From: a virus
Taxonomy: Duplodnaviria > Caudoviricetes
Length of the DNA: 64,000 nucleotides
Virus record (IMG/VR): IMGVR_UViG_3300032332_001787
Span: 166,098 to 230,097 of that record
Direction: 5' to 3' (one strand)
The translations under genes were made by a program, and so were the position numbers. Below the pieces are notes generated by a model. It saw only the letters and a program-made list of their open reading frames with translations. It had not been told where the DNA came from and did no database searches. Below, one piece after another: positions 1-64,000 of the stretch (position 1 is the stretch's first letter; the number at the start of each line of letters is the position of its first letter).

Positions 1-1202
1 TTAGATCTATGAGGTATCACTCCAGTAACACTATTTCCTTTTAATAACTTAAGACCAGATGGACAATTCTTTATTTCATCTGTGATATTATCCGATGATG
101 GAGCAAGCTCTGGGCCTTCGTTGGTGGCATAAAATACATCTCCAGGAGATATATATAAATCAACCCCCTTAATTGGCCGACTATCTATAGCATCTTTATC
201 ATAATATCTATACCAACATAAAATACCAGAATTATAATTCCATTTCCAATGAGAGCCTATTTTTTCATTTTTTACAAATATATTGTCATATGTGTTTCTA
301 GAAAAGCCATATGGTGTTTTTTGAAAATTTTCTATAGGTGGTAATAGGTCGTTAATGTTTTTTGAAACTAGTGTCTGATCTGACTCGCCAATAAGACCAG
401 AGAACATAGGATAATATGGATTCAGTCCTGAATATGAAGGGTTTAACTGCGTTAAAATAAAATTACCACATGTTTTACTAACTTGTAAAGATTTATTATA
501 TGCTTTTTTATGCTGATCACTAGTATCATATTGTGAAGTTATAATATCATATGGAATTTCTCCGATACTTTCTTTAAGTTTCCAATCAATCATGATTGGA
601 GGAGAAGATGAAAAACTACTAAGACTATTATTTGGAAAACTAATAAAATGTTGGAATCCTAAACCAGGATTATTTGTAGATGGAAATTGATATAGGTGTT
701 TAAAATCATAAAATTTGGTTAAACTAATTTGATTGAGAGTTGGTATCTTTGGTAGATAATCATCTTTCTTCATCATTGTATCACAAGCGCCGTTACAACA
801 ATTAGAATTAATATATTGAGATTGTAATTGTCCATAAATATTAATTACTTGACGAACATTATTATCAGTATCTTTAAGTTGCCAACTTTTAGAATATGAC
901 ATTGTTGGATCACAATAATTACAAATTAAATTATTATCTGTTTCTAGAACATCATAATTATATGGTAATGGAGCACAATTAACTGGATCAAAAGACGATG
1001 AAACAGAGCTACCAGCCTGTGAAAGAATATCTGCTTTAGTTAGGGTAGAATCAGTTGATTTAATAATTATTGGTAGCCAAATACCACTAGTTTCAACATT
1101 AAAAGATGGTACTAGTCTGCTTAATCTGCTTATGTCTATAGAAGCATTAGTATAATTAGCATCAAATAATAATGGTCTATTATATATATTACAACAACTC
1201 AT
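1..1202 (-). CDS. Partial ORF (>=400 aa, runs off the left edge); probable tail-tip/virion structural protein
   Basis: Not in the ORF track. ATG at 1202 lies just after the TAA of the 1796-aa gene. Manual translation MSCCNIYNRPLLFDANY...GVIPHRS has no stop before position 1. Function inferred from position only. Confidence 0.75.
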   Translation of the reverse strand, partial: MSCCNIYNRPLLFDANYTNASIDISRLSRLVPSFNVETSGIWLPIIIKSTDSTLTKADILSQAGSSVSSSFDPVNCAPLPYNYDVLETDNNLICNYCDPTMSYSKSWQLKDTDNNVRQVINIYGQLQSQYINSNCCNGACDTMMKKDDYLPKIPTLNQISLTKFYDFKHLYQFPSTNNPGLGFQHFISFPNNSLSSFSSSPPIMIDWKLKESIGEIPYDIITSQYDTSDQHKKAYNKSLQVSKTCGNFILTQLNPSYSGLNPYYPMFSGLIGESDQTLVSKNINDLLPPIENFQKTPYGFSRNTYDNIFVKNEKIGSHWKWNYNSGILCWYRYYDKDAIDSRPIKGVDLYISPGDVFYATNEGPELAPSSDNITDEIKNCPSGLKLLKGNSVTGVIPHRS

Positions 1203-1204
1203 TA

Positions 1205-4200
1205 TTAGCACCTATAAGATTGAAGCACCCATCCACTGCCTATGAATGTAAAGATACCCATATCCCCCTGAGAGACATTAAAACTTAATGGATTGTTATA
1301 TGTTGTTGTATATCTCTCATCTGTAGTTCCTGTACTATAAACCTTATAGATATCAACTGTTGTTGAGCCATTAATAATTCCAGAAGTAATATATGGGCGA
1401 TTATATATTGGTTCATAAAAACCATTTTTACTATCATATTTACAATAAATTTGCGCACCTCGTGGTGCTGGATTAATACCGAGGGTATCCTTGACAAAAA
1501 CTAATCTTCTTAAGCCATCTGGTAAAATTTCATTAGATGCAATATCTCCAATAATTTCTCCTCTAGATGGTTGATTACCTATAAGATCAGTTTCTATAAT
1601 AATCCATACAGGCTTATAATTAGATCCTACTGTCCAAACTCCAGCAGCAGCGTCCCATCTTAGATCTACCGGCCCAACTGGCCATGTTCCTGGTAATTGT
1701 CCCCAACCTTTATAGAAAGAATTTTCTTTATAGGGTTTAGTCCATGTTCCATCAGGTTTTTGCGTTTGATTCTTATACAGAATATTATTATTGGAGTCTT
1801 TAACTACGGCACCGTTTTGTATTTTTGGCTCTCCAGAAGCATTTGGTACAGGATAGCCCTCTAGATCATAGCCCCAACCATGTACCATTAAGGGGCCTCG
1901 TAAACCAAAAAATCTCATATTATTTGCTGGAGTAATAGGCATTTGTGCAACACCATTGCTAGCACAATAATCAACATAGTTAAGGTCATATGCTGCAAAA
2001 TTTTTAATAGGATCGGCACCGAATGAAGGTTTCAAAGAGTTTGCACCCTCTGGAACACTTAATCCAAAGCCAACTAAGTCTATGCTGTGAACAGTAGTAT
2101 CTCCGGTTTGTCTATTTTGAACGCACCCAAATTCCCCACTAGATAGTAAAATAGGATTTAAGGTTGCATAATTAATAATTGGATTGCCACTTATGCCGCT
2201 CAAAGCATTTAAACTATTTCTAGAAATAATAGTACGATCATCTCCACTAGCTAAAACATATGGTGGAAACATTTCTTTTGGTGAGGCACTAATAAATTTT
2301 CTTTTATCTTTATCTTCCTGTGTTTCACAAAATGGACAAGGAGTAATAATAGTTGTAGTTTTTGTATTAATAATATCAGCTAATGTTGATGGAAGAGCAT
2401 TTCCTCTAACATTTAATTTATCATAGCTATAGCTGTTTGTTCCTTTACATGATGGACATCCACTTCGAGGATATTTTGTAATACTATATGTAGAACCATA
2501 AGGAGTTGGATAAAAAGATATTGGAGACAGTATTCCATCCAAGCTCATGAAAGATTTTCTATCATAATCATCTTTGAATTCTCTTGGTAATTCTTGAATA
2601 TCCTGTACAGCAACATTGGTAAGATATCTTAACATATCTTTAGAATTATAGTCAGCGCCAAGAGAGTACGGCTTTTGAGACCATTCTGGACCAAAACCCA
2701 AAGAAGCAACAGCATCAGTGATAGAACTATTTTGATTTAGTTGTGGGTATGCTCCACCTGCTAATACCTCAAAGGGACTCCATCTCAATGGTTTGGGACT
2801 ATCTGCAGAGCCGATACTATTTAAAGCAGCAAATGTATTTTGTACTGGGCCGTTTATTGCATTTATTCTATTATTAATTTCTTTTTTGCGTTTATAGGTC
2901 TCCATACCTAGTTGTTTAATTCTGTCTGCATTTTCTTTATTAAAGAAACCTATTTTTCTAGTATAAGTTCTCATATTATATGTTGTTGAAATACCACCTT
3001 CGCTAACGCTAATGGTTAGATTACTAACAATAGGTCCAGCTGTGGCATCAGCAGTAAGAGAAAGTATACTGCCCATACTGTATGCATTACCATCATTACC
3101 AGTAAGAACCACCCCAGGTACAGTAATAGATCCTTGTTCTGTTACTTGTTGATAGCTGATATCGTCTCTAATCCTATTCATAACAGCAGCATCTAGGGGA
3201 TCCATACCTCCGTAATTCCATGGAACAAGCTCATCTTGTTCTTCTACTCTGGATCCACCCACTAAATTATTTACAAAATTATCTACATTACTATAGCCAG
3301 GAAAAATTTGATCACCAACTAAACCAGGATGATTAATCCATGGTCCATATGTAGCTAAATTAAATTGTATGGGAATTGCAGCAAAAGCTGGACAAGCTGC
3401 TTTTTTCATTATCGACACATTTTCAGCGGAACTATTAATGGACAAGCTTGGTGGACTAGACTGCACCAACCTACCTGCTCCAGCAATACCCCAATGAAAT
3501 AATAGTGTATTTATTCCTATATTTTGTCTAATATTATTTCCTGCTCCAGCTCCGTTGGGTCTGGTTGGTCTTCTGCTCATGTCTGGATTGAGTCTGCAAA
3601 TAGCATCGTGCAAAGTAACAAAAAATAAAGAATCATCAGCATCATTTTTACCGCCGCCTATTGAAATCTCAGCCGGTAATTTCACAATAACTCTTGGTTG
3701 ATTATCTATATAAATTATTTGTTCTTCAACATCTGACTTAACATACATCTTATATACCCAATTGTCTGGTACAGATACTCCGTGAGCAGTCTTAATTCCT
3801 AATGCTGCTCCAGCAAAATTACCTCCAGATAATCCTGCTCTAGCTTGTGCAGGACTTTGGTATGGTATGTAAACATAATTTTCCGAGGGAAGAGAATGTT
3901 CAAGAGGAAAATAGAAATACTCTCCTTGTCCCAATCCTGCGCTAGCTCTTGAGGTTCTGAATCGAATAGAATTTAAAGCAAAAGGATTATTCCTAATAGG
4001 ATATAAATTTTGCATAGCCCACATATCTCTGGTTGCTAATTCTCCACAGGCATTAAATCCTAAGATAGGTTTAATTTTACCATCATCTTCTGTGAATAAA
4101 TCTGCTGTTGTTGAACCAATAACAATTGTATCGTCAATAACATTACCATATTCTTCCCAGGCTCCATCTTTAGATACCTGCCAATCAGTATATATTTTAC

Positions 4201-6595
4201 CAGATCCTGATAAAGAAACATTTCCAAATGTAATTTTTAAATCTCCTTCCCTATACCATCTCATTTTAGGAGTTCTGACCATATATTGTTTACCATAATA
4301 CTCCTTAGCTATATTATCAAAAAAATGATGAATTTTTTGTAAATCAGCATATAATAATTTCATATATGGTTGAGCATTTTCCATTTTGATAGCATACGGT
4401 CTAGGATCCTGAGACTGAGTCGCTGAAGATTTTTTAACAGAATTCCAGTTTACAACTCCTAGTCCAGCAAGGAAATTTTCTTTATTAGCAAAAGCTCCGT
4501 ATGTTCTTTTGAATGCAACATAGATTAAATCAGCAATATCTGTATTAAAAATATTATCAAAACAATAACTAAACCATGCTTCAAATCCAGATCCTGCTGC
4601 TCTTATTTCATTTTCTAATACAACAAATTCCCCATTAGACATATATGGTTGAGATAATATTGTAGTAATATCATTAGTTCTAAATTGTATTTGTAATTGA
4701 CCTGTCGCCTGATCCCAAAATACTTTTCTTGGCTCATTCATATTAACAGCATCGGTTTGATCTGTTTGTAAATGGCCGTGTGTTCCAAAATATGGACAAA
4801 TTAAATCATTATATAACACATAACTAGTTCTTGTTAAAGGACTAGCGTTTGTTGGTTGTGTAGGTACGGTTTCTGTAGGATAATAATTACCTAATGGAAT
4901 ATCAAATGAATTACCAAAAGTAACTTGCGTATTAAAGTCGGCAGCGGTATTAATTTGACCAACTGCTGATCCTCCATCAGTAGATAATTGAGAATATCTG
5001 GTGCTCCCCTCATTTGGTACTCGTATATTATTAGCAAAAGAAGAATCTATAGGCATGAATGATCCAGTTCCATTATTAGAATATGGATCAAAAACCATAC
5101 TATTTTGTTTTATTGCTAAATGTATGGACTGAACTTGTAATAGTCTTTTTTGTTTACCTCCTATATACATAGCTCTAACATTTTTATCAGTAAATTCTTG
5201 TCCATAACTAAAATTACTAACTTTTAAACCTTGATTTACTAGATTTTCTACAATAGTTTTAATAACCTCTTTTTGAGGCTGTATTCTTTTACTAACTGTT
5301 TTTATTTTAATAATACCAGAATAGTTGGCATTAGTAGAAGGTTCAAATGACACATAAAAATCATAACCAGAACCCTCACAGATATCAGTAATAAATTGTA
5401 ATATATTAATAGTAGCAGATGGTATATATAGATCATTAGGTGGAATAGGAACTTCGCTTATATCAAGATAAAATAAACTTCTATTGATACCATCAATAGC
5501 AGCAACGCTCTTACAAATACCGCAATCTTCAAGAGTAACCGAGGTTCCAGTTGAAGATGTTACTATGTTCTGATCTGTAGTACAATAAGTCCCATCTGTT
5601 TTTACTATATGTTTTCCAACTATAAATCCATATGGAGAATATTGATTCTTAGTACCAGTAGTTAAATCTTTAAGAGCATTATAAATCTGTAGAGCTGATA
5701 CTCCATTAGATGTTTTTCCGGCCGTGCCAAATCCCATACTTTCTAGATAGCCATAAACATTAAATACATTAGGCAAATTACCGTGTTTAATATTTGCAGA
5801 ATAAGCTCCTGTTGTTAAACTAGGAACAGCAATGTCGTCATTAATACTAGTAGAAATTGATCCTGTGTAATTATCAATTATAAGCCAAGAGCCAGAAAGT
5901 AAACTAGCATAACTCCTAATCTCTACATCATATAATGGAGTTCCTCCTTGTCCACCCATAGCTTTCCATCCGTGAATGTATCCTCCCATTGCTATGCCAT
6001 CAGCAAATTTAAAGTAAACAGGAGTTCCTATAATATCATATCCGTCTCTGATAATATCTCCTTGATCATCTTTCTTTGGCAAGCCTAGGAAGCCAATATC
6101 AGGATCTAGCCATAATTTGCTGCTTGATCCATCTGATTTATATAATATCTTACCACTATCAATATCTGTTGCAGATTGTGCTAGTTCAGCAGTAATGTCT
6201 TTGTGTAAATTTTTATATTGGTCTACAGATGCTGAATTTTCATCCGCTGATACTGTATATTTCGTATTTATACTACCATTGCTGGTGCTGTTTTCAGTAT
6301 AATACTGTGGATTGCTTAATTCTAATGCAGATGACCTGAGAGCAGGGTCATTAAATGAATTAGATATTTTTTTATCATTATTTGTGGATGTAACTCTTGA
6401 ATTTAATGCTCCAAACTGATTAGCTAAAGGATGATAAGACTTATCATCTACTAAACTAACTGTTAAAGTGCTTTGTTCAGCACCCCATCCTAAACTCATA
6501 TTAAAATTAGTAATACTACATCCCAAAAATAAAGTTTGTTGATATGGTCCAACTTCTCTATATGAACCACCACAAGTTTTAACTGTTCTTGGCAT
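1205..6595 (-). CDS. Large tail-tip / baseplate hub-like protein (1796 aa) with CxxC...CxxC insertion
   Basis: Long ORF with an AGGA SD-like sequence upstream. Third gene after the TMP, where Tal/hub proteins usually sit. Beta-rich composition; CPSC...CPFC near the C-terminus. Confidence 0.55.
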   Translation of the reverse strand: MPRTVKTCGGSYREVGPYQQTLFLGCSITNFNMSLGWGAEQSTLTVSLVDDKSYHPLANQFGALNSRVTSTNNDKKISNSFNDPALRSSALELSNPQYYTENSTSNGSINTKYTVSADENSASVDQYKNLHKDITAELAQSATDIDSGKILYKSDGSSSKLWLDPDIGFLGLPKKDDQGDIIRDGYDIIGTPVYFKFADGIAMGGYIHGWKAMGGQGGTPLYDVEIRSYASLLSGSWLIIDNYTGSISTSINDDIAVPSLTTGAYSANIKHGNLPNVFNVYGYLESMGFGTAGKTSNGVSALQIYNALKDLTTGTKNQYSPYGFIVGKHIVKTDGTYCTTDQNIVTSSTGTSVTLEDCGICKSVAAIDGINRSLFYLDISEVPIPPNDLYIPSATINILQFITDICEGSGYDFYVSFEPSTNANYSGIIKIKTVSKRIQPQKEVIKTIVENLVNQGLKVSNFSYGQEFTDKNVRAMYIGGKQKRLLQVQSIHLAIKQNSMVFDPYSNNGTGSFMPIDSSFANNIRVPNEGSTRYSQLSTDGGSAVGQINTAADFNTQVTFGNSFDIPLGNYYPTETVPTQPTNASPLTRTSYVLYNDLICPYFGTHGHLQTDQTDAVNMNEPRKVFWDQATGQLQIQFRTNDITTILSQPYMSNGEFVVLENEIRAAGSGFEAWFSYCFDNIFNTDIADLIYVAFKRTYGAFANKENFLAGLGVVNWNSVKKSSATQSQDPRPYAIKMENAQPYMKLLYADLQKIHHFFDNIAKEYYGKQYMVRTPKMRWYREGDLKITFGNVSLSGSGKIYTDWQVSKDGAWEEYGNVIDDTIVIGSTTADLFTEDDGKIKPILGFNACGELATRDMWAMQNLYPIRNNPFALNSIRFRTSRASAGLGQGEYFYFPLEHSLPSENYVYIPYQSPAQARAGLSGGNFAGAALGIKTAHGVSVPDNWVYKMYVKSDVEEQIIYIDNQPRVIVKLPAEISIGGGKNDADDSLFFVTLHDAICRLNPDMSRRPTRPNGAGAGNNIRQNIGINTLLFHWGIAGAGRLVQSSPPSLSINSSAENVSIMKKAACPAFAAIPIQFNLATYGPWINHPGLVGDQIFPGYSNVDNFVNNLVGGSRVEEQDELVPWNYGGMDPLDAAVMNRIRDDISYQQVTEQGSITVPGVVLTGNDGNAYSMGSILSLTADATAGPIVSNLTISVSEGGISTTYNMRTYTRKIGFFNKENADRIKQLGMETYKRKKEINNRINAINGPVQNTFAALNSIGSADSPKPLRWSPFEVLAGGAYPQLNQNSSITDAVASLGFGPEWSQKPYSLGADYNSKDMLRYLTNVAVQDIQELPREFKDDYDRKSFMSLDGILSPISFYPTPYGSTYSITKYPRSGCPSCKGTNSYSYDKLNVRGNALPSTLADIINTKTTTIITPCPFCETQEDKDKRKFISASPKEMFPPYVLASGDDRTIISRNSLNALSGISGNPIINYATLNPILLSSGEFGCVQNRQTGDTTVHSIDLVGFGLSVPEGANSLKPSFGADPIKNFAAYDLNYVDYCASNGVAQMPITPANNMRFFGLRGPLMVHGWGYDLEGYPVPNASGEPKIQNGAVVKDSNNNILYKNQTQKPDGTWTKPYKENSFYKGWGQLPGTWPVGPVDLRWDAAAGVWTVGSNYKPVWIIIETDLIGNQPSRGEIIGDIASNEILPDGLRRLVFVKDTLGINPAPRGAQIYCKYDSKNGFYEPIYNRPYITSGIINGSTTVDIYKVYSTGTTDERYTTTYNNPLSFNVSQGDMGIFTFIGSGWVLQSYRC

Positions 6596-6613
6596 AATTA
6601 TTAGTCCTAAATA

Positions 6614-8233
6614 CTATGTATAACACTTAACCCATTCCCATGTTTTTTCCTTATTAAGTCTACCTTCAGAAACATTCCAATTAGAAGTATCACTTTTAAT
6701 ATAAGCTCTTATGCCTCCATTATTAATAGTTGATCCAATTTGTGGATTAGTTGTTAAATTTTGAGGATTAAAAGAGTCTACTAATGATGTAATAGCAGAG
6801 TAATGTGTCGGGTTAAAGGTAATATCTCTTAAACTACTAGGTTTAGGAAAAACTACTTCAAAATTTACTCTTCTAGTTGATGAAGTGACAGTTCCTAAAT
6901 CTTGTAATATTGGTCCAAGTTGTCTTCCTAAAACAAAAATAGATGCTATTATTGGAGTTGCAAAAGTATCATCCACAGATAATGTTTCACTTATTGATCC
7001 TGGAATTAGGTTTAAAGGTCTATTATTATAACTAAAATTATAGGTTATGCTACCCTCAGCTGGATTAAATCCTTCTGTTATTGAGATTGGGATAGGGTGC
7101 AGCATACTTTCATTTCTTCCAAAAGCAGTACTAAAATTAAAACCACAAGAGCTGCTATTAGTAGTTGATGCCGAAGGTATAAAATTACGTGCTCTATTAT
7201 AAATATCGCATTTAATTCCACTATATCCACTCATGGCATTATAAAATTTATATCCATTATTACTAATTCTAGTATTAGCAGTATTGATTTGTTGTAGGGA
7301 GCCAGCCAAAGTATTATTGGTTAAATAGGGAGCTCCTGCTGAAGTATAAATATTACCACTCTGAAAAGGCTCTAATCCTTTGATTGTACCCTGAACAGTA
7401 ACAGTTCTCATCATAGATTGGTCTAAAGAACTTTCAATAGTAAAAGATTCTGTATATGGTAAAGCTCCAGCTGGAACACCTATCCAATTATCTGTTATTC
7501 TATACGACCCCTCCGTATCGCTAGTATTAATGCTTCTTACAAAATTATATAAAGTTAATCCAGCAATAATGCCAGTATATTGTGGAGTTATTGGCAAATG
7601 AAAATTCACCCATTCTTTAGCATGTTTTACTGGTGTTTTAGTTCCGCTAACCTCATTATTTTGGTCTGGAATATATTTACCAACAGCGCCTAAAGTTCTG
7701 CTAATTCTATAGAAAGGATAATTATTTCCTTGAATGAAGGGCACTGATCCAAATCCTACCATTCCAAAATTTATCGGAGTATTACTATAAGAATTTTCGT
7801 CTATTGTTTCTATATTCCAATCATCTTGTGTACTACTAACATAAAAAATACCACTACCAGTATTAGCTATTTCTGATGTTAGATCAATACTATAATCAAT
7901 TGTTGTTGTCCATTGGTTTTCAGTTTTACTAGCATTATATCTTCCTATTTTAATTCCACTAAATATTGAACTAGTAGATCCACAACTAATATTTAGATTA
8001 CCTCCATCTTTAGAAAAAACTTGCCTTAATCCACTTTCTAGTGCTAATAATTGATCAAATCCTTTATCTCCGCTTCCACTATAAATTTTTCCTTCTAAAA
8101 CAATAGATGCTGTGGTTCCTATGTGTCGTCCGCCACCATCTCTTTGAAACTCTTGAGATATTGATACTGCCGGAACAGGATATCCGCTGGATCCAAGAAA
8201 AGCCCAGTTATTATAAGTTATTGACGCTGCCAT
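6614..8233 (-). CDS. Putative distal tail / tail-tip protein (539 aa)
   Basis: Lies downstream of the TMP. Repeated beta-strand patterns (SISQEF..SIVLEG; ESFTIE..TVTVQG; SETLSV..RVNFEV) resemble tube/Dit-type folds. Inferred. Confidence 0.5.
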   Translation of the reverse strand: MAASITYNNWAFLGSSGYPVPAVSISQEFQRDGGGRHIGTTASIVLEGKIYSGSGDKGFDQLLALESGLRQVFSKDGGNLNISCGSTSSIFSGIKIGRYNASKTENQWTTTIDYSIDLTSEIANTGSGIFYVSSTQDDWNIETIDENSYSNTPINFGMVGFGSVPFIQGNNYPFYRISRTLGAVGKYIPDQNNEVSGTKTPVKHAKEWVNFHLPITPQYTGIIAGLTLYNFVRSINTSDTEGSYRITDNWIGVPAGALPYTESFTIESSLDQSMMRTVTVQGTIKGLEPFQSGNIYTSAGAPYLTNNTLAGSLQQINTANTRISNNGYKFYNAMSGYSGIKCDIYNRARNFIPSASTTNSSSCGFNFSTAFGRNESMLHPIPISITEGFNPAEGSITYNFSYNNRPLNLIPGSISETLSVDDTFATPIIASIFVLGRQLGPILQDLGTVTSSTRRVNFEVVFPKPSSLRDITFNPTHYSAITSLVDSFNPQNLTTNPQIGSTINNGGIRAYIKSDTSNWNVSEGRLNKEKTWEWVKCYT

Positions 8234-8269
8234 ATTTTTAATCCTAAATATTGTCTTAAATAAGATAAT

Positions 8270-11200
8270 TTATCTTGATCCAGTTAAAAGACCGGCCGGA
8301 TGATTTAATTGATTAATTTGAACAGTAGCTGACCATAATGCTGTTGTATTTGAAACTCCTGAAGCAACTATACTAAGTCTAGGAACTGATCCATTGGTCG
8401 AAGTATCAAGATCCAATCTAGTACCAATGCCCATGCCAATTGGTAGTCCTGGAAGTCCAGCAGCAACACCGCTTTGGTATACTTTGGTAGTTTCATCTCC
8501 TAATTTTGTAAAAATATTCCCATCAGTTGATCTAAAAATAGCTCCTTCAATAGTCATCGCAGCGGCAAAATTTCTAGAACTATCAGAATTATTATTATCA
8601 TGCCATAATACAGAAGCTATTATTTTATAATTCCAAACATTATCATATAAAAGACCATTAGTATTTTTCAAAGTAACTGTATTATTTTGAGATTCTTGTC
8701 TTGGGTTATCTTTAGTAAAGTCTGTGGTTAAAGGCACAGCATTAGCTCCAAAAGAAGGGGTTCGACATCTTAGATAATATTGAACATATTGACTTGAACC
8801 AGTATATTTTTCAGTTTCGGTTCCACTATCAAGAAACGAACCCCCAGCAAAAGCATGGGTATGATATGTATCATTTATTTTTGGACGATATCCAAATTCT
8901 ATTCCTGGCATTGTTTTTAAATTTTGGCTGGTAGTAAGAGGGTCTAGTTGTGGAATTTTTAATCCATATGATAAATCCCAACTACTTCCATTAAATATCA
9001 AAAATCGACCATTTCCATTTACTGTCAGAGATTCTCCGCTTTTATTTGTTTTTGATAGTCCAAATTCTACTTTAAATGCATTGTCTAAACCGAGCGATTT
9101 AGCTTCTGCATATAATGGATACATTCCAGTAAATTGTGTTTTTAAATCTAAAGTACTAAATCTAATATTTCCACTAATATCAGTTCGTAGATATAGTCCT
9201 TCTGTAGTTCCTTGTCCAATTCTTAAACTATCTGTGGAAATTTTACCATTTACAAATAATGCACTATCATTGGTCTTAGAATCATCTTTTACATAATTAA
9301 CTATAACATTTCCAGTTGGACCTATATGAAAACCTCTCCTATTATTTAACTGACCAGATTCAATAACTGAAAAAGTATTAGATAAACCAAGATTATTAAA
9401 AACAGTATCAATATTATTGTTAGAACTGAGTAATATATTATACTTTGTATTGGGTATATTAAGATCTAAAATATCATTACTTACTACTCCTGTTGATCCT
9501 AATACTAGTGTTGACTGATTATCTATCCATCTGAAAGATGTATTTCCAGTAGCCCACGATTTGTCATTTGAAAATAGAATACTATATGGTCTTAAAACAG
9601 CATTTGATAGTTTGCCGCTGCCATCTACATACAAAAATGTTCCGGTCAAATTTCTAGGAGCAGTAATATTATCATATACAACTAAATTGTTTAGTATGCC
9701 AGAGTTACCACTAGTATTAAAGAAATCTATTCTGTGCTGACTAAAATTAGTATTAAGCAAAACTTTAGCAAAATCTGATCCACCACTGCCTCTAATTTTT
9801 AATCCATAGGTTAAGCCCTCATCATTAACCAACAGGCCAGATGATGTGATATATAAACCATTGTCTCCGCCTAAATTAAAATTAAGAGATTTACTAGATG
9901 GATCATAGTTAATTTCTGATATACCACTAGCAACTTTATCATTAACCCTATAAAGTAATGAGCCATTATTTCCAGAAGTTCTGAATGGCAATTGCCATGT
10001 TCCTACTCCATTAATATTAGATGTTAATACATATTGATCTGGTGATGAAAATGCTATTCTGATGCCACTAGTATGAGTAATTCCGCTAACAGACAAATCA
10101 GAAGTTGGATTATTGGTATTAATACCTAGATAATTATTGTTTAAATTAATATTCAATATGGATGAGCTGTCTGTGCTAGACTTAACAATAATGTTATCCT
10201 GCACTGCTCCAGAGTTAAATACTATTTTATCATTGTCTAATATTATTTTATTTCTATTATTTGTGCCAATATATAGAGTATTATTGGCTACTCCACTCAT
10301 GCCAAATCCTACCACAACATTTCTCACGCCAGAAACATTATTATTATATCCAACAATAATACCACTACTAAACATATATCTATTATTAGAGCCAACAATT
10401 ATATTATCTGATCCATATACTGGATTAGTTTCTGGCCCACCTAATCCGTTACCTTGTTGATATGGCATTACTAATCCACTAATATTAGTATTTGGTTGAT
10501 TGTTATCATCAAAACTATTATTAATAGAATAATATCCATTATTAGCATTAATAGCTATGGCGTTAGTAAAAGTTAATGTTGTAGTATTATCTATAGAATT
10601 TTCTACGATATCAGAAATTTCTCTTATGAAAGTATTAGCCACAGAAGGAGGATTTTGCAGACAAAGGAGGGCGCTGTCTCCTATAGTATATTTATTAGCT
10701 ACATTCAATGATGGAATAGTAATAGTATACGTTGTTAAAGTATCTGTAACAAATTGATGTCTGATAAGACCAAGCGTATTATTTCTTCCATAAATTAAAT
10801 TATTTATTCCATGAGATTGATTAGCTGTACCAATAACTATTCCACTAGACACTAATTGATTATATCCTATAACAATATTTCCGCTTCCAAAAACGTCCAT
10901 TTTACTATTGGCTGTATTAAATATCACAGACTCATGGCCTATAGCAGATATCTTGCTACCTACTGCTCCTAATTTATCTCCAACTAGGAAGTTAGAATTT
11001 CCCATACTATATGTGTTGGAAGAGTTTTTAAGATTATTATATGACCCTATAACATTAATGCTGGATCCTGATGCAAAATTTTTATTTCCTAATAATACAT
11101 TAGTATTACCATTTTGTATTACATTATTAATACCAGCTATAATAGAATTATTTATAGTTCCAGAAATACGTCTGGGTGTGCCGCTTATTGAACCAACAGA

Positions 11201-12625
11201 ATCAATATAGACCCCTGTTTGATTATTCAATACTCCCATTACTAAACTATTATTGCTTGTTAGTGATACTGCATTGGTATTTCCTAATACTAAATTGTTT
11301 GTAACAGTACCACTAAGATTATTGGAGTTGCCTAAAACTAATGAACCAGCAATATCTTTAGTAGTATTCGCTTGTCCTATCAAAAGCAAGCTGTTAGGAT
11401 TTCCGCTAGATAGATTGTTATTAATGCCTAGTAAAATACTATCTTGTAAACCATTGTTTGTTTTATTGCCTAGTCCAATAACAATAGTCTTAGAAGAATC
11501 TTCAGATTTAATATTATTACCAACAAAAATACCACTAGTCATATTTAGAATTGACTGATCGGACCCTATGCAAACTAAACTATTGCCTATGGCGCTGGTT
11601 GATCCTCCGTATATAACGCTGTTACTGCCGGTCAAGCCAACCATCGAACCAACCACGCTATTATTATTACCTGATAAATTATTAAAATTTCCAATGTAAA
11701 TATTGTTATTTCCAGTATTACTAACATATGATCCAAGAGCAATACCAGATACTCCAGAAATCATTGAGGACTGAACCAAACCAACAACATAGTCTCCATT
11801 TAGTTGATTTGAATTACCAACTAATACATTATATGATCCACTTAATGAATTATCATTTCCTATAAAAATATTATTTAAACCACTAATACTCACAGAATCA
11901 CCAACAGATATATTGCTAGATCCCTGTATACTAGAGTTATTTGTTAAAGCAAAAATTTTGGTACCACTAAAATAATTAATATTACCAACTGATACTCCAC
12001 TGATCGCTAGTCCACTATTATATGCTCCTAAAGTTGTGAAATTATTTCCAAGTATATTATTATTAGTTCCAATAACAGTATAAGAGTATCCGGATACTGT
12101 ATTACGACCACCCAATACTACATTTTGCAGATTAGCTGAAAATACTGGTTTATTGACTCCTCTCTCATCTACTGTAAAAATAATTTCTCCGCTAGTATAT
12201 CCTGTGCTAGCATCAAGAATTTTGGACATAATTTGTCCATAGACGATTTCATTATAATTAGAGTCTCTACCGGCCAAATTAATTATGGCGGGGAAACTTC
12301 CGCTTACTGGGGTGATTTGTGGATTATGTACTAATAGCAAGGTAACGCCAGTGGGGCAGTTAGTGATGCTTTCAACTATTAGTCCGTCTTTGGCACAAGG
12401 GGCAACAACATGCAATACAGCATCTGGCAATCCTGTTCCAATTCCCAAACGACCAGCAGAAGCATCAAAATGAACTAAACTATTAATTCCAGTCCCTCTA
12501 ATACTAAAATCAATATTAGATTTATTATTATTGAAAATTGTATTAATGCCAGGAGTATCAGATAAAGTGATATCCGGGGTTAAACCAGATCCAATGTATA
12601 AGATACCAGATATAGATTCGCTCAT
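8270..12625 (-). CDS. Tail fibre / trimeric adhesin-like protein with YadA-like GxxN beta-roll repeats (1451 aa)
   Basis: Long run of ~14-aa repeats of the (I/V)G..N type (about 10330-12130). Fibre motifs LGIGTGLPDAVLHV and LGINTNNPTSDLSV. Confidence 0.7.
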   Translation of the reverse strand: MSESISGILYIGSGLTPDITLSDTPGINTIFNNNKSNIDFSIRGTGINSLVHFDASAGRLGIGTGLPDAVLHVVAPCAKDGLIVESITNCPTGVTLLLVHNPQITPVSGSFPAIINLAGRDSNYNEIVYGQIMSKILDASTGYTSGEIIFTVDERGVNKPVFSANLQNVVLGGRNTVSGYSYTVIGTNNNILGNNFTTLGAYNSGLAISGVSVGNINYFSGTKIFALTNNSSIQGSSNISVGDSVSISGLNNIFIGNDNSLSGSYNVLVGNSNQLNGDYVVGLVQSSMISGVSGIALGSYVSNTGNNNIYIGNFNNLSGNNNSVVGSMVGLTGSNSVIYGGSTSAIGNSLVCIGSDQSILNMTSGIFVGNNIKSEDSSKTIVIGLGNKTNNGLQDSILLGINNNLSSGNPNSLLLIGQANTTKDIAGSLVLGNSNNLSGTVTNNLVLGNTNAVSLTSNNSLVMGVLNNQTGVYIDSVGSISGTPRRISGTINNSIIAGINNVIQNGNTNVLLGNKNFASGSSINVIGSYNNLKNSSNTYSMGNSNFLVGDKLGAVGSKISAIGHESVIFNTANSKMDVFGSGNIVIGYNQLVSSGIVIGTANQSHGINNLIYGRNNTLGLIRHQFVTDTLTTYTITIPSLNVANKYTIGDSALLCLQNPPSVANTFIREISDIVENSIDNTTTLTFTNAIAINANNGYYSINNSFDDNNQPNTNISGLVMPYQQGNGLGGPETNPVYGSDNIIVGSNNRYMFSSGIIVGYNNNVSGVRNVVVGFGMSGVANNTLYIGTNNRNKIILDNDKIVFNSGAVQDNIIVKSSTDSSSILNINLNNNYLGINTNNPTSDLSVSGITHTSGIRIAFSSPDQYVLTSNINGVGTWQLPFRTSGNNGSLLYRVNDKVASGISEINYDPSSKSLNFNLGGDNGLYITSSGLLVNDEGLTYGLKIRGSGGSDFAKVLLNTNFSQHRIDFFNTSGNSGILNNLVVYDNITAPRNLTGTFLYVDGSGKLSNAVLRPYSILFSNDKSWATGNTSFRWIDNQSTLVLGSTGVVSNDILDLNIPNTKYNILLSSNNNIDTVFNNLGLSNTFSVIESGQLNNRRGFHIGPTGNVIVNYVKDDSKTNDSALFVNGKISTDSLRIGQGTTEGLYLRTDISGNIRFSTLDLKTQFTGMYPLYAEAKSLGLDNAFKVEFGLSKTNKSGESLTVNGNGRFLIFNGSSWDLSYGLKIPQLDPLTTSQNLKTMPGIEFGYRPKINDTYHTHAFAGGSFLDSGTETEKYTGSSQYVQYYLRCRTPSFGANAVPLTTDFTKDNPRQESQNNTVTLKNTNGLLYDNVWNYKIIASVLWHDNNNSDSSRNFAAAMTIEGAIFRSTDGNIFTKLGDETTKVYQSGVAAGLPGLPIGMGIGTRLDLDTSTNGSVPRLSIVASGVSNTTALWSATVQINQLNHPAGLLTGSR

Positions 12626-12650
12626 TATAATTATCCTTTAAATTTTAAAA

Positions 12651-15600
12651 TTATCTACGTTTACCAACAGCACCTTCTGTATCTCTATGCAGATCACCCA
12701 TTGCTGCATTAACTTCCGATAGAACTATTTTTCTTATTGATTCATCCATTAATGCCAAATATTGTGCTCCATTAAAGTTAACATTAACATTATGTTCACC
12801 CTTCAAATTAATAACAGGATTGATATTTTTTAATTGGTCAATAAAGCTCTGGAATGTTGCGGTAAACTGGCTTAATCCATCAGTATTTGGAGAAGCTGAT
12901 CCACCACCAGTAGATACACCACCGCCACCACCAGTTTCATCTGTTGGTTGACCTCCACGGTAGAGATAATTAACTTTACCGACCTGACCACCATTAGCAT
13001 ATCGATTATTATTAATAGCTTGTAATAATGGTAGATTTCTTTGTGTAGAAGTTCTATTGACTACAAATTCGCCGGGAGTTAACATGGCGGGAACTGTATC
13101 TGTTCCTCTGGAAATTGGTGTGAAGGGGAGTATATTTCCTCCAGCAGCAGCATATACCATGCCTCCATATCTTTTGTTTACCGGCTCTTTCTCTGGTGGC
13201 TTATCAGCTCCTTTCTCAGGAGTAGGTGGTGTTCCAGCTACCGCACCAGTACCAGCAGCTTGTGTACCTCCTTGTCCTATATCTGCACGGAATTCTGGAT
13301 ATTTCTGAGCTAGACTCACCCAGGCTTCATGTATTGCTTTAGCTTCGGACATAGCAGCTTCTTGTCCTTTTAATAATTGCAATATATTAATATCACCAAT
13401 TTTTGTATTTACAGCTAGCTGATTACCTTTTAGTGTTGCATATGCTGAAGAGGCATTACTATATACTCCTGTTAAATAATCTACTCGTTTTTTGTCTTGT
13501 GTAAATTGTGTTTTTGCTGCATTATAACGAGCATCAGCATCTAATTTACTCCATACATCATTATATTTCTTTTCTAGGTCACCAGAACTGATGTTTGAGA
13601 AAGCTGAAGAATCCAAAGCCTCAAATAATGTTTTGTTTGATTCTGCTTGTTGTTTAATAGTTAATATTAATTGACCAGCTGGACTTTGAGATAATGCTTT
13701 ATCTCTTTGAGCAGTTTCTCCGCCAGCTGCAAGATAGACTACTCCGCCTTTACTATATGCTTTGGTTTGTCCATTATTAATAGCTTTTAATAAAGGAAGA
13801 TTAGCTTGAGTAGCTGATCTATTAACAACAAACTCTCCCGGTGTCAACATTGCTGGAACAGTATCTGTACCTTTTGGTTCATAAGGAATTAACATGCCAT
13901 TACTAGCATATACAATTCCTCCGGTAGACATTTGTTTTGGCTTAAGTGATAATGGGCCTTCTACTTTTTCAGTATTACCAATAACAAAATATCTATAATC
14001 ATCAGGCAATATACCATCCACACCACTATCATTTTTTTGCTTAATCTCTTTAGCTTTGACCTCTGTATAATAAAGACGACGACCATTAGGAGTATTTATA
14101 TTTTCTGCTGATATTGATTTTATATTAACACTATCTCCACCCATGCCTTTGATGATACTATGTGAACTAATGATATTTTTAATATCTTTAACAAAAGTTT
14201 CTATGTCTCCTATTGGTTCTACATCTTTACCTTTAATAAAATCCCATTCTGCTTTGGCCATAGTATTTGTTTCAAACAATTCACTTAATGAAATACCTAA
14301 TTTTTGAGCTTCATTTTTAACTTTCTCTTCAATTTGAGCTATAAATTCTGTCTTCATTATTCTCAATTTTTCTCTGATATTATCAGCTAATTCAATAGCT
14401 TGCTCTTGCCTGGGCTTATTTTGAATAATTTCGTTTAGATAAGTTTGTCTTTGTTTATCAAATTTTTCATATTCTTCTATTTTTTGTTTATTAGCAGTAT
14501 CTCTAGCTTCTTTTTCTTTTTTAATTTTTTCATCTGTTTTTACTTCTTCTCCTACGGTTTCATATTTACCAGTTTCTTTATTTTTTATTGTTTTTTCTAC
14601 TCTCCTAACTCCTTTAGATTCTCTATCTTTTATATTTTGTTTTATTTTATCAGCATAGGCTGGATTATATTGCGCTCCCACAATATCACTCAAATCTATT
14701 TGTATTTGTGACAAAACATTATCAAAAGCACGACCACCCTCTGCTAAATATACAACTCCTCCAGTTGCATACTGTTTGGTCCCACCGCTATTGATAGACT
14801 TTAATAAAGATAGATTAGCTTTAGTTGCTTTAGCATTAACAACAAATTCACCAGGAGTAAGCATTGCGGGAATTGTGTCTGTTCCTCGTGGTTGGAAATT
14901 AACTAAAGTACCCTCTGAAGCATATACTATGCCTCCGGTATACATTCTACGAGGAGAGTTTTGTCCTTTATAGCTTACAGAGCTTGTTGTTTTTTGACCC
15001 TTTGCATACTTATCTCCTTTACCTATATTTTGATGATAGTTATATTCTCCTAAAATTCTACGATAGTACTTATATGAATTCTGGTACTGAGTTTCTATTC
15101 CACTCATACCTCTAACTTTTTGGTCAGAATCCATTCTTGCTTCTCTAACTTGTTTGCCGCTATATCCCCCTTCTGGTGGAGAAACTTCTTTTCCTTCAGC
15201 ATTTGTTCTAATGAAAGGTTTGTCAAACTGATCAAGAATAGAATCATTTATCTTAGTAAGAGGCTCTCCTTTTGCCAAAACTTCACTATAGTAGTTAGTC
15301 TTTAAGGTTTGTAATTTACCTACCATATCATCTATATTAACAAGAATATCTTGTTTTTCTCCTATCATTATAGATCTATTACCGGTTTTAGATAGATTGA
15401 TTAATTTGCTTAATTCAGTCAAACTAGTAATAGCTGCTCCATAACTGGTCTGCATAATTCCTAAAGTTTTTTTGCTGGTTTGTTGAGTAGCCTCATCTGG
15501 ACTTTCAATTAATTTTAGTTGATTATAATCAGACAATTCTTTAAAAGCATTATTAGTTTCTCCATATATAGAACCAGCTAATCTAGTGATTTCTAATTGG

Positions 15601-18600
15601 TCAGATGCTCCCTCATTAATTTGTTTTTCGTCGCCCAATAAATTTTTTGGTCTTCTTGTGTCATAAGCTGTAACACGAATATTATTTCTAGAGTCTGTTT
15701 TATCATTAGTATAGAATGCAGGAGTAATAAATTTATTCTTTATGGGTTGTTCCGGAGATTTACCCGATGAAATTAAAGATGCTAAATATTCTTTATATGT
15801 TAATTCATCATAATAATCTAGTTTGCTATTATTTGCTGCTGGAATCATTATAGCAGAAAATGGCTCTTTACTTCCATCAGATCCTTCCTGAGCAGAAAAT
15901 TCTGTAACAGGATTTTCGGACTTAGGCATTTGTGGCTTTGCTTGTTTCTCGTCCGGTCTTTGTAATGGTCGTGCTGCTGGTATACTTCTTTGACTTTGGC
16001 GTGCTGCTAATATATCTCTAACCACAAAAGCTGTTTGAGTTAAGCCATTGATACTAGCAAATCTACCTCTCTTGGGTTTTACAACAACATCGTCCAGTTG
16101 TTTCCTAATCTGTGCCAAGTCGTCTGGTTTTATACCATATTGATGAGCTACGTCATCTAATATTTGCTGTCTTTTTGCGGCTGCTGCTGGGTTGCTCGGT
16201 GTCGCATTAAGGATATCATATTCTTTATTGAAATAATCATCAAACATCTTGTTGGCATCTAGTTTGCTAAAATCACCACTAACATCTATTCCTAATCTAG
16301 CGAATGTTTCTTTAGTCTGTGCTTGTGCGGCAATGTAAAGAGGTGAATTATCTGTGAGTTTTGTTAAGAGAGCTGGATCAATGTAGTCTGGACTAGATTT
16401 CAATAAATCATCAAAATGAAATTGAGCTGCTTTAGATCGTACGTCTCCTAATGTCTGTAGAGCAGAAGCAACATCACCAACAGCTAATGAATCATATTTT
16501 CTTTTTATTGCAATATTATACGCGTCACCAATATTACTATTGAATTTACTTTGAATTTCTGCTAATCTTTCTAATGCAGCCGGAGCGACAGATCTTGCTG
16601 TTCGTCTACGGTTATAATCTTCAACAGCATCTCCAATTTTTTGTCTTATAGAACGCCTACCACCAACTACTTTTCTAGAATTTGAACCAGCTTGACTTCC
16701 TAAATCATCTGCGAATTTAGCAACAGCATTTTCTGGAGGTATAACATCTGATCCAACAGCCATCAATCTAGTTAAGCTTGAATCGCCAGATTTTATAGCT
16801 TCTGCTACTACTTGTTTCGATAATTTTTTAGTTGTTATAGTCGCTACTGCTTTACTGATAGCATTATCAGCAACTGAACCACCAGCAATTTCTGCAGCAA
16901 ATCCTGTCCATTGTCCAGCCGCATATGCTTCTGGATTTTTCTTAATTTTTTCTTCTATATCTGTTTTCATAGAAGATGGAAGCATTTTATAAATTTCTTG
17001 ATTTAGGTATTGCCCCAATTGATCACCAGCTAATCCACCGGCTACTGCTCCACCAACGCCGACAACAGGACCTGCTATATTACCTGCAATAAATCCTAGA
17101 CCACCCAAACCTAAGCTTAGAAGACCTGGGATTGCTTTGCTTGCTATACCATAACCAAAAGCTTTCCAATCCCAATTCATAGGCTTAAAGCCTAGTGTTT
17201 GCTTTTGTATAAGAGCTTCTCTATCTATAGTACCTTGAGTAAATGGATAATTAGGATCTCCACTATAAAATTGTTCTTCTAGTGTATTACGAGATATTTT
17301 TCTATCACCGTATTTGATCTTATTAGCTGCTTCATAAGTTTGTATAAACTCTAGACTACTAGTTCCTAGTTTCTGTTTTTGAGGATCAAGCTTAGCATAT
17401 TTAGTCTTAGCCGCAGCAGATAAATATTCTTGTATATGATGATCGTATGCAGCATTATAACTATCTAATTCTTGAACACTGATTTTACCATCTTTATTTC
17501 CTCTAAAATCAAGATAGTCAAATATTGTTCCTTTTGCTGTATATTCTTTATCGTCTAAAACACCATCTTTATTAGTATCATATCCATTAAAATATTTTGC
17601 TCTATCCATTGGCATAAAGTCTTTTTTAACAGTTAAACCGCCTCTAGCTAAATAATTAACAATTCCCCCAGTAGAATAATGATTTCCGTTATTAATAGCT
17701 TTGAGCAGTGGTAAGTTTTTCTGTGTTGCTTCTCTGTTGATTACAAACTCTCCGGGAGTTAGCATAGCCGGAACAGTATCTGTACCTCGTGGTTGAAAAT
17801 TAACCATTTGTCCGTTCGCTGCATATATCATGCCACCATTTGCTCTCATTTGTGGCTCAGCCATTTGTCGTGCCTCAAACCATTCGGCCGATGGTAGCTG
17901 TCCGTATTTTGCAGAAACGCCTAGTTGTGAGTTAGCAAGATTAGCATTGTCTCTGACTTGATCAGCACGGCCACTCTTTATGGCTTGAATTACAGCATCA
18001 GTTCTGTCTTTTTCTGGTAGATTCTTATCATAAAAATAATCTTGTCCTGGCCAGCCAACTATTCCACCAGAATACCATGTTAGTAATGAACCTAGTGCAT
18101 TATCTATATATGATGCTGTTTGTGGATCATAAAATGGCATACCCAAAGAATCTTTACCTTGAGATATGTCTGTTCTAAGCTTACTAATAATATTTCTTCT
18201 AGTATCAATATTTGTAAATTCGTTATATGGATTTAATCCAAGATCAACAAGTTCTGCATAAGTTTTTGGTACTTGATTTGTAAAGTCTTCATAGGTTAAA
18301 GATCCATCAGCTCCAATAGTTCTAATTTTTGATCCTTTAAGAGATTGTCCTAAAGTTGCTTTAAAATCTGATGATAGTTCTCTACTTGCTGCTTTTTGGA
18401 AATTTGCTGAGGCCCCTAACGATCTGAATAATGATTCCATATCGCCATTATCAAGCAAAGTTTTAATAAATCTAGTATTACCACCAGCAATACCACCAAA
18501 AGCACTAGTGGCTCCTGCTAGAAGACCATACGCCTCTTTAATAGAATTATACTGCTGCGGACTACGAGCCATATAAAACAAGCGACTAGCATATGCTCCA

Positions 18601-21600
18601 GCCTCATTAAATACATTACTAGCATATGCTGCTGCCTGCTTGCCCATATCATCGTCTTTTAAAGGACGAGCACCAAATCCGGGAACTCCTCTTAAATATC
18701 TAAAGGCCCAGCCGCTACCAAAACCTGGAATTTTTCTACGACCAAAAACCCCCAAAGCTCCTTTTGCTAGTTTTTGAACAGTGTCTTTAATCTCTCCTGG
18801 ATTACCACCAATAATATCTGCTAGCTGATTAGGATTATCTATGCTTTTAGCTGCCCTAGTAGCAGTATTTTTAGTAGCAGAACTAAGATCTTTAATTGCA
18901 TTAATTAACCAATCTCCTACTTCTAGATTGGCTCCTCTGGGTATAACGTCATTAAAAATAAGACTATTCATTGCGTCCGGAGCATTTGAAGCCAAGCCTA
19001 AAGCATTAGAAAATGATATAATATCATTGGCTTTGATTTGTTTAGATAAATTATCTTGTTTAGTTTGGTCATTATTAATTAAAGCATTATAATACTGATC
19101 TAATAAAGGAATAGCTTGAACTTTATTTAATAGATCCCCTGGAGTAAATTCTGAGCTATTATAAATTCTCTTCTTGTCAATTTCTAGTTGTTGAAAAATG
19201 TCCAGGGGACTCTTATTTGGTTCTGGAATAAAAATATCTTTTAACTGTCTTGCTGGGTCTTTAGAGAAACTTCTTGTCTTTTCATCCCATAATGGAGCAC
19301 TATACTTCGTATACTCAACTCCATAGTTTAAGTCTAAATTCTTGCCACCAACAGGAATGGATAGTTTGTCCATTTTGAAACCAAGAGATTGCTTCTTGAT
19401 CGGCCCATTTTTCATTTTATTAACAACATCTTCTTTAGCTTTTTCTTCAAAATTCTTTCCTAAAGAATCTAAGTCAATATTCATCATCCATGGAAAATGC
19501 TTGGGTGCTCCACCAGCTACTGTTGATGTTACATCAAAGAGATTATACAATTGCGTCAACTCTTTATTTTTTAATCCTGGATCTTTCTTATCAATAGCAA
19601 ATTGTACTCCATTAGCCTTAGCTTGATCCAAATTTAAACTTTCAACAGTGTCTTGTAGTGTTGAGTTTATGTATGGAGTATTTGGAAAGACAAATAATGT
19701 GCGAGGTTTACCTAATGGAGCAAAAGTTTTTAATAGATCAACTTCTCCCGTTAGGTCTTCGTGACTAGATGTTCCATTATATAAGGCTGAAAATGATTGC
19801 ATCAATTTATCATAACTGCCATTTACAGACTGATCAAACTTTACTCTAGTATCATCAAAATCGAGAGCTTGTGCAATAATATTTTTATTTTCATTGTGTT
19901 TCTCAATTAAAGAGTCAATTTGACTTCTGTTTTTAAGATATTTAGAATCAGGACTATTACTAGAAATACCGGGATAATACAATATATTATATTTAATGGC
20001 TGAAGATGGACCAAATTTTTTCCCAGCATAATCACCGATATCATAAGATGGTTCACTAGCAGATACAGCATCAACATGCCCCATACCAAAATATGTTGAT
20101 GATTGCCAAATTTTATTCATTGGGGCGTTATTAAAATCAACAGATGGTACTGGTGGTGGACTACCAAAATACAAACCAGCCCTATGTCTTATCTTTCCAT
20201 TAGGATTATACTCAGAATGAGTAAGTGTAGATGGCTCAACAGATGATGGAAAATCTCCTATGCTATCTAGTTCATTTCCTAAATTAAGTTTATCCAAAGA
20301 TAATGTTGGATATTTTGCTCTTAGCTTAGTACTATAATTAGCTGCTTCAATTTTAGAAACTTTAGAAACCTCCAAATTTTCTCGACCAACTAATAATTTA
20401 TCTGTTAATATGGGTTTAAATTCAGCTAAGTCTTTTGATGATTTATCTAAGGCAGTATATTTTGCTGTGGTACCACCATCAAATCTATCAGTAACTCTTA
20501 TTGGAGCTGTAACTCCAGCAACAATCTCTCCACTATTGTCCCATATATTATCGGTTTTGAAATCTATAAAACCAAAAGTATTTTTAGGAGTTTTATTTAA
20601 ACCATTTCTTTGTAGTCTAGTAAATATCTGAGGGCCAGCAAGTGCTTTTTCAGAAGCATTGTCTATTAGTTTATTATTTTTGTTTAAGTCTAGATAAGAA
20701 TCTTGTGTTAAGTTAAAATTATCAGAATCTCTAGACGTGGTTTTCATAAAATCACTAACATATCCACCATCAGCATAATAACTAACCTTGCCACCACTAC
20801 TAAATTTATTACTATTGATACTTTGCAATAAAGGAAGATTAGCCTGAGTAGCTGCTCTATTAACCACAAATTCTCCAGGTGTTAACATGGCTGGTACTGT
20901 GTCTGTTCCTTTAGGAGCAAAGTCAACATTCATACCAGCAGCAGCATATATAATTCCTCCTGAAGCTTTTCCAGCAGCCGGAACTGGCTTATCACCCAAT
21001 TTATTTTCGATAGCTTTAACATTTGCAGCAATATCCGATAGTTCTTTGTTTTCAAAAGTGACTTTAGACTTTGTTAAAGCTTCTGCAAGAGCTTCTGCTG
21101 ATTTATTCGCAATTTGTGAAGCTAAATTATTATTAAGCATAGCTAGTTGTTTATTAGCATCTGACTGTGTATTAATAGCCTGTTGATATTGCTGCATTGC
21201 AGCTTGTGTTTCTGGATCAGCTTGTGGATTTCTCAGAGTATTTAAAATCTGTTGAAAAACTGGAGATACTCCCTGGCCAGATTCTTGTAACATGCTTTCT
21301 AAAACATTTGCTTTAATATTATTTGCTTGTTTATTATCTCCTAAAAATGGCATAACATCTTTCAGAGCACTTAAAGTTTCTTTTCTATCATTAGCAAAAG
21401 CAACTTGAGCAGCTTTCATAGCTTCAAATCCTGAAGCCCCATTATTTAATGCTTCAGCATATGCTTTTTGAGCACTTTGAGAATTTTGTATAGTATTAAC
21501 TTGACCCCTAATATTATTTTGTAGTCTACCAAAAGCAGCATTGAGAGAATTAAATTCTTCTGGGGTGCTAGTTACTAGTTTTTCTATAAAACCAACTTTG

Positions 21601-24600
21601 CCCTCATTCTTTTGCTGAGCTTCTTGAATTTTATTCAGAGCCGTCGAAGCAATGTCGGTATTCTCTGCTAAATTTTTTAAAGCATCATAATTTTCTCTTA
21701 ATGCAACATTAGTATTTCTTAAATTATTTTGCATACGAACAAAATCATCAGCTCCTTGTGGACCTCTTTGACGAGCTATGTCTGATGATCCCTCTTGAGC
21801 TTTTCTAGTATTATCTAAACCTAAGATTTGATTAGCTATATCTTGTGGTCTTGTTGGGCCGCCTGTTTGTTGAGCAGTTGTGGCTTCTACATTTCTTCTA
21901 ACATCCGATACATCTATAGTTTTGCCTAAAGTTTTTGCTAATTCTAGCTGTCCATCTGTTAGGATTTGAGTTGACTTTCTCAATTTTTCGTTGGTGTCTA
22001 TTTGAAGATCAGCTAATTCATTCATTCTAGTAGAATAATTATTTAAAGCATTCTGCCAATTTTCCAAAGCTTTGAGAGCGACTTCTTGCGCTCTCTTACT
22101 GCTTTCTATAACTTTAGATAATTGAGGTATTTTTTCCACTAATTGAGTAAAATCGACTTTATCATCTCCACTCTTTCTCATATCTTCTAGAGCTTTAGAT
22201 ACTTCTCCTGATAATTTGCTACTTATATCTGGTGGAAGCTGTAATGAATCTAATTGTTCTTGAACAGCTTTTTGTATAGCAAATCCCATTTTCTCATTAT
22301 TCGATTCTGGATTTTTTCTAATAGTATTATTAATAGTTGATAGTATACTACTCTCTAAATTGCTTCCTATGCTTAATAATCCTTTCATAACATTAGTACT
22401 ACCACTAAACATGCTAGCAGCTTGAGATCTAGCAGAGTTATTTTCTGCTCCAGAATAAGCATTAGGGTTTTGTAGCACATTCATGCTATTTAATGAACCT
22501 GAACCAATTTTAGCTTCACCCTTTAGTGAAGATGAGGCTAAGTCTAGATCTCTAGACATCTGTTCTAGTCCAAAATTAGTTTTATTAATAGACTGTTCCA
22601 TATTCTGAAACATTCTTTCCAAACTACGAGCAAAATTACTAGTTGAATTTTCTAATGATTTCATAGCAGCTTCTCTTTCCGCTATAGCTGCCTGTTTGCG
22701 AATAGCTGCTTCTGCATGCATACCAATAACTAAATCTTGTCTTGCTTTTTTCTCATCTGCTGTTAAATCTATATTATTATTAATAGATTGAATTTGTGCA
22801 TTAACTGACTTATCCGCCATAGCCAAAGAAACAGCAAATTGATTAACATCAGTACCAGCTCCTTTAAATTCTGTAATCAAATCACTAATATTAGCTCCGC
22901 CCTTCGCTTTATTTGTAATTAATTTATTAATATTTTCTGCTACTGGAGTAAATTGTTTCGCAGACTCTTCGGCTCTTCCTGGTATTAAATCTTGCACATA
23001 GCTTGATCTTGTTTGTTCAGCTTGGATATTACCAGTCATTTCACTAGCTTTTTTACCTGCTATCAAATCCTGGATACCTTGAAGTAATCCGCCCTGATTG
23101 CCCATAACCTGACCAAAACCAGTAGATGCAAAATAGGCCCCTATTCCTTTTTTATCCAGAATATCTGCTCTATCGGCAGCAGCAGACTGACTACTAATCC
23201 CTTCTTTTTCATTACTTCCAAAAGAATCTAACATATTCACCCAAAATGTCTTGGCCATTTTACTATTAATATCCATACTAGCTTTAGCCATGTTGGCAGC
23301 TTCAGCAAGTTTAGATGTTATAGTTCTTTGAATATTAATATCTTTTATATCTTTTTCTAATTTGACAAACTCTAAAGCTGTTTCTTCTAAAGCACTATTT
23401 AATTTATTTTGTATCATCTTTTTCTCAAAAGCCAATGCTGCATTTTTGGCATCAATAAAAGCCTGACCGACAGCAGCAGCAGCAACAGCGGCGACTCCAA
23501 GAGATCCGGCCAATTTACCCAATCCTGGAAGCATATCCTTTACACCTCCTCCAATCATAGCCCCAGTAGCTAGCATATTAGTGCCACCTTGCAATCCAGC
23601 TGATAACTGAGCATTGCTGGAACTACTTTCAGCATTAATATTTTGAGCTATTAAACTGCCTATCATCTGAACACCAAAAGCAGCACCCATCATGCCTTGT
23701 CCACTCATTCTACCACCGGATCCTGGACCACCAGAACCCCTAGTTTCATTTAGTGTTGCTCTTCTAGTATCAGCTTCTTGTTTAGCTAATCTACGAGCTT
23801 CTTGTAAAATTCTATTTCTGTCTCCACCAAAACGTCCCTCTGCTGTGAGTTGTGTTCTTAATTCGCCTCTTCTTCTAGCTTCAAAGGCTCGGTTCATTTG
23901 CTCAAATGTTCTTGGATCTCCCATAGCAGTATTAATATATTGTCTAAGGTCATTACCGCTTAGCCCTGCTGTCTGTGTTGGTGATAATCCTGCTGTTCGA
24001 GCTGCTCTTCCATATGAAACGCTTTCTGCTCGTCTCATAAAATTTTCATCAACTTCACCTCCCCTTGCTTGACGTCTTTGAACCATAGCTTGTAAATTTT
24101 GCTGTGCGTTATGATCTATTGTTTCTAATTGACGGCCACTAACTCCGGATAATTGTCTTTGAGCCCTGACTTGAGTTGCTGCTTGCTGTCTCATATTAGC
24201 AAGTCTTGTTTCAGCTTCTATAACAGTTTGCATCGGAGCACCAGAAACTCTTAATCTTAAAATATCAGCTTCATATGCATTGATAGCTGCTCTAGAACTA
24301 ATTTGTCCACCTTTGCGAATAATTTCAGCAGATGATGATGATGTTACTCCTAATTGAGTTAATGCTTCTGTTATTTCATTTAATTGAGTAACCACACCAT
24401 CTGTAATGCGAACATTCTCTAAAGAAGCTTGTGCTCCTGGTCTAGCTGGCACTCTTGGACCACCACCTAAGAAAAATCTTTGAACAGCTCCACCAGATGA
24501 GAATTGTTGAACACCAATAGCACCGCCATCACTAAGTCCTAAAGCTTTTGTTGCAGCTGCGCGAATTATGAAGCTACCTACTGGTAAACCTATTGGCCCA

Positions 24601-27600
24601 ATACTATCGCTAGTTCCTGTTCCCGGACCTTTAAAAACACTAATGCCTCCACCAGCAAATGATCTCATGCCATTACGATCTGCCCGATTCATTTGTCTTA
24701 ATTTAGAATATCCTATATTTTTTGCTAACTCTGGAGGAACATAAGCTTCTCCAGAGCTAACTAGTGCTGGAACAGTATCAGTTGCGTCTCCTCCAGTTGA
24801 ATATCCCTTAACATTTTTAAGATAAGTAACAATGTTGTCTTTTATGGTTGATGGACCAGCTAGTGTTCTTTTAACATCAGTTGGTATATTAGGAGGTAGT
24901 TTTGGTTCAAATTTTTGTGAGACTCTACCAAGCCCAGTCATAAAATCAAATCCATTACCCTTTGGTGATCCTACTGCTCCTAGTCTTCTTATAAATGCTT
25001 CTAATAAATTGCCTTTAAGTGATTCTATATTTTCTAATGATTGTGTGTTTTCTTTTAATTTTTTAACTCCTCTATATCTATAAACATCAATTCCTTCATC
25101 GGCTCTTTGTTTAGCAGCGTTTATGTTTCTTTTGTCGTCGTCAACAAAAATAGATCCTGGAGTTAGTTCTGCCGCTTTTAGCTTGGCAATATCTGATCCC
25201 GAAACGGTGGGACCGCCCAACCCTTTAAATTGACTATCTGTTATTGGTAAGCCTTTACTGCTTAACCATGTTTGAATTAAGGGGAGCGTTGCTTTTGGTC
25301 TAGCTGTTATTACTCGTATATTTTTTAATAGCTCTGGTTTTTTACCTACTAAAGAAACTAATTGACGACCTAGTACGCTTAATTTGGCTTTACCCAGAGC
25401 CTCAGTTACTTTGGGAATATCAGAGAATTCACTAAATCTTGGTTTTTTGGGATCTGCTAAAATTTTATCAGCACCAAAAGCTAATGTTCTATCGAAATCC
25501 AGAGCTAATTCTCTACCAGACTCAAATCCACTTAATACTGATCTGACCTTTTTCTTTTGATAAATTATTTCTGCTCTTTTTTCTTTTTTAGCCTGTGCCA
25601 TTGGTATAGTATCAACAGCCTTATCAAAACTAGAATCTATACTACTAGCTCTTTTTTGATTTTTATATACTCCACTATAAATGCTAACAGTATGTTGTTT
25701 ATTTGGATCTTTTAATTTGCTGTCTTGTATAGTTTGAATTACTGGCTGGGCTGCAAATGCACTGCCAAATAGTCCAGCAGCACCAAATACTAATCCTTTA
25801 GCTGTTGCTTTATTTTGTTTTCTTGTTTGACTAGCTTCTTTTTTGCTTGCTAATGCAGCTTTTTGTTTAGTAAATTCTGCTATAATAGCAGCTTTGCTTG
25901 CTGCTTGTTGTGGGGTCGGTGTTCGCTTATTTAGCGTTGTATATACTTCTGTGGCGCTAATACCTCCAATAGCCCCAGCTTTTTCTGCTCCTAATAATTT
26001 TATAATCTCTTGTGTTGTAGCAGGTTTACCGGTTGTTGGGGTTACTATTCCAGCATCAACAAATTTACGAATATAACCACCAGAAGATTTACCTAGTCTC
26101 TCAAGCTTGGTAAGCATTCTAGCTGGTCTTCGTCCCAAGATAGCTTCATCCGTGTCTCTCTGCGCCCTTAAATCTTTAACTCTATTTGCAACATCGGTTG
26201 GTGTTTTTGCAGTAACTCGACTAGGCAGTGTCGATAGTTCAGCAAGGGTTGATGAGTATCTTCCTGCTCTTCCTTTTCTTTTTTGGGCATTTTCTTGAAT
26301 TCTTGCAAGAATACTGTCTAGTAATTTTGGCCTTTTTTGTAACGTAGCCATATAAGGTTTTAAATAAGCTATGCCTTCTGGAGTAAGAAGTTTTTTCATA
26401 GCTTCGATATCATTACTCATAATGGCTGCTCTGGCAGCAGTGCCACTAATGCCGTCTCTAGCTATTTGCATTGGTTCATAACCCTGTGAGCGATATCTGT
26501 CCATGGTAGTAGATGGCTTATCATCGCCCATATACGCAATGTTCTTTTTATTTGGATTTGGAACGATATAAGAATCATCTCCAACTTTAAAAACATTAGG
26601 AATAGAACCCGGAGCATTCCCTTTTGGCGCAGCAGAGACATTAAACCCTTTTGCTCCAAATACTTTTTGAGCCATTCCTACTCTTGAAGGTCCACTGGAT
26701 GATGTTTGGGGTAAAATTGCTGTTCTTTCTGTTTGATCATCTCTCTTGAAAGGGTCTACAGGAGTATTTCCAGAAACGTATATCACAGTATCTTCTGGTC
26801 TAATCTTACTTTTCTTTGCTCCCTGCATTACTGCTTTCACATGGCCAGCTGTTGTTGGTCCTAAATTACCAGAAAAGACTGCTGTTTTCTCTGGAGTTCT
26901 TACTGTTGGTTGATTAGTTCGTTTTTTACTAAAGTTAGGACCAATAGCATATGTTACAATTTTTTTTTGATCGATTCCAGAAACTTCTTTAGCTGCCATA
27001 TAAGCTTCACCAGCACCACTATCCAAAGAAGCTCCTTTAGTAGCTCCTGCTTTTCTTCCAAACAAACCGACACCAGTTAAGTCCCTGCTTTTACGATTCT
27101 CAATTAATACATTTTGAGATTCTTGAGTTCTAGATGATAAGTTGATAATTCTATCTGATTGAGTTAAAAACGCTTTTTGATTTGGTCCAACAACAGAAGT
27201 TGAGTCAATTATGCTATCTGATCGTAAAATATCTGCTTCTGTTAGAATTGGATATCTGTTAGTTTTGCGTAATTTTGCATTATCTGCTTCTTTTGCTCTT
27301 GCTCCACCTTGAATAAAAGTGCTCTTACCAGAACCAGCAACTCCATATACTGTGCTTAATTTCCCTAAATCTCCAGACTGTCTTCTCATAGCAGCCATAC
27401 TAGATAGATGTGATTTATATTTATGCACATCTGTGATCTTCAATCTTTCCATTTCTTTTCTAACAATATCCATATTAGATGAATCATTTAGAATATCTCC
27501 ATCTATATATCCAATATTGCGAATAGCAGTACCTCCAACTGCAAATTTTTGAATTTTTCCACCAAAACTAAGTTTATACTTGCCTTGTTTTTTTAACCAT

Positions 27601-30239
27601 GAAATATAATCCGATTTATATCCATTTACATCTTTCATGTCAGATCCATGGATAAGATTAATAGTTCCTAAATTTATAGTATCTATAGAATTTTTATTTG
27701 GGCGATTCTCTTTAAATCCTAAAGATCTGTATGGAGTATTTTCTAGCCTATATCTTATTAATTTACCAAGTATTTCGTTATCGCTTGTAGAGCCAGATTT
27801 AAATTTAACCTCATAAATATTTTTACCTTTAATAATATCTATAGGAGCATTACTAATATCACTATATCCATTTGCTCCACCGTATTTCTTTGCTCCTTTG
27901 CCCATTCTTTGTCTAACTAAATCTTCCATTACTGAACCGCTTATAGCATCAAATTTGCCTCTACTAGATGATCCCTTTAGTCCTATGGGAAATTTAATTC
28001 CATTTCTCTCTAATCTATTTGTAATCTTAGGATAATCTTTATCTTGAAAACCATAATCCTCAAATGTCTTTTTTTGAATATTTGCAAAAACCCTGTCATC
28101 ATTCTCTATGAACTTTTCAGATTGGTTTTGAAAAGTTTTAATTCTTTGTCCATTATCTGATCTTTTAGTTAAACTACTTAGTAATACTGGTTGAGTTAAA
28201 CCTCCTGAATTTAATCTTTGTAGGTTACCAACGCCAATAGCTTTTACCGCTGGTTTGCTCATGACAAACTCACCAGGAGTTAATTTTGCAGAAACCGTGT
28301 CTCCGTTACCAAAACCAGGAACGTAGCCTCCAGAAGCAAAGTGTCTAATGGGTCCACCTTCAGCAGCTCTTTGTCCCGGTCCAACACCCCTAAAACCTCT
28401 TCCGAAACCACCAGCAAACTGAGTAACAGCCTGAGCCCCTCTGAGAGCAGCAAATAAACCAAGTAATGGAACAAGCCCCTTAGCTGCATCAGCAACTTTA
28501 ATTAAGGCGCTAGCAAGATCTAGTCCTACTTTAACGATATTTTGAAAACTATCTGTATTTCCTATGCTACGAATTAATGCTAAAAATTCTTGTCTGACTT
28601 TTGCTATTTGAACTGCTAATGCCTGTTGTCCTTTAGCAGCATCTACAGCTAATGAACCTTGTCCTTCTTGGGCAACTTTTAATGCTTCTTGAGCAGTGCC
28701 GAACTGTTGAATAAGTGGTAGAACTTTACCAATCTGGCGGAAACCACCAAGTTCTTCGACTATAGAACTAAATTTCAGATCTCTAGGATCTAATTTGCCC
28801 AAACCTTCGCTAAGTCTTTGTACTGCTATATAAGGCCCAACGAATTTACCTTCTAAATCTGTCAATGTTACACCAAATTCTTTAAGAGCTTCGATAGTAT
28901 CTGCTCTTTGAATTCTGGTAAAAATTGTTCTTAAGCCAGTAGCAATAGTTTCTGCGCTTTCACGAGTTGTGGCTCGTATACTAGTAAATACAGATATGAA
29001 TTCATTTAAGGCTTGGGTTCCTTCGCTGACTCCTCTGCTAGAAGCTGCAAACACACCACCAGTACGTTGAATAGCTGTTATAATATCACTAGCTTCAACA
29101 GCAAATTTAGCCGATACTGCGTTGATGGAACCTAAGGCATTTTCTAATTGGCTACTACCTATATTAAACTGTCTCATTAGAGCAATAGATCCTTCAACAG
29201 TTTGATTCATGTCATCAAATGACGGAGCTAATGCACTTAGAGCTAATGCTTTTAGAGCTCTTTCAGTATCTTTAGCTGTTAACCCAGCTTGTGCTAAAGT
29301 TAATGTCGTAGAAGCTAATTCTGTTGATGAAACACCCAAAGAAGTAGATAGTTTATTAATTGTAGATGTAATATCTCCTAGTTTATCTTTAGCGTCACCA
29401 GTTACCTGACTAATTCTTGTAAGCTGTTGATCATATTCAATAAATGCGCTTACTCCATTCTTAAGAGCACTGGTAATACCATACGCCACGCCAGCCACAG
29501 TGCTAAATGCTGCGAAGCGTCTGATAGCTAGTCCTGCTTGTCTTCCGAAATTTTCTATTTCTCCTGTTGCTCCATTAATAGCTTGGCCGGTTCTAGCAGC
29601 ATTATTGCCTATGTTGCCTAAGTTGGTATTAAGTGATTGTAATCTAATGCTAGAAGCAGACCTCATAGCTGCTGCTAAAGCATCTATAGAACTTGCTGCT
29701 GCTGTAGCATTAGTTGCTGTCTGAACCAATAAATTATTAAGTCTTGTTAAATTAGTATTATAGTTATTAAGTGTTTGATTAATACCAGCATTTAATCTTA
29801 CATTAACAGAAACATTCAAATTGCCTAGTTGATTTCTGATTCTCGATCTTATTTGATTAACCGAAGAGGAAGAAACTGAAACTCCTACAGGAACTACTAA
29901 TCCACTTAATTGTTGCTTTATACTTTTACCAGCAGATTTAACAGCAGCTGTGCTAACTCCAATATTAATATTCGCAGATATAGAACTTAGTGCTTTTTTA
30001 ACGTCATTAACTATATTTTTAGTAGAAGTCTGATCAAGTTTGATATTTACATTCCCTGTTATTGTTCCTAGCTGTTTTTTTATCTCAGAAGATATAGATC
30101 TGAGATTGCTTTTATCAAGAACAGGAGTTATTGTTGCTGATACTGATCCTATTTGACGACGAATATCGGACACAACCGCCTTAATATTAGACGGTCCTCT
30201 TAGGTTAAGTTCTGCTGTTAGATTAAATCCTTTTGCCAT
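12651..30239 (-). CDS. Giant tape measure protein (5862 aa) with embedded enzyme-like cargo domains
   Basis: N-terminal TP901-type TMP core (AFIEYDQQLTRISQVTG...LSTSLGVSSTELA...LAQAG), Ala/Gly-rich helical segments, TMP-typical GTDTVPAMLTPGEFV motifs, and position after the tube and chaperone genes. Confidence 0.9.
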   Translation of the reverse strand: MAKGFNLTAELNLRGPSNIKAVVSDIRRQIGSVSATITPVLDKSNLRSISSEIKKQLGTITGNVNIKLDQTSTKNIVNDVKKALSSISANINIGVSTAAVKSAGKSIKQQLSGLVVPVGVSVSSSSVNQIRSRIRNQLGNLNVSVNVRLNAGINQTLNNYNTNLTRLNNLLVQTATNATAAASSIDALAAAMRSASSIRLQSLNTNLGNIGNNAARTGQAINGATGEIENFGRQAGLAIRRFAAFSTVAGVAYGITSALKNGVSAFIEYDQQLTRISQVTGDAKDKLGDITSTINKLSTSLGVSSTELASTTLTLAQAGLTAKDTERALKALALSALAPSFDDMNQTVEGSIALMRQFNIGSSQLENALGSINAVSAKFAVEASDIITAIQRTGGVFAASSRGVSEGTQALNEFISVFTSIRATTRESAETIATGLRTIFTRIQRADTIEALKEFGVTLTDLEGKFVGPYIAVQRLSEGLGKLDPRDLKFSSIVEELGGFRQIGKVLPLIQQFGTAQEALKVAQEGQGSLAVDAAKGQQALAVQIAKVRQEFLALIRSIGNTDSFQNIVKVGLDLASALIKVADAAKGLVPLLGLFAALRGAQAVTQFAGGFGRGFRGVGPGQRAAEGGPIRHFASGGYVPGFGNGDTVSAKLTPGEFVMSKPAVKAIGVGNLQRLNSGGLTQPVLLSSLTKRSDNGQRIKTFQNQSEKFIENDDRVFANIQKKTFEDYGFQDKDYPKITNRLERNGIKFPIGLKGSSSRGKFDAISGSVMEDLVRQRMGKGAKKYGGANGYSDISNAPIDIIKGKNIYEVKFKSGSTSDNEILGKLIRYRLENTPYRSLGFKENRPNKNSIDTINLGTINLIHGSDMKDVNGYKSDYISWLKKQGKYKLSFGGKIQKFAVGGTAIRNIGYIDGDILNDSSNMDIVRKEMERLKITDVHKYKSHLSSMAAMRRQSGDLGKLSTVYGVAGSGKSTFIQGGARAKEADNAKLRKTNRYPILTEADILRSDSIIDSTSVVGPNQKAFLTQSDRIINLSSRTQESQNVLIENRKSRDLTGVGLFGRKAGATKGASLDSGAGEAYMAAKEVSGIDQKKIVTYAIGPNFSKKRTNQPTVRTPEKTAVFSGNLGPTTAGHVKAVMQGAKKSKIRPEDTVIYVSGNTPVDPFKRDDQTERTAILPQTSSSGPSRVGMAQKVFGAKGFNVSAAPKGNAPGSIPNVFKVGDDSYIVPNPNKKNIAYMGDDKPSTTMDRYRSQGYEPMQIARDGISGTAARAAIMSNDIEAMKKLLTPEGIAYLKPYMATLQKRPKLLDSILARIQENAQKRKGRAGRYSSTLAELSTLPSRVTAKTPTDVANRVKDLRAQRDTDEAILGRRPARMLTKLERLGKSSGGYIRKFVDAGIVTPTTGKPATTQEIIKLLGAEKAGAIGGISATEVYTTLNKRTPTPQQAASKAAIIAEFTKQKAALASKKEASQTRKQNKATAKGLVFGAAGLFGSAFAAQPVIQTIQDSKLKDPNKQHTVSIYSGVYKNQKRASSIDSSFDKAVDTIPMAQAKKEKRAEIIYQKKKVRSVLSGFESGRELALDFDRTLAFGADKILADPKKPRFSEFSDIPKVTEALGKAKLSVLGRQLVSLVGKKPELLKNIRVITARPKATLPLIQTWLSSKGLPITDSQFKGLGGPTVSGSDIAKLKAAELTPGSIFVDDDKRNINAAKQRADEGIDVYRYRGVKKLKENTQSLENIESLKGNLLEAFIRRLGAVGSPKGNGFDFMTGLGRVSQKFEPKLPPNIPTDVKRTLAGPSTIKDNIVTYLKNVKGYSTGGDATDTVPALVSSGEAYVPPELAKNIGYSKLRQMNRADRNGMRSFAGGGISVFKGPGTGTSDSIGPIGLPVGSFIIRAAATKALGLSDGGAIGVQQFSSGGAVQRFFLGGGPRVPARPGAQASLENVRITDGVVTQLNEITEALTQLGVTSSSSAEIIRKGGQISSRAAINAYEADILRLRVSGAPMQTVIEAETRLANMRQQAATQVRAQRQLSGVSGRQLETIDHNAQQNLQAMVQRRQARGGEVDENFMRRAESVSYGRAARTAGLSPTQTAGLSGNDLRQYINTAMGDPRTFEQMNRAFEARRRGELRTQLTAEGRFGGDRNRILQEARRLAKQEADTRRATLNETRGSGGPGSGGRMSGQGMMGAAFGVQMIGSLIAQNINAESSSSNAQLSAGLQGGTNMLATGAMIGGGVKDMLPGLGKLAGSLGVAAVAAAAVGQAFIDAKNAALAFEKKMIQNKLNSALEETALEFVKLEKDIKDINIQRTITSKLAEAANMAKASMDINSKMAKTFWVNMLDSFGSNEKEGISSQSAAADRADILDKKGIGAYFASTGFGQVMGNQGGLLQGIQDLIAGKKASEMTGNIQAEQTRSSYVQDLIPGRAEESAKQFTPVAENINKLITNKAKGGANISDLITEFKGAGTDVNQFAVSLAMADKSVNAQIQSINNNIDLTADEKKARQDLVIGMHAEAAIRKQAAIAEREAAMKSLENSTSNFARSLERMFQNMEQSINKTNFGLEQMSRDLDLASSSLKGEAKIGSGSLNSMNVLQNPNAYSGAENNSARSQAASMFSGSTNVMKGLLSIGSNLESSILSTINNTIRKNPESNNEKMGFAIQKAVQEQLDSLQLPPDISSKLSGEVSKALEDMRKSGDDKVDFTQLVEKIPQLSKVIESSKRAQEVALKALENWQNALNNYSTRMNELADLQIDTNEKLRKSTQILTDGQLELAKTLGKTIDVSDVRRNVEATTAQQTGGPTRPQDIANQILGLDNTRKAQEGSSDIARQRGPQGADDFVRMQNNLRNTNVALRENYDALKNLAENTDIASTALNKIQEAQQKNEGKVGFIEKLVTSTPEEFNSLNAAFGRLQNNIRGQVNTIQNSQSAQKAYAEALNNGASGFEAMKAAQVAFANDRKETLSALKDVMPFLGDNKQANNIKANVLESMLQESGQGVSPVFQQILNTLRNPQADPETQAAMQQYQQAINTQSDANKQLAMLNNNLASQIANKSAEALAEALTKSKVTFENKELSDIAANVKAIENKLGDKPVPAAGKASGGIIYAAAGMNVDFAPKGTDTVPAMLTPGEFVVNRAATQANLPLLQSINSNKFSSGGKVSYYADGGYVSDFMKTTSRDSDNFNLTQDSYLDLNKNNKLIDNASEKALAGPQIFTRLQRNGLNKTPKNTFGFIDFKTDNIWDNSGEIVAGVTAPIRVTDRFDGGTTAKYTALDKSSKDLAEFKPILTDKLLVGRENLEVSKVSKIEAANYSTKLRAKYPTLSLDKLNLGNELDSIGDFPSSVEPSTLTHSEYNPNGKIRHRAGLYFGSPPPVPSVDFNNAPMNKIWQSSTYFGMGHVDAVSASEPSYDIGDYAGKKFGPSSAIKYNILYYPGISSNSPDSKYLKNRSQIDSLIEKHNENKNIIAQALDFDDTRVKFDQSVNGSYDKLMQSFSALYNGTSSHEDLTGEVDLLKTFAPLGKPRTLFVFPNTPYINSTLQDTVESLNLDQAKANGVQFAIDKKDPGLKNKELTQLYNLFDVTSTVAGGAPKHFPWMMNIDLDSLGKNFEEKAKEDVVNKMKNGPIKKQSLGFKMDKLSIPVGGKNLDLNYGVEYTKYSAPLWDEKTRSFSKDPARQLKDIFIPEPNKSPLDIFQQLEIDKKRIYNSSEFTPGDLLNKVQAIPLLDQYYNALINNDQTKQDNLSKQIKANDIISFSNALGLASNAPDAMNSLIFNDVIPRGANLEVGDWLINAIKDLSSATKNTATRAAKSIDNPNQLADIIGGNPGEIKDTVQKLAKGALGVFGRRKIPGFGSGWAFRYLRGVPGFGARPLKDDDMGKQAAAYASNVFNEAGAYASRLFYMARSPQQYNSIKEAYGLLAGATSAFGGIAGGNTRFIKTLLDNGDMESLFRSLGASANFQKAASRELSSDFKATLGQSLKGSKIRTIGADGSLTYEDFTNQVPKTYAELVDLGLNPYNEFTNIDTRRNIISKLRTDISQGKDSLGMPFYDPQTASYIDNALGSLLTWYSGGIVGWPGQDYFYDKNLPEKDRTDAVIQAIKSGRADQVRDNANLANSQLGVSAKYGQLPSAEWFEARQMAEPQMRANGGMIYAANGQMVNFQPRGTDTVPAMLTPGEFVINREATQKNLPLLKAINNGNHYSTGGIVNYLARGGLTVKKDFMPMDRAKYFNGYDTNKDGVLDDKEYTAKGTIFDYLDFRGNKDGKISVQELDSYNAAYDHHIQEYLSAAAKTKYAKLDPQKQKLGTSSLEFIQTYEAANKIKYGDRKISRNTLEEQFYSGDPNYPFTQGTIDREALIQKQTLGFKPMNWDWKAFGYGIASKAIPGLLSLGLGGLGFIAGNIAGPVVGVGGAVAGGLAGDQLGQYLNQEIYKMLPSSMKTDIEEKIKKNPEAYAAGQWTGFAAEIAGGSVADNAISKAVATITTKKLSKQVVAEAIKSGDSSLTRLMAVGSDVIPPENAVAKFADDLGSQAGSNSRKVVGGRRSIRQKIGDAVEDYNRRRTARSVAPAALERLAEIQSKFNSNIGDAYNIAIKRKYDSLAVGDVASALQTLGDVRSKAAQFHFDDLLKSSPDYIDPALLTKLTDNSPLYIAAQAQTKETFARLGIDVSGDFSKLDANKMFDDYFNKEYDILNATPSNPAAAAKRQQILDDVAHQYGIKPDDLAQIRKQLDDVVVKPKRGRFASINGLTQTAFVVRDILAARQSQRSIPAARPLQRPDEKQAKPQMPKSENPVTEFSAQEGSDGSKEPFSAIMIPAANNSKLDYYDELTYKEYLASLISSGKSPEQPIKNKFITPAFYTNDKTDSRNNIRVTAYDTRRPKNLLGDEKQINEGASDQLEITRLAGSIYGETNNAFKELSDYNQLKLIESPDEATQQTSKKTLGIMQTSYGAAITSLTELSKLINLSKTGNRSIMIGEKQDILVNIDDMVGKLQTLKTNYYSEVLAKGEPLTKINDSILDQFDKPFIRTNAEGKEVSPPEGGYSGKQVREARMDSDQKVRGMSGIETQYQNSYKYYRRILGEYNYHQNIGKGDKYAKGQKTTSSVSYKGQNSPRRMYTGGIVYASEGTLVNFQPRGTDTIPAMLTPGEFVVNAKATKANLSLLKSINSGGTKQYATGGVVYLAEGGRAFDNVLSQIQIDLSDIVGAQYNPAYADKIKQNIKDRESKGVRRVEKTIKNKETGKYETVGEEVKTDEKIKKEKEARDTANKQKIEEYEKFDKQRQTYLNEIIQNKPRQEQAIELADNIREKLRIMKTEFIAQIEEKVKNEAQKLGISLSELFETNTMAKAEWDFIKGKDVEPIGDIETFVKDIKNIISSHSIIKGMGGDSVNIKSISAENINTPNGRRLYYTEVKAKEIKQKNDSGVDGILPDDYRYFVIGNTEKVEGPLSLKPKQMSTGGIVYASNGMLIPYEPKGTDTVPAMLTPGEFVVNRSATQANLPLLKAINNGQTKAYSKGGVVYLAAGGETAQRDKALSQSPAGQLILTIKQQAESNKTLFEALDSSAFSNISSGDLEKKYNDVWSKLDADARYNAAKTQFTQDKKRVDYLTGVYSNASSAYATLKGNQLAVNTKIGDINILQLLKGQEAAMSEAKAIHEAWVSLAQKYPEFRADIGQGGTQAAGTGAVAGTPPTPEKGADKPPEKEPVNKRYGGMVYAAAGGNILPFTPISRGTDTVPAMLTPGEFVVNRTSTQRNLPLLQAINNNRYANGGQVGKVNYLYRGGQPTDETGGGGGVSTGGGSASPNTDGLSQFTATFQSFIDQLKNINPVINLKGEHNVNVNFNGAQYLALMDESIRKIVLSEVNAAMGDLHRDTEGAVGKRR
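13062..28304 (-). repeat. Eight dispersed copies of the G(T/D)DT(V/I)PAMLTPGEFV TMP module
   Basis: Near-exact copies at about 13062-13106, 13827-13871, 14841-14885, 17742-17786 and 20865-20909. Divergent copies at about 24560-24630, 24738-24785 and 28263-28304. Confidence 0.9.
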
Positions 30240-30254
30240 AATTTAAGTACTCTC

Positions 30255-30296
30255 AAAAAAAGAACACCATGCTGCTACTAAACAACATGGTGCTCT
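30255..30296 (-). terminator. Rho-independent terminator directly upstream of the TMP start
   Basis: Minus strand AGAGCACCATGTTG-TTTAGTAG-CAGCATGGTGTTCT-TTTTTT: 14-bp stem (2 G-U pairs), 8-nt loop, U-tract. Confidence 0.8.
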
Positions 30297-30327
30297 TAAC
30301 TGGAAAAACATACTATTAAAAATTATA

Positions 30328-31227
30328 TTAACTAACTGAAGATTCAGCTGTATTGTCCTTGGTTTCTGGTTCCGTAACAGTTTTAGGTTCTGTGGTAGTA
30401 TCATTTAGTTTAGTTTCTTCTGGTTTAGCTTCTTCTAAAACTACTGGTTTTCCTTCTTCGTCCAAAAATGGTTCAGCATCTACAATATAGTCACCCTCTT
30501 GATCTACTAAGTTACCATTCTTATCAACAAAATGACCTTCTTCATTAATGAATCTTCCATTCTCATCAATTAGTCTATTCTCAGAATCTACTAATCTACC
30601 TCGTTTATCAATTAGTCGTAGTTTTTCATCTACAAATTTATATTTCTGCAAGAATTTGTTTTCAGGCAAACCCCTCTCAAAATTATTATCCAATCCGTAA
30701 ATCATACTGGCTAATTTTTGAGCACCTAATAGAGCCACTGGGTCGTCAGCTCTATTTAGATATTCTTCCAAGTTTTTAAAATACGGTTCATTACTATCTT
30801 TATACACCACACAAGCTGATACCAAATAATTAAATCTAGCATTATCAGCTTGACCTTCAGCACTATGATTATCTAGTGAGGTACGAACACTAATTAGGTC
30901 GCGTATTTCTGATCTTACTTCCTTCATTTGTAAAGCAAGATCTTTAGCGTCTTTTAGACCGAATCCACCCTTTGCTAACCTTTTTTCACCATCCAACAAC
31001 TCTTGTTGCAAGGATGTGAACTTGGCCTGTTTTTCTTTATTCCACAGTCCTTGTTCTTCTAAAAGATCATCCATTTTTGCCCTAACAATACTCTTGCTTT
31101 TAATAGCGTCGGTAAAAGCTTGATTATAAGCTTTCTGAGCCTCTCTTTGGTCATTAAGAGACGGTGAACGTACTAGAAAATTCTTTTCGGTTCCATTAAC
31201 TACTGCACTAAAAGTTTCGGTCTTCAT
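30328..31227 (-). CDS. Putative tail assembly chaperone (299 aa) with C-terminal 7-aa repeats and acidic tail
   Basis: Lies between tube and TMP; helical and acidic; begins with a TAC-like 'KNFLVRSPSL' segment. Confidence 0.6.
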   Translation of the reverse strand: MKTETFSAVVNGTEKNFLVRSPSLNDQREAQKAYNQAFTDAIKSKSIVRAKMDDLLEEQGLWNKEKQAKFTSLQQELLDGEKRLAKGGFGLKDAKDLALQMKEVRSEIRDLISVRTSLDNHSAEGQADNARFNYLVSACVVYKDSNEPYFKNLEEYLNRADDPVALLGAQKLASMIYGLDNNFERGLPENKFLQKYKFVDEKLRLIDKRGRLVDSENRLIDENGRFINEEGHFVDKNGNLVDQEGDYIVDAEPFLDEEGKPVVLEEAKPEETKLNDTTTEPKTVTEPETKDNTAESSVS

Positions 31228-31229
31228 AA

Positions 31230-31535
31230 TTAATTGTCCTTCCTGTTTTGGTTATTATTAACCTTAAATGAATAATTATATTGATTTTTAAATACTCCAC
31301 CATACTTATGAAAATCTTCTTTAAGATTTCTCATTTGCTGATTACCATGATTAAGAATTTGATTTCTTGTAAATTCCCAAATATCAGCAAAATATTCTTC
31401 TTTTTCTGTAAGGTCTCCATCTTTATTGTGGCCCCATAGATATCCTAAATTTTCTTCTATGCGAGCTAGTGTTCCTATCATGGTGGTCTCTATTCTTCGT
31501 TCCATATAAAATCGTAATCTTTCTGGATCATACAT
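31230..31535 (-). CDS. Hypothetical protein (101 aa) in the tail chaperone cluster
   Basis: AAGGA SD upstream; tightly packed between its neighbours. Confidence 0.6.
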   Translation of the reverse strand: MYDPERLRFYMERRIETTMIGTLARIEENLGYLWGHNKDGDLTEKEEYFADIWEFTRNQILNHGNQQMRNLKEDFHKYGGVFKNQYNYSFKVNNNQNRKDN

Positions 31536-31545
31536 AATTTATCCT

Positions 31546-32574
31546 TTATCCTTTTAATTGTTGAATAATCTTTGCTTTAACATCGGGAAGCTGTCCATCA
31601 CTAACTGGTTTATCGCTAGATAATACAAAATCCACTTTTTGTTTTATTGACGATAATGATTTTTCTGAATTTAATCCCAAAACGTCATCCGCCTGTTCCT
31701 TGCTTCCTGCCATTAAAAATACCTCTGAGGCATTTTTCATCTTTCCCGTCAACATACTATCTACACCCTTTTCTTGTTTTTGTTTTTGATTTTCTTGTTT
31801 TTGATATAACATCCAACCATCAAGAGCATCATCATCTGCTATTATATCATCTTTTGGACAATCAGGATGTTCATATATTTTATCATACATACAAGATATG
31901 TTTATCAAACTTTTTTGTTCTTCTGACCATTCTTTAACTGGTTCATCTAAAATATTGCTTTTATTATTACTCCAATAATTTCTCCAATAATCACTTCTTG
32001 CTATTTTTTTATATGTGGTAATATCTATTATATTTTTAGATATATGAGATACTATATCATTAAATAAATTATAAAGAATGGGTTCTTTTTTAAATACTAG
32101 TTCATTACTATCATGAAAATATAAAGTATTAGATATGATATATTCGTTTCTGATATTATCACAATAATGTTCCAAAGTTAAGTAATCTAAACTATGTTTT
32201 TTATTGTATGTTTCTTGAACATCCTGTTTTAAATTTTTAATTTGAGACTGTATTTTTTTACGTTTAACATTATCAAAATATTGTTGAAATAATGAAATTT
32301 TAGTTTTGTCTAATAATTTTTCTACTCTAGATAAATCTGATTTATAATTATAGTGTAATATATTTAATTCAAATAAAAAGTGTTCAATATCTTCTAAAAA
32401 CCAAAAGTTATTATATAAATTATCTTCATATGTTGTGATATACAACAAATCCGCTCTCATTTTTAGAGCTAAAGAAGGTTTCCTAAGTTCATAAAAATTA
32501 TCTTGATAACTAAATATATAATTACCAGATAATATCCTATGAACTAGTATTTCATTATTTCTGGAATCATTCAC
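31546..32574 (-). CDS. Putative tail assembly chaperone paralog (342 aa, GTG start)
   Basis: Aligns by eye with the 299-aa protein (ELRKPSL vs LVRSPSL; SLDYLTLEHYCDNIRNEYIISNTLYFHDSNELVFK vs SLDNHSAEGQADNARFNYLVSACVVYKDSNEPYFK), with an extra C-terminal region. Confidence 0.55.
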   Translation of the reverse strand: MNDSRNNEILVHRILSGNYIFSYQDNFYELRKPSLALKMRADLLYITTYEDNLYNNFWFLEDIEHFLFELNILHYNYKSDLSRVEKLLDKTKISLFQQYFDNVKRKKIQSQIKNLKQDVQETYNKKHSLDYLTLEHYCDNIRNEYIISNTLYFHDSNELVFKKEPILYNLFNDIVSHISKNIIDITTYKKIARSDYWRNYWSNNKSNILDEPVKEWSEEQKSLINISCMYDKIYEHPDCPKDDIIADDDALDGWMLYQKQENQKQKQEKGVDSMLTGKMKNASEVFLMAGSKEQADDVLGLNSEKSLSSIKQKVDFVLSSDKPVSDGQLPDVKAKIIQQLKG

Positions 32575-32723
32575 ATTATATTATCTTTAGAAATAATAGA
32601 AGCCTGCAAGCTAGAAATGTCGCTTTCACGATCTTCTAGTTTTTTTTGCAGGCTTTCTATAATTTTCTGACTCTGTAAAAGATCCAGATACATTTTGCCA
32701 ATAACGGCAAATATATCTTCCAT
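32571..32723 (-). CDS. Unannotated 50-aa coiled-coil-like protein
   Basis: MEDIFAVIGKMYLDLLQSQKIIESLQKKLEDRESDISSLQASIISKDNIM. AAGGA SD upstream; its TGA overlaps the next gene's GTG (GTGA coupling). Shorter than any ORF listed in the track. Confidence 0.7.
   Translation of the reverse strand: MEDIFAVIGKMYLDLLQSQKIIESLQKKLEDRESDISSLQASIISKDNIM
32596..32660. other. Long imperfect RNA hairpin with GAAA tetraloop inside the 50-aa ORF
   Basis: Minus strand ATAGAAAGCCTGCAA...CTAGAA..CGT-GAAA-GCG..TTCTAG.TTGCAGGCTTCTAT. On the plus strand the inner stem is followed by T8. Confidence 0.5.
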
Positions 32724-32743
32724 AAAAATTTCCTTTTGTTCTA

Positions 32744-33778
32744 TCAGGTGTCGATAGCAACTCCTGTTGGACCAGTATATGTAAACTCACTATAGGTTTT
32801 ATAACTATATGTGATTGTAGCATTACCACCACCAGTATCACCACCAGTATAATTTACTGTTGTGAGCTTGTTCTTCTTGCCAAGATCGATTACTGTGCCA
32901 TCGCAAAGTCTGACTATAATTTCCTTATTAGCAAGAGCTTTGGGATTACTGCAGTCTCCAGCTCCCTGACTAACTCCAACAGCGTCACCATGTTGTGTGG
33001 CAACTACTTCAATTTCTGTTGAAACTTCAACTGGGAACTTGATATAACGATAGTATGGAGTTCTTTGGCCTAGGGTACGAATTTGTTCGCGACCAAGATT
33101 CATACTAACCTTAACACTATTGATCTTAACACCTTCGGCAATACCACCAGAACGAGATGTTAAGTGACCGTCTGGTTCACTTGCGCCACCGGTTGGTAGT
33201 ACTGAATTATTGCTCCATAAGCCACGACGAAGAATACCACGGTTTGGTGAGGTATCTGTAACATTTACTGTATTAAGAGGAGCGAGGGTTCCGGCGGTTG
33301 TGCTCCAAGTTTTATCATTACTCACTAATGTTACTTCTTCTGTGAAGTTGCCTTCTGTTGGGAAAGTATAACTAACAGATGATAAATATGCTGGGCTGCA
33401 CTCAACACTAGCTGTTGGAGTTCCAGTAGCAGCACTATCAGTATCAGGATAAAGCTTTAGTACAAAACCACACTTTGTATTAGCTAATGAACTTAACGAT
33501 GAAGAAACACCGTCCTGTGTATTCATGGTTAAACTATATAGAGTTGGAGTTCCATCGAGAACTTTATTTAAAGTTACTTCAACTTCTGGAATTTCTTCAT
33601 AGTTATCATATAGCTGGATTTGTCCGAGTTGATAAACTGGCTCTAGATTAAAGTTGGTATTCATACCTACACTTTGCAAACCTTGTACAGTATGTAAATC
33701 TGAGCTATAAGCTCCAGCGAGGTCGGTTGGGCGTTTGATACCTACAGCTTGAACAGCATAATAAATACGATTTGACAT
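32744..33778 (-). CDS. Major tail (tube) protein (344 aa)
   Basis: Two tube-fold-like half repeats (QSVGMNTNFNLEPVYQLG...EVEVTL; SVKVSMNLGREQIRTLG...VEVSTEI). GGAG SD. Sits between terminator and chaperones. Confidence 0.75.
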   Translation of the reverse strand: MSNRIYYAVQAVGIKRPTDLAGAYSSDLHTVQGLQSVGMNTNFNLEPVYQLGQIQLYDNYEEIPEVEVTLNKVLDGTPTLYSLTMNTQDGVSSSLSSLANTKCGFVLKLYPDTDSAATGTPTASVECSPAYLSSVSYTFPTEGNFTEEVTLVSNDKTWSTTAGTLAPLNTVNVTDTSPNRGILRRGLWSNNSVLPTGGASEPDGHLTSRSGGIAEGVKINSVKVSMNLGREQIRTLGQRTPYYRYIKFPVEVSTEIEVVATQHGDAVGVSQGAGDCSNPKALANKEIIVRLCDGTVIDLGKKNKLTTVNYTGGDTGGGNATITYSYKTYSEFTYTGPTGVAIDT

Positions 33779-33800
33779 GTTTGGATCTCCAGTTAATTGG

Positions 33801-35234
33801 CTAAATGATAACTTCTGTCGTCAACCTTATTGTACACCAATATAAACTTTTATTTTGACTTTCCATTTCTGAAATTGATATTTCTTTAAAATAGCATTTG
33901 TGCCATCTATAAGAAGGATTTGTTACCAAGTCATGATAGTTTTTACCATCATTATTTAAGCTGCCTCTATAATCTAGCGGATTAACTCCACTATTGACAA
34001 CTTTATTAATATCGTATAACCAAATGGTTTTTTGCTTTTGTAATCTTATTATATCAGTAAGATGGTTTTTGTCATGCGAATTTTCTGCAAAAACATGCAA
34101 TAAAATATCCTGACTAACAGCAAAGTCAAAAGCTCCTAATTGCCATGGTTGAGAAAAACTCCGAGCAACAGGCTCTATAATAATACATGGCATTTGAATT
34201 CGATGGTTAGATGATAAATTATAAGAACCTTTATCTCTTTGTTCCAAAGCTGGTGAGGGCTCATAGGTTAATCCCTGCAATTCGACCCAATATGGATCAG
34301 AACTACTTTTATAGGTTTGGCACCATCTATAAGAATGTTGTAATTTAACAGATGTTGTAGGGATTAGGGGCTTATTAAAAACTACCTGACCAAGAGGATA
34401 ATTAATATAAAACCCTATTGATCCGCTTCCTGTGGGGGCTGGATAAGAAACATTATTAATGTTTATGTTAGTGATCTTATTCGGTTGCGAACCATTATAA
34501 TCTACTCCGGTTTCCCAAACCCAGTCTTTTTTAGCGCTTTGCCATAGTTGACCCTTACCATATCCTGGCTGGTCAGATGGTTTTAGTTCATGAAAAGAAC
34601 CACCATATAAGCCACTAGTGGGAATATTAACATTGACAAATCCACCAATATTTAATAGTCCCCAATCTAAAAACGTTTTAAGGTTTTCTTCTAGTTGATT
34701 TAATAAAGAATGTTGACCTATGTTTTCCACATTATTAAATCTAGTATAATTTGTAGACTGAGGGCAGCAGTTTGCGACATGGTTTTCACAATTACTCAGA
34801 TCATTTCCACAATTTTTATATCGTATAGCAATATCAAAACATCCAATATTATCCGAATAACCTAAAGATGAATTCAAATCTGAAATTCCCAAATATAATA
34901 ATCCAGATGAACTCGGAATATTGTTATAGTGATTTCCTATAAAAAATGGAGATCCGCTTATTCCTATTTTACCTAATAGCGCTCCACCATTAAATCCTGT
35001 TTCAGGATCTACTGGGGATATGGTAGACAAATATCCATTTGGGCCTGTTGTTCCTTTTGATCCGTTTCCATAAAGATCTATAAAACCGGATGCTGATATT
35101 TCTAAATTTTCTCCATTAGTATTATCTATATATATATTTGTATTTAATGGAGGCAAACCTCCTACTCCGCCATATCCTCCATTATTTCTCCAATTGGTTG
35201 CTGCATTTATCTTGTAATAATTTGTGCAATTCAT
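33801..35234 (-). CDS. Tail terminator/completion protein with N-terminal LecA/PA-IL-like lectin domain (477 aa)
   Basis: N-terminal ~140 aa: W..T.IYI..GENLEISASG...GALLGKIG.SGSPFFIG...GLLYLGISD...YSDNIG.F. C-terminal MPCIIIE...QDILLHVFAE resembles terminator proteins; gene lies immediately before the tube. Confidence 0.55.
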   Translation of the reverse strand: MNCTNYYKINAATNWRNNGGYGGVGGLPPLNTNIYIDNTNGENLEISASGFIDLYGNGSKGTTGPNGYLSTISPVDPETGFNGGALLGKIGISGSPFFIGNHYNNIPSSSGLLYLGISDLNSSLGYSDNIGCFDIAIRYKNCGNDLSNCENHVANCCPQSTNYTRFNNVENIGQHSLLNQLEENLKTFLDWGLLNIGGFVNVNIPTSGLYGGSFHELKPSDQPGYGKGQLWQSAKKDWVWETGVDYNGSQPNKITNININNVSYPAPTGSGSIGFYINYPLGQVVFNKPLIPTTSVKLQHSYRWCQTYKSSSDPYWVELQGLTYEPSPALEQRDKGSYNLSSNHRIQMPCIIIEPVARSFSQPWQLGAFDFAVSQDILLHVFAENSHDKNHLTDIIRLQKQKTIWLYDINKVVNSGVNPLDYRGSLNNDGKNYHDLVTNPSYRWHKCYFKEISISEMESQNKSLYWCTIRLTTEVII

Positions 35235-35875
35235 ATGTTTTTCTCAACTTCTTGTTGGATCAGATTGGGTATAGAACTATCTAATTTATCTAATGCTCGA
35301 ACAACCCAGTTATTGTTGGATGTTCCGTTAAATTCCGGAGGAACTCTCCAATTTTGTTTGGATGGTTTCATGATAGCTAATCCTGTTCTCGAATAAGGAC
35401 TAGGACCAACTTGAACTTCATAATTTCTAATAATAATTTTATTACCATTCAGTAATAACCACTCTAACCATGGTAATACTGTGCCTTTACTTTCGTCTAC
35501 AACCTGAGCTGCTGCGCTACTAAGAACGTCACTATAATCATCCTGAATCATATTAATAGTAAATCCACCCTTTAAATTATATCCAACAAGAGTGACCGGA
35601 ATAACTTCAACAATCACATGATCTGTCCATATTTTAACAATCTGATTAACTTTTTGAGCAGATTCTGGGATACCAAATTCATACTGTAATTTTCCAGATA
35701 ATAATGATTGATATTCTGGCTCGGTAGTTATAGCATTGTATAATGCTCGTGATATAGATTCTTTTAATGGATTAATTGATCTACGAAAAGCTTCTGATAT
35801 AGTATCTTTGATACTTGCTAGAATTTTATTTTTAATATCTGCTTCTGAGTCTAATAGTTTTAAATCTATTTTCAT
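35231..35875 (-). CDS. Putative neck / tail completion protein (HK97 gp10-like position, 214 aa)
   Basis: Between head closure and terminator. PWLEWLLLNG...WRVPPEF pattern; ATGA overlap with the next gene. Confidence 0.5.
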   Translation of the reverse strand: MKIDLKLLDSEADIKNKILASIKDTISEAFRRSINPLKESISRALYNAITTEPEYQSLLSGKLQYEFGIPESAQKVNQIVKIWTDHVIVEVIPVTLVGYNLKGGFTINMIQDDYSDVLSSAAAQVVDESKGTVLPWLEWLLLNGNKIIIRNYEVQVGPSPYSRTGLAIMKPSKQNWRVPPEFNGTSNNNWVVRALDKLDSSIPNLIQQEVEKNI

Positions 35876-35877
35876 AG

Positions 35878-36405
35878 CTAAGCCCTAGACCACATGGTAA
35901 TAATGTATCTGTTATCTCCCAATCCACAAGGTTGAGGATCTCCAGCAGTAGCATAAGTATATCCACCATAATTAGCAATATTTTTATCTATGGTGATATA
36001 TTGTGCATTTTTAAGTTTGGGTAATAATGATATATTGCAGATGGTCTGGATCATGCCCCCAGCTATGTTCACAGAATCGTGGGACCAGTTGAACCAATAT
36101 TTGCTATCAAATAACACAGCCAGATATACTATTTCTGTTTTAGCACTATCAATAAAACCAAAACCATTACATACTGGACAAATACTATTATTTAAGAATG
36201 GGTTAGGGCCTGTACCATTGTACTTATTTAAAGATCTTTGTGACATAGGATCATAAATACAATTGGAGCACAATTGATTATTTGATGAAGCATATGTTAT
36301 TTCGCATGGTACAGATAAAGCGTTGTTTGCTAATAAAGCGTCTATGGCTTGATTGAAGGTGTTCTTAAACTGTGAAGAAATTAAACCCTCAAATATATTG
36401 GTCAT
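35878..36405 (-). CDS. Putative head closure (stopper) protein with CxxC...CxxCxGxG zinc finger (175 aa)
   Basis: Size and position; CSNC and CPVCNGFG; C-terminal beta-strands ending YIITMWSR. Confidence 0.55.
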   Translation of the reverse strand: MTNIFEGLISSQFKNTFNQAIDALLANNALSVPCEITYASSNNQLCSNCIYDPMSQRSLNKYNGTGPNPFLNNSICPVCNGFGFIDSAKTEIVYLAVLFDSKYWFNWSHDSVNIAGGMIQTICNISLLPKLKNAQYITIDKNIANYGGYTYATAGDPQPCGLGDNRYIITMWSRA

Positions 36406-36432
36406 TTTGAGTTCCTTTTTTGGTGAATTACA

Positions 36433-36445
36433 ATTAATTACACCT
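36433..36445 (-). promoter_or_regulatory. Candidate phage late-promoter motif AGGTGTA+AT-rich
   Basis: AGGTGTAATTAAT about 30 nt upstream of the head closure gene. The same AGGTGTA occurs upstream of the head-tail adaptor. Confidence 0.35.
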
Positions 36446-36495
36446 TATTAGATAATACCAAATATAAGAGAGGGTTTTAATTGGCCAATCAAAAG

Positions 36496-36687
36496 CTATT
36501 CGCTAGCTGGTTGATCGGCGCCCTCTGGAGCTGGAGGAGCCAGAGTTTCTGCTATCTTTTGTAGCTTCTCAAAAAGAGAACCAATTGGTGTCATATCTAC
36601 TGCCTTAAACACGCCTCTTTGAGATGCTGCATCAATAACAGCTTGTAGATTCAGGATGTCTCCGAGAGTCAAGTCGGTAAGTTGCAT
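36496..36687 (-). CDS. Small acidic hypothetical protein (63 aa)
   Basis: AGGAG SD, its own promoter upstream, helical LTLGDILNLQAVIDAASQRGVFKA segment. Confidence 0.7.
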   Translation of the reverse strand: MQLTDLTLGDILNLQAVIDAASQRGVFKAVDMTPIGSLFEKLQKIAETLAPPAPEGADQPASE

Positions 36688-36733
36688 ATTTTCATACTCC
36701 TATAAATTGATAAAACAAGTCCTAGCTATTAGT

Positions 36734-36762
36734 ATAGTAGTTTTCTGTGAAATAATTGTCAA
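36734..36762 (-). promoter_or_regulatory. sigma70-type promoter
   Basis: TTGACA (36762-36757), 17-bp spacer, TACTAT (36739-36734), upstream of the 63-aa gene. Confidence 0.65.
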
Positions 36763-36795
36763 GTGACTGGTATTTTGTAACTATTAATGATTATT

Positions 36796-37746
36796 TTAAT
36801 TAAAACTTACTGTTCCTATTCCTGCTGTAATAATACAAACAGTATCTTCTCCAACAGAAGTTGTTGTTGCTGTTAATCCAGGACTTAGGGTAATTGTAAA
36901 AATTTTTGAATACCGTAGGACAACAATACCAGATCCTCCATTACCACCAGCAGTACCAGCTGGGATAGTATTTACTCCTCCTCCTCCACCTCCACCTCCA
37001 GTGTTTGGAGCACCGGCAGTTCCAGCATTACCTGTTGAACTCGACCCACCTCCTCCACTAGTAGCGACACCAGCGCCGCCAGTAAATCCTCGTTTATCAA
37101 TACCTCCAGCTCCGCCACCGGCGCGACCTATACTTGAGCCAGTTATTGAACTGTATACTCCAGCTCCGCCATTAGCTGTTTTGCCAGCTATAGCTGTATC
37201 GCCAGCACCACCCGCTCCACCGCCACCACCCGCCGCTCCAGAATTATTTCCAGCCTTACCAGTACCACCACCATAACCCTGACCAGAAGTTCCGCTAGCT
37301 CCAATACTACTACTATTATCTCCACCAGAACCACCGCCGCCGCTTCCGCCAGAGCCTGGAAGTAATGTAGCTCCTGCTCCATAACCTCCTCCTAATGCAG
37401 TAATCGTTGCAAATACTGAATCACTACCCGCTGTAGCATTTGCTATGCTAACAGCAGAACCACCAGAACCAATTGTAACTGAGTAATTTGTTCCAGTGTT
37501 TAATGTAAAATTACTTTCCGCGATAGCTCCACCTCCACTATTTTCCCCAGAAAAACTGCATCTATACCCACCAGCACCTCCGCCAGAGCCACGATTACCA
37601 CCGCCTCCACCTCCACCGGCTATCACTAAATAAGCAATGGAAAAAGTTGATATTGCTCGTGATGGAACATTCACTAAACCAGCACCCTGTCCGTGCCATG
37701 AGCTTACTTGACTAGATGATAACATACGACGTAATAGATTAGACAT
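36796..37746 (-). CDS. Glycine-rich virion protein / fibre-tip adhesin-like (316 aa)
   Basis: YLVIAGGGGGGG...GGGAGG...GGNGGSGIVVLRY pattern of phage glycine-rich domains. Confidence 0.7.
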   Translation of the reverse strand: MSNLLRRMLSSSQVSSWHGQGAGLVNVPSRAISTFSIAYLVIAGGGGGGGNRGSGGGAGGYRCSFSGENSGGGAIAESNFTLNTGTNYSVTIGSGGSAVSIANATAGSDSVFATITALGGGYGAGATLLPGSGGSGGGGSGGDNSSSIGASGTSGQGYGGGTGKAGNNSGAAGGGGGAGGAGDTAIAGKTANGGAGVYSSITGSSIGRAGGGAGGIDKRGFTGGAGVATSGGGGSSSTGNAGTAGAPNTGGGGGGGGVNTIPAGTAGGNGGSGIVVLRYSKIFTITLSPGLTATTTSVGEDTVCIITAGIGTVSFN

Positions 37747-38114
37747 TAAGAAATCCTATTTACATAACCTGAAATAGTAATAGCATTAATAGAACTTGCA
37801 TAAGCCGCTATAACATTACCGGCACTACCTGTACCAGTAAGAATTAATCCAGGAATAACAAGTGTTAAACCTGAATTTGGTGGTATTGTGAGCTTTATCT
37901 CATTATCAACAACTGTAGTGCCTCCCCATTGTATGGTTAATACAACGTTTGATGCTGAAGAGTTGGTGGCATATAACCAGACCTCGTCTATTGCTGTCGA
38001 TGATATTCCTGTGGTATGAATAGTAGTACCAACAGAACCAGAAGTATTTGCAGAAATTTTTATTGCTTTGCCTTGCGAACCACCAGATAATAAAACTTTA
38101 GAAAATGTAGCCAT
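37746..38114 (-). CDS. Small beta-rich virion protein (122 aa)
   Basis: GGAG SD, 1-nt stop/start overlap with the next gene, beta-sandwich composition (DEVWLYATN...LTIPPNSGLTL). Confidence 0.6.
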   Translation of the reverse strand: MATFSKVLLSGGSQGKAIKISANTSGSVGTTIHTTGISSTAIDEVWLYATNSSASNVVLTIQWGGTTVVDNEIKLTIPPNSGLTLVIPGLILTGTGSAGNVIAAYASSINAITISGYVNRIS

Positions 38115-38123
38115 ATAATACTC

Positions 38124-40334
38124 CTATCCGAAAATTTGATTTGCTAAGATATTTTGATCATCATTAACTGCAGATCCATTAGAACTAATAGTATAATTTC
38201 CACTAGAAACAGATATTGTTATATTAGAACCAGCAACTATATTTTTAACTGGTAAGATTCCGCTAACAGAAGAATTAAAATCTGTAATATCAGATGAAAT
38301 ATGAGCATGGCTAGCCGCAGCATAATCTATACCAGCAATTGCAATACTGGGAACGCCAGTGTCGGTAGTATTTTTAAGCAATCCTGTGTTTAGTCCTGAT
38401 AGTGATACTCCATTAATTTTAGTAACTGTAGATATTAGGGTACTATTGCTATAGTTAGCTATTACATCGCCTGTGATATTAATTCCTGTGCTTGTTGATA
38501 ATGAACCAAGTCCTAATACCATTCTCATATCCGTAGGTGTACTGCTAGCAATTAATGCTCTACCAGATGCTGTACATGATATTTCCTCAATAATACCAGC
38601 TCCAGAAGATGATCTTCCTAATAATTTATCAGCTGATGATACTATTTGTATTTTATTATATGTAACAACCCCACTAGATATTGTAGTATTAAATGTATCT
38701 GTGCCTGTTCCATTAATATCTCCAGTTAGAGCTATAGTTTGTGCATTATGAGTATGATCTTCTCTGGCATATCGTAGAGATATCCCAGCTTTTGCTATAC
38801 TAGCATTTAATGGGGCAGAAATAGAGGCTTGATTAAGAATAAATGCAGTGGTGGCAATTTGATTTGTATTAGTGTCTACGGAGGCAGTAGGAGCAATAGG
38901 AATTCCTGTTAAAACAGGACTGACTATAGGAGCATATTGACTACTACCGACAGCTAATACTATACCGCTTACACTACTATTAAAATTAGTAATATCTGAT
39001 ACTAAATGAGTATGAGAAGCTGCTGCATAATCTGTTCCAGCTATGGCAGCAGAGTATGAGGATCCATTACCTTTAATCAATCCATTTAATACTGAATTTA
39101 AACCAAGGCCACCATAAGTTGATGAAATAACAGAACCATTCCATATGCCAGTAGTAATAGTGCCTAATGTAGATATGCTAGCTTGTCCAATATAGTTATT
39201 TGAAATATCTATACCATTAGAAGAAATACTAATTCTATCGGGTGTTCCTACGGCATAAAATGTATTGCCAGCCTTAGAAATACCAGAAGCGGCATATAAT
39301 TGACCAGCTCCATTAAATTGTGTAAATGATAAATTTGTAGTACCTAAAGCTATGGGGTTGTTTGTGATGAGTACGAAACCACAATCTCCATTGTTTTCAC
39401 CGTCTTCAACAAAAACAAATAAGCCAGCGCTAACTTTAGAGTTTGTATTAGCATCAGAAGATCTAATCCAAGAATCAACAGAAACAATATAAATACCGTT
39501 TTGACTAGCTGATGATTGTTCTTTAACTAAAACTCTATCTCCAATATTTAATACTACTCCATCGATAATTTGAATACCAGATAATGTGATATTTGATATG
39601 GTAGCTACTCTAACACTATCCTTAATATCTAAACCTTGTTTTGTAGCATCTACATATGTTTTAGTAGCAGCATCCTGAGCATTAATAGGATCTGCTAAAT
39701 TAATAATATTTTGACTATTAAAATTTATATTAGATATGGGAGATGCTAGCTGATCAAGTCTGTTAGTTCTAACTTGAGTATCAAAATTATATATTTGACT
39801 AACATCAATTGTTGGGATATCACCAGATGCTAAAGTTCTGCCAGAAGTTACTCGACCTTTGCTATCTGTAGTAACTTTAGTGTAAGTACCAGCAATACCA
39901 GCGTTCGACAAAGTTAATACTACGGAGGTTGAACCAGTACCAGTAGCATCTCCAGTAAAAGTAATATTTTGATTACGAGTTAAATAGGATTGATTTTTAA
40001 CAAATGCTGTTGTAGCAACCGTTGTTCCGCTATCAGATACCAAGGGAGTAATACTATATAGTCCGCGATTGAAAGTTTTAGCCCCAGTAACTATTTGGGT
40101 TCCTGTAGTATAGAAGATAGTGGCATTGCTATTAAATTCGGCTCGTGGCAAGAATGCTCCACTACCAGCAATTGGCACAATAATAGTTGCTGTGTTATTA
40201 AGTCCATTAGAACCATAGCCATAATAAAGCGTATAATCTGCTTCATTAAAAGCCAATTCTGCATTGGCCAAATTTAATGGAGATCCTGGAGCACCAGCGG
40301 CATTGCGTCGTTTAATTCTTATTATATTGGGCAT
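38124..40334 (-). CDS. Tail/neck fibre protein (736 aa)
   Basis: N-terminal IRIKRR...LANAELAFNE anchor; DAATKTYVD...SVRVAT...GDRVLVKEQ...QNGIY fibre motif; TYTKVTTDSKGRV; HxH..SDI repeats. Confidence 0.75.
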   Translation of the reverse strand: MPNIIRIKRRNAAGAPGSPLNLANAELAFNEADYTLYYGYGSNGLNNTATIIVPIAGSGAFLPRAEFNSNATIFYTTGTQIVTGAKTFNRGLYSITPLVSDSGTTVATTAFVKNQSYLTRNQNITFTGDATGTGSTSVVLTLSNAGIAGTYTKVTTDSKGRVTSGRTLASGDIPTIDVSQIYNFDTQVRTNRLDQLASPISNINFNSQNIINLADPINAQDAATKTYVDATKQGLDIKDSVRVATISNITLSGIQIIDGVVLNIGDRVLVKEQSSASQNGIYIVSVDSWIRSSDANTNSKVSAGLFVFVEDGENNGDCGFVLITNNPIALGTTNLSFTQFNGAGQLYAASGISKAGNTFYAVGTPDRISISSNGIDISNNYIGQASISTLGTITTGIWNGSVISSTYGGLGLNSVLNGLIKGNGSSYSAAIAGTDYAAASHTHLVSDITNFNSSVSGIVLAVGSSQYAPIVSPVLTGIPIAPTASVDTNTNQIATTAFILNQASISAPLNASIAKAGISLRYAREDHTHNAQTIALTGDINGTGTDTFNTTISSGVVTYNKIQIVSSADKLLGRSSSGAGIIEEISCTASGRALIASSTPTDMRMVLGLGSLSTSTGINITGDVIANYSNSTLISTVTKINGVSLSGLNTGLLKNTTDTGVPSIAIAGIDYAAASHAHISSDITDFNSSVSGILPVKNIVAGSNITISVSSGNYTISSNGSAVNDDQNILANQIFG

Positions 40335-40357
40335 AAAAACCGTATTTAATTAATTGT

Positions 40358-41200
40358 TTAAAAATTTCCGCCATCTATAACGCCATTAAACACGCTTTCT
40401 TGAAGATCAATAATATCTATAGCATAATGTTTGTGTCCAACAACAGAATATTGACCAACAGGCTGTGGAACATAGCCTATGGCTCCGGTAACATCAGCAA
40501 AATTTAATACAACATCTCCAGTTCTGTTATTAACAGATAATACACCACTATTACCTATTGAATTAATAATGACCGTATTTGTATATTCATCAAAAAATAT
40601 ATTAGTATATCCGCTACCAACAAAATTTAATTGGTCATTAGTACTATAATTAATAGTTCTATTTAATCCATCTCCTATGCTAAGTTGATGAATATGTCCA
40701 CTTAAAGAATATAGTCCTGTTGGTTGTTTATTATCTAAAGAAAGTTGAAGTCCACTTATATCTGAAATAGGGTGTCTATGATTAGATAAACTATAATTTC
40801 CTGATCTTTGAGGAACAAATCCTAGTCTATTAACTATGTTTTCATATGTTAAAAAAGAATTTCCGGACTCAGTATCTATAATAATACTATTTGTATAGCT
40901 ATCATAAACTATATTAGTATCACCAGAACCGACAATATTAAGATATTCATTATTAGATAGATCTATAGATAATCTTTGATCAAATCCGTCATGAATACTC
41001 AAAGAAACACCAGGATGAATAATTGAAGAAGGATCAACTCTAAGATAATCTAACTTATTCCATGAACTAACTCCGTCTCCAACTTTAAGTTTTTTGGAAT
41101 CGCTTTCATAACCGGCCTCACCCAAAGCTAAAATAGGATTAATATCAAGCCACCCGCTTGCTGAAGATCTTCTTAGTCTAATCCTTGTATAATCGCTCAT
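40358..41200 (-). CDS. Fibre protein with Mtd-N/hyaluronidase-type N-terminal anchor (280 aa)
   Basis: RIRLRR..ASGW...NPILALGEAGYESDSKKLKVGDGVSSWNKL is the major-tropism-determinant N-terminal pattern. HxH..SDI repeats; ends in IDGG. Confidence 0.7.
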   Translation of the reverse strand: MSDYTRIRLRRSSASGWLDINPILALGEAGYESDSKKLKVGDGVSSWNKLDYLRVDPSSIIHPGVSLSIHDGFDQRLSIDLSNNEYLNIVGSGDTNIVYDSYTNSIIIDTESGNSFLTYENIVNRLGFVPQRSGNYSLSNHRHPISDISGLQLSLDNKQPTGLYSLSGHIHQLSIGDGLNRTINYSTNDQLNFVGSGYTNIFFDEYTNTVIINSIGNSGVLSVNNRTGDVVLNFADVTGAIGYVPQPVGQYSVVGHKHYAIDIIDLQESVFNGVIDGGNF

Positions 41201-44199
41201 AGTTTTTTAACTCCCAGAATCATGCCGCTAACTTCTGGTAATTTCCATGGTTGATTGGTGGCTGGATTTTTAAGCATATAGTGTTGATAAGTTTGATATA
41301 CTGTTTTGTTTACACTATAGTCTGGTCCAATATTAAGATAGTTGTCTCTTTGAGCCTTAAATGGTTCACTAGGAGGAGTAAAGTTTTTATTATATCGACA
41401 TACTCCGTAAGTAATTCTATAATCATCTATATTAATATTAGTATAATCAGGAATAGAAGTTATTCCAAAGGGTAGTGACGGTGAAGAAAAATTATAAATT
41501 CTAGAGGTGTATCTAGCAATATCTTTTGTTATTCTAAAATTATCTATATAATAATTATTAGTATGTGTTGGATCAGGATCTCCTATAGTGAAATTGTTGA
41601 TATCTAAATTATCTGGAGTATTCAAAACGCATGCCAATGGGTCTGCACTTGTTCCAGAAAAAATACCATTGATATAAGTATATATTTTTTTATTAAAAGA
41701 TACTAAAGAAATATGAACCCAAGAATTATTTGGTATTTTAGGAATATAATAAGGATTATAATCCCAAGTAGTAAAATTATTACCATTTTTTACCATAGCT
41801 TTAAGAGCAGTTCCTGGAGCCCAGTACTCGCTGTAGAACCTAAGAGATATAATTAATTTATCTGAATTAAATATTTGTTTTGTAGTATTAGAACCATCAT
41901 TATATAACCAAAATTCTATAGTAAAATCATTATCACCAAAATTAAAATCATCACTGTTGCTAAAACTTAAACTAGCTCCATTTGGTATGTAGATACTTTT
42001 ATTTTTGAATTTTGAAGTATTATAACTTAATAAACAATTATTATTAGTAATAGTTTTAATATTTGGTGAATAGTCTTTAATAATACTTGATGTTGAATTT
42101 AGTAATAAAGAAACATTATTATAATATTGATCTAAAAAATTAAGATTATTAGGTTTACCTATTATAGCAGTAGGGGATGTTGTGGATAAATTTTTATTAG
42201 TTAAAGAATTCAAACTATATTTACCAATATATAAACCTTGATCTTCAGTTTCTCGATAACCATAATAATCATTAGTAGATCTATTAAAACAGTCTGATAC
42301 AGAATAGGTATTGCCTGCTATTCCATTAAGATAACAAATTACATCTGAACCAGATGTTCTAACTACAGCAACATGATTCCAAACTCCAGTTTCAGCTAAA
42401 CGATTAAAATACAAAATTTTATCACAATTACCTTGTCTTTGAAAAGTTATACCTTCTGTACTAGCCAAAAATACCTGTCCTATTGTATTAGGAATGGTAC
42501 CATATTGACCATTGCCTTGATTTCCTGCACCTTCTTTATGAAAAAGAGATATTACTTGATTATGATTATTAAAATAAATCCAACATTCTATTGTAAATGG
42601 ATTATTTCCTAAATCACTATGAGTAAAGTTTAAATACGAACTATTATCTTCAAAATATAAACTGCCTTGACCAAATTTAACAATATCTCCTTTTATTGTA
42701 GTATTAAAATTATTAATTAATTTAGCTATTCTAGTAGAATCAACTATGGGAAAAGAGTCTCCGTGAAGCAATAATGAAACACTATCCTCATATGGGTCAT
42801 TAATCCCGGAAACAAACACATTAACAAATTTTGTATCTAAATATTTTTTACGAGCACTATTATATAGTTTTATGCCACCTACAGCATCATTAAAAGTTCC
42901 TCTCCAACTAGAAGCTCCCTCAGCATTATAATTGAAAGTATTAAAACTAATAGCATCTATAGTACCACTATTAATAGCTTCAATAGCATTATTATCGTAA
43001 TCTAATGATAATAGTGCTTTTCTGTGACTAGTAGTAACACCCCAATCTAATACTCCGTCTGTTTTACCAACATTATCTAGTAATGAATTGTTGGCTCCTG
43101 GAACAAGAGATATAACTCTTGTGCTAGATCCCAAAAAATATGATGGCTCTCCAACATTATCAATCAATGCAATATCATCTAATAACCAATTTTGGCCACG
43201 CATATAATAAGCGCTATAAGTTGTATAATTATAATATGGGTTGTTATAAAAACCATAATCTTGTCCTTCTGATATAGCAGAAGAGTATGTTCTATTATAG
43301 AATCTAAGATTATTAAAATTAAAACCACTAATAGGTAGACTAGTTTCCCAAGATTCTCTAGGTATATCAATATTATTATTAATTATTGGTAAATTAATAT
43401 CTTCCAAATTAACAGATAGTGTTGCCGGATTAGTTGATTGGTCAACGGCAAATTCAAAATGAGACCATCTGCTCCTAATAGAAGCATATGATGGAGTACT
43501 AACAGTATCGGCTATTGTTAGTATGGTATTATTGCTATTATATATAGAAGCTATTCTATATCTAGATAAAGTTTGAGAAATATTTAAATCAAAATACCCA
43601 AGGGTTTGATTATTCTGTTGTATTTCTAATGCTAAAGTAGAATATTCATTATTAAGGGAAATAAGATTAATATTTCCTGTAACTTGAACTACATTTATAG
43701 TCAATTGGGGGATATTCCCACTATTATAGCTAAATAAAGTATGTCTATGTGGATAGTCAGACAAGCTTCTATGTTTAGATTCTAAACCCAAACATCTCAT
43801 ACTAAAATAAGTAGTGTCTCCCGAAGGTAAAGGAAATCCGCTAGCTTGCAAATATTTTGGAGATTCTAATTGTAGATCCGTAGGATTATTAATATCAATA
43901 TTAGTAAAAGCTAAAAAGCCAGGAGGAGTACCAATTTGAGGATAGCCATTATTTCCATAATTATCATAACTATAGTAATAACTACGACCAAAAGCATCAA
44001 TATATCTTCCAATGGGTAAAATACCACTATTAGGAGAATTATAAACATAAGTACTAGCAATATCATCCCAAGCATTGTACGGTAAATATCCACCAAAAGC
44101 ATATTTAGGATATGATTTATATTGACTGGTCCAGTAATTAGGATCTAATTTATTAAAAATTATTCCTTTTTCAAATCCTTCAAAAAATAATGTCGCCAT
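41197..44199 (-). CDS. Virion protein with two LamG/ConA-like lectin domains (1000 aa)
   Basis: VSLLLHGD...FTIECWIY...WNHVAVVR and VSLLLNS...FTIEFWLY...WVHISLV...IDNFRIT. Confidence 0.75.
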   Translation of the reverse strand: MATLFFEGFEKGIIFNKLDPNYWTSQYKSYPKYAFGGYLPYNAWDDIASTYVYNSPNSGILPIGRYIDAFGRSYYYSYDNYGNNGYPQIGTPPGFLAFTNIDINNPTDLQLESPKYLQASGFPLPSGDTTYFSMRCLGLESKHRSLSDYPHRHTLFSYNSGNIPQLTINVVQVTGNINLISLNNEYSTLALEIQQNNQTLGYFDLNISQTLSRYRIASIYNSNNTILTIADTVSTPSYASIRSRWSHFEFAVDQSTNPATLSVNLEDINLPIINNNIDIPRESWETSLPISGFNFNNLRFYNRTYSSAISEGQDYGFYNNPYYNYTTYSAYYMRGQNWLLDDIALIDNVGEPSYFLGSSTRVISLVPGANNSLLDNVGKTDGVLDWGVTTSHRKALLSLDYDNNAIEAINSGTIDAISFNTFNYNAEGASSWRGTFNDAVGGIKLYNSARKKYLDTKFVNVFVSGINDPYEDSVSLLLHGDSFPIVDSTRIAKLINNFNTTIKGDIVKFGQGSLYFEDNSSYLNFTHSDLGNNPFTIECWIYFNNHNQVISLFHKEGAGNQGNGQYGTIPNTIGQVFLASTEGITFQRQGNCDKILYFNRLAETGVWNHVAVVRTSGSDVICYLNGIAGNTYSVSDCFNRSTNDYYGYRETEDQGLYIGKYSLNSLTNKNLSTTSPTAIIGKPNNLNFLDQYYNNVSLLLNSTSSIIKDYSPNIKTITNNNCLLSYNTSKFKNKSIYIPNGASLSFSNSDDFNFGDNDFTIEFWLYNDGSNTTKQIFNSDKLIISLRFYSEYWAPGTALKAMVKNGNNFTTWDYNPYYIPKIPNNSWVHISLVSFNKKIYTYINGIFSGTSADPLACVLNTPDNLDINNFTIGDPDPTHTNNYYIDNFRITKDIARYTSRIYNFSSPSLPFGITSIPDYTNINIDDYRITYGVCRYNKNFTPPSEPFKAQRDNYLNIGPDYSVNKTVYQTYQHYMLKNPATNQPWKLPEVSGMILGVKKL

Positions 44200-44224
44200 A
44201 GTTTTCTCCGATAGTTTTATCTAA

Positions 44225-44240
44225 ATTATAGTACCCCATA
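44225..44240 (-). promoter_or_regulatory. Candidate promoter motif TATGGGGTA + TATAAT
   Basis: TATGGGGTACTATAAT in the 50-nt gap upstream of the 1000-aa gene. The same TATGGGGTA occurs at about 60635-60643. Confidence 0.35.
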
Positions 44241-44249
44241 AGCATATGA

Positions 44250-45626
44250 TCAGCAACTATACTGCTCAGTATATTGAGACGGCGTAAAATTAAATCTATA
44301 TTTAGCCGCATTAGTTAAAATAAACTCATCAATATATCCATTAAATCCTTCTTTAGCATCTCCACCAAGAGTATTATCAAAATCAAAAGATGCCCCAATA
44401 AATAAATTATTATTATGTCCTAAAAATGGATATATATTACTGTATATAGTATTGTTTAGTTGAGATCCATCGATAAATAATTTAATTCTAGAACGAGATC
44501 TACAAACAGCTATATGGTACCATCTGTCAGATAAAAAGGTAATATTTGAACTTGTGATTTGAATAATATGTTTTGAGTTTCTGATAGCAAATTCTATACT
44601 AGAATTAGTTCTATATAATTTCCAATAATTATGAGTATCCTTAAAACTTTCTGCTAATGTTTGATTTCCTACGATACTATCAGAACCAGGTTTTATCCAC
44701 ATCTCTATTGTAAAATCCCCCATTAGTGACCATGAAGTATTGTTGCCAGCTTGTACTACAAGATGTGGCACTGTAGTTAAAAAATATTCTTCACTACTAG
44801 CTTCTCCAGACAAATATAAACTACCATTTTCATATTTATATTTTGTAGTCGATAAATAAATGCTGTTTATTTTAGAAGATACATAACTTACTAGTTTAGT
44901 ATTACAAGAAATATCATTAAAATTATTATTAAATGGTAAATATAAAAGCATTGAACTATATGTAATATTATTGCCTATGAGAGTTGCGGTATTGCTATAC
45001 CCATAAGGTCCTGTACCAGCACTATTAACAGCTGCAATTCTAAATAAATATGATGTGTTGTTGATTAAATCTATAGCTGTATATGATGTATTACTATTAA
45101 ATCCATCCGGATATATAGTCCATGAGTATGAAAACTCTATAGCATTCTCAGTATATAAATTTATATTATTTTCTGCAAGTAGCGGATACCCAGCTTCTGT
45201 TAAAAGTATATAATTATTAGCTAATGAATATTCAATAACATAATTAGTAATAACACTTCTGTTGTTATTAGGAGCAGACCACGACAAATCAGAAAAAGCG
45301 TCTCCATCTGTTGCAAATATATTAAAAGGAGCGTCAGGAGGAGTAGCTGGCGGACGATACGTTAAAACATCAACTGATGCATATGAATATTTTAATAGTC
45401 TAGATGGTAATTGGTATGTGACTGTATCTACAGATAAATATGAATTACTGATAATGTTTGGTAATTTTTTATAAGTAATAGCATCAAGAGACAAATAAGA
45501 ATTTAGAGAAGTTTTAGTCGGGGTGCGATATGTATGAACATCTTCGCCAAGATATGAATAGTGAAGCCTATATGGTTCTTTGTCATTATATGATATTGGA
45601 TATCCAAAAAATGGAGGAAGTATCAT
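44250..45626 (-). CDS. Fibronectin type III + LamG domain virion protein (458 aa)
   Basis: PDAP...LSWSAP...ITNYVIEYS...YLFRIAAVNSAGTGPY (FN3); LLYLPFN...FTIEMWIKP...WYHIAVCR...GYIDEF (LamG). Confidence 0.75.
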   Translation of the reverse strand: MILPPFFGYPISYNDKEPYRLHYSYLGEDVHTYRTPTKTSLNSYLSLDAITYKKLPNIISNSYLSVDTVTYQLPSRLLKYSYASVDVLTYRPPATPPDAPFNIFATDGDAFSDLSWSAPNNNRSVITNYVIEYSLANNYILLTEAGYPLLAENNINLYTENAIEFSYSWTIYPDGFNSNTSYTAIDLINNTSYLFRIAAVNSAGTGPYGYSNTATLIGNNITYSSMLLYLPFNNNFNDISCNTKLVSYVSSKINSIYLSTTKYKYENGSLYLSGEASSEEYFLTTVPHLVVQAGNNTSWSLMGDFTIEMWIKPGSDSIVGNQTLAESFKDTHNYWKLYRTNSSIEFAIRNSKHIIQITSSNITFLSDRWYHIAVCRSRSRIKLFIDGSQLNNTIYSNIYPFLGHNNNLFIGASFDFDNTLGGDAKEGFNGYIDEFILTNAAKYRFNFTPSQYTEQYSC

Positions 45627-46777
45627 TATGGTCCTCCATTAGCGTCAGTTGTATCTCCTGATAAAATAATTTTGTCTACTGTTGTTTTAACTAGAGTGGC
45701 TACAGAATATTTACCAACGAGCTTGTTATGACCAACTCTATTAACAAGTTGAGCGCCTGAAAATCTAACTTGTCCAGAACCCATTTGCGCTACTAAACAA
45801 TTAAAGCCAACACTAAGAACATTACTAAAACTAACATTAATTGATGCTGTATCATTATAAAAACTAATAACTTTACCATTATCTGATTGAGTTATAGTAT
45901 AGCTACTTGTTGTTTGATTACTTAATGAAGCAGAAAATCTTGTTAATTCTCCATCCCCTAAAGACTGTCTGCCAGTGAAAAAATTACCTCCATTTAATTT
46001 TGCAAATTCATTTGAGTCATGAGTAGCTATTTCTCCTAGTTCTAAAGACCGTCTTTGTGCCTCTGGGGACGCATCGTTAATGATTCTCTTTCCAGCTTCT
46101 GTTATATTAATAGCGCCATATTGATCTACGCCAGTGCCAACAATAATAGAGCCACTATGAATAGCAATATTGGATATTTTTTCTAATCTGCTACTATAAG
46201 GCTGAATGTCAATTCCTGGCTCTAAACCTGATGTACTAACTATAAGAGTATTTAAGTCTTGATCATTATAAGATAAATTAATGTGGTCGCCAGCTACTAG
46301 TAGATTAGCCACTCTGTCGTCAATAGACTCGTTAAAATTATTAATGTCACTAGTATTATGTCTGTGACGAATAGTAGCATAATTATCACTAATGACTTCT
46401 GAACTAATATCAACAGTATTAGAATTAGGGTAAAAAGTAACTGTTGTTCCACCATTGCCTATAATATTAAGAGTTTCGTTTTCTTTTATCTCAATATTGC
46501 CAACTAGTAATTTACTTAATCCGCTTCCAGGTGGCCCTTGTGGACCAATAGGTCCGGGTTCTCCGATGGGGCCGGACGGTCCAGGTGGTCCCATATCTCC
46601 GCTAGGTCCAACAAAACCCTGTAGTCCACGCTCTACATAAACTACTCCGACAGTGTTGTCAAAACCATCGTTAATTTTTACGTTTGTAGTTATAACACCA
46701 TTGGCATTTGATCCATCTATGGATTGATTAATTACTAATATTTTAGAAGATGGTGGAGTTATATTTATTGTAGCCAT
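45626..46777 (-). CDS. Collagen-repeat fibre protein (383 aa)
   Basis: G-X-Y run [34 protein letters not shown]; HRHNTSDI repeat; C-terminal [12 protein letters not shown]...QVRF fibre-tip-like domain. Confidence 0.7.
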
Positions 46778-46782
46778 AATTA

Positions 46783-49700
46783 CTATGCCTGCTCTAAATT
46801 AATAGTTTTAATATCACTGCCGGTTTCATCAAATACTAATAGATCGAAAGAGTAATTATTTTTCCAATTATAATTACTATTATTGGTAATAGTTACTCTA
46901 AGAGTATCGGTAGTAGCATCATAGTTGTCTAACATGGTATTTGGTGATAATTGTCGATTAAAATTGCACATATTATTATTAATCATAATTTCTGGAAAAT
47001 TATTATATACTGGTCTATTACCACCATCTATATTGAAAGAAAGAGACCATACTCCATTATTGTTTATAATTCCATTATCTATAACACTCTCAGGAAGTAT
47101 AATTTTTAGAGGCTTATTAATATATAATGGTTTTGTAATACTATATCTTTTAGGATAAAAAGATGGCAAAGTAAAAATTGGCATTCCTGTATTCTCTACA
47201 GACATAATCTTATAAAGATAGTCTTTGTATAATCCACTTGGAATTCCACTCAATGAAAAAGACCAAGATCCTGGTCTAACATAAGTAGTATTTGCAATAT
47301 TAATTTCTTTATGATAATTATTATAAATACTGCATATTCCAGAAATATTTAATCCACTACTATAGTTAATTTCTGGAGGACCAGAAAACTCTGCTAATAG
47401 GTATGATGCATCGCCACTAACAATATTAGTGGTATAAGTATAGGGCATTGTATTTAATAGTGTTGACGATGATTCACTAACTATATCCACACTATCTCCA
47501 ATATTATATGGGATATTTTTATGTTTTATTGTAATCTGATTATTAGATATATTAGTGATAAAACTTTTATATCTGATAGTTGCTGTTCCGTTTATAGGAG
47601 GTTGGCCTGATCTATCGAAAGGTATTTTAATAACACCATTTATGTAATTATTATTATTTATAATTATAGTTGTTGCAGGAATGACCGTATCGAATTCAAT
47701 ATAGATGATATCGTCTACCAAAAAATTATTTTCAGTAAAAATAGATATATTTTGATTTTGATTAGTATATCCAGGATGATTATATGTAACATTTATAGAA
47801 TCTGAAACGATTTCTTTTTGTATAACTCCTGAGATGCTCGGAGGATAATCTTGTGTGGTCCAATTTGTACCATTTGCCCGTTGATAGTATGGGAATGGAC
47901 CAGAATCAGACTGGGATGGCATATATCCACCAACAGCCAATCCTTCATATCCTGAAATAGCAATTCCACTTAAACATGATATTGAATTTATTTTTACAAT
48001 TGTTACTGGAGGAAAACTACTCTGAGTTATGGTTTGATTTTTAGTTCCTCCTTTGTGAACCCAAAAATATTCGTTTTCTGCATAACTTATAGAGTCTGGT
48101 TTATATGTTGGAAATATAGAAGGAGTATTATTAATAAATAAAGAGATAACTATTCCTGTATTTTCATTATTAACAAATGATATAGCCGAACCTGCACCAA
48201 CTGAGTTAGATGCATAAACATAATTATTTAGTATATTTTTTAATCTATAATTGATATTAACAGCTCTTTGGTTAGCTAAGATATTTCTTTGTTCAGAAGT
48301 ATTACCGTATACACATCTACTTCCAATAAAATACTGTTGTCCATTATATGAAAAGTCAGCTTCTGATGCCGGTGCTGGGTCGGTCAATTCTACTATTGGA
48401 GCAGGCAGTATTATGCCACTCACTCTTAAATATCCAGTTTCCCAACAATTTGATGTTTTAATAGTACTAATTGATAGACTATTTTGATTATAAATATTAT
48501 TTAAAGGTTTTATAGATAAGGCATATAATGGATTATCTTGAGCACTAAATACTCCATTTGTTGGAAGAGATGCAATATAGGATGGTCGTATTCTGCCAAA
48601 AATACCATATCCTTCAATATCATCTGGACTATTATATGGTGATTGTGATTTGCTAGAAAATACTCCACATCCTAAAATAGACTTAGTAGTATTTATATCT
48701 ATAGATCCGTTAAAAACTTGTATATTTCTAGAAGGTAATGAAGACTCTCGTTGTCTAACTATTCTTCCTGTTCCTGTGGTTAAACTGTGTCCTGGAATAT
48801 TAATATAAAAAACAATAGAGCCATTAGTATTTGATTGTTGTAAAATATATTTTCCATTGTATGAAGTGTTATCAAATTCAAAATACATTAAATCTTTATC
48901 TTCTATTTTTCTATTTGGTAATTCTCCTCTTGTAAATGTAATGTAAATTTTATCATCACCCGATTGATAGTTTCCAGCAACATATTGAATAGGTGAAGTT
49001 TGACATTGGTTATGAGGTAGTATACTGGTGCAGTCTAGCGAGGCTGGGTCTGCTGGGGGCCATAAAGTATAAATATTAGAATCTCTAGTAGAGTCAATAG
49101 CCTTAGTGCCTAGTGGCTGAATAGATTCTCCTTGTCTTGATATTCTTCTTTCAGTATATGAGGGTTTTTCTTTGTCAAAATAAACAGTAATATCTATTGG
49201 TGATGGTGGATTAGGAGCAGAAGCGTCAACAAATTTAATTGTTTTTTTGGTAGATTTATTTCTAGCATCAAAAGTTATAAGTGTTAATTCTTGAGGATAT
49301 TGTCCACCTCCAGCAAAAGTTGTAGGATTTCCATATATTGTTAAAATTCCACTAGATAAATTATTCCATGGTGGTTTAGGACTTGTTCCGGGAAAATCAA
49401 TAGTATAATCTAATCCAGGAGGCAATAAACTATAGCCATTAACTCCACTAACTACCCATCCAGTAATTCCAGTTGGAATAGGACAAACTGCTCTTGATTT
49501 TGGTCCAAATCTATAAGATATTGGAACCATAGGAGAATTACATTGAGGATATAAAAGGACTGGATTAATTTCACTTTGTCCAATAAATTTTATGTCTGGA
49601 GCAGGATGAACTGAACCATTATCTGTCAATGACGTATAAAGTATGCTAGCAGATTTGGTATCTGATGTTAGATAAGTATTTTGTATTGTATCTGTATCTA

Positions 49701-52700
49701 TTGCTGTTATTTTAAATGGTTTTAATCCTTCTATTCCACAAAGAGGAAGCCCTCTGAAACTAAATTTCCATTTTTTATCTCCAGCATCCCACGTTCTTGA
49801 TACAAAACAAGAGCTTTGTTGTTCTAGTGGTAATTTTGGATCATATCCAGAACAGACAGAAGGTAGTCCAGATAATAAAATTGTAGGAGGAAAATTAGGA
49901 TTTTCTAATCCAAATAATGTATTAAAAGTTATCTCCCAAGGGGATCCTTCTACTGCATTGTAATATGGATATACTATATTAGATATTTGGATAGGTAAAG
50001 ACGTTAGAGAAACACTGTCTAATTCAATAAGATTTAGTTTGCCTATTGCTTGAATTTTATCTGTAGCTATTCCTTTGCATTGTACTGTAATAGAAGATTT
50101 TTGCGAGTTATTTAATGCACTATTAATATTATTGTATACTAGCCGAACATCCCATCTCTCTGTAATATTATCTCCTAAGTATGCAAATTCCCATGTTTTT
50201 AGATCTTTATCATATTTGTTATAGTATTTATTTAATAAAATAGTGTTTTCTTTAAGACTATCCGGAATAGAAACATTAGGAACGCTAGAGCTTGGAGCTT
50301 GTTTAATATCTATTGTTGATTGGTATGGTTGATTTTCTGTAGCAAAAATTGTTGGTTGTATATTATCTAAATATCTTGTTTCATTAAATAATATATCTAT
50401 AGTATTAGATGTTTTATTAACACCATCTTCTGCATATATTTGTATTGTTTTAATGCCCAGTGAGTCTGTATTATTTCCGAAGGTATTTTTTTTACCAATA
50501 GCTATTACATGCCATCGTTTATTATTATCGTCATATTGATAACTTATGGAATATTCTAGTGGTTGATTTTCATATGTTCCTATTGTCGGTAAATTAGTTA
50601 GTCTTACTTTGGGTTCTATATCTGATCTATGAGATAGAATACCGTCTTTTAAGTTAAATTGTATAGACCATTCTTCCTCTTTATCATACAATAATGGTTG
50701 TATAATTTCAAAAGTATTAATCTCAAAATTTTTATATAGTGTAAGATTTATTATTTTATTAAATGTATAGTTTATCCAATCGACATCTTCTGATGAATTG
50801 GCCGGTGGTTGATTTAATGATATTGAAATATTCTTATTTGGATAGTATCCTGCTGATCCTGATATTTCTATTGTTATTTTATATGTATTAGATATTGTGC
50901 TATATCTTTGGGTAACAATATATGAATAATTTTCATCATTGCTTAATGTAACAATCAAATTAGTTTGTTCAGAGTTTATGGCTGGTATATAGAAATCAAA
51001 AGACACTACCTCACTATCTGTAATATTTAAATAAATATTGTCATTTAATTTAATTGGATTTAAAATATATTCTGGCTTGGATGTATTTGCTGGAATAATA
51101 TTAATAGTTCCAGTATGAGATGCTAATATTTTTTCAGTTAAATGATCTTTAATATATAATGTTGGATGAAAAATTCCAGTATTGGAACCAGCAGGACCAG
51201 TAAAAATAATAATATTATTACTATCATATTGTTCAGTCGGGGTCGTATATTTATTTTCAGGAACATTATTCATACTAATATCAACAGGATCTGGTAAATT
51301 ATCAATATAGTATACTAAAGACCATTGTTCTGTATCTTTTTCATGAACATAGGCGGGTGATGGAGATGTGATCTTAGGCTTCTTAAAAATATCTAATAGA
51401 ATATCTTTAGCATAAGAACCAGTTTCGTCACTAGCTGTGATAGTAATAGTTCTATTTTCTAGTATGCTAACAAAACTATTTACTATAATAGTAATAGTCC
51501 ATGTTCTATTATCATAATTATATAAAATATTATCAGAATCAATAGTATAGTCAGATATTCCAAAAATATTAAGTTTAGGAGCACTCTTAGAAATACTATT
51601 AGACCACTTGCTAGCCCCATTTTTAATTTTAACTTTTAAATATATTGGTTGTGTATCTGTAGAATTTAATGAAATAATATTATCTTCTGTTACTGGTATA
51701 TAAGAATATCCAAAATCAAAAGAGTATTCTATGCTATAAATTTCAACAACATCAGGATTAAGATAAAGCAACTGAGTATTGGTTTGATTCTGAATAGTGG
51801 CATTATATCCACTATAAAAAGTATTAGAATAATTATTTAAATGTATTAAGTGTTTCCATCTCTTGGATTGATCATTATATGAATCTATAGAAAAATCAAA
51901 TAAACTATTATCTGTTCCAGAAATGGCTAAAAATCCATTTGAAGTATAAAAATTATTATTTATGTTAGGATTTCTATTAGATTTCATATTGAAATTACTA
52001 TCAATAAGCATAACCAATCCACTACGATTAGCATATTCTGAATTATATGGAATATTCAAAGTTATAGTTTGAGAATTAATTTTATCAGCAATATAATATG
52101 AGTCATTTAATTCTGGAGCATTATCAGAAAAGTCAAAATATAATTTTTTATCAGTTCCCCATGGTCTTGTATATCCAAAACCATCTGTTGTTTTTGATAA
52201 ATTACTAGTTTTTCCAATATTAATTCTATTAATAGAGTCAGTAACATTATTAAATTCTGTGTTAGAAAAACCCCTAATAGATACACACATTGTTCCAGAA
52301 GCGCACGAAGAGAAATTTGAAGATATAGTATAAACTCCAGTTAATGGAGGATTTAGATATTTACCATCAATATCAGCTGGCCAAGAAGCTGGCATGTCAC
52401 CATAAGAATGATAGTATATATTATTAAAGTATGGCATAGTGCAATATCCAGAAACTGAACCAATAAAAGAAAGAGAGCCTGAGTTTGGTAACTCTTCATT
52501 ATCTGCTAATCCTAAAGAATCTGCAAATCTAAATTCATTACCCTTATATGGATCATTAGGGTTGTTATGTCTGGGCGGTATGATTTTTGGTCCATTGGTG
52601 ATAATACCTGTGATGGAAGTATTATTAGTGCCTGTTCCTACTATCTGAGCATATTGACTAATAAGGGCTTGATTGAAATTTGTTTTACCATTGAAATTAA

Positions 52701-55700
52701 TAATTTTAATTTGATCATTTGTGTTAAGATAAGATCTTGGAGTTGATAAATTATTAACTTTAATTATACTTCCATTAAAAAATAACTTATTATTTTTAGA
52801 CTTAATAGCTCCATTTAAACATGTCTTTTCAGTTAACGTCATAACTGGTTTAATATAGAATGTAGTAGCTAAAGAATCTCCTTCAAAATTTGGGACGGTA
52901 TTATTTAATTCTAGTTTGTATTTAGCTGCATTTTCAGAATAAACAACATATGAAGAAATATTAAAAAGAGCATGTTCTGTTGATCCAGGAACTGCTTCTT
53001 TATTAGTACTAATAATAAATATATCTTTAGGCCATGCGGCTATGCTAATATTAATATTATTCTCTATAATACGATTATTATTTGTTCCATCTTCATTAAA
53101 ATTTGCAGGATCCGAATATGAATTACTAAAACTAAATAAGACATTAGAAGAATTTTGAGTTGGACTAAATTGAGTAATAAAAAGAGAGCTTCCTGGACGA
53201 CATGATACTGATCCATGAAATTTTATTATCTGAGCATCACACCCCATTAATAATAATTTTGCATTCAATTCAGTCTCAGAGTGTGGAACTTCACAAGAAA
53301 TTATATATGGATATTGTTGAGTACCATTTCCATTATATAATATATGATTTGAATATTCTATTAGTTGATATGGAGTCTTATTTAAACCACTAAAATTAAT
53401 TTCTATTCCTTCGGCAGGCCAGTTGGGTATGGTATTATTAAAAACTGACATAACAGCACTAGGATATATGTTTCCTGGTAAAATATCACAATATGATATA
53501 ATATTTTTATTTTTACCAATTAATCCATTAAAATAAAATCCATTCTGCAAATCTACAAATCTAGAACCCTCTAATAATTGTCTATTTGTACATCCTATTA
53601 AATTATTTGGTTCTAAAATATACTGCGGTGGCCAAATGGGGGATGTATCTTCTGCTAATGTTAAATCAAAAATTTTATAGCTATTATTTATAAAAGTGCC
53701 TGTAAATGCAAAACCATTAGTAGAATAAGATCCTTGGATTGGTTGTTCAAAATAATCTGGTCTATTATTTTCTTTCAATAAATAATTTTGACTATCTTTA
53801 ACAGTTATTTTATTTCCAGTAATCCTTAATATATCAAAAAGATTATTTTTAGGTATTCTATTATTATTATTATTTACAATTGATGTAAATTTAATGGGTA
53901 TTTGATTAAGTATATTACTATCAAGAATAGAACATCCATGATTTTGATCAAGATTTATTAATAAAGACCCAGTTGAATAAGGAGGTATTGTATTAAAGAA
54001 GTATCCATTATCTATCTGAAAAGATGTATCTTTTACTCCACTAATGTAATTATATGGTTGTGATTTTGGTAATATTGAATTATTTGTTGATAAAAATTGT
54101 AAATAAATGCTATTCTCATCATTTTCTAGATATAAATCATTTTCTGGATATACAGTAATTGTAGAGTATCCCACATCTGTATAAAAAGAAACTATTCCAG
54201 TAGCATAATATCCAGTAGATGATACATATTCATTAGTTTCACTCTCAAAACCTTTGGTATTAAGTAAAGTATAATTTGTTGGACACCATCCTGATGTTTC
54301 TGTAGTAGTAAAAGTTTTTAAATAGTCAATATAATATTGTCCAGAGGCTGGGGTGGGTGCGGTGTGTACGGCTTCTATGTTGTAGGACGTTCTTGTTGCT
54401 GAAGAAGACAGGACTATTGTATTACCGCTGGTATACAAAGAGCAGGCAACAGCATTTTCATATGATCCAGAAAATGGTAAATTGATTATAATATTATTAG
54501 AAGTAATAAATTGTGCTCTAATATTTTCATTATCCCAACCGGATAAAGAAGAAAAAAGTCTAGTTCCAGAATATAAAACATTTTTTACATTAGAATTTGT
54601 AATAGATATTATATTAGATCCAGAAGTTACAATAGCACCGAATGATACAGGATCAATTATTCTATCTATGGTTGCTCCATTGGGAAAACCAGTTGATATA
54701 GAAGTTAAACTAAGTCCTGGCACTAAACTTGATATACTTCCATGTATATTTGTAGTAGGAAAAGATAGATTTTTTTGGAAGCATTCAGTAAGAGCTTTGC
54801 TTCCACTAATCATAGTACTATTAAAACTATTAGAAGAACTATTAAAAATAAAATAAGGACTATATCCTCCATCAGTTGATAATTCACCCACAAAAGTATT
54901 ATATGAGATATTTTTAGGAAAATATATGTTTGATAAATTAATGTTATGAATATTAAATGAAAAATTATTATCTGCAATGTAATTTGCTATACTAGATACA
55001 TTATTTGTAATTGAAAGTTTAAATATATCAGAAACTATTAAATTTTGACCAGTTGATTTAACTAAAATATTCAGAGTTCCAGAATTTTCTGCTAATGGTA
55101 TGCCACTTAAGGTTTGTGTTCTGTTATTAAAAACTAACCAGCGAGGAAGAGGATTTCCATCAGATAAACTTATTCTAGATATTGAAGTTCTATTAGGAAA
55201 AGCATTATTAGGAATATTAAATTTAAATAATTCATTAATGCTAGCTCTTTGATCTGGAATATAATTTTTAATATGATCTCTGATCTCTGTAGGCTCTATA
55301 TATAAAGTAAAATATTTTTCATAACTTCTACCAGACATATCAGATGTTTTGATTCGAACTTTATAAGTATCTTTATGGTATGTATCACATATTCTTGGAA
55401 AAATTTTATATGTTAAAGTAGAATTTGAATCATTGATTACTGATAGCCGCTGCCCGCTGGTAGAATAGCTAAGATCAAACTTATATTTATCATTAATTTT
55501 TTCTATATTAACTGGGAAATATGTAGCATCAGGATCTATACCAATCGGTAATGTAGAAGTATCTGAATTAGCTATTTGTGATGGATAAAATACATATCCC
55601 GCACCGCTTTGTATGGGATAGTTTGTCCAAAAATAACAACCACTCTGTTGTAAATCATAGTCTAAACCATATATTTTATTTTTTATATATGGTATATGCA

Positions 55701-58700
55701 GTAAATTAATAACTTTATATAAATAATCAAAATTTTTATTACAAACTAAATTGATATCTATGCCTGTATTTTTGAATTTTAAATAATTATGTATCCCAGA
55801 TTTATAAATTTCAAAAGAATTATTGTCTTCATCTCCATATCCACAAGCAAAACTATAAGTAAATGGTACTGATGGTGTTGTTATATTTTCTAGGTTTTTA
55901 TTAAAAATTGATATTTTACTAATTCCACTAACAGAAGGATATATAGTATATATGCCATTATACTTTTTATATGCTATTGGGGATCTATCATAAGTTCCTT
56001 TTTTTGATCTTTTTGGATTAATAGTTAAGCAAGCGGCATTGCTGGTAGCGGGGCTAACTTTAATAGGGGTTCCACTAAAAACAGGAGCAACTCCTGAAAT
56101 TCTAAGTCCGACAGTTTGCCTATTACAATATCTTATTGGATATGCTCCGGATAGACTAAAAATAGGTTGTTGTCCATATCCATCTATACTCAAATATAAT
56201 ACCTGAGAACTTAACACATGATCAGTATAGTTTTCAAAAGTTATAAATCCTGGACTATTTATAGTAGTGGGACCTGGAGTATATGATAATCCAGTAAAAG
56301 CCGTATTCATAGTTGCTGTATTGCTGGTTACATTTGTTACAACTCCAGTTTGTGTTAAATTCCCGTATAACCATGGATATGGGCCAAAAGAAACTTTCAT
56401 TCCTTTTTGAATAATGCCTAGTACATTAGATGGAATATTATATACATCCGGAGAATTACTATATACATATCCTCCATTGATCGTAAACTTATTGTTATTA
56501 TTAAATCTATCAAAATCATCAGGATCAATGATAATTTGATTTCCAGTTAAATAACCTTTCCAACTATTTTCTTTGATCACAAAATGATTTTTATCTATAA
56601 TTTCAACAACTTCATAAGATTGAGAAACTGGTCTGTGATGAGAACCAGAAGTAAATACAATATTAGCTAAGCATCCGGTAGCCATTCCATGGTAGTATGA
56701 CTTAATATTTATTTTGGGTGAACCAGAATTTTGTATGGCCCATCCACTAGATATCGGTTTATTAATATCTAAAATCATTGAACCATCATTAGTTTTGAAA
56801 TATGATCCATTTGCCGTAATAAACTGAGGAATAAACTTATAAACAGACTCTGTGTTCTGCACAACCTCAGGAAATGTTTTTAATGGAGGAGTTGTTACTT
56901 CTAAATTTTGTATAATTGTATTATTATCTAGCTTATAATGATAATAGTGTCTTCTTTGTTGAGAATCATTATAAATTTCTGTTTTATTAGGATATTTTAA
57001 TATAGAACTACTATTAAGCGTAGATGATAAATTATTTGGATCTTTATAAGTAGAATTTTTAATTATCCCACTGCTAAAAATAGTCAATGCAGCATTAAGT
57101 CCAGCTGCTTTATTTATTAATACTTCTAATGAATATGCTATAGTTTTATTTTTAGGAATATTGATAACTGGACTCATGCTAACCCAAGAACCATTAGTCT
57201 CATTTCTATTTAAACCAAGAGCTATTGTAGAATATTGACCTTGTGCTATTTGATTAGTAGTCTCAAAATCGGCAAAAGCACCAAAGCTGAATTGATTAGT
57301 GCTCCACGAATATCCATAAGTACCAGCTGCTATAGAAGAGTCACTAAAGGCTTTAGATCCATAATTTAATGCAACACTATTATTAGATTGTATTAGATTA
57401 CTATTTCCAACAGCTAAAGAATCATCTCCCAAAATTTTATTATTAGATCCAATAGCGGCCGATCTATTGGCATAATTTCCACTATTATTTCCTACTGAAA
57501 AATTAAAATTATTATTTATCTTAACAAAATTAGAGGTTTGTTGTATGATTGAATCACTAACTGTGCGACTAGGATTGGTTGTTCTGTTATCAAAGATTGC
57601 TATGTATCCTGGTGTTCCTTCCAAATTATTAAATTGTACTTTTGCATAATCAAATAAACCAGTCATATTTTCAGCATTAGTATAATAATCTGCATCATGA
57701 CCATGTAATAAGTCTACATTAAGATCATATACCATACCAGTATTGCCAGCCACATAAAAGGGTGGGGTATTTTGATTGATTGATGGAATTATGCTTATTT
57801 GATTATTGACTGTTAGGGGCTGTGCAAAAGTTTTACTTCCACTAATAGTTTGTGAATTTATTCTACTAACATACAAACTATCTGCAACCGCTCTCAAAAG
57901 AACTACATTCATATCTCCTGTTAATCCACCAACTACATATACTGCGTCGGCATTTCCTCCATCCATATCATCTCTAAAAGTATTATCTCCTGGTCCTCCA
58001 TTAATTTCTCCTGTACTAGAAATGTTCGTAATTAATCTTAATTCTTTTTCTGCCGGATAAAATGCTAAAATGCCTGTTCTCTGAGTATATCCACCATAAA
58101 GAAAGCTAAATCCTCTAGGTTCGCTTGGCAAAATAGAAGATGTATTGGTTCCAAAAGTGGGTAGGTTGTCTCTTATATTTAGTATATTACTATTAAGATC
58201 AACATTTCCATTAACTGTAAGAGGACCATTAATAGTATCTCCAGTAGCACAAACAGGTCGATATCCAAGAGCATTAACTATATCAAAATAATTATTATCT
58301 TGTCCATTAACTACAATACCCTTATCGTTCACTTGAACTTTTGTGAATAATCCTGGAGTGGTTTGTACTGGTAAGCTATCTGGACTTATAATCCCAGTTT
58401 GATTTGCTAAATTTAGAAAATAATCACTATTAAGTCCGTCTAATAAGTCGGCATCAAGTCCAGAATCTGCTCCATCGTTGCCTCTGTGCCAAGGAGTATA
58501 TCCAAGAATATTAATTATATCAGAATACGTTAAATTACTCCCTGATACTACTCTGCCTTTAGTATCTGTAGTTATTTTAGTATATGTTCCAGCATTTCCT
58601 GTGGCAGATAGTGAGATATTATTATTTTCTACCAGTATATCTGATGATTCCCCAATATTTAAAACTACAGATCCACTGGGTATGCTTAAAGATCCTCCTC

Positions 58701-59379
58701 CTGTTAAGCCTGATCCTGCAATAATATCTATAGTTGTTCCGCTAAGTAACAATCTGCCCGTGGCTAATGGAAATGATGAAATTTTGAATCCATCATAATA
58801 TAGTAATCTATTACTATTAAAAGTTTGATTATTGGTACCGCCCTTACTTATTGGTACTACCCCATCAATACTTCCAAGATTTAATTCTACTTTACGAACT
58901 ATAGTATCATCAACTGCTATCTGATTAGATTCATTGACAAATAAACCTTCTCCAACATTGACCCCTAATGAAACACTATTGTCCGTTAGCTCTCTATATA
59001 ATCCTGATCCTGCAAAAACTCCTGTTATAGCTTTATTATATGTTCCACCAGATAAATCTGATAGATTAATAGATGAGCTTGATAGTTTATGTCCATCATA
59101 ATATATAATGGTTCCACTATTAAAATTTGTATTATTGGTTCCTCCACTACTAATAGGAAGAATATCAAAACTAACTCCATCTTGTCCTGGTAGTCCTCTG
59201 GGGCCTTGTGCTCCAGTATCTCCTTTGGATCCTTTTTCTATAGATACAAGACTGATCTTATTGAGTCTATTGTCAGATATGACTATATTGGTAGTAACAA
59301 CACTTTCTGGGTCTTTTTCTTGTGTTATAACCAGATATTTAAGAGGCTGTATTTCTTCATCTACTCTGACAATGCTCAT
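46783..59379 (-). CDS. Giant mosaic fibre/adhesin (4198 aa)
   Basis: Short collagen run, PISxGGT repeats, DADLLDG motif, YadA-like repeats (about 57330-57470), He_PIG/cadherin-like Ig domain (about 55050-55255: LSDGNPLPRWLVFNNRTQTLSGIP), many Asn/Ser/Thr-rich beta domains. Confidence 0.75.
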   Translation of the reverse strand: MSIVRVDEEIQPLKYLVITQEKDPESVVTTNIVISDNRLNKISLVSIEKGSKGDTGAQGPRGLPGQDGVSFDILPISSGGTNNTNFNSGTIIYYDGHKLSSSSINLSDLSGGTYNKAITGVFAGSGLYRELTDNSVSLGVNVGEGLFVNESNQIAVDDTIVRKVELNLGSIDGVVPISKGGTNNQTFNSNRLLYYDGFKISSFPLATGRLLLSGTTIDIIAGSGLTGGGSLSIPSGSVVLNIGESSDILVENNNISLSATGNAGTYTKITTDTKGRVVSGSNLTYSDIINILGYTPWHRGNDGADSGLDADLLDGLNSDYFLNLANQTGIISPDSLPVQTTPGLFTKVQVNDKGIVVNGQDNNYFDIVNALGYRPVCATGDTINGPLTVNGNVDLNSNILNIRDNLPTFGTNTSSILPSEPRGFSFLYGGYTQRTGILAFYPAEKELRLITNISSTGEINGGPGDNTFRDDMDGGNADAVYVVGGLTGDMNVVLLRAVADSLYVSRINSQTISGSKTFAQPLTVNNQISIIPSINQNTPPFYVAGNTGMVYDLNVDLLHGHDADYYTNAENMTGLFDYAKVQFNNLEGTPGYIAIFDNRTTNPSRTVSDSIIQQTSNFVKINNNFNFSVGNNSGNYANRSAAIGSNNKILGDDSLAVGNSNLIQSNNSVALNYGSKAFSDSSIAAGTYGYSWSTNQFSFGAFADFETTNQIAQGQYSTIALGLNRNETNGSWVSMSPVINIPKNKTIAYSLEVLINKAAGLNAALTIFSSGIIKNSTYKDPNNLSSTLNSSSILKYPNKTEIYNDSQQRRHYYHYKLDNNTIIQNLEVTTPPLKTFPEVVQNTESVYKFIPQFITANGSYFKTNDGSMILDINKPISSGWAIQNSGSPKINIKSYYHGMATGCLANIVFTSGSHHRPVSQSYEVVEIIDKNHFVIKENSWKGYLTGNQIIIDPDDFDRFNNNNKFTINGGYVYSNSPDVYNIPSNVLGIIQKGMKVSFGPYPWLYGNLTQTGVVTNVTSNTATMNTAFTGLSYTPGPTTINSPGFITFENYTDHVLSSQVLYLSIDGYGQQPIFSLSGAYPIRYCNRQTVGLRISGVAPVFSGTPIKVSPATSNAACLTINPKRSKKGTYDRSPIAYKKYNGIYTIYPSVSGISKISIFNKNLENITTPSVPFTYSFACGYGDEDNNSFEIYKSGIHNYLKFKNTGIDINLVCNKNFDYLYKVINLLHIPYIKNKIYGLDYDLQQSGCYFWTNYPIQSGAGYVFYPSQIANSDTSTLPIGIDPDATYFPVNIEKINDKYKFDLSYSTSGQRLSVINDSNSTLTYKIFPRICDTYHKDTYKVRIKTSDMSGRSYEKYFTLYIEPTEIRDHIKNYIPDQRASINELFKFNIPNNAFPNRTSISRISLSDGNPLPRWLVFNNRTQTLSGIPLAENSGTLNILVKSTGQNLIVSDIFKLSITNNVSSIANYIADNNFSFNIHNINLSNIYFPKNISYNTFVGELSTDGGYSPYFIFNSSSNSFNSTMISGSKALTECFQKNLSFPTTNIHGSISSLVPGLSLTSISTGFPNGATIDRIIDPVSFGAIVTSGSNIISITNSNVKNVLYSGTRLFSSLSGWDNENIRAQFITSNNIIINLPFSGSYENAVACSLYTSGNTIVLSSSATRTSYNIEAVHTAPTPASGQYYIDYLKTFTTTETSGWCPTNYTLLNTKGFESETNEYVSSTGYYATGIVSFYTDVGYSTITVYPENDLYLENDENSIYLQFLSTNNSILPKSQPYNYISGVKDTSFQIDNGYFFNTIPPYSTGSLLINLDQNHGCSILDSNILNQIPIKFTSIVNNNNNRIPKNNLFDILRITGNKITVKDSQNYLLKENNRPDYFEQPIQGSYSTNGFAFTGTFINNSYKIFDLTLAEDTSPIWPPQYILEPNNLIGCTNRQLLEGSRFVDLQNGFYFNGLIGKNKNIISYCDILPGNIYPSAVMSVFNNTIPNWPAEGIEINFSGLNKTPYQLIEYSNHILYNGNGTQQYPYIISCEVPHSETELNAKLLLMGCDAQIIKFHGSVSCRPGSSLFITQFSPTQNSSNVLFSFSNSYSDPANFNEDGTNNNRIIENNINISIAAWPKDIFIISTNKEAVPGSTEHALFNISSYVVYSENAAKYKLELNNTVPNFEGDSLATTFYIKPVMTLTEKTCLNGAIKSKNNKLFFNGSIIKVNNLSTPRSYLNTNDQIKIINFNGKTNFNQALISQYAQIVGTGTNNTSITGIITNGPKIIPPRHNNPNDPYKGNEFRFADSLGLADNEELPNSGSLSFIGSVSGYCTMPYFNNIYYHSYGDMPASWPADIDGKYLNPPLTGVYTISSNFSSCASGTMCVSIRGFSNTEFNNVTDSINRINIGKTSNLSKTTDGFGYTRPWGTDKKLYFDFSDNAPELNDSYYIADKINSQTITLNIPYNSEYANRSGLVMLIDSNFNMKSNRNPNINNNFYTSNGFLAISGTDNSLFDFSIDSYNDQSKRWKHLIHLNNYSNTFYSGYNATIQNQTNTQLLYLNPDVVEIYSIEYSFDFGYSYIPVTEDNIISLNSTDTQPIYLKVKIKNGASKWSNSISKSAPKLNIFGISDYTIDSDNILYNYDNRTWTITIIVNSFVSILENRTITITASDETGSYAKDILLDIFKKPKITSPSPAYVHEKDTEQWSLVYYIDNLPDPVDISMNNVPENKYTTPTEQYDSNNIIIFTGPAGSNTGIFHPTLYIKDHLTEKILASHTGTINIIPANTSKPEYILNPIKLNDNIYLNITDSEVVSFDFYIPAINSEQTNLIVTLSNDENYSYIVTQRYSTISNTYKITIEISGSAGYYPNKNISISLNQPPANSSEDVDWINYTFNKIINLTLYKNFEINTFEIIQPLLYDKEEEWSIQFNLKDGILSHRSDIEPKVRLTNLPTIGTYENQPLEYSISYQYDDNNKRWHVIAIGKKNTFGNNTDSLGIKTIQIYAEDGVNKTSNTIDILFNETRYLDNIQPTIFATENQPYQSTIDIKQAPSSSVPNVSIPDSLKENTILLNKYYNKYDKDLKTWEFAYLGDNITERWDVRLVYNNINSALNNSQKSSITVQCKGIATDKIQAIGKLNLIELDSVSLTSLPIQISNIVYPYYNAVEGSPWEITFNTLFGLENPNFPPTILLSGLPSVCSGYDPKLPLEQQSSCFVSRTWDAGDKKWKFSFRGLPLCGIEGLKPFKITAIDTDTIQNTYLTSDTKSASILYTSLTDNGSVHPAPDIKFIGQSEINPVLLYPQCNSPMVPISYRFGPKSRAVCPIPTGITGWVVSGVNGYSLLPPGLDYTIDFPGTSPKPPWNNLSSGILTIYGNPTTFAGGGQYPQELTLITFDARNKSTKKTIKFVDASAPNPPSPIDITVYFDKEKPSYTERRISRQGESIQPLGTKAIDSTRDSNIYTLWPPADPASLDCTSILPHNQCQTSPIQYVAGNYQSGDDKIYITFTRGELPNRKIEDKDLMYFEFDNTSYNGKYILQQSNTNGSIVFYINIPGHSLTTGTGRIVRQRESSLPSRNIQVFNGSIDINTTKSILGCGVFSSKSQSPYNSPDDIEGYGIFGRIRPSYIASLPTNGVFSAQDNPLYALSIKPLNNIYNQNSLSISTIKTSNCWETGYLRVSGIILPAPIVELTDPAPASEADFSYNGQQYFIGSRCVYGNTSEQRNILANQRAVNINYRLKNILNNYVYASNSVGAGSAISFVNNENTGIVISLFINNTPSIFPTYKPDSISYAENEYFWVHKGGTKNQTITQSSFPPVTIVKINSISCLSGIAISGYEGLAVGGYMPSQSDSGPFPYYQRANGTNWTTQDYPPSISGVIQKEIVSDSINVTYNHPGYTNQNQNISIFTENNFLVDDIIYIEFDTVIPATTIIINNNNYINGVIKIPFDRSGQPPINGTATIRYKSFITNISNNQITIKHKNIPYNIGDSVDIVSESSSTLLNTMPYTYTTNIVSGDASYLLAEFSGPPEINYSSGLNISGICSIYNNYHKEINIANTTYVRPGSWSFSLSGIPSGLYKDYLYKIMSVENTGMPIFTLPSFYPKRYSITKPLYINKPLKIILPESVIDNGIINNNGVWSLSFNIDGGNRPVYNNFPEIMINNNMCNFNRQLSPNTMLDNYDATTDTLRVTITNNSNYNWKNNYSFDLLVFDETGSDIKTINLEQA

Positions 59380-59819
59380 ATATCACAAGTTCCACAATCA
59401 TTTTGCATATTTGTATTACAGTTAAAGACATCGTCGCCAGGAACGTTTCTGGCAATCAATGAGACTGTTCCTTGTAAAATTCTAAAAATTTTCTTTCCTC
59501 CACCACTATATAGATCGTTTGGTTCTTGTAGCTCAAAGTCATATTTTGCTGAGCCAAAATTATATTGTGCAGTTTGTTCTGCTGGTATTTTTAACAAAAT
59601 TTTACCAAGTTTTGGATCAATAGTAAATTCATATTCTGTTGTCCTAGTATTGGTTACAAAAGATCTTACTGTTGGATTTGTAGGTTGGTCTTCTATCCAT
59701 CTTATTCTAGCACACCAATTTGTAATATCTATAGGAATATTAGCATCGTCTCTATACTCAAAAGCTATAATAAAAGCTGTGCCTTTTTCTAAAGTAAAAT
59801 TATAGTCTGCTGCTGGCAT
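59376..59819 (-). CDS. BppU-N-like Ig-fold fibre anchor protein (147 aa)
   Basis: NFTLEKGTAF..AFEY.D...PIDIT.W.AR.....GKILLKIPAEQTA......AKYDFEL.....RILQG pattern. Translationally coupled (ATGA) to the 4198-aa gene. Confidence 0.6.
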   Translation of the reverse strand: MPAADYNFTLEKGTAFIIAFEYRDDANIPIDITNWCARIRWIEDQPTNPTVRSFVTNTRTTEYEFTIDPKLGKILLKIPAEQTAQYNFGSAKYDFELQEPNDLYSGGGKKIFRILQGTVSLIARNVPGDDVFNCNTNMQNDCGTCDI

Positions 59820-59834
59820 CTTATTATTTCCTTA

Positions 59835-60350
59835 TTAAGAATAGAAGTATCTTGATCTATAATCGTGATTTTGTAAATATCTGGGGTTAAATTTATTACC
59901 AACAAATGGACCTAATACTGCAGCTATAGCAGTAGCGTCCTTTAGATCCCAATGGTATTTTAACTCTTCATATAGAGCGCATGGCCCTTTCTCTAATATC
60001 ATTTTAAGTCCCTCTAGACTTCCTCCAACACTTAAACTAGCGGGTCCTAAAGAGGCCCTAATACCTTCTGTAGCAGCTTTGGTCCTAAGAGTGCTTTGAT
60101 CAATAATACATGCTGTTTTTAAAGAAACTAATCCAATAAATATTTCGTCCTTATTTAGGGTAGGATCAGGAGTAATTGTTGGGCCAGTAACATCTACTGT
60201 ATATTCATAATTTAAAGCAACATCAAATTGAACATATTTTGCTGCTACTGATACAACTTGTATTATTCTTTCGTCACTATAAACTGGCTGATCTGAAAAA
60301 TCATTAATAAGAGTACGAACGATTATGGGTAGTTCTATTTGCCAAGACAT
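59835..60350 (-). CDS. Putative head-tail adaptor (gp6/gp15-like, 171 aa)
   Basis: IVRTLINDFSDQPVYSDERII...AAKYV pattern of head-tail connectors; AAGGA SD. Confidence 0.6.
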   Translation of the reverse strand: MSWQIELPIIVRTLINDFSDQPVYSDERIIQVVSVAAKYVQFDVALNYEYTVDVTGPTITPDPTLNKDEIFIGLVSLKTACIIDQSTLRTKAATEGIRASLGPASLSVGGSLEGLKMILEKGPCALYEELKYHWDLKDATAIAAVLGPFVGNKFNPRYLQNHDYRSRYFYS

Positions 60351-60392
60351 TTGAGAATATCCTTTTAGAGGTGGCCAGATATATAATCAATA

Positions 60393-60404
60393 AATTATAC
60401 ACCT
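60393..60404 (-). promoter_or_regulatory. Candidate phage late-promoter motif AGGTGTATAAT
   Basis: About 45 nt upstream of the adaptor ATG; shares AGGTGTA with 36439-36445. Confidence 0.35.
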
Positions 60405-60575
60405 TTAAGGATATCCACCGTCAACTATGCCAAGATTAGTGTTGATAAAATTTAGAATGTTTTCGGCTGTTATTTTTTGTGTTTCTGGAGATGATCCAGT
60501 ATTTTCATTTACCATAATCAAAAAATCATCATTTGCTAATCCGCTAGCTAATGGTAGTTCCGTTATTTTAGGCAT
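60405..60575 (-). CDS. Unannotated 56-aa virion-type peptide
   Basis: MPKITELPLASGLANDDFLIMVNENTGSSPETQKITAENILNFINTNLGIVDGGYP. Has the KITELP..A...DD..I.V....ETQKIT fibre N-terminal motif and terminal VDGG; fills an otherwise empty gap. Confidence 0.7.
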   Translation of the reverse strand: MPKITELPLASGLANDDFLIMVNENTGSSPETQKITAENILNFINTNLGIVDGGYP

Positions 60576-60624
60576 ACAATTAATCCATTCTTTAATTTTA
60601 ATTATTCTCTACTATGATCAATCA

Positions 60625-60645
60625 TAATATTCTTTACCCCATAAA
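60625..60645 (-). promoter_or_regulatory. Candidate promoter motif TATGGGGTA
   Basis: GCTTTATGGGGTAAAGAATATT upstream of the 56-aa ORF; matches GCTTATGGGGTAC at about 44231-44243. Confidence 0.3.
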
Positions 60646-60686
60646 GCAACCAATTATTTTAAAGTTAAATATAATATGGCTAATAA

Positions 60687-61346
60687 TTATGTAAAATAAA
60701 GAACCACAGCACCGCCAACTCCATTATTATTAGTTCCATTCCAACCACCACCACCCCTGCCAGCTATGTTGCGAGTCCCAACGGGGCTTGAAGTAAATCC
60801 ACCATAACCAAAAACTCCATCTCCACAATCACTAATTGATTGTCCTGCAAGAGCCACAGCTGTGAATAGTCCGCCTATTGAATTATTTGACTTAAGTCTC
60901 GGACAACCAGTTGCAGCAGCATTTCCACCAATGGCTCCACCTCTTAACAATGTTGTCCCACTCTGTGTTATAACAGAATAATCTCCTCCATTAGCTCCAC
61001 CATCACCGCCATAATAAATTCCTCCGAGATTACTGCTAGCGCGCACACCATTTCCTTCTCCTGTTATTGTGGTTGAAGAATAAATAACTTGACTCTCAGG
61101 TCCATCGCTATTACGAACTCCTACTGTATAATAAACTATATCCCCACCAAAAACAGACCATGTTTTATATGCAGTACCACCGGCTCCCCTAAATCCATAA
61201 CCAATAGCCCAGGCTTTCATTGTAGAAGCACCATTAGGCACTATATAAGAAAATGGAGTGTTACTATAGCTTGGATTTGTCAGAACAACTGCTATGGGAG
61301 AAAAACTTGGTGGAGATCTAAAAAATATTGGATGCCAATGTCTCAT
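60687..61346 (-). CDS. Glycine-rich virion protein (219 aa from the likely ATG at 61346)
   Basis: [18 protein letters not shown]...[10 protein letters not shown] glycine-rich pattern. ATG at 61346 overlaps the upstream TGA (ATGA), a better start than the track's 61376. Confidence 0.65.
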
Positions 61347-62158
61347 GAGAAATTTTGTATAATACCTCCGTACCAATTTGTACCATCGGATAAGAAGCTT
61401 AAAATATCTATCTTGTTTGCTCCGGTAGTTATATTAGGAGCAACTCCTCCACCTCCCCATTTTACTCCGCTAAATGTTGCCGTAAATGATCCTGTTTGTG
61501 TTATAAATAATGTAAGACTTGCAGCGGAAGATGCTGATGGCATAGTGAATATGCAATTATTATTTAATAATATTGTTTGAACATTACCATTAGTAAGAGA
61601 TATGGTTTTTGTTGTTCCTGAGTTACCAACTGAATATAACTGATCAACCGTTCCTGTAATTCCTTGTGTTCCTTGTACTCCCTGAATACCTTGAGCGCCA
61701 GCTCCGGCGATCCCTTGACTACCCATAGCTCCTTCCAAACCTTGAATTCCTTGAACGCCTTGACTGCCAACGGTTCCTTGAACTCCTTGAACGCCGTTAT
61801 ATCCATCAACGCCCTGAGTTCCTTGAACTCCTTGAACGCCGTTATATCCGTCAACGCCCTGAGTTCCTTGAACTCCTTGAGCGCCGTTATATCCGTCAAC
61901 GCCCTGAGTTCCTTGAACTCCTTGAACGCCGTTATATCCATCAACGCCCTGAGTTCCTTGAATACCCTGGACTCCAACCAAACCTTGACTACCTGCGAAG
62001 CCTTGAACGCCTTGTAATCCTTGGCTGCCAATAATACCTTGAACGCCTTGACTAGAGCTAATTACTAGTTCCCATGCGACCCCCGTCCATGACCAAAGAC
62101 GACCATTTGCTTCATATGTTTGTCCTATGACTGGTGATGTTGGGGGAGATAGCGGCAT
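61343..62158 (-). CDS. Collagen-like (GxQ) short fibre protein (271 aa)
   Basis: N-terminal [10 protein letters not shown]...WSWTGVAWE, long (G-X-Q)n run, C-terminal beta domain ending [14 protein letters not shown]. Confidence 0.75.
61776..61955. repeat. Tandem 45-bp repeat x4 (GVDGYNG[V/A]QGVQGTQ)
   Basis: Units start at 61776, 61821, 61866 and 61911; each differs from the first copy by at most two substitutions. Confidence 0.95.
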
Positions 62159-62173
62159 TTTAATTCCTTTTTA

Positions 62174-64000
62174 TTAGCAGTTTGGACCATTAAGTGTTGG
62201 TGGTGGACTTGAACCATTAACAATAAACCATCCAGTTAGCGGCGGAAGATTAGCAGATGAATCATTTTGATAAAGTCTATTAGGATTATCTGGGTCTGGA
62301 TCTAAATCTTCTATGATCCACATGCCAGCAGAGGCTTCGTACTTTAGTTCACGACCACCTAAGCTATAAACGGGCCTTCCATTATAAACGACTCCATAAT
62401 TAATGTAAGTATTATTTATCGTCGGAGTTGCTGATGTTGTGTAAAAATCATTGGACACAAATAAATCCTGCCCAGTGTCATTGTTGAACCAGTACGAGGA
62501 TTGTCCTACTGGAGGGGTGCTAGAAGTTGAATAAATACCAGCAATCCATTCTGAATTCAAAACATCAGCAATATACCAATAAAGTATATCTGGTTCGCCA
62601 TTGTAATAAATGGCATAGTTTGTTCCAGCTTTTGTATACTTTGGTCTTGTTACTCCAGCAAAAGTGAATGCTCCATCTTCACAATACTTACCACCATATG
62701 CGGTATTTGCTGCTACAAAATAGGCTGGTACAGAAGATGGGGCGGCTGTTGTAGTAGTGGTAGTGGTGGTTGTAGGCTCTGCTGTGGTTGTTGTTGTAGT
62801 CGTTGTAGTTGTCGGCTCTGGGGTAGTAGTGGTTGTTATAGCTGGTGGCCAAATAACTTTTAAAATATAGTTTTGAAAATCTGGATAAATATACTGTGTA
62901 CTATGTGTGGCAGAGTCTGTACCATTATTTGTTGCGTAGGGCCATTTGTTTAATACAAGTACACGATAATATTTTGTACCAGTATCTGGCGATATTGCAT
63001 AACCACTCAACTCGTAAGAGCCTCTAAAGTCCTGTGTATAAAGATCTGTCCAATTGGCGTCTTCTGTGTAGCCATTAGTAGCAATTTGAATTTTAACTGT
63101 TGTATCATTACCCGTATACCAAGAAACATCTGGCCCAGCATAATTGTATTCAGAAAGATATAGTAATACACTTTCATCTTGGATAGCAGAATATGTTTGA
63201 AAATTTAATCCGCTGTTAGGACCTTCTCTTGTGCTTCCACCTACCCATTGAGTAATAGGTTTATGCATAGGACTTAACTGAATAAATCTAACTTCATGAC
63301 TTGTAAGTGTTGTTACGCCATCTTCTGCTGTAATTATACACCGTAATTTTCCAAAAGGAGTTTGCTCAAAAGGATTATTGTAATCTGTCATGAAATTATA
63401 AAATTTATTACCATTGGTAATATATGTTGAAGACGTTGCATTTGGAATATTACGCCAGTCATAGTTACGATCATCACCGCCAAAGTAAAGATTGGGACCA
63501 TAAAACTGCCATTGGTATGTTTTTGTACCACCTCCCGCTACAGTAACGATGTAAGATACATCTTCATATTCTCCAGCATAATTGTTAAGTGGTTGACTAG
63601 TGATGGCGAATGGGATGTTTGTCGTGGTGGTTGTCGGTGAAGCCGTTGTAGTAGTTGTAGGCTCTACTGTTGTGGTAGTTGTTGGATTATAGGTATTTGT
63701 TGCGGTTCCGGGTCCGCATTCAAGATATGCTCCGACCCATTCATAGATTCGAGCAGTATCAGTAGCAAGGTAAAGGATTCCATGTGTTCCTTCAAGGGGA
63801 AAACCCAAAACATTTGCTGAGAAGAAAGCAGCTGCAATTCCCTGAATTCCCTGAGTACCTTGAACTCCTTGAGCGCCGTTATATCCATCAACGCCCTGAG
63901 TACCTTGAACTCCTTGAGCGCCGTTATATCCATCAACGCCCTGAGTACCTTGAACTCCTTGAGCGCCGTTATATCCATCAACGCCCTGAGTTCCTTGAAC
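62174..64000 (-). CDS. Partial collagen + Ig + Thr-rich fibre protein (>=608 aa, 5' end beyond the window)
   Basis: The track's 544-aa ORF frame is open to 64000 (1827 nt = 609 codons) through collagen repeats. Ig-like AITSQP...TYQWQ...LRCII; poly-Thr/Pro linkers. Confidence 0.8.
   Translation of the reverse strand, partial: VQGTQGVDGYNGAQGVQGTQGVDGYNGAQGVQGTQGVDGYNGAQGVQGTQGIQGIAAAFFSANVLGFPLEGTHGILYLATDTARIYEWVGAYLECGPGTATNTYNPTTTTTVEPTTTTTASPTTTTTNIPFAITSQPLNNYAGEYEDVSYIVTVAGGGTKTYQWQFYGPNLYFGGDDRNYDWRNIPNATSSTYITNGNKFYNFMTDYNNPFEQTPFGKLRCIITAEDGVTTLTSHEVRFIQLSPMHKPITQWVGGSTREGPNSGLNFQTYSAIQDESVLLYLSEYNYAGPDVSWYTGNDTTVKIQIATNGYTEDANWTDLYTQDFRGSYELSGYAISPDTGTKYYRVLVLNKWPYATNNGTDSATHSTQYIYPDFQNYILKVIWPPAITTTTTPEPTTTTTTTTTTAEPTTTTTTTTTAAPSSVPAYFVAANTAYGGKYCEDGAFTFAGVTRPKYTKAGTNYAIYYNGEPDILYWYIADVLNSEWIAGIYSTSSTPPVGQSSYWFNNDTGQDLFVSNDFYTTSATPTINNTYINYGVVYNGRPVYSLGGRELKYEASAGMWIIEDLDPDPDNPNRLYQNDSSANLPPLTGWFIVNGSSPPPTLNGPNC
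63858..64000. repeat. Tandem 45-bp repeat (>=3 copies, truncated by the window edge)
   Basis: Units start at 63858, 63903, 63948 and 63993 (partial); nearly identical to the 61776-61955 unit. Confidence 0.95.

Follow-up and report, generated by a model that had tools for sequence, protein, structure and literature searches.

A predicted P-loop kinase and HIGH-superfamily nucleotidyltransferase cassette within the giant tape measure protein of a freshwater jumbo phage

The tape measure protein and the boundaries of the cassette

The window analyzed here is a stretch of 64,000 nucleotides (IMG/VR record IMGVR_UViG_3300032332_001787, positions 166,098 to 230,097) from a freshwater jumbo phage with a 230-kb genome; all features described below lie on its minus strand, and coordinates are window positions. 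A single ORF (P0001; 12651..30239) encodes a giant tape measure protein of 5,862 aa that is host to the cassette. A TP901-type tape-measure core at aa 253-595 (28455..29483) matches TIGR01760 (E=3.8e-26; 91.9 bits against a cut-off of 28.8), PF10145 (E=1.5e-24; 87.5 bits against a cut-off of 33.2), and several PHROG tape-measure families. Based on these profiles, P0001 is predicted to be a TP901-family tape measure protein with its core at the N-terminus. This N-terminal core is common to >539 giant relatives of 3.2-10 kaa, many of which are annotated as TP901 family tape measures. HAD-like and nuclease-like segments also occur within P0001.

Alignments to cassette-less relatives place the whole cassette, with both flanking linkers, at aa ~894-1393 (26061..27560). 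A divergent P-loop kinase-like domain with a conserved N-terminal GYIDxDVL lead-in (aa 908-1115; 26895..27518), assigned from the predicted structure and conserved residues, is followed by a HIGH-superfamily Rossmann-like nucleotidyltransferase (NTase) domain (aa 1116-1320; 26280..26894), assigned from structure matches, profile matches, and a Pfam tally. The C-terminal helical tail (aa 1321-1386; 26082..26279) contains a long helix in the model (block residues 358-390), and cassette-less relatives lack it as well as the enzymes. Upstream lies the linker motif GGKIQKF (aa 893-899; 27543..27563), and downstream lies GGYIRKF (aa 1387-1393; 26061..26081), at which homology to cassette-less proteins resumes; these are the only two matches to GGxIx[KR]F in all of P0001, one per flank. 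The cassette-less relative P0102, which aligns to P0001 over aa 1-903 and then from aa 1387 on, has a single linker copy (GGSVRKF) at the junction. P0100 aligns over aa 1-685 and then from aa 1381 on, and P0104 keeps aa 891-1817 with 71% identity. The boundaries of the cassette are precise and fall on the duplicated GGxIxKF linkers. The first-pass annotation had placed a kinase and nucleotidyltransferase pair at 26350-27480; this span lies within the conserved unit, but the unit itself is larger (window ~26061-27560).

The block begins with Met in most family members. We rejected an internal translation start at M930, as the Met is absent in 12/55 homologues, conservation as coding sequence extends over the preceding 20 residues (GYIDxDVLxDPxN), and no Shine-Dalgarno sequence lies ahead of the codon. 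Based on this upstream conservation, the start of the block was moved to about aa 894-908.

Distribution of the cassette

We retrieved an unbiased set of 105 giant tape measures using the tape-measure core alone, independent of the cassette. Both domains were found in 36 of these proteins, neither in 69, and only one in none. Gain and loss affect the kinase-NTase pair as a whole, and it is swappable and accessory. Because of the 36/69/0 distribution, we consider the cassette to be accessory cargo of the sort typical of conflict genes, and an accessory role in conflict is probable. All three motifs are kept in 32/36 of the independently retrieved copies, and the cassette is present in two of the five complete sister genomes. 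Among 67 long homologues, the kinase precedes the NTase, adjacent and in the same order, in every case (gap of -1 to 25 aa; median linker, 4 aa, making the fusion a rigid one); these homologues were fetched using the block itself, and their co-occurrence count is circular.

A phmmer search of 1.84 billion representatives for free-standing homologues identified only giant proteins and short-contig fragments, and profile searches at free-standing lengths identified one fragment only. Neighbors in the ESM Atlas, used for leads only, included viral proteins with fused Zeta_toxin/AAA_33 and CTP_transf_like domains (scores ≤0.90). The cassette-less complete sister genomes carry neither a free-standing CTP_transf_like gene nor a Nampt gene as a substitute. 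One sister phage encodes a free-standing HIGH NTase in an HldE-like pair, which shows no relationship to the cassette (hhalign probability 2%). Other cargo of the effector type is found in related tape measures, for example ADP-ribosyltransferase-like (ART-like) domains, which occur in 38/175 long relatives. We also considered and rejected a role of the cassette in supplying NAD+ to a co-injected ADP-ribosyltransferase, as ART-like domains are not enriched with the cassette (6/30/20/49).

Conserved motifs

We aligned 55 homologous blocks, which have a mean column identity of 36%, and examined residues across the family. In the Walker A motif (P-loop) GVAGSGKST (aa 966-974; 27318..27344), G971 and K972 are invariant (55/55). 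The segment AVFSGNLGPTTAGH (aa 1120-1133; 26841-26882; coordinates verified by script) includes the (H/T)xGH-type motif G-N-L-G-P-T-T-A-G-H (aa 1124-1133; 26841..26870), in which G1124, P1128, and H1133 are invariant and T1130 and G1132 are conserved in >90% of blocks; its family-wide form is G-x-F-x-P-x-T-x-G-H. The ISxTxxR-type motif ISGTAAR (aa 1264-1270; 26430..26450) has invariant S1265 and R1270, with T1267 in 53/55, and is preceded by invariant R1261, giving the family-wide form R1261-x-x-G-I-S-G-T-x-x-R1270. R1172 and R1186 are also invariant, and R1303 is near-invariant.

A script check found every motif position in the first-pass annotation to be right, and the Walker A, G-x-F-x-P-x-T-x-G-H, and [I/V]S[G/A]T-x-x-R motifs that it recognized are invariant or nearly so in 55 diverged homologues. 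Three other elements that it had singled out look different across the family. The supposed Walker-B-like IIDST is not conserved, and the invariant or near-invariant acidic residues are instead D1003 and D1029. YMGDD (26520-26534) does not behave as a motif, as only K1241, just after it, is conserved. Within the proposed RKSR lid (27084-27095), R1052 (54/55) and R1049 (45/55) are conserved, but the other residues are not. Judged from the alignment, the motif set is far beyond chance, and strong purifying selection has preserved the catalytic signatures of both halves. The cassette appears catalytically intact, and we consider it very likely that both domains are active enzymes.

The nucleotidyltransferase half

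A tblastn search identified zero matches in GenBank phages, and single-sequence searches of Pfam, NCBIfam, and PDB with the window's own copy returned nothing significant; the sequence matches of the cassette all came from family profiles. In the two-domain AlphaFold model (pLDDT 91.9, pTM 0.88), the first NTase motif lies at the end of beta-1 and the start of helix A, and ISGTAAR lies at the N-terminus of the C-terminal helix, as a HIGH NTase requires. VIA-align matched this half to NadD (Z 15.2; 4rpi, rmsd 2.6 Å, 155 residues aligned), PPAT (Z 14.0), and NMNAT (Z 13.8 and 13.4), and more weakly to NadR (Z 11.0), TmcAL (Z 10.6; range for TmcAL/MJ0951, 8.9-10.6), and HldC (Z 9.1). Foldseek identified NadM, PPAT, and NMNAT at about 1e-5 to 2e-5, and PPAT fills the Swiss-Prot fold list. 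The NTase half has the Rossmann-like fold of NadD, archaeal NMNAT, NadM, and PPAT (Z 13-15, rmsd 2.6-3.1 Å, about 150 residues), with the (H/T)xGH and ISxTxxR motifs in the same canonical positions; however, it differs from them in an insert of about 60 residues, specific to this family, between core strands, in its low sequence identity (11-18%), and in extra basic residues conserved across the family (R1172, R1186, K1241, R1261, and R1303). The matches do not single out any one subfamily.

At the level of the predicted structure, these matches confirm the NTase half as a HIGH-superfamily (cytidylyltransferase-like) Rossmann nucleotidyltransferase. Fold, motifs, and family conservation agree with the original proposal that an NTase of the NadD/NMNAT/cytidylyltransferase type is fused to a P-loop kinase-like domain within the tape measure protein; the modelled fold, at Z 13-15, is of the Rossmann-like HIGH type on which that proposal depended.

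Aligned against PDB, the family profile matched MJ0951 (2e-8), the NMNAT domain of Bas30_86 over its full length (4.8e-7), archaeal NMNAT (2.5e-5), TagD (7.7e-4), and, through the N-terminal motif only, PPAT (2.9e-3). The ISGTAAR region gave the best local matches, to MJ0951, archaeal NMNAT, and TagD, whereas the best full-domain relative by profile comparison is the NMNAT domain of Bas30_86. In the Pfam tally over 55 members, HIGH_NTase1_ass was matched by 33 and CTP_transf_like (PF01467) by 10 (E≤0.01; best, 6.8e-6), the window's own copy not being among the latter. Matches to CTP_transf_like were confined to part of the family, AAA_28 and AAA_33 were matched by 0/55 members, and no NadD equivalog model was reached. 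None of the NCBIfam equivalog models was reached; TIGR01526 (nadR_NMN_Atrans) gave matches at E of about 0.03 in 2/55 members and none in the window's copy. The substrate of this domain may be that of NMNAT, PPAT, or CitC/TmcAL-type enzymes.

The kinase half

The model of the kinase half (pLDDT 91.5) contains a Walker A motif, kinase-type topology, and an Arg-bearing lid, as in Zeta toxin/AAA_33 kinases. The P-loop pattern GxxGxGK[ST] is invariant, and further conserved residues besides K972 are D1003, D1029, R1052, and R1062; R1049, R1052, and R1062 are located past the third strand, on a helix and a loop. The best VIA-align match is the zeta toxin 6epg of N. gonorrhoeae (Z 7.9, which is marginal), over 144 residues that include the N-terminal helix. 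It is followed by a flat list at Z 5-7 (adenylate kinase, PNK, AvrRxo1, DPCK, and NRK1), in which unrelated kinases fall within 1 unit; four dephospho-CoA kinases score Z 5.4-6.0, and the polynucleotide kinases 4gp6, 3zvl, and 4xrp score 6.2, 5.8, and 5.2. Foldseek returned no match under E=0.077 for this half, and zeta toxin / UDP-GlcNAc kinase recurs among AFDB clusters at E 0.03-0.2. Pfam identified no AAA_28, AAA_33 (PF13671), or Zeta_toxin (PF06414; tested at E≤0.01) in the 55 members. NadR chains are absent from the 50 best structural matches, and the RNK domain of 9x6f has only P-loop-level similarity. The kinase half is a very divergent P-loop kinase and is not of the RNK type found in NadR.

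Comparison with known kinase-adenylyltransferase enzymes

Jumbo phages are known to encode NadR-like and NadM-like enzymes as free-standing proteins (PMC7824862), and the phage NadR-like enzyme Bas30_86 converts NR to NAD+ experimentally and defeats Sir2-HerA (PMC13464706). Like NadR and Bas30_86 (PDB 9X6F/9X6H; PMC13464706), the cassette combines a P-loop kinase and a HIGH adenylyltransferase in one polypeptide, and it further resembles Bas30_86 in being phage-encoded, in the T-x-G-H variant of the first motif, and in its predicted two-step ATP-dependent chemistry. However, NadR and Bas30_86 have the NMNAT before the RNK, whereas the cassette has the kinase before the NTase (67/67); its kinase is not RNK/AAA_28-like, and the cut-offs of TIGR01526 and other equivalogs are unreached. 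In contrast to NARP3, the cassette has no PnuC partner and lies inside a tape measure rather than free-standing. The membership in NadR suggested by the first-pass annotation does not hold, given the reversed order, a kinase with no AAA_28/RNK affinity, and the lack of any match at equivalog level to NMNAT, NadR, or NadD. From its suggestion of NadR-like NAD+ salvage, the nearness of the NTase to the Bas30_86 NMNAT domain survives, but the cassette is not NadR, and PnuC and Nampt are missing. HldE matches the cassette in having its kinase N-terminal to a HIGH adenylyltransferase and in a logic of phosphorylation followed by adenylylation; its kinase, however, has the ribokinase (PfkB) fold instead of a P-loop, and the NTase match is weaker (HldC, Z 9.1).

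A proposed kinase-then-adenylyltransferase pathway

The explanation that we favor, albeit tentatively, is an accessory, swappable kinase-adenylyltransferase cassette with possible NAD+-type synthesis in counter-defense or host takeover. The P-loop kinase would use ATP to place a phosphate on a hydroxyl of a small nucleotide-type metabolite, and the NTase would then join the AMP of a second ATP to an oxyanion, most likely the new phosphate, with release of pyrophosphate (X-OH to X-P to X-PP-adenosine). The lead candidate for this series would be nicotinamide (or nicotinate) riboside to NMN to NAD+, in which case the cassette would be analogous, but not orthologous, to NadR and the phage NARP3 enzyme Bas30_86, serving counter-defense or host takeover.

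That NAD+ is the actual product is more doubtful. PPAT is structurally level with NMNAT (Z 14.0 vs 13.4-15.2), and the best local sequence and Pfam signals belong to the carboxylate-adenylating HIGH_NTase1/CitC group, both of which count against NAD+. We found no match to PnuC (PF04973) across the 230-kb genome, no match to Nampt (PF04095) in the source genome or the five complete sister genomes, and no other cytidylyltransferase-like or HIGH NTase gene in the source phage; because the phage has none of these, the corollaries of NARP-type salvage fail.

Since the cassette belongs to the tape measure, it would be ejected with the DNA into the cell or would work from a late-made pool of tape-measure protein. 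Tape-measure copies per virion are few and the NAD+ pool comprises about a million molecules; because of the low copy number, an injected enzyme would probably be unable to rebuild the pool within an infection cycle. A folded domain pair of ~55 kDa would be able to pass through the tail tube only unfolded. Delivery by the tape measure of a ready-made ATP-dependent enzyme pair with the DNA, before phage gene expression, as an NAD+/NAD-like synthase or an immune-signal modifier, is a rather unlikely form of the proposal. Polyvalent and enzyme-bearing tape measure proteins are, like P0001, large virion proteins with interchangeable enzymatic cargo thought to be active at or after DNA entry, and they share its cassette-like gain and loss, with ART-like domains in sister proteins. 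Known tape-measure cargo is mainly muralytic, unlike the kinase/HIGH-NTase pair; an ATP-dependent pair of this kind is absent from the 2017 polyvalent-protein catalogue, and we found no description of one in the literature searched.

Alternative explanations

Several other functions would also account for a kinase joined to an NTase. The cassette could be an effector in the style of zeta toxins or AvrRxo1, in which the kinase phosphorylates UDP-GlcNAc, NAD+/NaAD, or a defense second messenger and thereby poisons the host or inactivates a signal, and the NTase acts on the same dinucleotide-like ligand by binding, making, or remodeling it; a few injected copies would be enough if the target were a low-abundance signal. 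The nearest kinase structures, N-terminal helix included, are those of zeta toxin/PezT/AvrRxo1, with a Walker A motif and a lid-like helix and loop that are rich in Arg; the N. gonorrhoeae zeta toxin ranks first (Z 7.9), and AvrRxo1 is also listed. AFDB clusters and the Zeta_toxin/AAA_33 plus CTP_transf_like neighbors in the Atlas point the same way, as do the zeta-type kinases known in injected phage polyvalent proteins (PMC5512222), and the accessory distribution suits a conflict role. However, the kinase matches are without exception marginal (Z<8; Foldseek E>0.02; Atlas ≤0.90), no member matches Pfam Zeta_toxin at E≤0.01, and the catalytic Asp position is putative. Zeta toxins in characterized systems also have no NTase fusion, and this function leaves no clear job for an obligately fused adenylyltransferase. 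We regard it as unlikely. A pathway to another cofactor or activated metabolite is less likely again; examples are CoA, whose last steps are carried out by PPAT and dephospho-CoA kinase (both present in COASY), a sugar phosphate activated in the manner of HldE, and a CDP-alcohol. PPAT comes to within 1 Z unit of the best NMNAT/NadD matches and makes up the Swiss-Prot fold list, the four dephospho-CoA kinases, TagD (E=7.7e-4), and HldC (Z 9.1) are all among the matches, and the order of HldE is the same; yet the sequence profile prefers NMNATs over PPAT by 3-4 orders of magnitude, PPAT aligned through the first motif only, and the HldE-type pair of the sister phage is unrelated (hhalign probability 2%). 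To our knowledge, no defense system depletes CoA.

The pair might instead process nucleic-acid ends, with a PNK-like kinase acting on 5'-OH ends, either of cleaved tRNAs or of the genome as it enters, and the NTase adenylylating the 5'-phosphate to an App-end, a reaction chemically equal to that of NMN to NAD+, so that ends would be protected or readied for sealing. Polynucleotide kinases occur among the kinase matches, T4 PNK was identified by Foldseek with the whole block, P0001 contains HAD- and nuclease-like segments, and a low-copy injected enzyme fits a low-copy target; the source phage, which we take to be heavily invested in tRNAs, also fits. This is nonetheless very unlikely, as the closest NTase relatives are small-molecule enzymes, and the HAD phosphatase occurs in only 19/67 block-bearing proteins at variable positions and is negatively associated with the block in the 105-protein set (11 both, 25 block only, 52 HAD only, and 17 neither). 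A Pnkp-style coupling of a T4-type kinase to a HAD 3'-phosphatase was rejected on the same grounds, the HAD domain being optional, variably placed, and negatively associated. We know of no HIGH NTase that adenylylates polynucleotide ends. Also very unlikely is a carboxylate-adenylating ligase of the CitC/TmcAL/MJ0951 type, which would form an acyl-adenylate and then acylate a thiol or amine on a host or phage target, independently of the kinase. MJ0951 is the best PDB sequence match (2e-8), HIGH_NTase1_ass is the most frequent Pfam match (33/55), and citrate lyase ligase (Citrate_ly_lig) is the top match in AFDB Swiss-Prot and comes up repeatedly in Atlas searches by shape and by feature. The similarity to MJ0951 is nevertheless local, covering about 42 residues of the ISGT helix and the next helix, a segment common to archaeal NMNAT; Z to TmcAL/MJ0951 (8.9-10.6) is well under that to NadD/NMNAT/PPAT (13-15), the long C-terminal domains of these carboxylate-adenylating enzymes are missing in the cassette, and the obligate kinase fusion is left unexplained. 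The extreme divergence of the kinase half would also suit non-catalytic, nucleotide-binding domains with a structural or assembly role in the tape measure. We consider this the least probable explanation, as the canonical catalytic residues are all invariant over deep divergence, with all three motifs in 32/36 copies, and a structural role is ill-matched to absence from two thirds of close tape measures.

Significance

Near-identical tape measures with and without the cassette provide a natural experiment in matched phages. If the kinase-adenylyltransferase cassette is active, siphophage-type tape measures would be vehicles for cytoplasmic ATP-using enzymes, beyond cell-wall hydrolases, and the idea of the polyvalent injected protein would reach the tail. 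An active cassette would also represent two orphan clades of enzymes, one of P-loop kinases and one of HIGH nucleotidyltransferases, whose members to date all come from uncultured freshwater jumbo phages. In the contest between phages and bacteria over NAD+ or nucleotide signals, it would be a fourth solution, structurally unrelated to NARP1-3. If delivery with the DNA also proves true, P0001 would be the first tape measure protein bearing cytoplasmic cofactor-metabolism enzymes, and the cassette would represent a kinase/NMNAT fusion family that is both new and non-orthologous, having evolved as an exchangeable counter-defense cassette.

Giant tape measure carrying the cassette

The window is the final 64 kb of a 230,097-bp IMG/VR virus record that is rated complete, and matches to this stretch came from freshwater metagenomes. 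The whole finding lies within a single giant ORF, P0001 (5,862 aa; window 12651-30239, minus strand, as for all P0001 features below), which is adjoined by orphan genes; a second giant ORF of 4,198 aa occupies 46783-59379 (minus strand). At its N-terminus, P0001 carries a genuine TP901-type tape-measure core (TIGR01760, E=3.8e-26; PF10145, E=1.5e-24), which also matched many PHROG tape-measure families. A ~70-aa tape-measure C-terminal-type motif (G-T-D-T-V-P-A-M-L-T-P-G-E-F-V-V-N) occurs in at least five copies in P0001 (aa 3111, 4152, 5119, 5457, and 5712; window ~13010-20910), with degenerate copies at approximately aa 640-690 and 1860-1900. In a solved tape measure (8rk3), the C-terminus aligns with a similar motif; given this likeness, the first ~690 aa of P0001 resemble a complete ordinary tape measure. 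Judged by sequence, cargo would make up the remaining ~5,000 aa.

Weak EF-hand matches (PF13202, E=0.0013) occur at aa ~4215-4260 (window ~17460-17580), and precomputed annotation also lists EF-hand Pfam matches in several relatives. The segment GNLLEAFIRRLG...PTDVKRTLAGPST (aa ~1741-1805; window ~24830-25020), initially labeled a second PD-(D/E)xK-like domain, showed similarity to the archaeal primase small subunit (1g71) at chance level (E=0.36). The homologue P0012 (4,166 aa) is named [quoted passage not shown] at NCBI, a weak hint of Bacteroidota hosts for this phage group.

Homologues and motif conservation

We used HMMER to scan P0001 aa 930-1330 against 1.84 billion representative proteins; this analysis identified 85 clusters, nearly all of them giant proteins (2,000-7,300 aa) matched across the entire 400 residues. 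These are encoded on contigs of 140-235 kb and named hypothetical or tape measure, and the few short matches are fragments from 1-7-kb contigs. No GenBank phage carried the cassette. An internal translation start at M930 was rejected.

The motifs reported in the first-pass annotation, among them Walker A (27318-27344), were all located exactly where it had placed them. Across 55 aligned blocks, which average 36% column identity, conservation is complete or exceeds 90% in the Walker A G/K, in G-x-F-x-P-x-T-x-G-H and R-x-x-G-[IV]-S-[GA]-T-x-x-R, and at additional Arg, Asp, and Lys positions. Neither the proposed "IIDST Walker B" nor the "YMGDD" signature is conserved among these blocks.

Structure of the two halves

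AlphaFold2 with the family alignment produced a confident two-domain model (pLDDT 91.9, pTM 0.88). The C-terminal half (aa ~1116-1320) was identified from the model and family profile as a Rossmann nucleotidyltransferase (NTase) of the HIGH superfamily, and VIA-align and Foldseek bear out this originally proposed fold. VIA-align ranked NadD highest (Z 15.2), followed by PPAT (14.0), NMNATs (13.4-13.8), NadM (13.1), NadR (11.0), and TmcAL (10.6), with ATP sulfurylase, HldC, and cytidylyltransferases all at Z ≤9; Foldseek agreed. Sequence searches with the window's own NTase copy were all below threshold; the family profile succeeded, matching MJ0951 locally around the ISGT helix (2e-8), the NMNAT domain of PDB 9x6f over the whole domain (4.8e-7), an archaeal NMNAT through both motifs (2.5e-5), TagD (7.7e-4), and PPAT at the first motif only (about 3e-3). 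Across 55 members, Pfam assigned HIGH_NTase1_ass to 33 and CTP_transf_like to 10, and NCBIfam returned only the generic cyt_tran_rel with scattered weak NadD, PPAT, NadM, and NadR matches. The NTase half leans modestly toward the NMNAT clade.

The N-terminal half (aa ~908-1115), modeled alone, has P-loop kinase topology (pLDDT 91.5), with an Arg-rich helix and loop at the expected lid position. This half is nearly an orphan: Foldseek found no match below E=0.077, and VIA-align placed zeta toxin at the top (Z 7.9), followed by a flat list at Z 5-7 of adenylate kinases, Pnkp kinase, AvrRxo1, dephospho-CoA kinases, and NRK1. AFDB and Atlas searches returned the same mix at marginal scores. NadR chains were absent from the top 50 structural matches.

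Comparison with NadR and predicted activity

The first-pass annotation read the pair as a NadR-like NAD+ salvage module, an idea with real precedent. PDB 9x6f shows Bas30_86, an NMNAT-RNK enzyme from a phage that resembles NadR and, with a PnuC importer, converts nicotinamide riboside to NAD+ and overcomes Sir2-HerA ("NARP3", PMC13464706), and free-standing NadR-like and NadM-like genes have been catalogued in jumbo phages (PMC7824862). This precedent and the modest NMNAT lean stand in favor of that reading, whereas membership in NadR/NARP3 is not supported: the two domains stand in the opposite order, the kinase lacks RNK character, equivalog cut-offs are missed, and this phage genome has neither PnuC nor Nampt nor a second HIGH NTase. 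The polyvalent-protein catalogue describes zeta-like kinases in injected phage proteins and mentions neither HIGH NTases nor tape measures (PMC5512222), and full-text literature searches found no prior description of this module.

Both halves are probably active enzymes. In the generic chemistry of such pairs, a hydroxyl is phosphorylated and an oxyanion is then adenylylated with release of PPi; here, the kinase half would phosphorylate the substrate hydroxyl and the NTase half would adenylylate the oxyanion, with PPi leaving. The leading substrate series, which we put forward tentatively, is NR/NaR to NMN/NaMN to NAD+/NaAD. A virion contains only a few tape-measure copies, which could not replenish a pool of roughly a million NAD+ molecules over one infection, and a folded ~55-kDa pair would have to unfold to pass the tail tube; both considerations weigh against bulk NAD+ salvage by virion-delivered protein. 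The copy-number problem would be avoided if the activity resided in the late-synthesized tape-measure pool or if the target were of low abundance.

Among rival explanations, the pair could modify an immune signal or nucleotide-linked metabolite in the manner of zeta toxin or AvrRxo1, or could serve another cofactor pathway, of CoA type or HldE type. Adenylylation of nucleic-acid 5' ends and adenylation of a carboxylate are further rivals.

Other cargo and possible partners

Downstream of the cassette, HAD-phosphatase-like motifs (LALDFDRTL, VITARP, and FVDDD) occur at aa 1578-1702 (window 25134-25508); neither Pfam nor NCBIfam matched this P0001 segment. HAD-related segments occur in 63 of 105 giant tape measures retrieved with the N-terminal core, where their association with the cassette is negative (11 proteins have both, 25 the cassette alone, 52 HAD alone, and 17 neither). 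Pnkp-like end healing was rejected because the HAD-like domain is optional and shows this negative association.

ART-like domains recur as alternative cargo, in 38 of 175 long related tape measures, some proteins having two or three copies. Relatives with domains like those of ADP-ribosyltransferase toxins include P0111 (aa ~1312-1499; PF03496 sub-threshold, 21.4 vs 23.4 bits), P0119 (precomputed match), P0102, and P0032. Supply of NAD+ to a co-injected ART found no support, since ART-like domains were not enriched alongside the cassette. In a complementarity test, cassette-less sister genomes had no free-standing NMNAT-like or Nampt gene.

One sister jumbo phage (G002) has an HldE-like pair of adjacent ORFs unrelated to the cassette (L030:1399-2555, minus strand). 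These resemble a ribokinase-fold heptose-7-P kinase (252 aa; rfaE_dom_I, E=3.8e-37) and a heptose-1-P adenylyltransferase (147 aa; rfaE_dom_II, E=1.4e-30), both below equivalog cut-off, and their sequences suggest phage-encoded ADP-heptose-type sugar activation. ESM Atlas features provided leads to candidate free-standing relatives of the cassette, namely viral proteins of 250-670 aa with Zeta_toxin/AAA_33/APS_kinase plus CTP_transf_like and viral HIGH NTases of ~190 aa (0.93-0.94 to the NTase half).

A swappable cassette

In homologues retrieved with the block, the NTase invariably follows directly on the kinase (median gap 4 aa). Because the block itself had served as the query for this set, we re-sampled giant tape measures through the N-terminal core, which yielded 539 relatives of 3.2-10 kaa. 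Among the best 120 of the 539, 105 were new: 36 had both domains, 69 had neither, and none had one alone. Of these 36 cassettes, 32 retain the three motifs intact. The nearest relative among the matches listed (89% identity over aa 1-685) lacks aa ~686-1380, another is continuous to aa 903 and restarts at aa 1387, missing exactly the cassette, and a third keeps the cassette at 71% identity. Two of five complete sister genomes have it.

P0001 contains exactly two copies of a GGxIx[KR]F linker, one at each cassette edge (aa 893-899, window 27543-27563; aa 1387-1393, window 26061-26081), and a cassette-less relative has a single copy at the junction. This restriction to the edges suggests, at the sequence level, that swapping may occur by recombination between linkers. 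Accessory gain and loss of the cassette as a unit speak against a structural function and are in keeping with a role in conflict, in which the cassette would act in counter-defense or takeover.
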